Shown: positions 1 to 64,000 of the stretch, piece after piece
Numbering within the stretch: the stretch's first letter is position 1
Layout of the letters: the number at the start of each line of letters is the position of its first letter
Source of the DNA: Monocercomonoides exilis PA203
Lineage: Eukaryota > Protista > Preaxostyla
Assembly: GCA_001643675.2 (NCBI GenBank)
Contig: LSRY02000013.1
Span: 1,612,001-1,676,000 of the forward strand
Direction of reading: 5' to 3'
Length of the DNA stretch: 64,000 bases
Translations under genes and position numbers: made by a program
Notes under the pieces: model-generated
What the model was told of the DNA's origin: nothing
Seen by the model: the letters and a program-made list of their open reading frames with translations, nothing else
The model's database searches: none

Positions 1-1353
1 AATCGATTTGTTGTTATGAAGGTGTATGAAATATATCAAAAAAAGGGGTACCAAGGTGTGACCTCTTTTTCGAAAAATGTATCTCAAATTTTCAGATCAA
101 AAATCTGTGAAAATTTTTTGCTTTTTTGTTCTTTTAAGAACGAGAAAATGTATATTTTCTATTAGTGTTCATACGTTTCATAATTATTAAAACAACAATA
201 TTCATTAAAAATGATTAAAAAAATGTGTGTTTTGCACTCTTTTCAATTAGAAAAAATTTCCATAACTTTATTTCAAAATGTTCTTTCAACAATTTTTCTC
301 CACATTGACGTTGTATCGAGGTTTGTTTTTTTGTTAACTTATGAGGAAAACACATGCTTTAAAACAAATCTTTCTTCTAGGAAATCAACATGTGTTCTTT
401 CTTTGTTTTAAGTGAAAATATTTGTATGATTGATGAGGAAAAGAATAATTGCTAATAAAAAGGCAGAGAAGGAAGTTCGATATTTATTTATTTTTCCATA
501 TATGAATATTAGCCTGTTGATGTTTTTTGTGTTTCTTTCAGGGCAGCAGGTCAAAAAGAATGAAAATGAATGAAAGCGGGATATCTCATTGTGCAGGCTG
601 ACCATCGAGTTGGGAGAGCGAATTCATACGAAAAGTGCACAGGGTGAAGGGATTGGGAAGGGAATTGGAGTTATATTTTCAGACGGAAAAACAGGATATT
701 TTTCAATGATGAGGGTGGAATTGAGCAAAATGCATAAATTTCACATTTTTCAGAAGGAAGGGAAATCAATGCATTTGAAGCTAAAATGACTTCTGGAAAG
801 GATGGTTGGCAAATCAGATGATGAAACACTTGAAAAAGGAAGGAATAAAAAAATTTAATTGGAGGAAAACAGGTGCCTAGGGGGAAAAAGTTGGAAAATA
901 CTTATAGAAATGGTAAGAAGGTTTGTTGTCGTAATATTTTTGAAGTAATTATTAATTTTTTCATTCAGGATGTTGAAACAGCGAGGGATTAGCTGGCTTT
1001 GAAGAAGAAAAAAGAAAAAGTTTGGGGAAAAAAATAAAGACAGACAGATGAAATTCAAGATATTTCGAAGATTCCCGGCATTGGGCTTTGGCGAAGAATT
1101 AGTTTTTGAGTAAAGGTGATTTTTTGTGAAAGAAGGGGAAGTGAAAAATTGAAAGAAATGGAATGAAAAAGAGATTGACATTTGCTTTGTATTTTTTGTT
1201 GGAGAGGGTGGATGATTGAGCTGAAAGTGAAAAGGATTCTGAGGTTTCTTTTCGGCTGAAGAAGACAAAATCCTGAAGAAGAGAATTTTGTTGAATTTCT
1301 TAGTTGATAATAATATGCATTCATCTTCTTAATTTTTAGCAATTAATCATTTC

Positions 1354-2448
1354 ATGACATTCATTCATCATCTTTTTCTTCTTCATAATCAAATATTTCA
1401 ACATCATATCATACAGTATCTTCTTCTGTTTTCTCTTTCTCTTCCTCATCATTTTCATCCTCCTAATCCTTCTCTTTCATTTCATACACCTTTCATTCAC
1501 CGCCTCCTCTCAACCAACAGATCTTCCCTTGTTCCTTCTTCATTGGCTCTTCAATTCTCTTCTCTTTCTCCATCTTTCCCTTCTCTCTCTTCTCTCTCTC
1601 ACATCCCTTCTCTCCCTCATTCTTTTCTCACTCAACAGCTTCTTTCTCAGTCAACTTCACCTGATCTTTCTCCTTATCCTCCGCCTCTTTTTGATGAATA
1701 CAACGAATTTTCAAACATTTACACAAGAAAACTTCAATTGAGGCAGAACAGACTGAGATGGGGGCAGAAAAACAAGCAGATGTCGAACAAAGAGCAGAGG
1801 AAGCTGGCTATTTTCACTGGAATGTATGAGAATGGGAATGATGGGAAAGATGGAAAAGGAAAAAGAGGAAATGTTGTGAGAGGAATGACAGGAATAACAG
1901 CGATGAGGGAGAGAGAGAAGGAGAAATGGAAAGAAGAACTGAAAGAGAGAGAAAAAGGAAAAGGAAAAGAGAAAGATAAAAAAGAGAAATTTCCTGGTTT
2001 TAAGCTGATGGGTGATTAAGTGGAGGATCTTGATACAGATGAGGCAGTCGATGAATATGGAGTCAATCCATTGGCACTCGAAAACTACTCATCTTCCAAC
2101 ACAATCAACACATTTGATTTTCCTGGCTATGCAACCAATCTTATTGACGACTTTCTCTTTGAGCAATTACTGAACAATGGCGATGGCATTCTGCGAAGAA
2201 GATTCGGTTCGCTTGCAAACAGCCTCATTTCGAGCAGAGAATTGTCCGTTTTTCAGTCAGATGCGATATGAATCCATCTTTTGAGCCTCGAAGACAAAGA
2301 CTGAGAAAAAGCGATAAAATTAAACACAAACCTTTTCACTCATTCGATTGCTGGCATTTGCACAGGAAAAGGAACATCTCCTTCTTCATTGCCCAATGAA
2401 TCTTTTATTTCTCTTTGTCAGCCATCTCCTTCTCCCTCTCCTTCATCA

Positions 2449-2483
<35 letters not shown>

Positions 2484-3803
2484 TGTCTACCAATCAGAGC
2501 CTATTTCATTCAGAATCCATTCTTCTGCTTATTCCTCCATTCCACCTGCCATTTCAGCCATTTCTTCATTCAATTCCCCCACCTCTTCCATCACAAAGAC
2601 ACAAACTTCAACCTCTTCTACTTCTTCTTCTTTCTCTTCTTCTTCTTCTTCTTCTTCTTCTTCTTCTTCTTCTTCTTCTTCTTCCAAATCCACCACCGAC
2701 TCTCGGTCAGAAGCGATGAGCGTGATGAAGACGGAGCCGGAGATGAGCTTCGATTCGACTTCTCATTTTTCCTCCGAATGTTTCATGAGCGGAGTGGTTG
2801 TTGGCATCCTTGAAGGCATCGTGGCAGTGGGAAAACACGGCATCTTTCAGAACTAGCAGCAGTGAAGAGAAATGGCAGGGAAACAGATGAGAAGAGCGAG
2901 AAAGAGAAAGAGAAGAAAAGAGGGAGATGGAAATGGAGAGGAAGAGGAGGAAGATAGAGGAAGATGAGATAAATATTAAGAGGAAGAAGGAGTAATGAGT
3001 GATTCAGAACACAAAAAGCGAAGATACGAAGAAAATGCAAAACAGAAGAGATAGAAAGAAGAGAAGGAAGAACTGGGCAATCTGCAAAAAGATAATTTTT
3101 ACGGGTGTGAATCGAGCCACTTTCGAGAGCAGGTTATCATAGACGTAATTGAAGACAGGCTTAATGATGAATGAGAACAAAATACCGAAAAGAAGGTGAA
3201 GTGAAAGGAACACAAACAGAATTCGTCATGAGCGCTGGACATAGATACAAGAAATTATCTGAATACACAATCATTATCTTCCTCTTCTTCTCCACAAATT
3301 TATTCTCACCATCGATTTGCTTTTTCAGACTCCTTCTACGAAGCGAGTGAAGATGAAAAAGACGAAGAAAACGACGAAGCAAACGACTTTTCAGATGATT
3401 CAGATTGTCCTTAACATGTGCGGCGTCAGCAGAACGAGATGTTCGAATGGATTTTGGCTCAACCTGCATCTTCAGAACGAATCAAGTGCGACATTCACTG
3501 ATGATGCAGCCAAGTGAGTTTGCAATATTCAACTTTGTGGTTTGTACTTCGTAGATTGGATATGGTCCGTATGGAGAGGAAGAGGAAGAGACGGAGAAGA
3601 AGGAGATAGAGAGGAGGAAAATGAAGGAAAAACAGAAAAAGGACTGACTTATCGAACTCCAAAGGGAGCACCAGGGATGAGAACGAAGAAAGAGCAGAGA
3701 GCGCCTTTTATTCATAAAGTTGACCACAAAAGATGTACGTCAGTATCATCATCACTCGCAAGTTTCGATGATCCTGACAATAATTTTGTCTTTTCCTTCT
3801 TCT

Positions 3804-3835
<32 letters not shown>

Positions 3836-4188
3836 CTCCTCTTCCTCCTCCTCCTCCTCTTCCTCCTCTTCCTCCTCCTCTTCCTCCTCCTCCTCCTCCT
3901 CCTTCTTCTTCTTCCTCTTCCTCTTCTCTTTCTTCTTCTTCCTCTTCTTCCTCTTCTTCTCCTTTTTCTCCTCCTCCTCCTCCTCCTCCTCCTTCTTCTT
4001 CTTCTTCTTCTTCTTCTTCATTTCGTTCTCTTCCTCAATCTTTTTATCTTCCTTCTTCGGATTCTATCAAAAATCAAAAATTAATTTCTTCTTCTTCCTC
4101 CTCCTCCTATTCCTCCTCCTCCTCTTCCTCCTCCTCCTCCTCTTCCTCCTCCTCCTCCTCTTCCTCCTCCTTCTCCTCTTCCTCCTCC

Positions 4189-4223
<35 letters not shown>

Positions 4224-5620
4224 CTCCTCTTCCTCCTCCTCCTCCTCTTCCTCCTCCTCCTCCTCTTCCTCCTCCTCCTCCTTCTTCTTCTTCTTCTTCT
4301 TCCAGCCAAATAATCTCCACAGCTTGTTCTCCGCACATATATGTTACCAAAAATGACTGGGCGCATCTTCTCTATTCATTCAGCATCATTCCAAACGATT
4401 CTATCACAACATAAACATTTTTGGAAGAGCTGTTTCTTCGATAAGGAGAATACATCAACAATTGATGGAAGATGATTCTAAAGAAATGTTATCAGATGAA
4501 AGCAGAGAAGAAGATGAGAAAAAGGAGAAGATGAAGGATGAAAAAGGAATAGCTTCTTCTTTTGATAATTTTATTTCAAAAGTTAAATGCGATGGAGAAA
4601 CGAATGGGATGAGTCAGCTTGGCAACTTGAGTGATAACAATAAACTTGATTCGGCGACTCAATCAGAAGAATTCAGCAACTTTCAGATAGTGCTCAGCAG
4701 GAAAGGCGACTTTGCTCAGCCTCCAGAAATTCATTTTTCCTCTTCTGCTGTTCGCCGCTGCAACTCTGGAAGCATTCACAGGCACGGAATAAGCAGCAGC
4801 TTTCCCATTCTTCTTTTCTTTTCTTTATTTTTCTGCTTTTCCACTAGGTTTGCTTTGTACTTATTCTGTTTGTCTTCATCCACACAGAAGAAGTGCTGGT
4901 TATCAGATTGGGAGTTCTGTTGAGCCAGAGGCAAAAGGGAAAAATGAACCTTATTTTTTAACAATCACGGGAATTCTGATTCATTTTGTTGAGTGAACAG
5001 ATCGAAAGAAACAGAAAGATAAGTAAATGAAGAGGGAAAAGGATGATTTAGAAGATAAAGGAGATCGAGGAGATGAGAGAGATAGTGGTGAATTGCAATC
5101 AAGGCAGATGAAAGTGGGGAAAAAAAGAAATTAAAAAACGGAAGTAACAAAGAACTTGAAAAAGTTAGAAAAGGAAACTTTGAAGAAGAAAGAGCGAAAG
5201 AGTGAGTGAAGAAGAAGATACTGAGAAGGATGCCACAAGCATGCAAGCACCAAAATCGTTCAAAAAAGCGCCAAATGAATAGACTAATTCTTATCAATCT
5301 GAACAATTTGATGGAGTGGCTGCTGAAAGAACTGAGCAGCAAGAATTTGCATCTTCTTTTATATCATCTTCCTTCTAATCGTCATCACGGCCAGTTGATT
5401 GTGAGGCAACTGAATGTTGCTATGTCCAAATATCTCGCTCTTTTGCAACCTCTTCTACGGATGTGGAGAAAGAAGCTGCAACTGAAACGTGTTCAAATGC
5501 AACTGCGATCACTTTCATTACAAACCCTCCTTTGACTGCCACCAATTTTCTTCTTCGTCGTCTTCGTCGTATTCTTCTTCCTTTTCTTCCTCTTCTTCCT
5601 TTTCTTTTTCTTCTACTTCT

Positions 5621-5661
<41 letters not shown>

Positions 5662-5840
5662 TTCTTCTTCTTCTTCTTCTTCTTCTTCTTCTTCTTCCAT
5701 TTCATATTCTTTGTGTGCAAAAATTTCATATAACACCACTTTTTCATCATCATCTCTTTCTTCATTTGATTGGATTTCTTCTTTTTTTTGTCTCATCTTA
5801 ATATGGGATGATTACAGAAAGAAAGAAGAAGGGTATTTCT
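1354..5840 (+). pseudogene. Decayed large Ser/Glu-rich gene(s), unidentified
   Basis: Chain of mostly same-frame ORFs split by stops (1354-2019, 2020-2271, 2389-2856, 4462-4923, 5489-5842) with poly-Ser tracts. Confidence 0.4.
3795..4302. repeat. (TCC/TCT)n pyrimidine microsatellite blocks, including a 15-bp TCTTCCTCCTCCTCC periodicity
   Basis: Directly visible; two blocks separated by a short unique spacer at about 4020-4085. Confidence 0.9.
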
Positions 5841-5959
5841 GAAGAAAAAAAAAACAGTTGAAAATGAGAAGAAGATTGACGAGATGATGAAGGGAATGAA
5901 GATTAAGAGAAAGAAGAGCATATATATTGGCAAAAAATGATGAATGGAAATTGGTTAGT

Positions 5960-7740
5960 GAAAATTGCTGAGATTTAACAAAATGAGGAAGTTAAATGGA
6001 AAGGGGGAGAAGTTGGAACAAAAGACGATAACGGACCAGAACAGGAAGCGACAACGAAGCAAGAAGAGTTCGTTGAATATCTGAATCATTTTGTATAATG
6101 CTTCTTTTTCATGAGCGCCTTGGAGTACAGCAACAAAGAATGGGGGAGGGTGTTGAGAAGCAACGCAGAAGAGAGCATATCCGCTTTTGAGAAGCAACAA
6201 TGATGTATCAGGTGGCATGCCGCGTCCTCCATTGAGCGAGGCGATGTTTAGAACACAGGCGTTGGAGCAGATAAGATTGCGGAGCGTGGAGGGGTAATTC
6301 AGGATGGAGAGGATGTCGTTGGTGAGTTAAAAGTGGACTTTGAGCATACTTCGACAGAGTTGGCCGAGAAAAATGATAGAAAAGATAAAGCGCTTCAAAA
6401 CAAAGGAGCTTTCTGATCGATTTGTATCAAAGCATGAAGGAAAATTTCGTAAACAACAATTACGAGATCTATAGCGATAAGATGTTCTCCCGAGCTGTCG
6501 GAGCTATCATCTTACACAAGCGCGGACGAGGTAGCGTTGAAAGAGGAAAGGATGATGTGGAAGAGAAAAAATCAGTATGATGTGCGATCACGAAGAGCAG
6601 GTTTTGAGAAGTGAAGTGCTCCCTTGCAAGCACATAGCAGTTCAGAATTGAGGTAAAAGAACAGGCCAGCGAATGAAAAGAAGTTAGAGAGATACATCAA
6701 AATATTATTCATCAAGGTTAAAGACAGAATAGCGTATGGACGATAAAAAGGAACGGAAGGAGATCCGGCTTTTATATGAGAGAAGCGCTGAGAAACTTAA
6801 CAAAAACGGAATATATGTGGTGAAGTGAACAAGAACAAGGCTTCCAGTGACTGATTCGAATCGGACATTATAGATGGTGTATGTCTCGGCAAACGAATAT
6901 CTGGTGGGCGCGGTAGAAGGTGATGAAATAGGAGGATATAGACATCTGGATCGGTGTCGAGGGAGGGAGAGCAGGAGTCGGAGCCGCAGAAAAGGTGTTT
7001 TTGGAGAGAGAGGGCTGGATGACGTTGATGGAAAAGAAGGACTCGTTGATTTGGTTGGGGATGTTGGGCATCTGAGAAATAAATCCTTAGCCACGAAGGA
7101 ATCATTCAATGCAAAGTGGAGGTGGAGATAAAGAGAGGGATGGAAGGGGCGCTTTCACGCTTTTTCCAATCGATAAATGGTCAATGCCTATGCTTATTGA
7201 ATGGGAGCATATGTACTGTGTGAAGATGTGTGCCGATGAAATAAGCCGTGAATAATCGTTATGAAGGCGCATCATTGCTGTCAGCCCTCAACAGTACAGT
7301 CGATAGAACATTTCCTCTCAGAACACACCAGAGCCGGCCCGTTGCATAAGAACATAATGTGGCACAGTTTGCTTACTCCCATCCGAATACTGTTCTAGAT
7401 TCTGGTACAGTTTGCCTCGAAGCTGTTGAGCTGGTCAGAGCAGACGGGGAGACTGCCACTAGTGAAGAATCAGCGAAGAAAGAGAAAGCAAATAGATGAG
7501 ATACAAGGACAGTGAAAGTGGATGTAGCAGCCATGTGGAGAAATAGGCCATTCAAGGAGACAGCGGAGATGCAGTTGGATCAATGGGCACACGCCCTTCT
7601 TCTTCATCAGCCATCGCAGAAGATAGGAGTGTTTGCAGAACCTGCATGGAAAAGTATCAGTTCGACAAAAGGAAAGAAGCTGAAGTGGTGAATGTCTAGA
7701 TATAAAATGATAAAAAAAAGAAGTGAAATGAGAATGAGTG
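5960..7740 (-). pseudogene. Decayed ORF of unknown function next to the GGG-family right end (paralogue of 44250-46040)
   Basis: Translates to RFIFSIIFLGQLCRSML...LTNDILSILNYPST...FNELFL, PNQRVLLF and LPRPPDIR, matching the 44-46 kb copy. Strand inferred from codon style. Confidence 0.55.
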
Positions 7741-7749
7741 GGGTGCGGA

Positions 7750-8376
7750 AGGTTTAGAGATGTGGAAAATGATGCTAGAATGGTTGCAATGTGAAATCTT
7801 TTTCAGTGTTAAAAGTGGTGCATGAATTTCATAGATTTTTTCTTTTATTTCTCTTGACAACGTTGATCAATTATTCAAAATGACTTTTAAAAAAGAATTG
7901 TTTGTTTTTAACATGTATAAACAACAATTTGTTGTTTATTCGATTAATGCCTTTTTTTCTATCAAATTTGTCAATGTTTGTTTTGAAAATTTTTTGTAAA
8001 CAACAAAAATTTTATGATCAACAAAATAAATTTTATAATTTCTTTGCAATGACATTATTTTGCAAATATTTAAATATGAAATAGATTAATAACGCATTGG
8101 AATAATATTTATCGTGTTTTATTAACGTTTGAACGAGTATTTCTTTCTGTTTGCTTCAGTTTTGATATTTTTTGAATAATTTTTAAAGTTTTTTTCAAAA
8201 TTTGTAATTAAAATTATGAGAAACAAATTCAAATCAACAAATAAATAATAATAATAATAATTAGAGCAATAAATTTGTGAGATCATCACTTTCTTTTTTC
8301 TTATCAACCCCACCCTTAATGAAAATTTTTTATGATCAAACGTCGGAATTTTTAATGATATCAAAAAAAATCACCC
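7750..8376. mobile_element. Orphan right end (TIR plus subterminal region) of the GGG...CCC family
   Basis: ...ATGATATCAAAAAAAATCACCC ends at 8376, and the subterminal region resembles 46050-46655. It is followed by AAAT. Confidence 0.8.
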
Positions 8377-8414
8377 AAATACGTTCACAGCTTGCTTCGC
8401 TGCACGGAGATGAT

Positions 8415-11400
8415 TAGGCCTCTGCGACCGACCGACATTTTTTAGACAACTCGACAGCTCGACCGACAATTTTGTCGAGTTTTATTTTTTTATTATTAAA
8501 AAATTTTTTTATTTTTTATTTTTATTTTTTGTTAATGAAAAATTAAACAAAAATTTATTTTTTATTTTTTATCTGTAAAGGTTCATTATTTTAAATGGAA
8601 ATGATAAATCAAATATTTTTTTTTAAAAATTCATATATTTAATATAGGGTTATCGACAGATCTTTGTCGAGATCAGTCGTTTGACAAAGATCAGTCGAAT
8701 TGTAAGATATAAATGTGCTAAAATGATTTTTTGACAATTGTTAATTATTTTTTATTTTGATACTTTCACTCACTAAAAGATTTCACTTTTTTTCATTTTT
8801 GAATCATGCTTGCTTTGATTTCTTGTAATGTGGTTCAATTATAAAGTTAAATTTCTTTCACAATTTTGTAATTTTCAAACAAGTCATATTGTTCATCATT
8901 TGAAAGAGGAAATGGCGTTTTGAATATTTCAAACAATTATCTTTTATCTTTTTGGTTTTTATTTTTAATACAAATTGAATCATTGTTTCAGTCATCACAT
9001 TTGATTATTACGGTAATTCTATGAAATGATAAAGTTGTTATTAGTTTACTATTATTGTTACTAATAATTGTAAAAATCGTTTGTTTAAAGTTAAAATTTG
9101 CACAAAAATATATGATGTGATTCTTTTTCTGTAACATGAAACGTTGATAATATAAAAGTGAAGGAATATTATTTTCTAAACAAAAAAGTGAATGAAACGA
9201 AGTTAAGATAATTTAGTATACTCCAGAGAATGAAATATCACTCTATTGGAGTGTGTGAGCGAGATGAAATGAATACAAGGAAACTACAATGGTAATGAAG
9301 GATCAGATGGAGCTACATGCGAAGCCGAAGAGAACAGAAGAAAAGAAGGTTGCTGAAATGAAAAAATTGTCTGATGGAGTGAAGAACATCGCATTTGTCG
9401 AAAGAAATTGTTTCAAAGAAGAGAGAAGGCGAAAAGTGGAAGAAGAAGAAGGAGAAGAAATAAAAGATTTTAAAAAAATCATGTGATGAAGAGGAGGAGG
9501 AGAAGGAGGAGGAGAAAAAGGAAAAGAAGAAAGAAGAAGGAGAAGGAGGAGGAGGAGGAGAAGAAGAAGAAGAAGATAGTGACGTAGAAATTTGACAAGA
9601 AAATGGAAATAAAGTTTAGAAAGATGAATGAAATGGAAAAGAAGATTATCATTGAATGAAATTCACCACAAAATCAAATTATTTCAAAAAAAATCCGAAA
9701 TAAAAGTCACTCAAAAAGTGCAATGAAACAACAATTACATCACAAATTTCTTTTCTTTCTCTTTCTCTCTTTCTCTCCTTCTCTCTCTTTCTCAAAAAAA
9801 CAAAAATAAATATAAAATTTCATCCTTTCTATCAAACCTGTCTTTCTTTCTTAACCCCATCAATTGTTGACTCCCAACTTCCTTTTGTCCTTTCCTTCTC
9901 TTCCACCCTCTCGTTGTACTTCAAATCTCTCAACAGCATCTAAGTATCTGCAATCGGATCCTTCGAATGAAGCTGCTTGCTCAGCGTGGCGATTGCTTCG
10001 GGTGAAAAATCCTGAAAGGGAAGAAGAGGGAAGAAGAGGGAAGGGAAGGGAAGTGGAATGGAAAGGTTGATATTTCATTTATACACAAAGAAAGAAAAAA
10101 ATAAAGAAAGAAAGATGATCATAAGAATATAAAATAATAAAAATAAATGAAATCATTTAAAATTGCAACATATATAAAAGAATAATCACAAATAAATATC
10201 AACTCCATGACTTCAATAAACAGAATTAACACAACCTTCAGCTTGTCCAGATTCCGAGCAGCTAACGCTCTCTGCATCTTCAAATTCATCAGCATCGTCG
10301 CTGTCTGCACAATCGGATCATTCTCATCCACACTCACACTTACATCTCCATTTCTATTGATTTCACTTCCTTCTCCTCCTTCTCCTCCTTCTCCTCCTTC
10401 TCTTTCTCCTTCTCCTCTTCCTTCTCTTCCAGATACATTCCTCGATGTCATCCCTCTCTTTTTCGCCTGTCTCACAGCAGTAAAAGGTGGAAGCACCATT
10501 CTTCTGCTTCTTCCGTTTCCGCCAGCAGATGAAGCTCTTATTTGAGAAGAAGAAGAAGAAGAAGAAGAAGAAGAAAAAGAAAAAGAGGAGGAGAAGGAGG
10601 AGGAAGGAGAAGAAGGACGACGAAGAGCTGGGAGTTGTTGTCTTGTGCTGATGATGGACATTGTGATTCTTCTTCAATGAGATGTCAATGTTATGTTGAA
10701 ATGGATTAATAAATAAAGAAGAAGAAGAAAGAAGGAAATTAATAAATAAATAATAAATAAATAAATAAATATAAAAATATTGTCAAAAAAAATCAATTCT
10801 ATTCAAAAGCATACGACGTAATGTTCCATCGATACTTTGAGCAAGCGGGAGCAGGCGAGCGGTGCATGTGGGAGAAATTCCGTAGAAGAGAGAAGCAGGA
10901 GGAGAGGAGAGGAGCCTGGCAGTGGAGAAAGGAGACATCGGAGTGAGCTGGGAAGAGCGGGAGGTGATTGGAGAACGGAGGAGGATACAGTTGGGTTGGA
11001 TAAAGCGACTGAGAAGAGGTGAAGGAAGGATATGAGAGGAGGAGGAGGAGGAAAAAGAGAAAGTGAAGGCACTTGTGACATGAAAGATGGAGTTGTGGAG
11101 TGGAATGAGATGTGCTTTGATGAAGTGGCATGAAATGGAAATTAAGTGTCTATTGAAGATGGCTGTGTTGTAGTGGGCAGAAGCAAAGGAACTGGTCAAA
11201 TGGAAGATGAAGAGGAGGAGGAAGAAGAATAGAAAGATAATAATGCATGAGTTATTTTTCTTCGAGCTTTTTAAATAACAACGTTAAAATTATCGCAATT
11301 AATCAAATCTACATCAGCAGCAAAGATATCACATAAATCTTCCATTCACAATCATTGTATTTATCACAAAACAACAATCTTTTTGATTTCTTTCATATAT

Positions 11401-11669
11401 CTTCTCCAGTTTTTCGCAAATTTCTCATTTGTTTTTCAAACGCAAAATATATTATTATTATGGTTAAAAAATATCAAAAAATACCAAAAAATTAAAAAAA
11501 TAAAAAATAAAAAAATTAAAAAATAAAAAAAAACAGTGAAGTTTAAATCAAACAGATATATTCATGAATTGCAAAATTAGGGAAAAAACAATCATATTAA
11601 TCTTATCGACAAATGAATAATTTCTCGACCGACAAATTGCACGCAAAAAATATGTGTCGCAGAGGCCTA
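8415..11669. mobile_element. 3.25-kb non-autonomous hAT-like element with decayed gene cargo
   Basis: TIR TAGGCCTCTGCGAC / GTCGCAGAGGCCTA, subterminal CGAC/GTCG repeats, and a flanking direct repeat ACGGAGATGA (8404-8413 and 11669-11678) offset 1-2 nt from the left terminus. Confidence 0.75.
9760..11250 (-). pseudogene. Decayed intron-containing, Ser-rich host gene fragment carried in the 8415 element
   Basis: Short minus-strand ORFs (10783-11199, 10119-10661, 9860-10078) separated by AT-rich intron-like blocks; no recognisable domain. Confidence 0.4.
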
Positions 11670-12399
11670 CGGAGATGAAACAAAAGAAAAACAAATATTC
11701 GAATATATGGTGTGATTGAAACTTTTCTTGGATAAATATATATAATAGATTTGATCATTATCTTCCACAACAGAACTTGGCGATGCACTCAACTCACTTT
11801 AGAATATCTTCAGACACAACTCTTTCAGCTTTTGATTTTCTATAAATAAAACTGAATTTATTAATATTTCATACATTCGCTCCATCCTATTGCTCCAATC
11901 AGACGTGATGCATGAAGAAATATTGAGGCACATTTCGTCTTCTTTGTCAGTTGAATATGGAGAGATGATATCGAAAACTTTGCTAGCAAAAAGCGATTCA
12001 ACTTCATCTTCTTCCGATTCAATTGCAGCATCTGAAGATTCATTCGTGTCGGAAAATGAATCAGATGATCTTGATGATGATGTTTAAAAAGATGATGAAC
12101 AAGATGAAGATGATGATAGTGATGAAGATGAAGAAGATGAAGATGATTTTATGACTGAATCATAATTAATAACACTCTCAAGCACAATTGTTGCTTTTTC
12201 ATTTTGTTCTATCAGAGTGAGGCTCAAATAATCACATCCGTTTTTTTTTTCATTCATCGAGTTAATTCAAATAGCTCGTTGACTAAAAAAAATAAGATGT
12301 TATATATATAAAAGCAAGGAATAAAACAATTAAACAATTTTCGAATCTGTTAATATATCTTGAAACTCTTTGATTAGTGAATCTTTGTTTAAAATTATG

Positions 12400-12697
12400 G
12401 GTATTGACATGACTTTTTTGACTGAGACACAAAAAGATCAACAAGTCACTGACTTGGAAATTCCCTAACTGTTGATCTGGTCATTTCCCATCATTTACAA
12501 AATACTCAAATTAATTTTATTCCATGAAGTTATAATTTGGATATTTGAAATTCATAAAAATATTATGAGTGAAAAAATTTTCGAACTGAATGAAATATAT
12601 ACCAAATAAAAAAAATACAACTTTGACTAAAAAAAATGAAAAAGTCAGTCAGAATCGAAATTTTTATCATTAAAAGTCAGTAAGTCTCAAAGGCTTA
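12400..12697. mobile_element. Orphan right end of a hAT-like element
   Basis: Ends ...GTCAGTAAGTCTCAAAGGCTTA, similar to the 60194 terminus (...GTCAAGTCAGACAGGCTTA), with many subterminal TGAC/GTCA motifs. No left partner seen in the window. Confidence 0.5.
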
Positions 12698-12734
12698 GTT
12701 CATTCCTTTGTAATAATAGTTACAACAATGAGTC

Positions 12735-12840
12735 TTTTATTTTTTTATTTTTTTATTTTTTTATTTTTTTATTTTTTTATTTTTTTATTTTTTTATTTTT
12801 TTATTTTTTTATTTTTTTATTTTTTTATTTTTTTATTTTT
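12735..12840. repeat. (TTTTTTTA)n tandem repeat
   Basis: About 13 copies of an 8-bp unit. Confidence 0.85.
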
Positions 12841-13763
12841 AATTAAATTTTTTTTTCGGAATTGGAAAATTGGTGACGGACGTGATGAATTTTTTTCTTC
12901 ACATCACCCATGGTTAAAATAAACATGTGTTACATGCTGACATTTGACATGCGAAAAGAAACAACATACTGACATTGAGCTCAAAAATTATTACAAAGTG
13001 GTTTGCATTTTCATTTATTTTGATTAATTTTTGGTTAATCACAACTTTAACTAACATTCAGAAACTTGTTTTTTTTTCGGATCTTTCGTGATAGAATGAT
13101 TTAATATGTGTGATTATATCTGAAATCATTTCTTTTTTCGGAGTGTTGACTTTTCAATAATTGTTGGCTTTTTGAAAGAAAATTTTAATTCAAAAGAGAA
13201 AAAGCATGATAATTGTTTTTTGAAACAAATGTTTTTTCTGAATTAAAAATTAAAATGTGTTCAATAAGCCTTTTCACTTATCAATTTTTTATATTGATAT
13301 TCAAGAAATATTTTTGCGCCGAAATTTTTGAATGAAGAAACATGATTTCAAAAATAATCACACACATAATATTATAAAACATGCTAGGGGTGAATTTTTC
13401 ATTCTTGCAATATTTTTTTTCAATGAAATAAATCAAAATTTTGAAAATATTATGGTTATGATCAAACAAATTTTGAAATTTTTTTGTTTGAAAATTGAAC
13501 GATTTTTTGTTATATCATAGTGGCATAGGTGTAAATTGTACAACTTTCAGTTTGAATTTTTTCAAAATTTGAATATCATAGCGTTAATCTGCATAATTTA
13601 ACTGAGCGATTCAAGGAGGGAAATTGCGAAATTCGATCATGAAAATTCACTCGATCTTTATTATTGATCAAAAATCCGATAATTTATTATTTCATTTTTG
13701 ATCAAAAACATTATTTAATAATTTTATTTGAACTTTTAAAAATTTTGAATACTCATCAAATCC

Positions 13764-15320
13764 ATGCAAGAGGAATCAGAAAAGAGCAAATTTCCAACAT
13801 TTACACAGTTTTTAATTAATTCATCAGGGAGCGACGAGTATTCCCTTTCACTGTTTGAAGAATATGGTATTTTGAACAAATATATTAAATGTCACAAGTG
13901 CGGTGTCAACATGTTACTAAAAAAATGGAGAAATGTTAAAAGCAATTACTTATTTCGATGCATGAGATGCAAAAAGGAATATTTTTGGAATTGCAAAACA
14001 ATATTTAATGGACACAAAATATCACCATTTTCTGCAATGTGCTTGTTGAACCATTACTGGTATCGGCACGAGATAAATAAAACGATAAAAGAAACAAATT
14101 TATCAAATAAAACCATGATAAAATTCAATCAATTGATGAGAAGAATTTGTGCCTATTTTGAACTGAATTGCTCAGACAAAATAGGCATCAACAAAACAAT
14201 AGAAATGGACGAAACTCTTATTTCAAAAAGCAAAAATAATGTGGGAAGAGAAAAGGAACAACAATGGCGTTGGTGTAAAATAGAAAGAAAAACAGAAGGA
14301 CAGAAACAGAAACTGAAACTTGAGTTTCTTCCAAATATAATTGAACAGTCACTATTAAATTTTTTAGTAAGAAACATAGACAAATCAGCAACTGTTAATT
14401 CAGACATGTGGTCTGCTTACAACATTATAGTAAAAAAAGGTAACAAACTTCAAAGTGTAAACCACTCAACAAGCTTTGTGAATAAAATAAACAGAAAAAT
14501 TCACACACAAAATATTGAATGTATGTGGTCGCATGTGAAAGCTCACATACCAAGAAGAGGAAGAACATATCAAATAAAAAAAGAATACATATATGCATAT
14601 GTTTATGAATTCAATAATTCTAATGATCCTCAGAAAATGATGAGTGACCTCTCCAAAATCAACACAAAAGAATTACAGGCGTTCATATACACATATGAGA
14701 AGTGTGAAGTCAGAATATCTACACTCTTAAAGGAAGAAAAAGATAATGGAAAAGAATTGCATGAAAAGAAAAAGGAAATAACGCAAAAAGAGGAAATACC
14801 AATCGAATTGTTCGATGCATCTGATTTAGAAATGGTATGCAAAAAACAAAAGCGCAAAAGAATCGATAAAACTGACAAAAAAAGTGAAACAATGGATGAT
14901 GATTCAAGTTTTGATCCAACAAATACATACTTCCTTGAAAACTTCGGAGACAATAATGATGATGAAGATGATGAAACATAGGAAGAAGTTGATGAAGAGG
15001 ATGAAGAGGAGAGAGATGAGGAGGAGGAGGATGAAGAAGACGAAGAAGAAGAAGATGATGATGATGAAGATAATTCTCTCAGAAAGAAACGAAAAAGAAA
15101 ATACTCAACAAAGCAATTATCTCTTTCGAACAATGAGACACATGGAATTCACATGTGCAAAGAAAACACAGAATTCTATGTTGAGCAACGATTGAAAACA
15201 ATGAAACAAAAATTTGAAAGAAAATTGAGACAATTGAGACAGTTGACTAAAAGGCGAAAGCTTCGAAGCTTGCTGAAGTCAAAAAGCATTAGCACAACAA
15301 CAAAACCGACAACATTGTAA
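13764..15320 (+). pseudogene. Merlin/ISXO2-like DDE transposase; ORF 13764-14981 ends at a TAG inside an acidic tail and the same frame continues to 15320
   Basis: N-terminal Zn ribbon (CHKC...CMRC), IEMDETLI, VNSDMWSAYN, VNHS and HTQNIECMWSHVK. Some conserved motifs are altered (WRWCKIER where WVFGGIER is typical). Confidence 0.88.
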
Positions 15321-15432
15321 TTTTCTTTTTCCATAATTTTCTTATCAAACAACATATATCACATCACTCTGAATAATTAATAGATTGTATAACTATTTCA
15401 ATAACATCAAAAAAACTCTTCCATTATAATAA

Positions 15433-18400
15433 TTAGGAAGATGAAAAAACAGTAACTATCAAAGTGCACCATGTAAATCCATTTGAAATTTTTTTATTCC
15501 ACTTTTCTTTAAAATTTTCTTCATCTTTTGAGACAGTTTCATTTTTATACATCACTTCAACAACGTTACTAAAAGAAAAACTATTTTCACCAAATAACAT
15601 GCACAATATTTCCTCTTGCTCAGCGTCTTCCATCGCAATAAAGTACACTCTCGACAACAGAGTCACATTTTCAATGACCATCACTTTCATCTCCACTTTC
15701 GCTTTACCCCCAACACTCACAACATCACCCTCACATTCCACATTCAATATTCTTGCTTCATCAATAATCACATTCGATTCCCTGTTGAATAATAGCACCG
15801 ATCCTGCTGAATGCAAATCTCTAAATGTTGAATCAAATATCTTCAGCTCTCCACTTTCCACGCTCACAACCGAACTGTTCAGCCTCAACCCAACAGCTGT
15901 TGTTGAAGAATAGAATTCACATTTATGGATCTCTGTTGATCCGTTCTTAACTTTCACAAGGCAATTGTGAGTTGACTCAAATCCATCTTCAAACTGAAAT
16001 GAGCACCTCTCCACTGAACATTCATTCACAAACTCCATCACACAATCCTTCTCTGCTGATTTCTCAATCTTGCAGTTCAATCGAACAATCCCCTGTGTCT
16101 TTTTCAATGAATTCACAACCAGATCCCCAATTACACACTCCTTCCTCACAAACCCTTCTCCATCAATTATAATCGCATTCATCACCCCTTCCTGAATGTG
16201 CTCAACCCCACAGTTGATGCTGGAACAAGGGTTGCTCTGTGCCCCACACCCCCCCTCCCATCACTCCCTCTCCCACTCACAAACGCCTGTGCCGAATAAT
16301 AGAATGTGATCAGCGGAATCAGTTCAACATCTCCCTCGCTTTCAATATCCCTCCCACAGATAGAGTTGTTCGAGTTCAATGACTCCTGGTTGTAGTTCAA
16401 AGCAAACAGCGTTTCGTTGATCTGATGCTCAATCGAGTGGCATCTGACAAATATGTCTTTCCCCACATGTGCCTCATTCATCACAAACAGGATTTTCACA
16501 ATCTTGAAATTCAGAGGCGGAATCTGAGTTTCATCATCATAAACAACATTTGGGTCAAACCCATCAATAAACAGCCCTCCACCTCGCCCAGTTTCACTTG
16601 AGCACTTGCACATCAAAAACGAGCTCTCATTCACTTTCAATACCGACTCCCCACTCTTCAGCACCACTCTCATCCCCCCTCCTTCATCGCTCAAGCCACT
16701 CTTGCAGCTTGACATCGAACACTCATCCACCACACACTCCACTCCATCCTCAAATGATCCCACATCAACAACACTCGCTCCAATCCCTTCTTTTGTGATG
16801 TTCGCAAATGAACACCCAACAACCCTCAGAACTGGTCTGCTCCCATTTGAAAACACCTTCTTTTCTCCATTCATCTGGTTTTCCTCTTTCATCATCGAAA
16901 TCAGACTTCTTTCTGTCACATCTGCAAATGAAATGTTCACATTTTGAAGAGTCACCTCAGCTGCACTTGAGCTGAAACAGATGAATCCTTTCAACTCAGA
17001 GATCAAGCTTAATGAACACCTCTCAATCACAACGCTACCTCCATTCACTCTCATCAGGCAATATCCAGCTGTCTCTGTCAGCCCGGTCAATGAACCAAAT
17101 GAACAATCAGAAACAGACAATAAGGTGTTTGTTCCAGATGATTCAATCAACACTTCATGATTGGTTGTGATGGCTGGCTTGGTGAATGACACATTCACAA
17201 ATGACAGACTCACATTCGAGGATATCATTGAACCATCATCAGACAAATCATTCTCATCTTCATCACTGATCGTAACTCCTGACCCTTTCTTTGTCCCTTC
17301 AATCACCACTTTTGGTGACTCTGAAATTGATGAAGAAAATGACATGGAATGGCTCAATAACCCCGATCCCACAATGCTGATGTGTGTTTCGCCTTTTCCA
17401 AGTGTTGGATATCTCAGTGATATCAGGTGATCAACTGATGAGCATGGTGCCTCAGAAAACTCACACCCACTGAAGTCTCCTCCTTTATCTCTTGAAACAA
17501 ACCCATTCCCACTCCAGTTCCTCCACAAATACACAACCAGCGGAATCACATATCCCTCCTCTCCTGTTGTCTTCCTCTCCCACCCACTCAACTCATCCAA
17601 TGATTCCAACTCCTCTGAACTCATCTCCCATTTCAAGTGCTCCTTATTCACAATCTCTCTCAGATCCCATCCTGAAACAAACACATTCTTCCCTTTCCAG
17701 GCATTGCATACCTAAAATTTCATTCCTTCGAGCACAAATGATCCCATCTCATCTGCCAGCTTCACAAACATCCCTCCTCCCATTCCTCTCCCTTTATCCT
17801 CAACATCCTCTGATGGCACTTCTCATCCTGAATATTTCACTCCTTTCATTTCCAAACTCCCTCCCTTCCCCACTGATATCTTCATCCCTCCCCCTTTCAT
17901 CTCACTCCCCCCTGAACACACTGATGACAAATTGCATCCTTCAATATTCACAATCTCATTCAATCCCATCTCCACATTCAAACATCCTCCTACACATCCT
18001 CCATTCCCACCAACAACTTCCACTCCACTCATTCGGCTGTTCTTCATCTCCAATTCAACTCCATTTGAAATAACAATTGGTGACTTCCCATTCATTCTCA
18101 CTCCCCCTTCCATCACAAATCCATTCACAATCAGCCCTCCTCCCTCAATACAAATCACATTGTATTCAATCATTTCATCATTGACAAATGTGACTGAACA
18201 GCTGGTCATTGTGATGGTTGATGATGAGGAGGAGGAGTGGATACATCCACTTCTCCTCCCATTCATCTCTTCATTCAGCACAAATGATAAATGTCTCATC
18301 TCAAATGATTTTGTGCACTCTATAAGGTTATTCTGGCTTATCGATCCTTCATCTCTCACGACCACCCTCATGCCTTCTTCTTTCCCTGAAACACGAACCT

Positions 18401-19915
18401 CAAATGAAGCCACTTTCATTTCATTCTTTATCCATGATTCAGAGGCAACTTCGATTTCATGAATGGTGCTTTTTGTCCTCTTGCTCACACAATAGTCAAT
18501 CGTCAAACACACAAACTCCTCAAACCCACAATGGCTCTGATCCAGCGCCCTCTCTCCTCTCCCATCAACTCTCAACTTCGAGCCAATTGAACACAAATAC
18601 ACAAACAGCGGAATCACTTCCCCTTCTCTCCCATCCTCACTCCCACACAACTTCACAACATCTGTTGGAATCACACGAAAATCAAAAAATGCAAATGAAC
18701 TCCCATTCACTTTCGATTCCAACAACACACCACTCCCACAGCTCACAAACACATCCTTCCCATATTTTGATTTGTTAGTTGTTTCGACTGAAAACTTCAC
18801 TCCTGATTCAATTCTCAATGAACCATCTCTGCTCTCCATCACAATCGTCATCCCTCCCCCTCTCCCTTCTCTCTCCTCTGAACCCTTCGCCTCACACCCA
18901 TCAATCACACAACTCCCATTCACAACAACACACACCCCTCCTCCTTTTCCACCAGCACACCTGCACCCCTTCACAACACATGATTCAATCACAATTATCC
19001 CATTCTTCCCCTCATCTCTCTCTGCCCCAACCACTCCACTCACTCATCCTCTATCTCCACTTCTCTTCTCAATGTTGTTCACCTCACATCCACAAAACAC
19101 AACTGATTCCACCCCTTCACCAAACTCAGTCACTGAATGTTCTCCAAATATCAAGGTCTCTGTGATCACCAATCCCTTCACTTTCACTTTTCCCCCAATC
19201 ACATTCACAAAACAATATCTAATTGAATTGTCAGATGAACAAACAACAGAGCAGTCTGTGAGTGTGAGGAGTGTGGAGTTGGATGTGATCAGAGATGATG
19301 ATGATGCACTTGATAGAGCAGATGGAATGCTAAATTTGATCTTTTTAATCGAACATCTGCTTTGCACATCGATCAAGAAATTTTCTGATTCAAAAGTTGT
19401 TGGCACCTTCACCTCGATTGCTGTGCCTTTTGTGGTACATGAAATCTCCCATTCATTGGAATCATCCATGGCAACCTTTTCGGCAAGCACGAATTCTGGA
19501 TCAAACTCTATATTTTTATTTCCCCCTGAAAATCGCGCCTGCGCAGTGTGGGTGATGGTGGCACACGGATAGTAATCAAATCAACAGAACCACGAGTCGT
19601 ATCTCCCCAGAACACCATCTTTCTTTTTGCCCACATGTGCTGCACCAGCATGTGAGTCCAGAAACACATTAAGCGGGAATTGCCCCATGGTTGTGTCATC
19701 TGTGTCATATCCCACCAGTTCCTTCAATGATGATATGCTCTGAATACCTTTCAGCTTTTCTGTTATTATTCCCCAATTCTTAGAATCACCCCCATTCACT
19801 AACACATTATTTCCCCCAGATTTCGCGGTGCAGCCTGGAAAGTCCACAGACATGATCGAGAAGTCGTGAGAGCCATCTTCCAGATTCACCATTATCCCGC
19901 CACCATTTCAACAGC
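15433..19915 (-). pseudogene. Decayed large Gly/Cys-rich repetitive surface protein (GGG/FxxC, Pmp-like beta-helix type); cargo of the Merlin element
   Basis: Consecutive minus-strand ORFs (19581-19892, 19044-19490, 17823-19043, 16182-17684, 15433-16185) with repeated GxGGG...FxxC...GKDxF...IPLxxY modules, broken by in-frame stops and frameshifts. Confidence 0.8.
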
Positions 19916-20968
19916 AATTGCAATTGTTACAAAATATTTATTCCTTTTATGAAAAAATGAATATCTGTCTTGTTTTGTTTGTCAATTTTAATTGTATGAA
20001 ATCCTCTTCTTATTATCCAGATCAGCATAGCAACACAACACGCATTATCGTATTTATATCATAACGAATGATTGCAACATAACTTGTGTTTCCTCTAACA
20101 GTATTAATAAAAATATGGGTCATTATTTTTCATATCGTAACTTTGTTCGAAGAAAGATCTTTTTTTTCATAATTGTGGTATGAGCAATTAAAAGCTCAAA
20201 TATGTGTTAATAAGTGAAATGTGAATGAAGTGTGAAGGAATTATTGAAAAATAAGTGAAATTGAGAAAATCTTGAAAATACCATTATAACATTTAATTTT
20301 TTAGTTTTTATTTATATCAAAATTATGTTGCATAACATCTCCCTTCAAGCTCAGTTATTGAATATTTTTGATTAATATTTGAGTATGATTTAATGATTTA
20401 ACTTTTTAACATGATTTGTATGAACTATCATCAAAAAATGAATGATTGATTGATTTATATAATTTTTAGTGAAATTGTGAGGTTTATAATTTTTGTGGTT
20501 ATTTTTTTGATGATATTATTAATGTTATTAACGACGTATATAAGATTTAGGTCTAGTAGAATTGCTCAAAAGATGCAAAATTAATTGGAAAATAAATGTT
20601 TTGTTTATTGAATGATGAAACAAAAAATGGAATAGAAATGAAGTCAAATCATAATAATTACATATTATCATTTCGAAAAGTTTGGATAAAACGTGAAAAG
20701 TTACCGCAATGTTTTGTTTTGCTATCATATTATTTTTCATCGATTTTTGTTTTTTCTTCATTTCAAACATTGGACTTTATTGTTTCCATTGAAAATGATA
20801 TTATTTTTGAAATTTCCACTTCGTTTTTCACTGAAAAAACATTAATTTGTTAAATCTTTGAAGAGATCTTCATGTTTTTGATAAATTCGATAGAAGAACT
20901 TGTAAAACATAACACATCAATTTGATTTCTCATTAAGCATATAATTAACTTTAGCAATTACAAAATAT

Positions 20969-21660
20969 TTATTTCAATTTACCAGTGTACAGATGAAATG
21001 AAGAAAAAAGACAAAACTTTAAAAAAAAGTGAAGAAAATTACATAAAATCAATAAATGACAAAAAGAATCAGTCCAATTGCAAAGCTTCATTTTTTTCAC
21101 AAACATAAAGCAAATTAATTGTTCCAATTCAGTATGCTCCAGAAACATGAAAAGCTGACAATAAAAATTTCCTCCGACGCTATTCGCTTTGCATTTCTGG
21201 AATTCACATTTACTGAACCTGACACATGATTTAATATTATAAGCATCCATCCCTCCTCCATAACAATTTTGAGCAGAGCATTCATTGAACGAGTTGTTCT
21301 CAATCTTGATGGAATTTATTGAAACACACATAATACCTCCACCGCCATAATGTGCATAGCAGTTGTTGAACTTACAAAACTTCACTGAAAGTGTTCCTGA
21401 TGCCAGATTATACATATTAATCGCCCCTCCACTCGAAACTCCATCTGAATAAGATCCACTTGTCCCAGTGGTTTTTGACCCATTCCACACACACAAAGTA
21501 AACGAATTCGCCCAATTGTCTGCTATCTGCTGTCTCGCTGGTTTCGAAGAATTCCCTTCACTCCCATTGACTGCAACATTCTGAGAGCGATAGCACCTGA
21601 CAAACGAGGTGTTCGAGGCATCCAGGGAAGATGATGAGCTGCTCAGTGAAGGGGCAATGC
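20969..21660 (-). pseudogene. Internal fragment of a GGAI/FxxC repeat surface-protein gene inside the 20117 element
   Basis: SSGGAINMY...FNNCYAHYGGGG...FNECSA...GGGM...FQKCKANSVGG; no proper start or end. Confidence 0.7.
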
Positions 21661-22939
21661 CCGCATCATAAACTTCTTTGGATCATTAACTGACACAACC
21701 TCAGTTTTCTGCTTTTGCCTGTCTGAATGCAATTTCTGTAGTGTTTGTCTAATGTTGCTTTGATTTGAGCTGCATTGTTTGTTTTTTGGACGGCAGATGG
21801 TTCCTATCTAGACATTTAATTGAAAAGCTGTGAATGTTCAGGTGTTTTCGGTAACTGTTGAGGAGAAACTGCATTCAGTGCTTCAGAAAAAGGATGCAAT
21901 TGAAAAGAAGAAAGAGAAGTTGTATCTGTTGAAGAAATATGAGATTGAGACTGAGACTGAGACTGAGATTGAACCTGAATTGAAGCTGATATTAAAGAAG
22001 AAGAAAAAGAAGGTGTTGAAGATGGAGCAAAAGAAGAAGCGAAGGACAAAGAGAAAGAAACAGGCACAGCTTGAGTATTCCGCGGAGGATAATGCGATGA
22101 CATTGTTAAAGGATGTGTTGAAGCAGACAATTCATTGCTGGACAAACAGGAAGAGAACGAAGAGCTTGTTGGAGGTGTCGAGAGACGGACAGCGAACTGA
22201 GTGGGAGTGACATAAGGAGAAGTGCTGGAAAGAGAGCATGCGAAGAGAGGTGAAGAGGAAGGAGTGGAAGAAACAGGAGAAGGAGAAGGAGAAGGAAATG
22301 GAGACAAAGAAGGAGAAGGAGAAGGAGACGGTGAAGGAGAGGAAAAACCAGACTGATAATGAGCCGAGGAGAAGTGAAGAGAAGAAGTGGAAGAGGTGGA
22401 GGAAGGAGAGAGAGGAAGCGAGCGAGGTTCAACAGACGGGACAGAAGCATCTTGCAGGCGGCTAAATTGCCCTCTCTCTGAATAACTTGTGCTCTGCTGA
22501 TTTGACACTAGCTGCATCAGAAGAAGAAACAGAAGAAGAAGCAGAAGAAGCAGAAGAAAAAGAAGAAATGGCTGAAGGAGAAGAGGCTTGAAGAGAAAAA
22601 TGAGAAGCATTTGGAGAAAAGATTGGAGAAGAAGAAGGGGTTGGAGAAGGAAATGATGAAGTTAACGGAGAATGCGGTTTGTCAAATGCAGAAGAAAAAG
22701 AAGAAGAAGAAGAAGAGATTTGAGAAGCAGGAAAGGCAGGCGTGAAAGATACTGGATGTGCGGAAGACGGTAAAGCAGAGCCATGCTACATAATTTTACT
22801 TGTATTTCCCTTCAATCCTCCGCCACCACCACTACCACCACCACCATCAGCAGTATTACCACTTCCGTTGTTGCAATGCTCTCCTGTTCTGCCTCCTCCA
22901 GCTCTTCCGTTGGAAGTGTGCTTGTACACATAATAACTT

Positions 22940-23520
22940 CTTCATTCTCCTATCGGCTACCATCTCTGCCTGTTTCCGTACCTCGTCACAAACTGATACC
23001 CAAAGTGCATCCGCTCCTTCTTCACAAGCGTCGAAAAGCCAGCAATCGTCCTGGAGAATGGATCCAGTAGCAAGAATGCGAGTGAAGTGATGGTGAGTGT
23101 CCTGTCCCAGCCATCAGCGCAGTGAGCAAGCACATTCCACCCGCCTTGAACTGCTTGTACGACTTCGAGTGCAGAAAGCAGGTGCACCTGGATGTTCTCC
23201 AGCCAGCGTGATAGCTGTGACAGAGCGTAGAAGACCTCGGCATCGATCTCGCGTTGCGCCCACGCCACACACGCAGCACGCATAGAGCACATGCACGTGC
23301 GCATGGAATGGAGGTTGGGGATTGCAAAGTTTCGGCACTCCGCAAAGGGATAGTTAGACTCGGATTCGGACTCGCTGAAGATGAATGACTGGCCCACGGA
23401 ATTCAGTTTTGGGCGGAGGTCGAGGATGAGAAGGCGATCTTTGACGGGAGGGGCAGAGGAGAAAGCAACGGGGGAAGAGGTGGTTGTGCTTTTGGTAGTT
23501 AGTGGATAAGGAGGCAATGA
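22940..23520 (-). pseudogene. Captured myotubularin-family phosphoinositide phosphatase catalytic fragment
   Basis: LLILDLRPKLNS, ESESNYP, IPNLHSMR, SRWLENI, VLAHCADGWDRT (HCSDGWDRT-type motif), LLLDPFSRTIAGF and FGYQFVTRYG, embedded between Ser-rich, stop-interrupted sequence. Confidence 0.9.
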
Positions 23521-25799
23521 AGAGGAAAAAGAAGAAGAGGAAGAAGAGGAAGAAGAGAAAGAAGAGAAAGAAGAGGAAGAAGAGGAAGAAGAGGAAGAAG
23601 AGGAAGAAGAAGAAGGAAGATGAGGAAGAAAGAGAAGAAGAATAATACGATGGCGATGAAGATAAAGGTATCAACGAACGTGGTAGCATCGCCTGTTTTG
23701 TCTCTTCGGAATTAAGTCCGCATGCTTCACAGCTCCTCCATTCCTTTGCAACCATCCTTCCAAAGCTCCTCCTTTCCATCGTTCTCTCACACAACACATT
23801 CCTCCTTTTCCCTCTTCTCTCCTCTTCTTGCCGCTACAACCCCTCACAGAATCTGTTGGCGAATTCATCATTTTAACAGGAATTTAATTCAACTTTGCCA
23901 CCTTCTCCATTTCTCATTCAACTTTCCTTCTTCATCAACATCTCTTTCTTGCCACTGCCCTGCACTAAAAAATCTTGCAATCACACCAACCTCCATTTCA
24001 GCCTACCAATTCCTCCTCCCATTTCTTGCAGAATGCAAACAAAACAAACAAACATACAAATCAACATACAAATCAACATATAAATCAACAACCAAATAAA
24101 TAAATAAATAAATAATAATGAGACAAACATCAAATAGATAATATGAATCACAATTTTTTTCGTTTATTCACATTCTTCTTTGGAATTATGTCACTTTCAT
24201 CATAAAGTCCATTAACATCATTTTCGCTTTTAATTCCTTTTCAAATTTCATTGCTTCTCTTTATCCTCTCGATTCGTCCTAAATAAAATGTTCGTCCATA
24301 ACATTAATAAAGTTTTAAATAACAATACATAAATTTATAAACCTCATAATTTCACTAAAAATTATATAAATCAATCAATCATTCATTTTTTGATGATAGT
24401 TCATACAAATCATGTAAAAAAGTTAAATCATTAAATCATACTCAAATATTAATCAAAAATATTCAATAACTGAGCTTGAAGGGAGATGTTATGCAACATA
24501 ATTTTGATATAAATAAAAACTAAAAAATTAAATGTTATAATGGTATTTTCAAGATTTTCTCAATTTCACTTATTTTTCAATAATTCCTTCACACTTCATT
24601 CACATTTCACTTATTAACACATATTTGAGCTTTTAATTGCTCATACCACAATTATGAAAAAAAAGATCTTTCTTCGAACAAAGTTACGATATGAAAAATA
24701 ATGACCCATATGCATATTTTGACTTTCTCGGAAATTTAAATATAAATAATGTTTTTGATCAAAAATGAAATAATAAATTATCGGATTTTTGATCAATAAT
24801 AAAGATCGAGTGAATTTTCATGATCGAATTTCGCAATTTCCCTCCTTGAATCGCTCAGTTAAATTATGCAGATTAACGCTATGATATTCAAATTTTGAAA
24901 AAATTCAAACTGAAAGTTGTACAATTTACACCTATGCCCAATTTTTTCATAATTATTCAAGAATTGTGAATCAAAAAAATCTTCATTAAAAAAAAAAGAC
25001 AAACACAAAATCTATATTGTTAAGAAACAATTTCAAATTGAAAAATAAGAGAGAATGAAAAATCAAATACAGTCAAGCTCGGTTATAATCACAATCCATT
25101 TTGCACGATTTTCTGTGATTATAACAGAACTTGATTATAACCGAACCATCTTTTTCATAGAAAAAATTTTCTGAAAAAATTTTTTGAAGAAAAAAAAGTA
25201 AATTTTCAATATTTATAAAAATCCACACTAGACCTGTGCGATACGATATGCAAATTTTGGTTGCTGTCGGTCACTAAAAAAAGAAAAAAAAATTCATATA
25301 TTATTTTAGTGAGGATGTCAATTCTTCACAATCAATTAATTTCTTAAAGTTTATTGCTAATTATTGAGTTATTTTTATCATTTGATCAAATGATCCATAA
25401 TAATATAAATGGATAAACAAAACACAATTTTCATCAAAATATGTTATTTATCATCTTAGAACTTTTGAATTGTGTAAATACATATATGAAGATATCCAAG
25501 TCAATATGGGTGATTTTTTTTGATATCATAAAAAAAGATCAAAAATCGAAAAAATAATATATATTGTGGTTTCATTGATCATAAAATAAAAATTGATTTT
25601 TCATAAGCATTTATCATTTATTACTGTGATATATATGTGTTTAATAATTTATTCAAAAATACATATCTATTTTTATGTTTAAAGAAAAAAAGAATTTATT
25701 TATTAAGTTTCAAAAAAGAAAAGAAAAGAAAAATAAATCTTAAAAAGGAAAATATAAAGTTCAAAAACTTGTTTTTCAATAGAAATACTTAAGAACATT

Positions 25800-28700
25800 A
25801 TTAATGAAAATTTGAGAAGATTGCAAAATGGATAAAAAACTCTTGATTTCTAATAAAAAATGTTTGTTTTCTCCAGTTCTTTAGCGAAAACAGTTCCGTC
25901 AAATCTCCGTTCCAGCTGTGAAGCTCATAAGCATCAGCGAACGGAGAATGGAATGAACAGGAGATAAAAATTATGAATAAGGCAGATTCAATCTTATCTT
26001 TTCTCTCTATGTTCTTCATTTGAACTGCCCTCCCTGCTTCCTTTATTTGCCACACTTCCTCCTTCTATTTCCAATCTACTTCTTCCAAATCCTTCGTTCG
26101 GAAATTATTGTTGATGATGAAAGCATCTTTCTCGAGCTCTTTCTTTTCCTCTGCCATCTCCTCCGTCAAACTTTCTCTCCTTTGGAATCACCTTCTGCTT
26201 CATGAGAAGCATTTTCTCAGCCCAGCATAACCAGCAAATAATCTCTTGAAAATGTTTATTATTCACACAAAGTTCACAGGTTGCTTCATGAGCGAGGAAG
26301 TGAGGTAACAAGGCCAGTATCTAAAGAGATGTGCATTTTGTGTGTGAATCCCTTGTCGCTTCTGTGAAAGAGCCCTTGTTCACTTTCATGTGAAACATCA
26401 CTCAGAAAGACAACTCGGTTGTTGGACATAACAGAACAGAAGCATTCGGTAATTGGAATTTCGATTTATAAATCTTTATCAACGGGCATACAGCTGATAA
26501 TGAATGCGTGGAAAGAATACTTGGTATCAAAGAAATGTATTGCTGGCTATCAAAGATGTCCTGCAAGAGGACACAAAACGCGATGTGTCTTCTGGAGAAG
26601 GTGCAGATCATAAGGCAGAAATCATTTCATCAGCTAACTTGTCGGTGAAAATATGTGCAAATGAAGGCAAAGCCGAAGATATTTGAAGAGAAGGCACACA
26701 AAATCGAAGAAAACATCTTATATGTGCATTTGATGAAATCAACATTGCTTGTCGGGGTTTATTTTCTTGTTTCATAGAATTATCCATTAAATATGCCTTT
26801 TCAAATAAATATGTTTCCTTCATCGTTTCATCTTCTCCGACATATTGAAGGCGTGTGACGTTGTGAAACCTGCCGAATGCTATTTTTGAACTCATCCATT
26901 TCATAAAAGAATTGCTCTAATACTCTTTCTTTTTAATCTCCGCCTCTTTCAGCTTCCAAACAAAAAAGGCAAAATCGTCCTCCTTTTTTGATTTCGCGCC
27001 GACTGATCAGTTTCTTTCGACAAGAAATCACATCTGTTGTTATAAAAACTTGGCCACATATCGCAATAGAATGAATATGCCTTTTGTGCTTCCGAAAAGA
27101 TAATAAAAGATGATGCTTGGTCCTGGATTTAACGGGAGTTGAAGAAATGAGAAAATAATTTGCTAACTCGGAAGCTCTGCTGAATTGAATAAAACAGACA
27201 TTTCACTAAGTCGATGCTCTGATCCAATGCCAAATAAGAAGAAACATAAAAGAAGAAGTTGAAAAATAGTTGAAGAAGGTGTTGATGACAATGATGACGA
27301 GGATAAAGAGGGATATTCTGCTTTTAATAAAGTTCATTGCTGAAATGAAGTGGATGCGACTGACTATTTTGATGATGAAGAGGAGGCGGTGGTGATAAAA
27401 GGCTCGTTGAAAGTGAAAAGTTGAATGAGAAGAGTCTCAGACAGAGATGAAATACCATGCAGATAAATTGATATTTTCTTTCCCCTTCCCTTTTTTCTAT
27501 TTTCTCATGCTCTTTCTTCTTCTTCTTTTTCTTGTTTTCCTTTCTTCTGGCATCTACCATCTCCGGGATCTTCACCTGTTCTCCTAAGACCATGTTCTTC
27601 GCAGTCAGTATTCGTTTCATCTGCTCGTCAATCTCTTCTCAGTCAATAGTGACTTCTGCTCACTCCAGCTCTGTCAGCTTCTTGATCATCTCTTTGTTCT
27701 TGTAATGTTCCTCGATCATCTTGTATTTCACTTCTAGCAGAACAGCTCCTTCCTCTCTTTCCTTCCACAAGCCTCCCAAACACTCTGTTCTCTCTTTCTA
27801 TTTGCACAAATAAAACAACTTTCTCGTTTTTGTTGATTTGTATCATTCTTTTTCCATTTTTTCTTTTCTGTTATCTCTTTCAGTCTCATCTGCATTTTTA
27901 TTTATAGAAGCACTTTCGTTTTCTTTGATTTCATCATTTTCAGGAATTTTTTGTGTTATAGATAGACTTCCAAAGATATATCCGCATTCTGTTTCTTTTT
28001 GGTGGCATTTCTCTTCTTCCAATTGAACACTTCTTGTAAGATCTCTTTCTGTCCATCAAAATTATCTTTTCTTTCGCCAATTACTTTCACAGAACAGCTT
28101 TCAATCTTTTCTCAAGCTGAAACTCTTCTTTTTCTGTCTCTCTTTCATCATCTCTAATATAACTTCCTTTCCCCCTTCTTCTTCTCATTGTTCACCATCT
28201 CTTCCTCACATTCTTCACGGCTTCTTTATTGATATCCGATCATCTTGTTTCACTTGTCCATGTCATCCTCCTCTTCAGCTGCCCCAACGCAAACTGAAGC
28301 TAAATCTTCAACTTCTCCGAAAAATTCACGAAATGTTATTAATCCAACACAGCTTCGCACCTGAGTCACTTCTCTTAAATAAACAAATAATGATATTCGA
28401 ATGCCCAACACACATCTCAATGAATTATACACAGAGATTATGTCCATTTCGCACAAAACGTCAGAAACAGGAGAGGATAACTTGGCAGCTGAAAGAGGAG
28501 TCAGCGCAGATGATAGATGTGCCTGTGGAGCAAATGTCAGTGACATTTGTGAAGAAGTGTTCGAAGAACAGTGAGCTTTTCCAATGTCAGAAGACTTTTA
28601 TCACTTGAACAATCCATTGGAGATCCGAAAATATAATTTGAAGGCAATGTGATCTTTTGCTCTTTTCTTTTCTGGCGCATTAAAGAATTTGGTGTTTCAA

Positions 28701-31453
28701 ACCTTGCATTTTGTATTTTTTTCTTCGATTGCTCTAACGATATAAGCTGAAGATAGTAAAAGAAGATCTCAATTTCCTTAAGATGCTCGGCACAGTTCTC
28801 TTTGTTCTGAAGTTGCAACTGCATTCCCAAAGGAGGCAGACGAGCTGCGCTGCCTTGCATGTTCGTTGCTCCTGTTGGAATAAGCCCTTGAATTCATTGA
28901 ATATCCTGTGATTGCATAAACACCTGTTGCACCATTCCCTGTTGAGAATACAATGGAAATGAAACTGAACAAGAACCAGAAGAAGAGCCAGTAGACGGAT
29001 TCAACAAGGGAGGAAGAGAAACATTCACTTCGCTTTCTTCATTTTCATCAGTCATCCTTCTTCCTCCATCACTGATGCTTCGAGTCTCCTTCAGCAGGAT
29101 CAGGTTCCTTTTGTTCTCTCTTGGTGTTCCTTTCATGGCAGACATCGTTGGAATGAATTGGTATATCTCAAACGCTTCTCTCTTTTCTCTTTCTGCGAAA
29201 TCCTGACCTTCTGCTCCGCTTTTTCCTGTGCTGCTATCTCCAGCGCCTGTTTCGTGGTTTCATTGAGTGGAATGCTACTGGTCAATGTTCGTGACTGCAA
29301 TTTTGACGCAGCAGCTGCTTAAAGCGGATCAACAGACTGCCTTGCAAGCGCCAACATAAACTGATTCTCTTTGTTTCTCGCTTTTTCCAGGATATGGCAG
29401 AACTGCTCAAGTCGAGAGGCTGTCTGAATACCCTGCGACTTCGTCATGCGCTCAATGATACTCGCTCTCGGTGGCTTCTTGCGGATGCTTGGCTGATGCG
29501 GGGTAATTGCCAGTGAGGAGGAAGATGAAGATTGAGAAGGCATTGGAAAAGAAGAAGGAATTCCTTTGATTTTTCCAAGTTGAGAGTGCTGTGTGGAGAG
29601 TGAGGCGATGATGGAGTTATCATCAATGCTGCCTGAGTTAATGTTGGATGTAACAACATTAGATAAAGAGGATGAAGAAGAAGCATTCATAAAAGATGAA
29701 CGATGTGTTGAAGGGAAACGATGACACGAAAAAATCTGCTATCCTTCTAAACTTACACCAACACCATTGAAGAAAGAAGACGATGAATAATTCTGTTCTG
29801 AAATTGAAGAATTTGAGAAGGAGGAAGTGAAAATTGCATCTCTGATGTGAAATTGAAGTGAAGTGTCAACGAATTGTGCAGCTATTAGTGTACGCAGCTC
29901 CACAACACACACACATTTCTCTCATTCTGCAATTTTTCCCCTGATCGGCTGAATCGTCTCAACATGTGACATGATCAGCAGATGGCTTTCTTCCTCGTCA
30001 AACAGAATGTCACTCTTCTCTCCTTTTTCGAATGCTCTCTTCTACAGCGCCGTGTGCCTCCTCACAAGAGAACATTCCAGACAAACCAGACTCCGCTCCA
30101 TGTCTCCGCTAGCCACACTTCCAAAGCCAATTCGCTCATGTGACAACTAGCACAGCTGTCCGAGCAGCGGAGAAAGAGGGGCTTAAATCGTTGTCTTTTT
30201 CTCATCTGCTAGCAGCTCTGCTTTTTCCTTTGCGATAAAGTCGTCGCTTGTCAACAGCGCTTGCAGCACTGGCTCCATGTGCCTACGATGCTTTCTATTT
30301 CATTGCTTCTTCCTCTTCACCTGAGCCTCCTCCAACTGCGCATATATTCATCCCATTCATTGCGCTGTATCTAATTCCCAGCTTGATCGGAATCCTAACC
30401 AAATGATCTATTTTCGTCAGCGAATGGAAGCTCCAGAATATCATTTGCTTCCCAAAAGCCGGTGCAATCCCTCTCATGGCAGGGCACTCAAACAGAGTGA
30501 AATCAGTTGCCGACGCATTCAGACGCTCCACTTCAGTCAGGTTGAGTCAGCAGTCAACGCTTGTCCCTCCTTCATTCTGAAGCACGATTGACTGAATCTG
30601 CATATTCACCTCGCAGATTAGCACCTGTTCCAAAAAATGCATTGCAGTCTTCTCTGCTCCTCGCCCGATCTCAAACACAGCATGCTCATCTGTGAAACTC
30701 AACGTTTGCAACGCAATCTTCAAAACGTATTGCTTCCCAGCGGAGCAGCACTTTAATAGAATTACAGGTGCAGCAGATTCTGTAGCAAGTGCATAGCAAC
30801 CTCTGTGAAGATCAGCCCATCGAAGTAATTGAATGTGTCATCGTCAGGTGTAAGCTCGCGGGTAAACGCGTTACTCAACTGGTTCAAAGACAGCTCTTTT
30901 CACACAATCACCTTCTCCGTGTTGTGGAGGTGCACGTCCACAACAGCCGCGGAGGGGAGGATCTCCAGGCCAGCCACCACACACAATGCAGTTTCGTTGT
31001 GTTTGAATTGTATTCATAACATTTCGCCGGTTTCTTGCTCTTCTTCCCGACTCTGTAACAATAAAGAAGAAGCAGGAGAAATTCAAGCAGATTGAAATGG
31101 ATCGTAAATACCTCTGTCAGCGTTGAATTTCTCTGGACAATAATTTCTTTTCTCTTTGTCATTTCAATCACACGCACAACACGGCAAGTGTGCATGAACG
31201 AAGTAAATAGAGGAAAAACACTTTGATTCTTTCGTGAGATTTTGTTGAAATGACTTCGCTTTGTGGCAAAACCGATAGAATAGGTAGAGTAGTTGAAGGA
31301 AAAGCAGAAAGAGAAGCAGCAATAGAAGAAGCAGTAGAAGGAGGAAGAGGAGGATAATATCATTGGATCAGAAAAACGAAAAAGGAGAAAAAGGAGAAAA
31401 AGTGGAAGTATGTGGGTTGAAAATGATGAAAGATTCATCAAATTATTTGACAT
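25800..31453 (-). pseudogene. Decayed cargo gene(s) in the left arm of the 21-kb element, unidentified
   Basis: Coding-like composition with many short minus-strand ORFs broken by stops; no confident domain. Confidence 0.4.
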
Positions 31454-32231
31454 AAATGAAGAACAGTTTGGATTGAAAAAGTTGAGGAAGAAGAAGCATA
31501 AAAGAAGAAATGAATCATACTTGAATTTTGTTTACCAAAAAACAAAGTTCCTTTCCAGAAAAATCAAATCAATTAATATTGTCATTCACCCATTTCGAAT
31601 TTTAATTTTTTCGTTGATCGGGAATTTGCAGAAATGATAATTTTTTCGTTCAGAATGGTATAAATGATATAAAGAAGTGATCAATACGCGTAAAAACGAT
31701 TTCTGCAAATTTCCAAGTAATAAAAATCTTTCATTGATCAATAAGATCAAAGTGAACATTTTTCGGAATGATTATTTTTAAAGACACATTTTCATAAATA
31801 TTCTAAATTCTTAAATTTCAATCGATGAAATAAATTTTTGTTGTTTGTTATTTGTCATTATCGAAAAAAGAAAATTTTGAAAAAACTTATCATTTTTCAG
31901 AAAAATAGTTTTAAAAAAATCCTATTTTTGCTTTCGTCATTTTTTTTTAAATAAATACAAAAATAACTGTTATATTTATTAAAATTTTGATTGAGATAGT
32001 AATGCTGATTTTTTGTTTTATAAATGATATTTTTTATATTTCTTTTTAATAATTTTTTTTATGTTGTTTGATGTTAATATAATTTTCTGATGATGTGGAA
32101 AAGGAAAGAAGATTAGGTCAGTGTGGACTTGTAGACAAATTTCATTAGGATATTTTTGCGTAATAAAAAATTTTTTTCCGAAGCTCTTTGAATATTTATT
32201 TTTCAATTTTTCATGGAATAAACACAAAGCC

Positions 32232-32282
<51 letters not shown>

Positions 32283-32355
32283 ATTATAAATTCAAACAAC
32301 AACATATAAATTTATATTACCATCAAACCATAATTAAAATACTTTCAAAATAAAA

Positions 32356-34729
32356 ATGCCTTTTTCAAAACCTCAATCAACTCTTAATTCTCGATGCAAA
32401 GTTATTTGGAACGAAATTAAACGAATTGGCGGAGATGACGTTGATTCGTTGCTCGTATATCTCTTTTACAACTATAGGCAATCATCTTCAGTAATTAATG
32501 ATTTACTGAAGTCTTTGAATGGTTTGGTTTTTTGTTTTTTTGTATTGTGTTATAAGTATTATTATTTCTCTCTGTTATTTTTTTTCTTTTAATTTTGTTT
32601 ATTATATATTTTTTTTGAAACAGAATATCACACAAAGCTGCTGGAAGACCTGTCTGTGGTGTACAACAACGCACCGTTGCACACTCAGACAACAATGCTA
32701 CAAGCGCTGTCCCGCAACACATCATTATCCGATTTACAGGACTATGGATATGATGTCACAGAGGGAAAATTTATATATGCCAAACAAACGCTAAAAAAAA
32801 ATCAAGGCTTTATCATTCCTCCTCAAAAACCTCATCCTCCGTCTTGCAAAAGTGGTTTGTGTTTATTTAATTTTTTTGAATAATTTTCTCTGTTTATTTA
32901 GGTTTGAATGAACAGGATTGGGAAAAGGGCAACAACTGGATGTTAGCCCATTCGACTGAAGCTTCAACTTCGCTTCAGTCAGCAAAGAAAAAGCAGCGAG
33001 CTGAGCCAGAATATGTCAGATACATCGAAGAAGAGGCTTGGGAAGAAGAGATCATTACTGAAAATTCATCTCAAAGGAAAAAACAATCTTCTTCCTCTTC
33101 AACATCGTCTCAACAAAATAAAAAATCTAATCCCATTTCAGAAAAAAATTCTCCATCTTCAAATTCCTCTTCTTCTCAAGCTGTTGATGCTCCAATCAGT
33201 ACTCCAACAAGGAGAGAAAGGGGTTCAACAAAAAGAAAAACAAAGAAATTACATCAAAAACGTCATTCGTCTCCATCTCCAATTCCAATTCACAAACTAT
33301 TCAAACAGAAAACAACATCATCCAATTCCTCGTCTTCCTCGTCTTCCTCGTCTTCCTCATCTTCCTCATCTTCCTCATCTTTCGCAAAGAAACAGAAAGA
33401 ATATTTAAATTCTTATGCAATTGAAGAATCTTCAACTTCCTTTAATAACGATGATGTGTGGGTTTGTGAACAATTAGTGGATTATGCTACTTCACCCACA
33501 TTAATTCCACCTCAAGCATTTCAAACTCTCTTTTCTTCATTTTCAAAAGAGAATGACATTTCAATACATCAACAACAAAGCATTCAATCTTCAAATAAAG
33601 AAATATTTCAACAAAGAAATTCTTCAAAAAATATTTCAAAAAAGAATGCTAAAGAAAAGTCAATTAAAAATAATTCTCATTCTCAATCTTCTTCAAATTC
33701 ATTAAATTCTTCGAAAACATCATCACAAATAACAAATGGATTACCAAACTTGGGAAATACTTGCTATTTGGCTTCTCTTCTGCAATGCATGTCTTCTATC
33801 ATCACGCAAAAACCATCTTTTATCAAAAAACAAACAGTTATGAAGAACACATCTTCGCGTGTTGTAAGTGTTTGTCAACAACTGGTTAAAGATGGAATGG
33901 CAGTGCGTTCGTGGATCCCATCGCTTATCAACAAATGGGAAGACTTTTGTGGATATGGCAGCAGGCAGCAACAGAATGTGATAGAAGCATTTGAAAATCT
34001 TCATCAACTTCTTCAAAAAGATGAGTTGATAAGCAAGGATACCTTCAATCCTGTGCTCATTACTCATTTCAAATGTCAAAAATGTCAAAAAGTTTGTAAT
34101 CATTTCAATGAAGCCTGCAGTTATGTTATCATTAATTCATCATCTCCTCATAAAGGTCTATCTTCTATCTTTTCAACTGAGATATTGAACGGAAAAAATG
34201 CTGTCTATTGCGATGAATGCAAGGAAAAATGCTGTGCTGCGAGATGGGAGGAAATGGCTGCATTTCCAGAGGTGCTAGCTCTCTGTCATGAATGCACTGA
34301 TTCTGCTAGTTCTGCGCCTTCGAGAACGCTTCTAATTGAAACTGATCGCACTAACCAGCGCACGTTCTGCAAAGGGTTTTTAACAGAAAACATTCAACAT
34401 CTTCAAGAGAGCAATAAGGAAACTATCATTTATCATCTTTCAGGACAAATACTATATAAACGTCTGGATCAAAAAAATGGACATTACGTTGCTATTGTTA
34501 AAAGGAAGAGTGGAATCAACAGTTTTTGGAGTATTTGCAATGATGAAAATGTTTCTGAATTCGATAGTGACAAATGGAGTTCTTCATGGAAAGATATTTA
34601 CGCTCAGGGTTTCATTCCTTCACTTTCATTTTTCACAAAAGAAAAAACAAAGCCGACATTATCAGCAACTCAATTTGGTGGTTCTTCATCTTCTTCAGAA
34701 ACATTAAATGAAAACACTTCATTCACCTT

Positions 34730-34788
<59 letters not shown>

Positions 34789-36152
34789 TCATCACACCAC
34801 CACATCAAACTTCTTCCATTCCTCCACTCTCTTCGTCAATTTCAACAAATTATGGATTGGAAGCACTGAAAGAAAAAAGAAAGAAAACGGGCATCTTTTC
34901 TCCCAATGAAAAGAGATTAATCTTCAAGCCCAAAACGAAACTGTGGAGTGAGTTTACAGAAGAAACAAACATCAAAGTTTCTCTTTCCCACTTCTACAAA
35001 CTCACCACGAACTTTTCCAAAGCGAAAAGACGAACTGACCTTTGTGGAATGTGCGAGAAGCTCAACTATCTGGAAAACAAATTAAAGTCATCGCAAAACA
35101 AAAATGGACTTTCTTCTGCTGAGTTTCACACTCTGAAACTTCTTCGACAACATCGACTTGTTGCAGAAATGCAACGCAAACACTATCAATCTTCTGTCGA
35201 AAACCTGAAAGAGGGAGAAACAGTCTTCGTCTTCGACTTCAAAGAGAAATGGAAACTCCCCATCAGAAAAAATCAACTTCAACAAGAATTCTTTAATTAC
35301 CAACAAGTTTCTCAATTCACAATCATCTCTCTTCAGAAAATTAATAATCAACAAATAAAAAGAACTTTCAACTTCTTCTCCGACTGCCTCTCAAATGATC
35401 ACAGATTTGTCATTGAGTGTCTGGAATCTGTGATCAAAAGACACTTCTTCTCAGACACTCACACTTTTAAGTTCTTCTGCGATTCGGGACTACACAACCG
35501 AAATCGCTTCCTTCTTCACTTCATCCTCTCCAAACAATCGAAACTTCTCAAAAAGAAAAATACTCAACTCAACTTCTTCGCTGAGCACCATGGAAAAAAT
35601 ATATGTGACAGTGAATTTGGTGCGTTAGTGAATGCAATCGACAACAATCTTTCGACTGAACACATCACCACACTTCGTGATTTGATCAACTTCTTCGAAA
35701 ACAATATGAACACTTCGACATCAGCTTCTTCAACTTCACAATCAAACATTTTCTCAACAACATCATCAAACTCTTCACCATCAACAACATCTGTCAATAA
35801 CTGTGAGCATGAGAGGTACTTTGAAGAGTATGTACCATCTCAGCAAATTTCATGGCCATCACTGTCAGTCCCTCACATGAAGGACTATTTATACTTTGAG
35901 CGCAAGGGCTCATTTGTCTGCGCATCTGCTGTTGGATATCTTCCTCAACGCTCTCTGGTTGCCCTCGAATCTTCGACAATGAAAGAAAAGGTTCAACGTT
36001 CAAGAAAGTCATTTCACTCTGATATCACATCATCTAACTCTTCTCTTCTTTCTCAATCTTCTCAAGATCTTCTTTCAAGGAGATTTGAGCTTCTTCTTGA
36101 CTCTTCTTCTTTTAATGAATCTCAAAATTGTTCTTTTGGTGTCCCCTATTAA
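32356..36152 (+). CDS. USP (peptidase C19) deubiquitinase-Sola2-like DDD transposase fusion; exons 32356-32521, 32624-32854, 32902-36152; about 1215 aa
   Basis: The three ORF pieces join in frame through two phase-1 GTTTG...AG introns. The USP Cys box is GLPNLGNTCY (Cys codon 33762), followed by QQQNVIEAF (QQD-box equivalent), CxxC pairs, the His box GHYVAIVK (His 34482) and WSICNDE. The C-terminal part has TDLCGMC, VFDFKE (D 35235), FSDCLSND, FFCDSG (D 35481) and FFAEHHGKNICDSEFG (D 35607), which match Sola2-type motifs as I recall them. There are no internal stops. Confidence 0.85.
32522..32623 (+). other. Spliceosomal intron 1 of the USP-transposase gene
   Basis: GTTTGG donor, T-rich body and ...GAAACAG acceptor; removal restores the frame (LN-E-YHTKLLEDL). 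Confidence 0.8.
32855..32901 (+). other. Spliceosomal intron 2 of the USP-transposase gene
   Basis: GTTTGT donor and ...TTATTTAG acceptor; removal restores the frame into the 1082-codon ORF (CKS-G-LNEQD). Confidence 0.8.
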
Positions 36153-37397
36153 GAAACTAGTTGTTGTGTATGCTTAGCTGGCACTCTATCGGAAGGGTGC
36201 TGGACATGACTGTTCGTATTAGATATTGCAGCCTTTGGGCTGCAATATCCGGACTTGGATACGACGAACAGCCTCCCAGGTGCACAATAGTTAGAATCCG
36301 ATTGTTTTCTTGTGGTTTTTGTCCCTATATTGTCCCTATAATAAAATTGGTTATTGTCCCGCATATATTTGTATTTATCGAGATTCATTAATAGAGAGAG
36401 TTGTGAGGGAATTCATTGATCTTTGGGTGAGGTTTATGAAAGCGAGAGTTGTTGAGAGTGTGAAATGTTGTCTTATCATTGTGTCTGTCTTTTTTCAATG
36501 TTGGATTTGATCTTTTTGAGTCAAAGGGAGAGAAATATCAGAAAGTGCAGAGTGGATGGAAAACAGAGGGAAAATAGACAAGTTAGTTTTTGAACTTTTT
36601 GTATGAGTTTTCTTTTTTGTTTGGAATTGTCTTTGATACCTTTTATTTGTTGCAATAGTACTGTTTTTTCTTATATCTTTTATTGTTCAAAATTGTTGAC
36701 ATTTAGTTAACATTTGGTGATTGTTTTGATGATTATGTGATGGAATTATGTTTTTTTGAAAGTTATTGAATCTGATTAGAAAATATCTGACTGTTTTCAA
36801 TTTTATTAATGATCAATATCATGAAGTACTTTTTGTTTATTTATGTCATTTTGATTGGTGAACGATTGTTAATTTTTAACGTATTTTTTTCGTTTCACAG
36901 ATCTTTTTTCCATTTCGAAAAAAACTCAAATTCGAATATACAAACATTTTTCTGCTTGAAATTATTTTTATTTCTTCCATATTGCAATATCATATATAGA
37001 AAACCAACAAACTCAAAAAAAAAAACATCATGAATTTTTACAAACAGATCAACAAAAAATTTTTTGCATTAAAAAAAGATCTCAATGATCATGAAAACTT
37101 TTTTTATGACGTGGAAATTTGCAGAAATGGTTATGGACCTCATGAAATACTTCGACAACATATAAATATTATCTAGGTGTATAAAAAAAGCATTTCTGCA
37201 AATTGCAGATCAATAAAAAAATTGAAAATTGAAATGGGATTTCAATTAACAAAAATGTTTGAAATTTCGTGTTGATACTTAATTTTCGGAATTTTTCTTA
37301 ATTTGCCAAAGATTCTATTATACATTTTTGAATATTTCTTTCGCTTTTCTTTGTGGAGATTCTGTGGCTCTTTCTCGACTGAAGTCATAGTTGAATT

Positions 37398-40300
37398 TTG
37401 TTGTTTCCCGTTTCTTATGGAGAGAAGCAAATTATTCTATGTTTGTCCTTCAAGGCATTTTGTTTGTTTATTTATTTTTTAATTTTAATTATATTTCCAA
37501 GTCTTTTATTTTCTTCTTCTTCTGCCTCATTGAATGTTGGTTTTCCAGCTGCATCTTTCCCGATTTCAAGTGATCAAACCAAGAATCCCTCTTCATCATC
37601 ATTTTCTTCTTCTTCTGTTTCACTGCTGAGCATGCCATCAATTGCATTCGGAAGAGCACTCAAACGAAGCGGAGGGAGAAAAGCGCTTGCTGCCTTCAAG
37701 CGGACAGTTCGTATGAAGACATACACAAACTCAAGAATTGCTCCACCAGAGTTCAAATCAGAAGTGCTAGGGCTGACAAATAAGATGGGAGGAAGTGGAA
37801 ATAACATCAATAATAATAATAACAGCAAGAAGAAGAAGCTATTACGTGTGGGGATGTGGCAAGTGCTGCTGGCTATTCCAAGAGGAAGACCACCGAAGAT
37901 GCGGAAGAAGAAGATGATGACAGCGATGGGGCTGAGTCAACAGGTGCAGAAGAGCGAAGGAGGAGCAAGTGCAAATGTGACTGTACAGTATTCGAGGTGT
38001 TTGGAGTCAGCTGCCGCGGCATTGGAGAGTTAGAGGAAGCTTGGAAACAAAGAGAAAGTGAAAGAAGATGAGAAGGGAAAAAGGAAAAAGGAGAAAGATA
38101 AGGAAAGAATTATTTCAGTGTTTGATGAGCTTCCTTCAGATGAATAGGAGTTTTGAAGGCAAAGAGGAGCAAAGTGCAGAGGGAAAGCGGGAGTGAAAGG
38201 GGAAAAAAAGCGAAAGGAAAAGCATTCCAATCAAAGACAAGTCCGATGATGGGTTCATAAGCTGTCCTAAGTGAGCTTCTTTCGAAAAAGTTGGAGCTGC
38301 TTTGTGTGGCAGATGGCAGCATCACATTTGACTCTTCTGAATCTGACACTCGTGAGACAAGTGGAAGAAGCAGAAGTGACATTGAGTGGAATGGCTATGA
38401 CGAGGAAGTGGATGATAAGGAGGAAGAAGAAGAAGAAGAAGACGTGGAGTTAGACAGGATTCTTAGTGCAAAGATATCCATGACAAGCACACAGGCAAAT
38501 CGGCAGACACCGAAAAAGATCAGATTTGTTTTTGAATATGGCACCTCTACCACATTCAACTCAGCAAAAATAAGAGAAAACAGCTCAATCGAAGCAACAT
38601 TAATAACAACTGAGATGAAGGACAGGGAGAAAAGAGATTCACTTAAGAAATTGATGAAGAACACACTGAAGCAGATACATGGAAGGATCATTCCAACAAT
38701 CAATCCAACCGATATTAGACTTTATGCAAATCTCGTTCAGGAAGAGGAAAGCAAGGCAAAGAAGCAAAAAAGAAAGTTCTTGCCGAGAGGGAAAGGGAAG
38801 AACATGAACTATTTGATTCGAAATGAAGAGAGGAAAGAGTGAGTGAACGGAGCAGGTACAACAGACACTGAAGAAGCAGAAGAAGACAGTGAAGATGATG
38901 ACAACGACGATAGCGATGATAGTGACGTTAGTGATGATGAAGACAGTTTGTATTTAACACGATCTGCTAACTCCTCAAATGCCTCTTAAACAGACAAGGC
39001 AGCAGAAAGAAAAGAAGACACAAATACACTCCTTGCCCTGCTTTTCTCTAGCAAGCAGCGAAAGACGCTTTCATCGGAATCCCTAAAGAGCAATCAGAAG
39101 TCGCATGTTTCTTTCTCACCCACCTCAACCATCTTCAGCGGAGAGCTCAGTCCGACTCCTCTGCCTCTGTCGCTCCTTCAGCCAAGCTCACAAGGAAAAT
39201 GGAGAGAAAGAAGAGGAAGAGAACACAGTTGGCTCAGACGGCAGCAGAGAAGCCCGGCAGAACCCACCAGAAGACACAGCAACCACAGCTTGGCGGCTGT
39301 TTCTGTGTCACGAAGACATCTTGTCCTGTCTGCCATCAGAGCAGCACTCGGCAGAGAATTGCAGGCACATCTCAGAGCAGCTGCGGAAAACGGGTTTGCG
39401 ATAGCTTCTTCTTCTGCAAGTGTGTCTTGTTAGGCGGCATGCCAATGCAAATGGAGAAGATAGAGGAGGAGGAGTAGATGACCTTGGGAACAATTCTGTG
39501 TTTGGGGAGAAAAACAAACAGAAGACAGGGCCGAAGAAGCTGTTTGTGAGGTTGATGAACAGATTGGGCAGGATGAAGGCGCTTCTTTGCTTCACTCTCT
39601 CGGAAAGGCACTCTTCCATCTTTTCAACCAGCTTTGGTCACCTCAGCTTCCAAAGCAAACAACCATTCCTTCTTCGCATGCCGGGACAACAGGGGGAATA
39701 TTGGCAAATGATGCGAACTCGTTTCTGAGCCTGTTGTGTGGAACGAGGCTGTTCAGCTTGGGAGGAGAAGATACTGTGAGAGATATGCAACTGGTGGAGA
39801 ACATGAGAAAGTAGATGAGTTTGTGGAGAGGAGAAGGAAGGGCAGCTGTGGAAGGAGTGTACGAGGCGAGAGACACAGCTGAGCTGTTCTGCGAAGAGAG
39901 GTGAATCTACAGCAACGAGTGTGAAGTGCATAAAAAGATCAATAGGAAGAATGACGACAATAACTTCTCTTTGGATGCAATGGAAAGAGAGTTATATGCA
40001 ATCAATGCGAATATTCTGCTTGACCCACTATTGTTTGCTTCGTCTGTCTTTTTCAAAAACCAACAACTTCTGCTGTCTGCCTCAGAAAATACAATTTTAG
40101 TTCCTCCTCAAAGAACGGCATATGTCCCATCCATCGGAGAAATTCTACTCGAACTGACAAATCCATCTTTTCAGTTTGCTCTGCTGCGTATTGAACGGAC
40201 ACAGAAAGAAGAGCAATATTCGACTCTGCCTTCTTCTCTCAAGTTTTCATGGGTGCCTCTTGTCAACATGTTCCCTCTCCCGCTTTTTCATTTGCTCACT

Positions 40301-41105
40301 TCAATCGTCCGCACTCTGCCTTCAAAGATTCTTTCAGTATCTTTCACTTCATCTTCCGTGTTCTCCATCCCTTCTTTATTCACATCCTGCGTCACTTCTT
40401 TTTCTATTTCTCAGTCCATGTAATCCTCCATCACAACACCTGCTATCATCTCATTCTCCACTCAGCCCATTAGCCCTTCTGCCGCCTAGTCCAATCGCCT
40501 GCTGCTTTGTCTGCTGGCCATGCGCACTGCACTCACTGCTGTTGCAACCGCTGTTCACAGGCTGATGGTGAAGGATGTCTTGTTCCACAAAATATCAGCC
40601 ATATTCGAGATGCACCAAAACCAGAAACATTCTTCTTCTCCTTCGATGTCCATTTCTTCCTTTCTCATTCAGCGGTTAAAGGCCGTTGGTGCTTCATTCA
40701 CACAACAAGTCACACCTTCCTCTTTTGCATCTTCTCAGCAAACATCTGAGTCTCAGTCAACTTCATTGGCATCGAATATTGCAACAGATGCACTGGACCT
40801 GAGTGGATCTTCAAATTCTGCTGCTGATGAAGCTAATACAACTTCTGTTGGCATGCGATAAATGCATAAGGAACAGCAAGTGGAAGAAGAGGAGAACTTC
40901 CCTATCAGATAAAGAAAGACTAATTCTCAGCAATTCTTCCACATCAGCTTCAGACAAGCGTCACCTCCTTTCAGTTACCTCTCTCTTCTCTTTCGCAATC
41001 TCCCTCTCCTTCTCCCTCTTCTCCGTCATTCACATCAAAAAATTCTCCATCCTCAGTTTTCCTCCCTTTTCCTTCGACTCATTCTCTCCCACTTCAGAGT
41101 CGTGA
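37398..41105 (+). pseudogene. Decayed cargo gene in the right arm of the 21-kb element, unidentified
   Basis: Chain of plus-strand ORFs (37398-38033, 38291-38842, 39926-40423, 40520-40861) with stops and frameshifts. Confidence 0.4.
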
Positions 41106-41379
41106 ACGGGTATCTTTTTCTTTTTCTTTTCTCCCCCATCTGGAGCAATTCCTGAGAATTCTACGACGCGAAGTCTATTTTTTCAAAATTCTTTCTTTTT
41201 TTCAAAGGATATTCTTTTATCTTCACCTGCAACTGTCCTACTTGCTCTGCTTATCTCACAGCTACAATCTAATTCATAATCTTCTTCTTCTTCTTCTTCT
41301 TCACCTCCTCCTACTCCTTCTTCTTCAATAACAGAAATAACACCTTTATCATCATCTTCTTCTTCTTCTCCTCCTTTCA

Positions 41380-44080
41380 ATAGAAGGTGATTCAATGAAA
41401 GAATTTGGCACAGCCGAAGACTCAGAAGCAGCTCTTCTGCAGCGTCTGGCATTGAACGAACTTGATTCCCGTCTCTCAGACGCAGAGCGAAGGTGGATTT
41501 ATCACTCCAACTTATCCTATTCACTTGGGTGTTCTGCACTTCCTATTGTGTCGCCATCTTCTCTTCTCACACCAGGCACGCAAATTCACTCGTTTCCTGC
41601 GCCTTCTGTCTCCTCTCTATTTCCCCCGCCGCCTCCCCCGCGCGTGTGCGAAAAATGACCCTGTCAGAAAGAGAAAGATTAAAACAGTTTGTGACCCTCC
41701 ACGTGCGCAACTGCCTCTTCCTCATCTGCACATTCTGTGGGAACAGCAACTGCCACCTCAGCTCTGCTACCACAGACGTCTTAGCCTCTTTCTTCAGCGG
41801 CGGCGACAGCATCGACGACCCTGACATCACAGGAGCCAAATGGGCAAAAGAATGCCTGCGCATCAGTTCCCCCACTGTCCAGCACGCTGCTTTGCTCGCC
41901 CTCAACCGCCTGGCTGAAACTCACCCGCCCTCAAAGTACTTCGACTTGTGGAACCCGATCTTTCCTGAGCTACTGAATGCAGAGCAGATGAAGAGGTACT
42001 GCGAGGTCGACCGCTCCCTCTCCGCCTCGCTTGTCGCGCTGTTTGCATCGTCTGCTGTCAGCTTTGAGCACATTTCAGTTGCAATGCCTCGCATGCTCCT
42101 TTCATTGGTATCCCAATCACAGCTCTTCAGACAACCGTCCTGCAGATCCTGTTGGAGGCAGCGAAGAGGGGAGAAAGCGAGCGTCTGTCGCTGGATTCCC
42201 TCAGAGCCATCGAGTGGGCGTCTGCAGGGCTGAGATCAGTTCCAGATGAGCTTATCTTTAACGCCCTGCAGTTCTTTGTGGTGATGCTGGGCACGATACA
42301 CAACCGGCCTGACGCTGATAGCGCCATCACTTCTATCACACGAAGGAGGGAATATAATGGAGAGCGGTTTGGCTGCCCCTGCGAAATGCTGGCAGTTAGG
42401 ATGTGCTCGTTCACGTTCGAGTCGATGCTGAAGCTGATCAACCCGCTCACGCACACGCCACGCACAGTCTCTTTGGCTGTTGCTTGCATTTCGACCTTTG
42501 CTGAACTGGGATTTGGAGCAGAAGATGTGATGGAAGACAGGATTGCGCTGCAGCTGTACCAGAAACCGGAGGAAAGGGCGTCGTTTTTCTTTTCTCTGGC
42601 TTCTTCTCCTGGTGGGAGTGGGAGTGGAAGAATAGCATCAGCAGCAAATGCGACGGAAGCAATGTATTCTTCTTCTTCCTCTCCCTTTCACTTTCCCTCT
42701 TCATATTCCTCTTCCGACCAAAAACTTCACTTCGACTCCGGCACCTGCTTCATCCGCCTTCTCATATCCCTCTTTTTCACCAAGTTCCCTTCCCTCACCT
42801 CTCTCTCTTCCCTCTCCTCCACCAGCCCCAACGCCTACCTCCGCCTCTACCCAACTCCTCCTCTCGTCTACGCCGCCCGCGCCTTAACCCACTTTGCCAA
42901 GCAAGACAGACGCATAGCACATTCTTTGTCTTCTATCAGAATCAGTTTCCCCTCCTGGCCTTCCACACATATCTTGCTCTCTTCTGTTGTTCCGCAGCTG
43001 CTGGAGACGATGGAGGGAATTAACTTGGCGAATGTGCTGAGTTTTGTGGCGGTTGTGTGTGAGATTAGCAGGGCTTTTAGAAAGCAGCTGGTGGAGATGG
43101 ATATCTTTGGGATCGTGCTGAAGATGACAAGAATGGGAGGGGAGGCGTATGCGAAGAAGAGGAAAGAGGAAGGAGAAGAAGAAGGAAGTAACAAAGAAGT
43201 GGATGATAATAATAAAGAAGGTGATATGAGAGAAACTTCCATAGATTCAGATAGAAAGCACGTATTCAGCCCAAGTCCGCTATCTCCTTCGAATTTTGCT
43301 CAAAATAATGCAACTTCAGAAAATAATCCCTTCATCGCCCAGATCGCTTCCCCAACCCCTCCAGAACTCATTCCTGCAGACATCAAAAGCAGCTTAAATA
43401 GAAAGCATATAACACCGCTGGATTCAGAAGAAGCTGAAAATGAAGAGAATGAAGAAGATAATGACAACGATAATGACGAAGGAAGTTCAAACGAAAGAGA
43501 AGAAAGAGACGATATTGAAATTGAAAATGAGGGAGAAAGAGAAAGAAGTTTAGAAGAAGAAGAAGTTGAGAATATCAGCAGACAAAGCAGAAGATGAGAA
43601 AGAAGAGAGGAAAGAAGAGCGATCACTGCCGCATCGCGGAATTCTCGTCGGAGTGTGCAGACAGCTAGCCGTTCAGTCGATGCTTTCTCAACAGCCTCAG
43701 CTGCTGCTGGCACACTCAATGCCTCATTCTCTGCTTCTTCTTCTTCTTCTTCTTCTTCTTCAATTTATTCTTCTTCTTCTTCAATTTATTCTTCTTCTTC
43801 TTCCTTTTCTTCTTCTTCACCTTCTTCTTCACCTTCTTCTTCACCTTCTTCTTCACCTTCTTCTTCTTCTTCTCCTTCTTTCTCCTTCTTGGATATTTCT
43901 TTTTCTACGCTTCTTCTTCTTCTTCTTCTTCTTCTTCACATTCTTCTTTGCCTTCTTCTTCTTCTTCTTCTTCCTCTTCCTCTTTCTATTTCACTTCTAC
44001 CACTACTACTTCTTTTTCTTCTTTTTCTTATCGTATTTCTTCATTTTTTGCATCTTCATAATGGATAACAGCAGAAATTA
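41380..44080 (+). pseudogene. Decayed ARM/HEAT-like helical protein gene with acidic and Ser-rich tails
   Basis: ORFs 41493-42233 and 42152-43597 (VQHAALLALNRL...LWNPIFPELL; LVEMDIFGIVLKM) overlap through frameshifts. Confidence 0.45.
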
Positions 44081-44249
44081 AAAAGAATGGAATTTATGAA
44101 GAAATCAACTTCTTTAAAAAAAATGAAAAGAAGATGATAAGTGAATGAAGAGAATGAAGATAAAGAGAAGAAGAATTTGTTTTGTCAATAAATGATGATT
44201 GGAAATTTGAAAGAAAAAAATGAAGATATTGATAAATGAAAAAGTTAAA

Positions 44250-46040
44250 TAGAAATGGAGAGAAGTTTGAAGAAAAGACGTCGACGAACAGCAACAGTAC
44301 GCGACATCGAACAAGAAGAGTTCGTTGAATGTCAGAACCATTCCGTCCGTTTCTTCTTTTTCATATGCTCTTTGGAGCATTGCAACAATCATCATGGAAG
44401 GGAATTGATTGGCGAAGCAGAGGAAAGAATATCCACCGTTTCGTTTCTATGTGAGTAAATGAAAGAGCATTCAGGAGCCTTTCCAGGGTTAGGCAATGAG
44501 GAGTACACAAAAGTTAGAGCAGTTGCTGTTGTGGAAGGTGGAGGGGTAATTCAGGATGGAGAGGCTGTCGTTGGTGAGTTGAAAGTGGCCTTCGAGCATG
44601 CTTCGACAGAGCTGGCCGAGAAAAATGATAGTAAAGATAAAGCGCATCATGATGAAGGAGATTTCTGACATTTTTATTCCAGAAAGATAAAGAAAAACTA
44701 TGCTTTTGCTAACAATGGCGAGGACTGTTATAAAAAGATGTTCGAAGATGCTTATTGATTCATCGTCAAGCATAAGCAAAGTTGAAGCAACTTTGAGAAC
44801 TGAGAGGTTGATGTGGAAGAGATTAAGGGAGTAAGCAGTGAGAGTACAAGAAGCATAAGGAAAGAGGCGAAAGGGATGAACAGGTGCGTTGGAGAGGTGA
44901 GTGGTGTTTTTGCAGGCACAAAGCAGTTTTGAGTTGAGGCAGACATGTTGGTTGGAAGGAGAAAAAAGGGATAATTCGAAGGAACAATTGAAGCAGAGGT
45001 GGCTTAAAGGATGATGCAGCCATTGAGAAACACAACGGAAGCCAACTGATGGTGTTCAAATGAACAAGATCAAGACTTCTGGAGATAAACCAGAATCGGA
45101 TTATGGAAAGAGAGATATGGGCTTCGAAAGAGAAGGAGGAGATCCAAAAGATATTGACGAGTGTTATCGATGCAGAGGATAATGGGCAAGCGGATGATCT
45201 GGTGGCTTGATCGACGAATATCTGTTGGACGCAGTAGAAGAAGAAGAGGATGAGATTGTGACCGGCATAGAAGTTGAGGCCGGGACGGGAGGAGTTGATG
45301 TCGCAAAAGGAGGCTTCTGTGACGAGAGAGAGTTGGAAAAAGTGAAGGAAAAAGAGGAACTCGTTGTTTGGGCTTGGATGCTGCAGCACTGGAGAAAGAT
45401 GCACTTGCCCGCAAAGGCGTTATTCAAGGCTTAGCGGAGAGCGAGGATGGAAACGGGGTTGGCAGATGCGACAGCTTTGTGGGAGCAGTCGAGAAAGAGG
45501 CAGTCGCTGTTTGTTGAGCAAGTGATGATGCACTGGATGAGGATGCAAATCAATGCGCGCAACTGGTGAACACTTACGCCTCGGCAGCACAGTCTTCAGC
45601 ACATCTCCTCTCCGCTTTCCCGCTTGAACTGTCCCGTTGCATGACAGCACGATGTTGGTGATGTTGGCAAAGTCCAAAGCGAAGACTTTTCTTATGTCTG
45701 TGGCCGCCAACCTCGAGACAGTCTTTCCGGCCAGTGTGGGTGGGCTGACAACATCGAGGGCAGCGACAGTGATCAAAGAAAACGAGACTGAGAGGGATTT
45801 GAGTTCAGAGGAAGTGGATGCAGAAACTGACACAATATACATGAAAAGGAGAGGGCGCAGTTGTTATAAGACACACGCACTTCAACAGCTTCCACAGTTG
45901 CATATGAAAAAGGTGTTTGTGGAGTCTGCATATAAAAAGAGCAGCCTGCAAAAGCCGAGCAACTGAGGAGGTAGTATCAGGATGAAGGATGAAAGACGAG
46001 GAAGATGATGAAGGATTGAGAGAGGGGAAAAAGAAAAAGT
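44250..46040 (-). pseudogene. Decayed ORF of unknown function next to the right TIR of the 21-kb element (paralogue of 5960-7740)
   Basis: RFIFTIIFLGQLCRSML...LTNDSLSILNYPST...FNELFL, PKQRVPLF and LLRPTDIR. Confidence 0.55.
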
Positions 46041-46899
46041 TCAAGTGAAGATTTTCGTTCTGTGGAAGATTAAAAAGTGTCTGAATGAGAAATTCTTAAA
46101 TATCATATTGTTTCTTTTGTAATTTTTTTCAATAGCTTTGATCAATTAATTTAAATAACTAATTTAAAGAATTATTAATTTAAATACAATTATTAACAAT
46201 GAATAATTGTTTATTCGACAAATATTATGTGCTTCCATCATATTTTTCTATATGTGTTAATGAAAATTATTCGTTTTCTATAAATGTTTCAAGATCTTCA
46301 TAGTCAATTTATAAATTACTTTGCATTAACATCATAAAACTAGTTTTTTTAAATAAAAAATTGATTGATTTCATATTGTTATTATTGTTTTCACGTTTAA
46401 AATACCAGTGAACATTTGTATCGTTCTGTTTATTGAATTATCGATATTTTCTATTAATTTTTTATGTTTTCTTCAAATTTTGTAATAAAAACAATTAAAA
46501 TCAAATTAAAATCAACAAATTAATAATTATAATTATATATTAATGCATATTTTCGCAAATTTTTTTCTGAAATATTTTCTTATAAACCAAACCCTTAATA
46601 AAATAATTTTTTGATCAAACTTCGTAATTTTTTATGATATCAAAAAAAATCACCCATATACAATTAAACTGCGATTCATTTTATTTAAGCTTGAACGAAT
46701 TCAATTCCAATGATGGAAGGGAATTGTTTTCCCATTGAAATCCACTGATAAAAAAAAGCAGAAGATATATTCGAGATGAAAATTCAGTGGTGTGTATAAA
46801 TTATTACTCAAATTCTTGAATAATGTATTATTTGTTAAATTTTATTTTGATGAATAATTTTTAAGCCTTGAACATTGTTATAAGGTTGTGCAAATAAAG

Positions 46900-47735
46900 A
46901 AAATTGAAGAAATGAGCGAATAAATGGAAGGGATGCGCGAAGAGGAATTTAAATCGATTTTTATGGAAGAACTGTTTGACAAAATTAACAAATTTATCGA
47001 AGAAAATGTATTATTCATAGAAAATGTCACTCTGTTGTTGAAGCATGTCTAATATTACGCTTCACAGAAAGATTCAAGTATTGATAGTTTTGAAGAATCC
47101 TCATTACACAAAAGATTTGAGAAATTTATTGTTGAAAGGAAGAAGAAAATGGATGAATAGAGGTGCATATTATCAGGAGATGAATGACTTCAATTAATGA
47201 ATTCTAATGCTTGCACAAGTTATGGAACGGAGAACGTGCAAAGCTTGTATTTGGCAAAGCTCTCGTGTTGCAAGCATCATGAGATGATTGAACAGAAAAT
47301 CAAGTTTATTGTCTTTATTCATTTAAAGAAGCAGCGGAAAATAGAATAGTGGTAATTGATAACATGCAGAAAGGATGTGCAATTAATCCACTTTCGGAGG
47401 AGATTCAGCAGCCTACAACTGTTGATTATATGATGAGGATATGTTTGCATTCCATTTTAAATATTTCAGGATGGTTTAATGAAAAGTCAGATAACGGAGT
47501 GAATGAAGAGAAAAGAATAGATCTGAAAAGAAAGATAATTGGAAAGATAAAAGAGAAAGGATACGAGGACTTTATCATAAGCTCTCATGGAACATTTGAT
47601 TTTCAAAACAGAAAATATTTTGATAATACATCATTCGATATTTATAAATATTTTGTGATTGAAAAACCAAATTCTTTTCAATTTGAACTGAAACTCCAAA
47701 TTTTTATATCTTTTGTATTCATTTCACAAATTTGA
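46900..47735 (+). pseudogene. Decayed member of an expanded helical-repeat multigene family
   Basis: EEEFKSIFMEELFDKINKFIEE...ENVTLLLKHV*...SLHKRFEKFIVE...EIQQPT...LKRKIIGKIKEKGYEDFI, with stops and deletions. The family assignment is from recall. Confidence 0.55.
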
Positions 47736-49735
47736 AAACATGCACTTGAGGATTTTATAAAGTTTTTAATTTTAAAATAATTTCTTTAAAATGAAGTGAA
47801 ACCTGACTGCTTTAATTAAGGAGTTAAATAAAAAGAAGCCGTAATTATTTTATTCTTTTCTTTTCTTCTTTGAATACTTCCTAATTGAACTTGTTGCTTC
47901 AATATGCTGATAACACATAACAAATCAATTATCTTTCTTTCATTATATCCAGCTGCCTCTCATTTCTCGAAATATTCAATCATTTAACATATCCGAAATT
48001 ATTCTGCAATGTGAAAGAGTTTTGTTTTGTCCAGACGTTTTCATCAATTCTTCAACAATCATTGTGTAATCAAAAAATAACATTAAATAAAAATAAGATG
48101 GAAAAAATCTAGAAAGAAAATAGATCTTCAAATATGAAGAAGAGCGAGGATGAAAAGCCGTAGAGCTCGTAAATCAAGTGACAGGAGGAATCAGACTTGA
48201 ACTGTTGAATGGATATTTAAGCAATACTTCAATTTGTCAAATATCATAAAGTTTTTATAAATTGCAAGCTCCTGAAAAACATTGCAAGACATTATTTCAT
48301 CGATTTCATGGGATATTTTAAATTCAAAAGAATGAAATTTCAAAATACTGTTCAATTATCAAAATCAATTCTGTTATCTTGTTGCATTTGTGCAAATCGC
48401 ATCAATCACTCTCATCAAGCAACTATATCTTCTTTGCTCAGATAAAAACTTCAGTTATTCAGCAATAACGTTTTTAAGATGCAAGAAACAGTTCCTTTTT
48501 GAATTTCATTTTTATCCGCTATTTAATTGAAGATGTGAAACAAACATCAAAAACTTTGTAACCAACATTTTAAATATGTTATTTACGTGTTTTTCTGGGA
48601 TGAAATTTACATCATATGAAGGAAAATGCAAAACAAAACAATCAAACAAAGAGTGATGAAATCACAAAAATAACAAATATGCACATCTTCAAACAATAAT
48701 TCGTGAAAACAATCTTTCAGCAAATAATCTTCAGTTCTTTTTTGTTTATATATATTTGGTTCTTTCATTAAAAAAGAAGGATTATCTAATATCAAACGAA
48801 AAGTTATGGTTGAAATATATAGAGAAACGAAATCTCAAACATTTCATATGCTCGACAAGTTATTTTGTTATTCTGTTTCTTTTTCGAACGTGCTTATTTC
48901 ATTGACAAAACGTATTGTCAGTGACAGAAATGACTTCCAGTGGCTTTTTAAAATCCAAGTTTCACTGATCTTGTCACTAAACCATTATGAACTTTTGTCA
49001 CCGATATTTCCGTTTCAAATTTTTCTTAAATAAATGCTTTAAACCAATTCAAAAATCATCATTATTTGAAAATAGCATAATTTCACATATTTATTTCAAA
49101 AAAGAATTGAAAAAAAGATTTTTTAAAAATAAAATGATTTGTGATCAAATGAAAAAAATGAGCATGTCGGTCACCTGTGTCAGTAACTGACAAAAATTGC
49201 CACTTGTCGCACAGGTATAATCCACACGTTTAAATCGATTTTTCAATTTATATTGTTTTAATGAAAAATATTGTTTATCATAAAGAAGAAAAAACAATTT
49301 TCATTTTTACAAATATTTCAAAATATACAGAAAAATACCCATTAATTTTCAAAAATTTGTGATTATTCACGATTTCAGTGTGATTATAACAGATGAAATT
49401 ATAACCGAGCTTCACTGTACTTGAAAAGTTTGTAACTTTTATTTACTTACATTTCCGTTTTGTCGCTGACAACCATAAGCACAATTTTTATTTAGTGTAA
49501 CACATGCTTAAACTGTTCTATATTTATAAAAGCATTTCAATTTGAATATATTCAAAATAAAATATATCGAATTAATTCTATTTATCTGAAATCAAATCAG
49601 TTTTGATTGACTCAATTCATAATTCAGATATTCGAGGATAATGCTCATTTAAGAAAAATTGAAATAATGGTCAAAATTGTTATTAATAAATATTTCTGAA
49701 ATTATATCATTCCTCAAAATCCTTTATTATCAATT

Positions 49736-50012
49736 TTGGAGCATTTGGAGCAAAGAACTACAATTCCAAATCAATATCAGGATGAAGAAGATTCAGTTCC
49801 TCGAAGGATTAAAGATTTAGCATTAAAAATATTTACAGACCCATCAATTGCATTTTTTCGACTGACGGGATTTGCTCGTTCAGAATTCTACATTCTTTTG
49901 TGTCTTCTTTCCGATTATTCACACCCACAACGAGGAAGAAAAAAAGCAATTAATTCTCTTGAAGAACAGCTCTTTTTCCTTCTCGACTTTCTTTATCATG
50001 GATCTAGCACAT
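49736..50012 (+). pseudogene. 5' fragment of an ISL2EU/IS5-like transposase truncated by a GGG-family insertion
   Basis: FFRLTGF...GRKKAINSLEEQLFFLLDFL (HTH_Tnp_4-like). 49742-50012 matches 60702-60972 except 1 nt and breaks at GCACAT|GGGTGA. Confidence 0.85.
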
Positions 50013-50015
50013 GGG

Positions 50016-50080
<65 letters not shown>

Positions 50081-50180
50081 CATAATAAAAGATCAAAAAT
50101 CGATAAAATAAAAACTATTGTGGTATTTTTTGATCATTCAACAAAAAATGATTTTTCGTGAATATTTATCTTCAAAAATA
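50013..50180. mobile_element. Left end of a GGG-family element; the T8 run of the TIR is expanded to 57 T
   Basis: GGGTGA(T57)AACATCATAATAAAAGATCAAAAATCG...TATTGTGGT...TGATCA parallels 25508-25620. Preceded by ACAT; right end not found. Confidence 0.75.
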
Positions 50181-50899
50181 ATTTCAAATGGGCATAATAG
50201 TACAATATAGCATTTTGCAAATTTCACTTATAACACTATATTCTGAACACATTTGTTGTTTAAAGAACATGTTGTATGATAAAAGTTTGCGGAAATGTGT
50301 ATTTGACAAAAAATAAAAAATAAATCTTTTCTATTTTTTCGTAATTCGAATTTCAACTAAAAAATGCATTTTGATGCAATTTTCACTATCTCCATCTCCT
50401 AAATAAACATCTCAATCATTAAAATCGTTTTTTCATCTTTTGCACGATCGGATCTCGATTTAATGCATTATTTTCCAATTAATAATTTTTTGATCGAATC
50501 CCATTAATAATTAAAAACACTTGATTTTTCTAATTATTTCGACTTCATGAGAAAACGTTTCCGCACAAAATCATTAGCATAAAAAACAATGATATAATAG
50601 ATGAAATCATGCCATATAAATTTTTTTCTATTTCAGTGAATACCATATTGTATCTTTATGCCTTTCAAATGTTTGTTTTATTCATAAATACATAAAATCA
50701 TACCTTTTTTATTAAAATTAAAAATATTGTATTGATCAAGTTTCTTTAAAAGTTTAAAAAATAGAAAAATCTAACTTCTAAAGGAAAATAGTCATTTCAT
50801 AATTGTTAAAACAAAACTTATTAAGAAAATTAATATTAACAGAACAAAATAGATGGTTATTAATGTGTATGCATTTATTATTCAAAAGAAAATACAATG

Positions 50900-53870
50900 C
50901 GTTTAAAATTTTTTCAGAAAAAACAGTATCTCCAATTCTCAGTTCCAACTGTCCAGCTGAATTGCTCCAATGAATGAATAAGAAATGTTTGTGGATCAAT
51001 AATCGATGATAACAACTGAATCAATCTCTTCTTTTCTCTCCTTATTCTTCCAATGAACAAATTTCTAACATCTTTCTCCATCCGCTGATTTTCTTCCTTT
51101 TGTTTCAGCTCTTCCTCATCTGAATCCCCCATTTGAAAATGGTGCACATGTTTTCTTCTTTAATCTCCAATATTTTCCTAGTAAATGTTTCATAACACTG
51201 CTCAATCGCTTCTCACACGAATAATGAACCTATTAAGCTTTTTCAGCGAATTCGCTTCGTTCATTTTCTTTGTTATCATTTCCTTTCTACCAGCTCCTTC
51301 TTCCTCTACCACACCTTCGTTTCCAGTCTCATCTTTCACAACCTCTGTATATTCCACCTCACTTCTCTCATTAACCCCCTTTCCCTCGACTCCTTTAACA
51401 AGTCCAGCTGTTCCATGAGCAGCGTCATCTTGGAACACAGAAATCAGCAAACTTCCGCAGGCGAACGCTTTCCTTTCGTAAATATCAGCCAGTTCAGTAT
51501 TATTGAAAAGGTGAATGAAGAACGAAGAAGAAGAATCAAAAGAAGCTGGAGAAGAAGAAGAGGAGGAGGAGGAAAAAGCATATTTTGCCATTAGATATGA
51601 TTGAAATATTGTTGGTTATTAATTTCACTGCAAATGATAAACAGATTGACTTGTGAAGATGCAGGAAGAATGGTAACCAGGAAGATCTTTCAATTATTGT
51701 GCAGAAAGAAACATCGTATTCCTCAATTTTCTCACAAAATGTGCGGATTTATCAGATTTTTGATATATCTTTAATCGTCTCTTTCGGAATATTCGCTTTG
51801 AATAAATGAACATCTAAATTATTCTCGAACTTTAATAGATGCTCTTCTTCCACTTCTTCTTCCTCTTCTTCTTCCACTTCGTCTGACTCTTCTTCTTCAT
51901 TCTTCATTCTTTTTCTTTTTTCAACTGAAGCAGTGTGCCAGTCGGCTTTGCCATTCAGTAGGAGAAGAAGCGAAGAGAAGAAGGCAGCAGGGGATGGTCA
52001 GTCATCTTCATCTTCATCTTTGTCATCAGCGCCTGAGATTGATCCTACCGATGCATCGGTCTTGGAAGCATCATACGCGTCGGCAGCAGTAATGGAAGAA
52101 ATAGAAAGGCGACTGAGGTGAATATGAGTCGCATGCCACTGTGTCTGCTGTCGCTGTTGCTGCTGTTGCGTGTATATGTTGTGGTAATACGCAATATGCT
52201 GAGTGATGTTGTTGTGTGTGCCTGATATGTGGTGCTTTCGGAGATGCTTTCTGTTTCGCTGATGGTGAAGATTTTTTCGATTGCAGTGTTGGTTAATACT
52301 GTTTGGGAGAAAGCAGATCTTTTCTCCAGTGGTTGTGAATGTGTTCTTGAAGGTTATAATCTGTTTGCCCCTTCGTTGCTTCTATCTACGATAGTGTTGA
52401 TGGAGTTTTTTATCACCGCAGTCGATACGTTTTATAACGAAGATAGACGATGAGATGATGGATCGAGGGATGGCAGCATGTAATGAGAGGAAGAAGCAAG
52501 GGAGAAGGCGATGTGGAAATGGGGGTTGATGATGGAGGAAGTGGTTTTGTAACCATCAGCGATTGAGCCAGCAGTTCTTGAGGAGCGAGAAGAGGCAGTA
52601 GGAGACAAGGAGGAGGAAGAAGAACTGAATGAAGATAATGATGAGGAAGTTGAAGAAGAAGAAGTGAATAAAGATGATAGTTGGTAAATGAAAATCCTGG
52701 AAAAGTTATTGGTGTTTCGATAATTTGCTTCTGAATACTTCTTAGATTTTTGATTTCAGGAAGAAATCAAAACAATTTGTGGTTTAAATTGTTATTGATT
52801 AATTCTTCGCCTCCGCTCCTTTCATCTTCTCTTTTGAGAAACATTCTTTCTGAGCCTTTCTTATGTCTCTGTCAAACACCTCTTCCTCCCTTCTCATCCT
52901 TCTCACCACCCACCCGAATCCCCTGGCTTGCCACATACGCTGCATAGTTCAGCACCATCTTCAGCTGATCAAGCACATCCCTCATTGATGACATGATGCT
53001 GCTTACAAACACGCCTTCATTGCCCAATCTTCTTTTCCCAAGAATCGCACATGTAATGGAAGTGAGAAGGAAGAAATAGAAGAACAAGGAGAGGAAGAGG
53101 CAGAGCTTGTGCTTGTCATGTCGAAGGACTTCTGTGCGAGAGAAGATGTGTCTGTAGCTGGAGATGAAGGCGTGAGATGCTTGGCGGAGTTCCAACAAGA
53201 ACAGAAGGGGCAGATAATTGTGTGTGATGCAAGGGAGAAAAAGGAGGAGTGGCAATTGCTGATGATGATGCAGCGTTTTGAGTGTGCAGCTGGGCAGATG
53301 AGAGTGCGCTGTCGAATAAGCAAAGCCACTGCCGCAGTTCATCATTGTCATCATCATCACCTCCACTCTTCTCTCCACCTTCTTTCTGCTGTGCCTGTGC
53401 AAGCCTTGTGTCGAACGCGTCAACTTGTTGTGGGAAAAACTTGTCTTTCTCCTTCTCCTCCGTCTTCGTCTTCGCCTTTGGCTCTTCCAATCGATACCCT
53501 TTCCTACGCTCGGCTCTCTATTTGCGTCTGAAATCCACATTCTTTGCCTCTTCAATTTTAACTAGTTCTCCTTTCTCTTCGCTTCTTGGCGGCGTCACAA
53601 AATGAGAGGATAAACGCAATGTGCCTGGCAGCGTTTTCCACCTTCCACTCCTATTCACCCCATTCGGTTCAGAACCAACGCGGAAGCCATTCGAAATGCT
53701 AAGGCAGAGCGAAATGCTTTATTGTTAAAGAGGAAAGAAGTTTTGATGAACATCCAGCGAAGCTGCAGAAGGCATCGAAAGCGATGATGTTGCTGTTGAG
53801 ATCAGGGAAATCGAATAAAATAATTTTTTATAGGTGAAAACTATCTGCTGATTGAACAGCTTATTGCATC
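50900..53870 (-). pseudogene. Decayed Ser-rich gene(s), including one hydrophobic segment; unidentified cargo
   Basis: Minus-strand ORFs 52872-53555, 51202-51591 and 50914-51147 are broken by stops. Confidence 0.35.
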
Positions 53871-53954
53871 TGAAGTTCGATGGAATGATCCAACACGATG
53901 TGAGAAAAAATAACTAAAAAAATATAAATGAAAAAGCTAAAGAAATAAAAGAAG

Positions 53955-55223
53955 GCGAAGAATGCGAAGAAGACGAAGAAGGCGAAGAAGACGAAGAAGA
54001 CGAAGAAGGCGAAGAAGACGAAGAAGACGAAGAAGACGAAGAAGACGAAGAAGACGAAGAAGACGAAGAAGACGAAGAAGACGAAGAAGACGAAGAAGAC
54101 GAAGAAGACGAAGAAGACGAAGAAGACGAAGAAGACGAAGAAGACGAAGAAGACGAAGAAGACGAAGAAGACGAAGAAGACGAAGAAGACGAAGAAGACG
54201 AAGAAGACGAAGAAGACGAAGAAGACGAAGAAGACGAAGAAGACGAAGAAGACGAAGAAGACGAAGAAGACGAAGAAGACGAAGAAGACGAAGAAGACGA
54301 AGAAGACGAAGAAGACGAAGAAGACGAAGAAGACGAAGAAGACGAAGAAGACGAAGAAGACGAAGAAGACGAAGAAGACGAAGAAGACGAAGAAGACGAA
54401 GAAGACGAAGAAGACGAAGAAGACGAAGAAGACGAAGAAGACGAAGAAGACGAAGAAGACGAAGAAGACGAAGAAGACGAAGAAGACGAAGAAGACGAAG
54501 AAGACGAAGAAGACGAAGAAGACGAAGAAGACGAAGAAGACGAAGAAGACGAAGAAGACGAAGAAGACGAAGAAGACGAAGAAGACGAAGAAGACGAAGA
54601 AGACGAAGAAGACGAAGAAGACGAAGAAGACGAAGAAGACGAAGAAGACGAAGAAGACGAAGAAGACGAAGAAGACGAAGAAGACGAAGAAGACGAAGAA
54701 GACGAAGAAGACGAAGAAGACGAAGAAGACGAAGAAGACGAAGAAGACGAAGAAGACGAAGAAGACGAAGAAGACGAAGAAGACGAAGAAGACGAAGAAG
54801 ACGAAGAAGACGAAGAAGACGAAGAAGACGAAGAAGACGAAGAAGACGAAGAAGACGAAGAAGACGAAGAAGACGAAGAAGACGAAGAAGACGAAGAAGA
54901 CGAAGAAGACGAAGAAGACGAAGAAGACGAAGAAGACGAAGAAGACGAAGAAGACGAAGAAGACGAAGAAGACGAAGAAGACGAAGAAGACGAAGAAGAC
55001 GAAGAAGACGAAGAAGACGAAGAAGACGAAGAAGACGAAGAAGACGAAGAAGACGAAGAAGACGAAGAAGACGAAGAAGACGAAGAAGACGAAGAAGACG
55101 AAGAAGACGAAGAAGACGAAGAAGACGAAGAAGACGAAGAAGACGAAGAAGACGAAGAAGACGAAGAAGACGAAGAAGACGAAGAAGACGAAGAAGACGA
55201 AGAAGACGAAGAAGACGAAGAAG
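53955..55223. repeat. (GAAGAAGAC)n 9-bp tandem array, about 1.27 kb, roughly 140 units
   Basis: Essentially perfect from about 54011 to 55223, with GAAGAAGGC variants at the left edge. Confidence 0.97.
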
Positions 55224-55971
55224 ATAAAGAAAGAGAGCAGAAAGAGAAATGTGAAATCAGTCGAACGATATTTACGATGTTGAGAATAATTTGCGTGATG
55301 TTGTTGATTGGCCAAAATGTTTCATTTAATGCATTCACTTCAGATTGGTTTGAAAAACTCAATCACAATATTTGTGACGAACAGATTTTTGAAAATCAAT
55401 CTTGCTGTATTTCTTCAAAGTCAATTCCCTTTCTTTTTGCGATTTCCTCTCCATTCCTCTCAAAAATAGAAAATATTAATATTTCTTAATTTCCATTCCT
55501 TTCCATTTTCCTCTTCCATTCAGCTCACAAAATCATCAGAAAATATCAATCCCCTCCTTTTCTTCATCTTTCACAGTCTCTTCCATAAAATCTTTTCTTC
55601 TAAAAAAACACCCTTTTCCATTTGAACATTTCAGAATATTCTTCTTCTGTCCCGCTTTTGCCCTCTTTTCCTTCTCTTCCAAATTCCATTTCTCCAATTT
55701 GTCTCAAATATCTTCCTCACCATCCTCAGCCACTTCTCTTCATATTTACTATATTACCTTCTCAAAAATACTCAACTCCTTCCCTCTGCAACAAATAATC
55801 CTCTTCTATCCCTTCTCCACCCCATATGCCTCATGTGTCTGGTATTGACGAGATAAGCATCAAATATTGATTTGCACGTTTATTATTATTATTATAGGAT
55901 GAGATCATGAAGATAGAGAAAAAATGAACCGTTCGCAAACAATATTTTTATACTTTTATTCATCTGTATGA

Positions 55972-56017
55972 TAAGCCTTTCTGACCTGACAAATCGCTTT
56001 TAACCTCGTCCGTCACT

Positions 56018-56081
<64 letters not shown>

Positions 56082-59000
56082 TACGATAGATTTTATAAAG
56101 TGAGAGAGTTTTGGTTGCAATTTTATTTGTGATATTTCAAAGCTTAGATGCAAAAAATTTTCGATCAAAACGTGCCAAAATAAATTATTAAAGATTTTCA
56201 ATAATTACTCAATAATTTATCCAAAAGCAATAATTTATTTTGTTATGTTGATTATTTCAGTTGACATTTCTTTCTGTGCTTTCGCCCACCAATTCTCAAA
56301 ATAAATTCACTAGTTCAAAACACTCAAAAAGAAATACATTCTTCCATTCGTTCTACCATCTTGAAAAACTATCTTGTGGAAAATTTACTGCTTGTGTGTA
56401 ATCAAAATTATCGAATGGTATTCATTTTTGTTAAATCGGAGAATATTTATCCACATCCTTCCGCATATGAAAAATTAAATTTTTTCTTTATTTTTTTATT
56501 TATTACATAAAATGATGAATCTTAAAAGGTGTTTATTCATGCAATAACTTACAAATATCAATAAACCGTTTATCTTTTCAAAATAGTTGGTTTATCATTT
56601 TATTATAACTTAATTATTAAATGATTACTATTGTTTTTTTATATTCAACAGCTTTCACCAAAATGAGCTATTCTCTTAGCTGAATCAATTTCATTTCGAA
56701 ATTGTTAACTCTGATTAAAATAGTTATTGTGAAATATTGGCTTATTCTGAATTACATGTTGACGCGATTGATCATACACTTCTTCTGGAATGAATAATCA
56801 ATAAAGGTTTGAAATTATTTATTTTTTACAAAATTCAATTTTAAAAACATAAATTTTCTTATTTTCAAAAATCTTGTGGGAAAGTTGTATCAAGAAGATT
56901 ATTATGAAAAAAACCAACCTATTTTTAAAAGATTCCTTCATTATTGAATCAAATCAAAATATACAGCGACAATTGAGCATAAAGCTAAATCATTTAAAAT
57001 GAAATCAATCAGACCTTTCGAAAAAAACAATCAACAAGCAAACAAGAAAGATGAGAGTAAAATTTGAAACAGACATTGATGAAATATGTTTCCATTAAAA
57101 TAATGGATATATCCATTTTTTATTAAAAAAGAAACAACGAATGAATGAACAGAGAGGTTGTATTCAATATTATTTGTTCTTTTTCACATTCTAAATCACC
57201 GGCAGAATTTATTTCAAATGAAAATTCGATGAAAAGCCAGAAGAACAAAAAATAAAGACAAACATAAAAAGAAAAAGAAAGAAAGAAATGAAGGAACTGA
57301 AAGAAATGAAGAGTCATCTGAATTCGAAGCAGAACACATTCAGCAGCGAAGGATCAATGGAACGAAAACAGGTATTTTCTTTGCACAGCATTATAAACAG
57401 AAAGGATAGAAGTGTTACAAATATGTCTGAATGTGAATCATTTACTCGCATATACGAATATTTCAGGAAATAGATACAATGAAGTGTTAATGGATATTCG
57501 ATTGCTCTGTGGAAGAAAGTGAGAATATTAATTTCTTAAAGTATTTAATATGTTCTTTAATCAAAAACAATTATTGTTCCATTTTATTCACCATTATTTT
57601 TTTCTTTTTTTTTTTGTGCCTCTTTTTTTCAACAAACTGTTGTTGTCAAAATTTCCCCCCTACTTTTCCTTCCATCTGAATGGAAAGTTGAAAGTTGGGA
57701 GCCTAATAAATATTGAAGCAGCGATGGAAGAATCAGTGGAAGAAAGAACAATTCAATTGATGGAAAGTGAATAGGCAGACCTGTGCAATGAAGATAATGA
57801 CTGAAGGAATAGAAGTGGCATTTGAGGAAGAAATACTGGCAGCTGTCGAAAGCATAACTCAGAGTCGATTGAGTCAACACAATATTTAAAATCCACCAAT
57901 TCTTTGAATTGTTCAAAGCTCACTTCTTCATTCGGTTCAATTTGATATGTTAGCTCAACAACGTTCAACTCAACACAATACCCTTCCAGTTGTTCATTTT
58001 ATCGTTCTCATTCTCATTCTCCTCTGCTTTCCTTTTTGGATTCGATGAAAATGTCACTCCCGGATTTTTATATCACTTCTTCTTCTTCTTCTTTTCATCA
58101 AAGCCATCCTTCTGTTTATTTTTATGTCATCAGGAAAATTTAACTTTCACCCAGTCAACAATTATTTCACTCCAGAATGCATCACACCTTGCACTCCTTG
58201 TTTATCCTCTTTACACTCAACCTCTTCCTCTAACTCTTCAATTTATCCTTTCTTCTTTTATTCCATCTCATCATTTCTCTCCTCTCTCCATTATTCCTCA
58301 ATAATGGACAAACAGTTCGTTGACTTTCACAGATGTCTTGAATTCTTAAGCTTAAGAACAACACTTTCACCTAAAGTCATGAAGTCAAACACTTCTTCCG
58401 TTTCTGCTGATGCCACATTATTATCTTCTTTCTTTTGCCCCTGTTAAATACCTTTGCCTGGACATATACTGAGGAATCTTATTTCGGTGGATGGTGATTT
58501 ATTTTGTGATTTTATCACCTCGGCCTCCGCCTTTACAAGTCTCAGCCTTCCTATTTCAAGAGCCTCCAAAACCAGAAATGCTGTCGCTTCTTTTTGCTTT
58601 CTCTGTTTCTCTTTGATTCTTTCCACAAACTCCCTGTGCTCTCAGTGATAACTTCCTTTCATACCATTTCATCCTTCTTCATCATTCTCTTCTCATCTTC
58701 CTTCACCTTCAATTCAATCTCTGCGAGCAACAGAACCACATCCTCCATCTTAAGTACCGCATTATGAAGTGCTTTCTCAGCAATCTCGTTCAAAAGCAAA
58801 CTTCAACACATTCGCATTAGCACATAGTTTTTTGTTATTTAAAATCAAACATTTTCGTTTTCCGACTTTGGGACTTGCATTCATTATTAAGTGAAAATAA
58901 ACAATCAGCCGGCTTTCCAAAAAGAACAAGCGTTGTTGATAAATTCGAAATAATACTCCTCATGTTTTATTTGCATTGTATTCTCTCAACTATCTGAATT

Positions 59001-60194
59001 ATTTTTACCTAATTTTTTCAAATATTATATGGCAAAAAGTTCAGAATAGTTTTCAATTATTCAGAATTCTTTTTTTCATTACTATGAAATGAAATATGAA
59101 ATAACTCTATCATTTGGAGAGAGTGAAAAATAGAAAACAATGATTTTTTAATGCAAAAAAGAGTGAACAATAATAGTTATTCTTCAAAAATGCAACTATC
59201 AAAGCGATTCAAAAGAAAGCGAATGTCGTTGATCACCTGCAATGAGTTATTGTCTGGGAAAAGGTTGTTCACATTCATATTCACTGTTAGGTACTGTAAC
59301 AAGGTGATAGAAACAATTAGCGCAAATAGCTTCCATTTAATCCAAAATGCCATATGAACATTGTAAATTGTTTAACTCTCCAGGAAACAAATCGGCATTG
59401 TCGTAGGTGCATGAGTTTTGAATAATGATACAAATTTTACTTTTATTCCTTCACTGAACTATGCAAATGAAATATTGATGAATATATAAAATAATTCGAA
59501 TATTCTCGTATTCCAATTTGATGTTATTGATAAGTCCACTTGATCTGCAGCATAATCCTCTTTCTCGTTTGAAATTTCCTGAATGATCTGTAGCTTTTCA
59601 TTTGTTCCCGTGAAAATTACATAATCTTCATTTTCAACGGAATCATCCTTGTTTAAATAGTCAATTGAGTGATTATCCTGAACGCTTCAGAGTATTCACT
59701 GAGAAGAAGATGAAGATCCGATTTCAACAAAGTTAACAGCTTTCTTATTTCGTGTTTCTTCTTATTCGTCATATTCTGATTGCTCTTCTGCAACAGAAAG
59801 TCCGAAACTCATAGAATGAATATTTTTTCTGAATTCGAAGCTAATAATTGATTATTTCTGAAACAATTAATTGCAAATAAAATAAAATACAAAAATTCAG
59901 CTCATTTGTGAACAATGAACGATCATTTACAACAAATGTTTCAAAGAAAATGAATTCAAAAATAAATTCAATAATATTTCCGCAACTGACACTTTGTGAC
60001 AAATTTGATCAAAAATTTGTCAAAAATAAAAAAAATACTAAGATTTCTTTTATGGAATTCATATAACATTCTATAAAAATTTTTAAAAATGAACAGGGAA
60101 TATATTTAAAAAATATGGGAAATGACACGTCAAAATGACTCGTCCGTCAGTTTGTCACTAACACAAAAAAAACTTGTCAAGTCAGACAGGCTTA
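55972..60194 (-). mobile_element. 4.2-kb hAT element with 8-bp TSD CTGTATGA
   Basis: TIRs TAAGCCTTTCTGACCTGACAA / TTGTCAAGTCAGACAGGCTTA (19 of 21 match). TSD at 55964-55971 and 60195-60202, subterminal CTCGTCCGTCA motif at both ends, and a hAT dimerisation remnant inside. Confidence 0.9.
59190..59360 (-). pseudogene. Remnant of a hAT transposase C-terminal dimerisation domain
   Basis: AFWIKWKLFA / frameshift / HLVTVPNSEYECEQPFPRQ*LIAGDQRHSLSFESL, resembling W..FA..LL.iPaSea.cER.FS....R..L..e.l. Confidence 0.65.
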
Positions 60195-60701
60195 CTGTAT
60201 GAGACACATTTCATACGTGATTAATTTTAATCATTAAAAAAACAAACAAATATTCTATTGTGATATCAGCTATTGACATATAATTATCTTTGGTTGAAAA
60301 ACATGATGAATCAGAAAACCATTATAAAAACTGTTGAAAAACTCAAAAGAAATATTCAATTTCTATTTGATTCAATTAATTGTAATTGTTGAAAATCACA
60401 TGCATTGATGTGAAATATTATATTCTTCATCGTCAGACTAATGTCAAACTGACATTTTTCTCTATTTACGAGTATTCCAATGGCTTTTGAAAAGTTGGAA
60501 ATTTGGGTAACCTGGAAAATTCCACATCACCACAAAACATCACATCCTCCATCAACAAGGCGTTCAAGGATTTTTTGAACAACATGTATGTTATCATCAC
60601 TCCGTGCGTCACTGATGTGTGTGGGAATTATTTTGCTAAAACGTACAAATTACAACGAATAGTACTCTAGATTCGGGTCGCAGGTCCCTTAACCTAACCT
60701 A

Positions 60702-61853
60702 CATTTGGAGCAAAGAACTACAATTCCAAATCAATATCAGGATGAAGAAGATTCAGTTCCTCGAAGGATTAAAGATTTAGCATTAAAAATATTTACAGAC
60801 CCATCAATTGCATTTTTTCGACTGACGGGATTTGCTCGTTCAGAATTCTACATTCTTTTGTGTCTTCTTTCCGATTATTCACACCCACAACGAGGAAGAA
60901 AAAAAGCAATTAATTCTCTTGAAGAACAGCTCTTTTTCCTTCTCGACTTTCTTTATCATGGATCTTGCACATTAACTCATTTTCTTGCAAAGCCAAGACA
61001 TTCATCTCAAACGTTAACAGTTCATCTTCTTCATTCTTTTGTTGAAAAATTGAAAAATCAACTTTCATAATTGTTCATTTCATTCAGACCAGAAAGTAAA
61101 AAAGGACATGAAAATGTAGGAGTTGTTGTTGATTGAACGGTAATTCCAATTAATCGCCCAGGAGGAAAATTGGAATATTGAAAAAAATATTTCAATGGAA
61201 AGCATCATATGTTTTGTGTAAAATCGGAGGTGGGTGTCAATCCCAGATTGGGAACTGTCAGCACTGTAAGTTCTGTGTACACATGTTCAACTCATAACTT
61301 CACCATATTTAAGGATCATTATCCAACTTTCCAATCTCAACTTGGAGGGGCAAAAATTCTGGCAGATTCAGCACACATCGGTGCAAAGCCCGAACTAGAA
61401 GCAATTATTACAAAACATGTTTGTACTCCAGAGTTGGCTTCTCATAGAGTTATTGTTGAAAGATTTTTTGGAAGGTAAAAAACTTTGTTCACAATTATTC
61501 GTCGTCCGTTTGTTTTTGATGAATCAAAAGTTTCTGAACATTTTTTGATTGCCTGTTATCTAACAAATTTTCATATTCTACATAATCCACTGACATTAAG
61601 AGATTCTGAAGTAGATACTTGAATTTTGAATGATATTATAAGGGAAAATGCTGAAAAGAAAGAAGCAAAAAGAAGGGCGAATGAAAGATTCATGACCAAA
61701 TTGAAGAATAGACTCAATCCTGGAACTTCCATGGAACCCAACATTTCTATTAATATCGAGGAAATAAGAGGCTTATTTTTCGTTATTTTACCATTATTGA
61801 GTTTTTCATTTTGGAAATTATTTTTTCAATTTTCATTTAACCATGATAATTGA
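60702..61853 (+). pseudogene. ISL2EU/IS5-like (HTH_Tnp_4 plus DDE_Tnp_4) transposase pseudogene, 5'-truncated
   Basis: Single reading frame: FRLTGF, SLEEQLFFLL, VVVD*TVIPINRP, YFNGKHH..CVK, LADSAHIG, LASHRVIVERFFGR*K, ACYLTNFH. Five in-frame stops and no frameshift. Confidence 0.88.
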
Positions 61854-64000
61854 TTATAGATGATTCTGTTAAAAATCAATAAGATTAACAGAGGCAGCTT
61901 GCGAAAGAAAGAAGAATATATAAATTTCAGAAAGTGACAAGTGAAAGAAACGAGAGAAGAGCTGAAATTTTGAATAAGGAAAGACAAAAAGAAGATAACG
62001 AACAACAAAAAACAGATAATTTTCACTCTTGGTGTCTACTGATGCAATGGGACTCTGTTAGTCTCTCTTCAGACGATTTAATTAATATTTGATTATCGCA
62101 ATCGATATCTTCATCGATTTCTTCTGTTTCATCATCATCATCATCATCATCATCAAACTCAACTTATCCTTCAATATCATTTTCATCATCGTCTGCAAAT
62201 TTTGAAACAATTCAATCTTCTGATTTTTCGATTTTGGCAGATTCTTCAAAATCAGATTCTTCTCAATCAACATCAATATTATCATCTTCAAAGTCAATTC
62301 CTTCATTGAATCCACCATCTTCGAATCAATCACCGTTTAAATCTCAAATGAGCTCCGAGAACGAAAGAAACATTTCTTTGGGTTCTTTAGCTTCATTTGT
62401 AACTCCGTCTCAAGAGAGAATTCAATTTCCTGTTTTTAATTCGCAATAAAATACGTTGAATGTTGTTCTCAGTGCTTTTTTTTATCTTCGTCTCATTCAT
62501 TCGTTTTTAATGACATGTTTCAAATTATTTATAAATAATAATCATTCGTTATTAACAGCTTTCTTTTCTAGAAAAAAATTCTGAAGTTTCTAAAAATAAA
62601 GAATAAAAATCTTTTTAGTCCATATTGCAGTTTTGATGTTTATTCGAAGTGACATTCAAAAAAACGAAAGTTGAAAAAATTGAAACAAGATAAAAATGGG
62701 AATGAATTGTTGTTTTAAATAGTTTTGACAATCAGCTGCGTTCTCAAAAAATAGTTTTTGTTTAACTGATTCTATCAGAATCAGATACAGTTATTAAATC
62801 TGATAGAAAGCAAAAAGAACGAAAAAAACATAAATAATTCGTTTGAAGAATGTCAAAATACCTCAAAATGCAAATTTCAAACGATAAAAAACAAACAAAA
62901 TTATGTCGATCGTAAGTGGTATATAACGAATTTTAAAAATGATCAAGATTCTGGTTGAGTTTAATCATATTTGATACAATCAAATCAAATAATTTCTTTC
63001 AAATTCACAATCACTTATTCTTTGCAAATATCATAGATAGATGCGAAAAAGGTCTTTTTTTGTTTTGACACCAAAATTTCTGAATTATCATTTCAAAAAA
63101 TGAAAAAATGAAATAAAAGATTTCTTTGTTTTTGTCCAAACTTATTATTAATTTGGAACAAATTTTTTCTTTTGAATTTTGTTCCATGCAATAATGTTAG
63201 ATATGGGACGAAATATTTTGCTTTCAAAAATTTTTTCCATTCTTCACATTCAATAACATTTCTCAATTTTTTAAATTTTCTGTATTTTTTTGCATGGGAA
63301 TGCAAGACCTATTGTGATGAAATTATTGAAAAAGTTTGGATCAATTCGTTGTTTATTTCAGAAAAGCTAGAATTTACTCCACTTTTAATGAAAAAACTTT
63401 ATCAAAAAATGTTGAAGAAATAAAAATTGAAAAATAAGACATTTTAATAATTATAAATAGAAATAACTGAAATCACTCGGCCATTCCCAATGAATATTAT
63501 CACATGAAACTTTAAATGAGCCTTAAAGAATCACTAGCCATCCAATTAAGAGTGATAATTCAATTGAGATATACGATTATTTGCAAAATGTTCTCGTATA
63601 CCTTGAAAAAAAAAATTAAATAAAACAAAACCTGAAAAAAAAGTTGTAAAACAATGTTTAAAAAAAAACAATAAACTGGCTTAAAAAAATCTGAAATTGT
63701 CAAAATAAAGATTCTTGAAGCTATTTGCACAAAAGTGTGCGCTCCAACATCTGCACACGCAACAATTACACAAAAGCTGACATACACATATTCCTAAAAT
63801 GCAAAATGCTTAAAATATATAGGAATAATATTCAATAAAACAAGATTATAGTTTTAAATTTTCAAAAAATTGTGTGTTTTGAGTTTACTAGTTTAACTCA
63901 ATATCTTTTGACCTATCTTTCCTTTTTAATTTTTTCTCCTTCTGCTTTTTCTTTTGGCAACAGCACTTATGATGGCAGCAGCAACAACAGCAAATGACAA

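Follow-up and report, generated by a model that had tools for sequence, protein, structure and literature searches.

A predicted deubiquitinase domain within the Sola2-like transposase of a 21-kb element of Monocercomonoides exilis

Results

Organization of the USP-transposase gene and of the element that carries it

The window analyzed here, a 64,000-nucleotide stretch of the genome of the gut protist Monocercomonoides exilis, contains a USP-transposase gene (32356-36152) whose three exons join to 3,648 nt and encode 1,215 residues followed by a single terminal stop, as described in an earlier reading made from the sequence only. That reading had considered it the sole intact long gene of the 64 kb; however, a 405-aa Merlin/IS1595 transposase ORF is also present at 13764-14981. 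The GTTTG...AG sites of both introns are conserved in four other aligned copies, and the intron 1 donor position is also kept in a distant metagenomic relative. From this site conservation and the public gene model MONOS_13149, we infer that the gene is spliced as modeled, although the contigs compared showed no splice joint; Pfam and PDB searches of the spliced model were performed exon by exon.

The gene is not free-standing and lies inside an element of 21,148 bp (25508-46655, plus strand) bounded by perfect terminal inverted repeats (TIRs) and by identical target site duplications (TSDs) (Table 1). The 28-bp TIR match exceeds those obtained in local shuffles (at most 16 nt), and the left TIR end recurs in L002, L003, L004, L006, and L007. 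The TSDs agree on both flanks in four elements (ATAT, ATTT, ATAT, and AATT), while L006 shows a one-base mismatch. These elements range from 15 to 21 kb, and the sequence outside the transposase gene holds decayed fragments of host-like genes, which vary from one subfamily to another. No second conserved gene was found in the element, the shared interior pieces being decayed host-like fragments with no Pfam match.

Other inverted repeats were considered as TIRs and rejected. The degenerate 165-nt repeat that flanks the gene (31589/37238) is not terminal, as homology continues past it and no TSD is present. Gene-flanking repeats of L004, L006, and L008 are long and young (0.6 to 1.4 kb, 96 to 99.8% identical) and have no common termini or TSD; they are internal inverted duplications. 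The structured segment located just 3′ of the stop codon (36165-36295) is highly conserved, with a p-distance of 0.03 to 0.09 compared to mostly 0.10 to 0.19 further downstream, and returned no match when searched against Rfam.

Table 1. Features of the element and of its USP-transposase gene (positions in the window)
Feature	Position	Strand	Remarks
Left TSD, ATAT	25504..25507	.	Identical to 46656-46659
Left TIR, 28 bp, GGG start	25508..25535	+	Perfect copy of right TIR
Degenerate internal inverted repeat, left arm	31589..31748	+	71% over 165 nt; flanks gene
Exon 1, N-terminal helical region	32356..32521	+	Homologs in L009 and L010 (OTU-bearing relative)
Intron 1, GTTTG...CAG, phase 1	32522..32623	+	Intron divergence p 0.26
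Exon 2, conserved Sola2 N-terminal domain	32624..32854	+	Profile positions 61-129, E 4.8e-11
Intron 2, GTTTG...TAG, phase 1	32855..32901	+	
Exon 3, 1083 codons open	32902..36152	+	
Final N-terminal Sola2 piece, ends STEAS	32902..32966	+	Insertion starts right after
Ser-rich linker 1	32967..33737	+	Length varies via in-frame indels; dN/dS ~0.54
USP/C19 domain	33738..34640	+	Pfam UCH, PDB matches, dN/dS
QFGG motif (aa 723-726), then Ser	34671..34682	+	Candidate self-cleavage site
Ser-rich linker 2, TCA repeat	34683..34889	+	
Sola2 catalytic region	34890..35930	+	D-x-C-x2-C...H motif and DDD triad
Structured, highly conserved element just 3′ of stop codon	36165..36295	+	Fold z -3.5
Degenerate internal inverted repeat, right arm	37078..37238	-	Partner of 31589..31748
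Right TIR, 28 bp, CCC end	46628..46655	-	Pairs with left TIR
Right TSD, ATAT	46656..46659	.	Pairs with left TSD

The transposase matches Sola2 proteins and is predicted to adopt an RNase H fold

Pfam and PDB sequence searches of the transposase core named no family, and the nearest family in the Atlas was DUF7869 (0.95). The DDD triad consists of Asp911 (35235), Asp993 (35481), and Asp1035 (35607), upstream of which lies a conserved D-x-C-x2-C...H motif (Cys847, Cys850, and His883) that may correspond to a zinc finger. This motif and the DDD residues are invariant or near-invariant across 75 relatives. AlphaFold modeling of the core, which reached a pLDDT of only 40 from the single sequence, yielded a pLDDT of 90 from the 75-sequence alignment, and the resulting model matched foamy virus integrase (Z of 11.5) and Mos1 (Z of 10.9). 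According to this model, the core has the RNase H fold of a DDD transposase, which agrees with the fold expected in the sequence-only reading.

The GGG...CCC ends of the M. exilis element differ from those of dictyostelid Sola2 elements, DFa-2 for instance beginning with GAG. Sola2 TIR termini were reportedly described by Bao in 2009 as G-purine-G (GRG), which the initial GGG fits. The element TSDs also fit the 4-bp AT-rich (AWWT) TSD of Sola2 (PMC3627910), but AWWT is a hallmark of Sola1 as well (PMC3845634), so the TSD by itself cannot separate the two.

The assignment, also proposed in the earlier reading, comes from motif-by-motif inspection of the Sola2_DFa-2 and Sola2_PPa-1 sequences (PMC3627910, supplement 3). 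Counterparts of their motifs LSSV..LRDFG, TEPSS, RSTFYKF, RTDxCxxC, DFKEN, FSDVLNH, WSDG, and HGKSxxD were found in the same order along the M. exilis protein, and the DDD spacing is 82/42 compared to ~87/43 in DFa-2. By this match, in a comparison made with Sola2 proteins, the transposase is classified as Sola2.

The USP domain occupies an internal loop of the transposase

A profile built from insert-free relatives was used to map the insertion. Exon 2 aligned with profile positions 61-129 and the core downstream of the USP from position 161 onward, showing that they are consecutive Sola2 pieces and that the USP lies in an internal loop and not at a terminus, both as first read. The STEAS end that precedes the insertion corresponds to TEPSS/TEESS of published Sola2 proteins and also matches the relative P0029. 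The loop is ~25 aa long in published Sola2 proteins (~25 to 28 aa after TEPSS in the dictyostelid ones) compared to ~650 aa here, where it comprises linker, USP, and linker. The exon 2 domain is present in 18 relatives from other genomes and is probably DNA-binding.

The same loop differs among relatives. In a metagenomic relative from run SRR25904989, it carries an OTU-like domain; this call is based on a motif visible in the sequence and on a score of 0.92 for the Atlas feature, and was not confirmed by Pfam or PDB searches. Two unrelated deubiquitinase folds in one slot would point to selection for deubiquitinase activity itself. P0023, the closest relative outside Monocercomonoides, has an Asn-rich stretch in the loop and no protease, and most other relatives likewise have no protease, so Sola2 transposition as such does not require the domain. 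Length- and word-limited searches retrieved no relative from beyond M. exilis in which a USP is fused to the transposase. The core tree is a quick version that leaves the fork at the USP clade open.

The USP domain is conserved across two families and is under purifying selection

The USP segment matched Pfam UCH (PF00443) at nt ~33738-34575 with an E value of 1.7e-14 and 54.5 bits (cutoff, 23.9), and the intact copy L002 scored 57.2 bits. All PDB sequence matches of the segment were USPs, the best of them weak and scattered across many USP subfamilies. The complete catalytic set was found where the earlier reading had placed it, with Cys420 (33762-33764), His660 (34482-34484), and Asn679/Asp680 (34539-34544), along with the oxyanion residue Asn415 and two CxxC finger pairs. 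Canonical USPs bind the ubiquitin tail through the motifs QQD..E and L-K-R-F. The family A USP departs from these contacts, with QQN..E and CHEC, and its substrate may therefore be other than ubiquitin. The search for a host donor USP returned only element copies.

Twelve genomic copies of the USP-bearing transposase were examined, nine from family A and three from family B. All eight other family A copies fetched carry the USP, and the three family B copies carry it at the same position. Between families, core identity is 36 to 43% and USP identity is 25% over 189 aa. Within family A, the catalytic Cys is kept in eight of nine copies and the His, Asn, and Asp in all nine. The databases hold at least 21 such proteins, located on 14 contigs, and matching pieces turn up in runs of two other studies. 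Two copies are stop-free, namely the window copy and L002; exon indels of L001, L002, and L004 are all in frame. The core of the window copy is 8 to 13% divergent from every other sampled copy.

Domain-wise dN/dS, calculated on FastTree domain trees, was 0.195 for the USP (95% interval, 0.157 to 0.242), ~0.10 for the core, and ~0.54 for linker 1, and the USP dN was ~4 times that of the core, while its dS was doubled. This per-domain analysis, suggested with the first reading, shows that the USP and the transposase core are both under purifying selection.

Discussion

We propose that the gene serves as the autonomous gene of a giant Sola2 transposon, one that moves by cut and paste and carries cargo, and that its deubiquitinase acts in cis to protect the transposase, a reading to which we give about an even chance. 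In an ancestor, the flexible loop that connects the DNA-binding N-terminal part to the catalytic part would have taken up a captured USP domain. The spliced mRNA would yield a single 1,215-aa protein in which the two Sola2 halves close around the USP, which is looped out on long linkers rich in Ser. So tethered, the USP may then act in cis and strip ubiquitin off the transposase or off neighboring transpososome proteins, and the transposase would escape clearance by the host ubiquitin-proteasome system long enough to excise and insert elements of 15 to 21 kb. Selection has retained the USP in no fewer than two diverged families, which suggests that these elements counter the host ubiquitin system. 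Helitron VTD domains are active K48/K63 deubiquitinases and have been proposed to prevent proteasomal loss of transposition proteins (PMC9741609).

Less probably, the USP would work in trans, with chromatin or repair factors at the target or at the ends of the element as its substrates in place of the transposase, removing ubiquitin from histones, PCNA, or double-strand-break signaling and thereby steering gap repair or opening chromatin. Its tethering to a DNA-binding protein and the reach given by the long linkers are in line with such a role, and Bao et al. proposed that transposon proteases act on DNA-repair signaling (PMC2836005). However, the scatter of the weak PDB matches over many USP subfamilies gives no pointer to a histone deubiquitinase.

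Somewhat further down the scale, and unlikely in our estimation, the USP fold could be a processing protease that either prefers a SUMO/NEDD8-type modifier, in line with the altered QQD and LKRF motifs, or cuts its own chain after QFGG (aa 726/727). Such a cut would part the N-terminal half and the USP from the catalytic half, serving as a switch or releasing the enzyme from DNA. QFGG holds the sole GG after residue 26 and is invariant in all nine family A copies and in 12 database proteins covering the site, with synonymous codon changes, while only 41% of the columns in the surrounding linker are invariant. Human USP1 cuts itself at Gly670-Gly671, which is required for it to leave DNA (PMC8975806), and family A resembles it in that a DNA-associated protein contains both a USP and an internal diglycine; this comparison is drawn as an analogy, and family B does not have the motif. 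No GG was found in the family B frames checked, QFGG was spotted post hoc with a chance of ~0.03 that presumes independent columns, and a cut at this site would leave the catalytic core without the N-terminal domain. A broader conjecture, that the Sola2 loop is a slot independently filled by unrelated deubiquitinase folds, a USP in Monocercomonoides and an OTU-like one in a protist-like relative, and that the family A USP self-cuts at the ubiquitin-like QFGG site, seems to us equally doubtful. If true, it would amount to a transposase that processes itself through a proteolytic switch of its own, of which no description was found in the literature for any cut-and-paste transposon.

It is improbable that the USP is a captured piece of a host gene (Pack-like cargo), in frame by chance, without any function of its own, and kept solely for the sake of the transposase, which a stop or frameshift would disrupt. 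The element does hold much decayed host cargo, the loop accepts other fillers such as the Asn-rich stretch of P0023, and the USP evolves faster than the core at nonsynonymous sites. However, selection for an open frame only predicts a dN/dS at or above approximately that of the linker, far from the 0.20 observed, and the residues of the catalytic site and of the zinc finger are retained in both families, whose USPs are ~25% identical. The dN/dS values largely refute this reading. Lastly, a domesticated host gene or an assembly artefact is hardly tenable: the divergence of the window copy from the others fits it and does not imply recent activity of that copy, but the numerous proteins on 14 contigs, the distinct flanks, TIRs, and matching TSDs, the varying linker lengths, and the matching pieces in other studies argue against it, and a chimeric assembly or single-copy domesticated gene, both raised with the first reading, is excluded by the 12 genomic copies.

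Compared to known systems, the M. exilis element resembles the dictyostelid Sola2 transposons (DFa-2 and PPa-1; Bao and Jurka 2013, PMC3627910) in its motif series, short TIRs, 4-bp AT-rich TSD, and large size with variable cargo. In contrast, the dictyostelid cargo is a separate Fanzor1 gene, whereas the USP of M. exilis is found within the transposase loop. The first reading knew of no C19/USP-transposase fusion, yet Trichomonas vaginalis XP_001314237.1 is described as transposase_11 plus peptidase C19 (Bao et al. 2010, PMC2836005). From that description, this metamonad protist protein likewise has a C19/USP fused to a DDE transposase, but its transposase is of another superfamily (pfam01609 type). 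OTU or Ulp1 proteases occur in Ginger and Mutator elements and OTU/VTD proteases in Helitrons (PMC2836005, PMC9741609); Ginger1, Mutator-Ulp1, and these Helitrons are similarly DNA transposons with a ubiquitin/SUMO protease, although of protease classes and transposon groups different from the USP-Sola2 pair. Moreover, the Ginger1 protease is an extra C-terminal domain, while here the insertion lies where the DNA-binding part meets the catalytic part.

The purpose of ubiquitin/SUMO proteases in many DNA transposons has been an open question since at least 2010 (PMC2836005). The M. exilis element unites a transposase and a USP, both apparently intact, in one polypeptide, with defined ends and TSD, and its natural protease-free relatives can serve as controls, making the role of the protease in transposition directly testable. 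At 15 to 21 kb, these elements widen the Sola2 size range beyond the 10 to 15 kb of the dictyostelid elements compared (PMC3627910). The M. exilis genome contains 28.9 Mb of unclassified repeats (PMC8767320), part of which the USP-Sola2 family may explain.

A USP lies within one loop of a Sola2-like transposase

The spliced, stop-free ORF proposed for the window was recovered by predicted splicing as three exons, and database searches used these exons one at a time. Both introns are in phase 1 and read GTTTG...AG; four other copies keep the splice sites, with intron interiors ~25% diverged, and the public model of a sister copy, MONOS_13149, places the first intron identically and the second near-identically. 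The USP domain matched Pfam UCH at nt ~33738-34575 (E = 1.7e-14), and the PDB matches of this region were USPs without exception. The gene is not, as had been stated, the only intact long gene in the window, since a 405-aa Merlin-type transposase ORF is also present.

For the transposase core, 630 relatives were found at E <0.001, and Asp911, Asp993, and Asp1035 were invariant or near-invariant among 75 of these; a D-x-C-x2-C...H motif precedes the triad. An AlphaFold model of the core (pLDDT 90) bore out the suspected DDD fold, aligning with foamy virus integrase over 141 residues (Z 11.5, rmsd 2.9) and with Mos1 over 183 residues (Z 10.9). As judged by inspection, motifs of Sola2_DFa-2 and Sola2_PPa-1 recur in the same order, in keeping with the Sola2 likeness first noticed; the DDD spacing is 82/42 here and ~87/43 in Sola2_DFa-2. 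The distance from the TEPSS-like motif to the next strand is ~25 to 28 residues in published Sola2 proteins but 650 in the window protein, and that from the exon-2 domain to CxxC is 76 to 120 aa in 14 relatives but 712 here. Aligned to a profile built from relatives lacking the insert, exon 2 occupies positions 61 to 129 and the core begins at 161. Given these lengths and consecutive profile positions, the USP, together with the Ser-rich linker on each side of it, is inserted in a single loop, as the sequence-only reading had held.

Copies, selection, and mosaic structure

At least 21 proteins of the window element's family (family A) are present in the database, on 14 contigs, the closest being from Monocercomonoides exilis, an oxymonad. 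Other copies, which the sequence-only reading had proposed to seek, were fetched at eight loci (L001 to L008), in all of which the same transposase pieces flank the USP; L006 has lost the N-terminal exons. The window copy and L002 are stop-free, and each of the remaining seven is interrupted, either by a frameshift or by one to four stops, some of these defects possibly being assembly errors. A chimeric assembly was excluded because linker lengths and flanks differ between copies. Contig pieces ~88 to 97% alike in both USP and core occur in two other studies (a gut metagenome and a second organism label); none of the contigs listed bridges the TCA repeat between USP and core.

Across eight copies, dN/dS was 0.195 (0.157 to 0.242) for the USP, 0.10 for the core, and 0.54 for linker 1. 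Of nine copies, eight keep the catalytic Cys and all keep His, Asn, and Asp. At synonymous sites, the USP has diverged twice as far (0.97) as the core (0.48), and trees built from the linker, the USP, and the core conflict; family A copies are thus mosaics of older USP haplotypes and more uniform cores, for which recombination is the simplest reading. The last ~75 transposase codons have an unusually low dS (0.11).

Element ends, cargo, and neighboring features

Homology between loci stops sharply, far from the transposase gene. The window element has perfect 28-bp TIRs starting with GGG (local shuffles gave inverted matches of ≤16 nt) and ATAT duplicated on both sides. Other full copies measure 17.4 to 20.9 kb, with matching TSDs (ATTT, ATAT) and one mismatch in L006. 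On the basis of motif order, the 4-bp AWWT duplication, and the GGG ends, we file the element under Sola2. Outside the gene lies decayed host-like cargo differing by subfamily, a variation like that of dictyostelid chimeric Sola2 elements (PMC3627910). Cargo at window 16182-19043 and L009 12537-15453 resembles large surface proteins or receptors of M. exilis, and the L009 cargo includes a transmembrane segment.

Young internal inverted duplications (0.6 to 1.4 kb, 96 to 99.8%) surround the transposase gene in L004 (6265-14762), L006 (7682-15660), and L008 (7352-14011) and could be mistaken for TIRs; L004 has its gene in reverse orientation with respect to the ends of the element. The degenerate repeat around the window gene, at whose right end L003 homology ceases, may be what remains of a smaller element that came before. 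L001 carries an ~270-bp insertion (7603-7872) with a family-B-like ATTT-GGGACAT start a short distance upstream of its transposase gene.

Features of the window (positions in nt)
Feature	Position	Strand	Remarks
Sola2 element	25508-46655		21,148 bp
Transposase-USP gene	32356-32521, 32624-32854, 32902-36152		1,215 aa
Old degenerate inverted repeat	31589-31748, 37078-37238		Around 5.65-kb block with gene
Conserved 130-nt element	36165-36295	+	Begins 13 nt past stop
Merlin/IS1595 region	13522-24938		Perfect 196-bp inverted repeats on both sides of host-like cargo and transposase ORF (13764-14981)
Non-autonomous element	20117-24707		4.6 kb; ~420-bp inverted arms, GGG ends akin to Sola2 TIR, ATAT duplication
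Further Sola2-family ends or pieces	8376, 50013, 1-2466		Right end, left end (long poly-T expansion), piece
9-bp tandem array	53949-55224		~142 near-perfect copies, several frames open

The 130-nt element is conserved far above its flanks and has a predicted multi-stem RNA fold (z -3.5), with variants in L003 and L007 favoring the + strand; one loop, GGAAGG, may pair with a downstream CCUCC, and Rfam gave no match. The Merlin/IS1595 region showed no matching 8-bp TSD next to its outer ends. The non-autonomous element, probably moved by a Sola2 transposase, has an empty palindromic form at L002 1950-2357. The piece at the window start matches L007 4702-7165 at 99.6% identity and stems from recent duplication or transposition.

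A second family and an OTU-like relative

A second M. exilis Sola2 family (family B), represented by a 15.1-kb element in L009 with its own TIR and AATT duplication and by copies in L007 and L008, shares 36 to 43% core identity with family A and has a USP in the same place (25% identity over 189 aa). The family B USP scores 44.7 bits in this alignment, compared to 32 bits for the best PDB chain; in this comparison of element USPs and PDB chains, a single capture would fit both families. In the core tree, both form a clade (SH-aLRT 98) with P0023, a relative without USP, in which the fork is provisional.

P0031, a Sola2 relative encoded on a contig from run SRR25904989 (L010) that starts with a GGG-led, TIR-like sequence, has the same three-piece N terminus as family A. 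For residues ~130 to 460, in the same loop, the ten best named Atlas matches all fall in the OTU family or clan (~0.92); Pfam and PDB searches for an OTU domain gave no confirmation. We regard one or possibly two OTU-like domains there as a lead. In P0029, which is closely related to P0031, the loop is short.

Discussion

Proteases acting on ubiquitin or SUMO are known from other transposons: Ginger1 has a C-terminal OTU or Ulp1 domain, Mutator has Ulp1, and Helitrons have OTU domains as well as VTD domains that are active DUBs (PMC2836005, PMC9741609). The supposition that no C19/USP-transposase fusion was known does not stand, since the Ginger paper (PMC2836005) mentions a Trichomonas protein that combines transposase_11 with peptidase C19; such a fusion is therefore already known in principle. 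In the literature covered, which was incomplete, we found no report of a Sola2 protease, such an internal insertion, or these M. exilis elements; the genome contains 28.9 Mb of unclassified repeats (PMC8767320).

The evidence shows a multicopy TIR element in which a single frame encodes a DDD transposase and a USP, both apparently intact and the USP under selection. The canonical QQD and LKRF contacts with the ubiquitin tail are altered in the element USP, so ubiquitin is only a putative substrate. Action on chromatin or repair factors seems unlikely. Somewhat less likely still, the USP might cut its own chain or target a ubiquitin-like substrate: QFGG just after the USP is invariant in family A despite synonymous codon changes and is the only GG past residue 26, and, by analogy, USP1 autocleaves at an internal diglycine (PMC8975806), but the family B frames checked lack any GG. 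That the USP is inert cargo is improbable. The best reading, which we consider about an even bet, is that the spliced gene would yield one protein whose USP part would be active and would remove ubiquitin in cis from the transposase or its complex.
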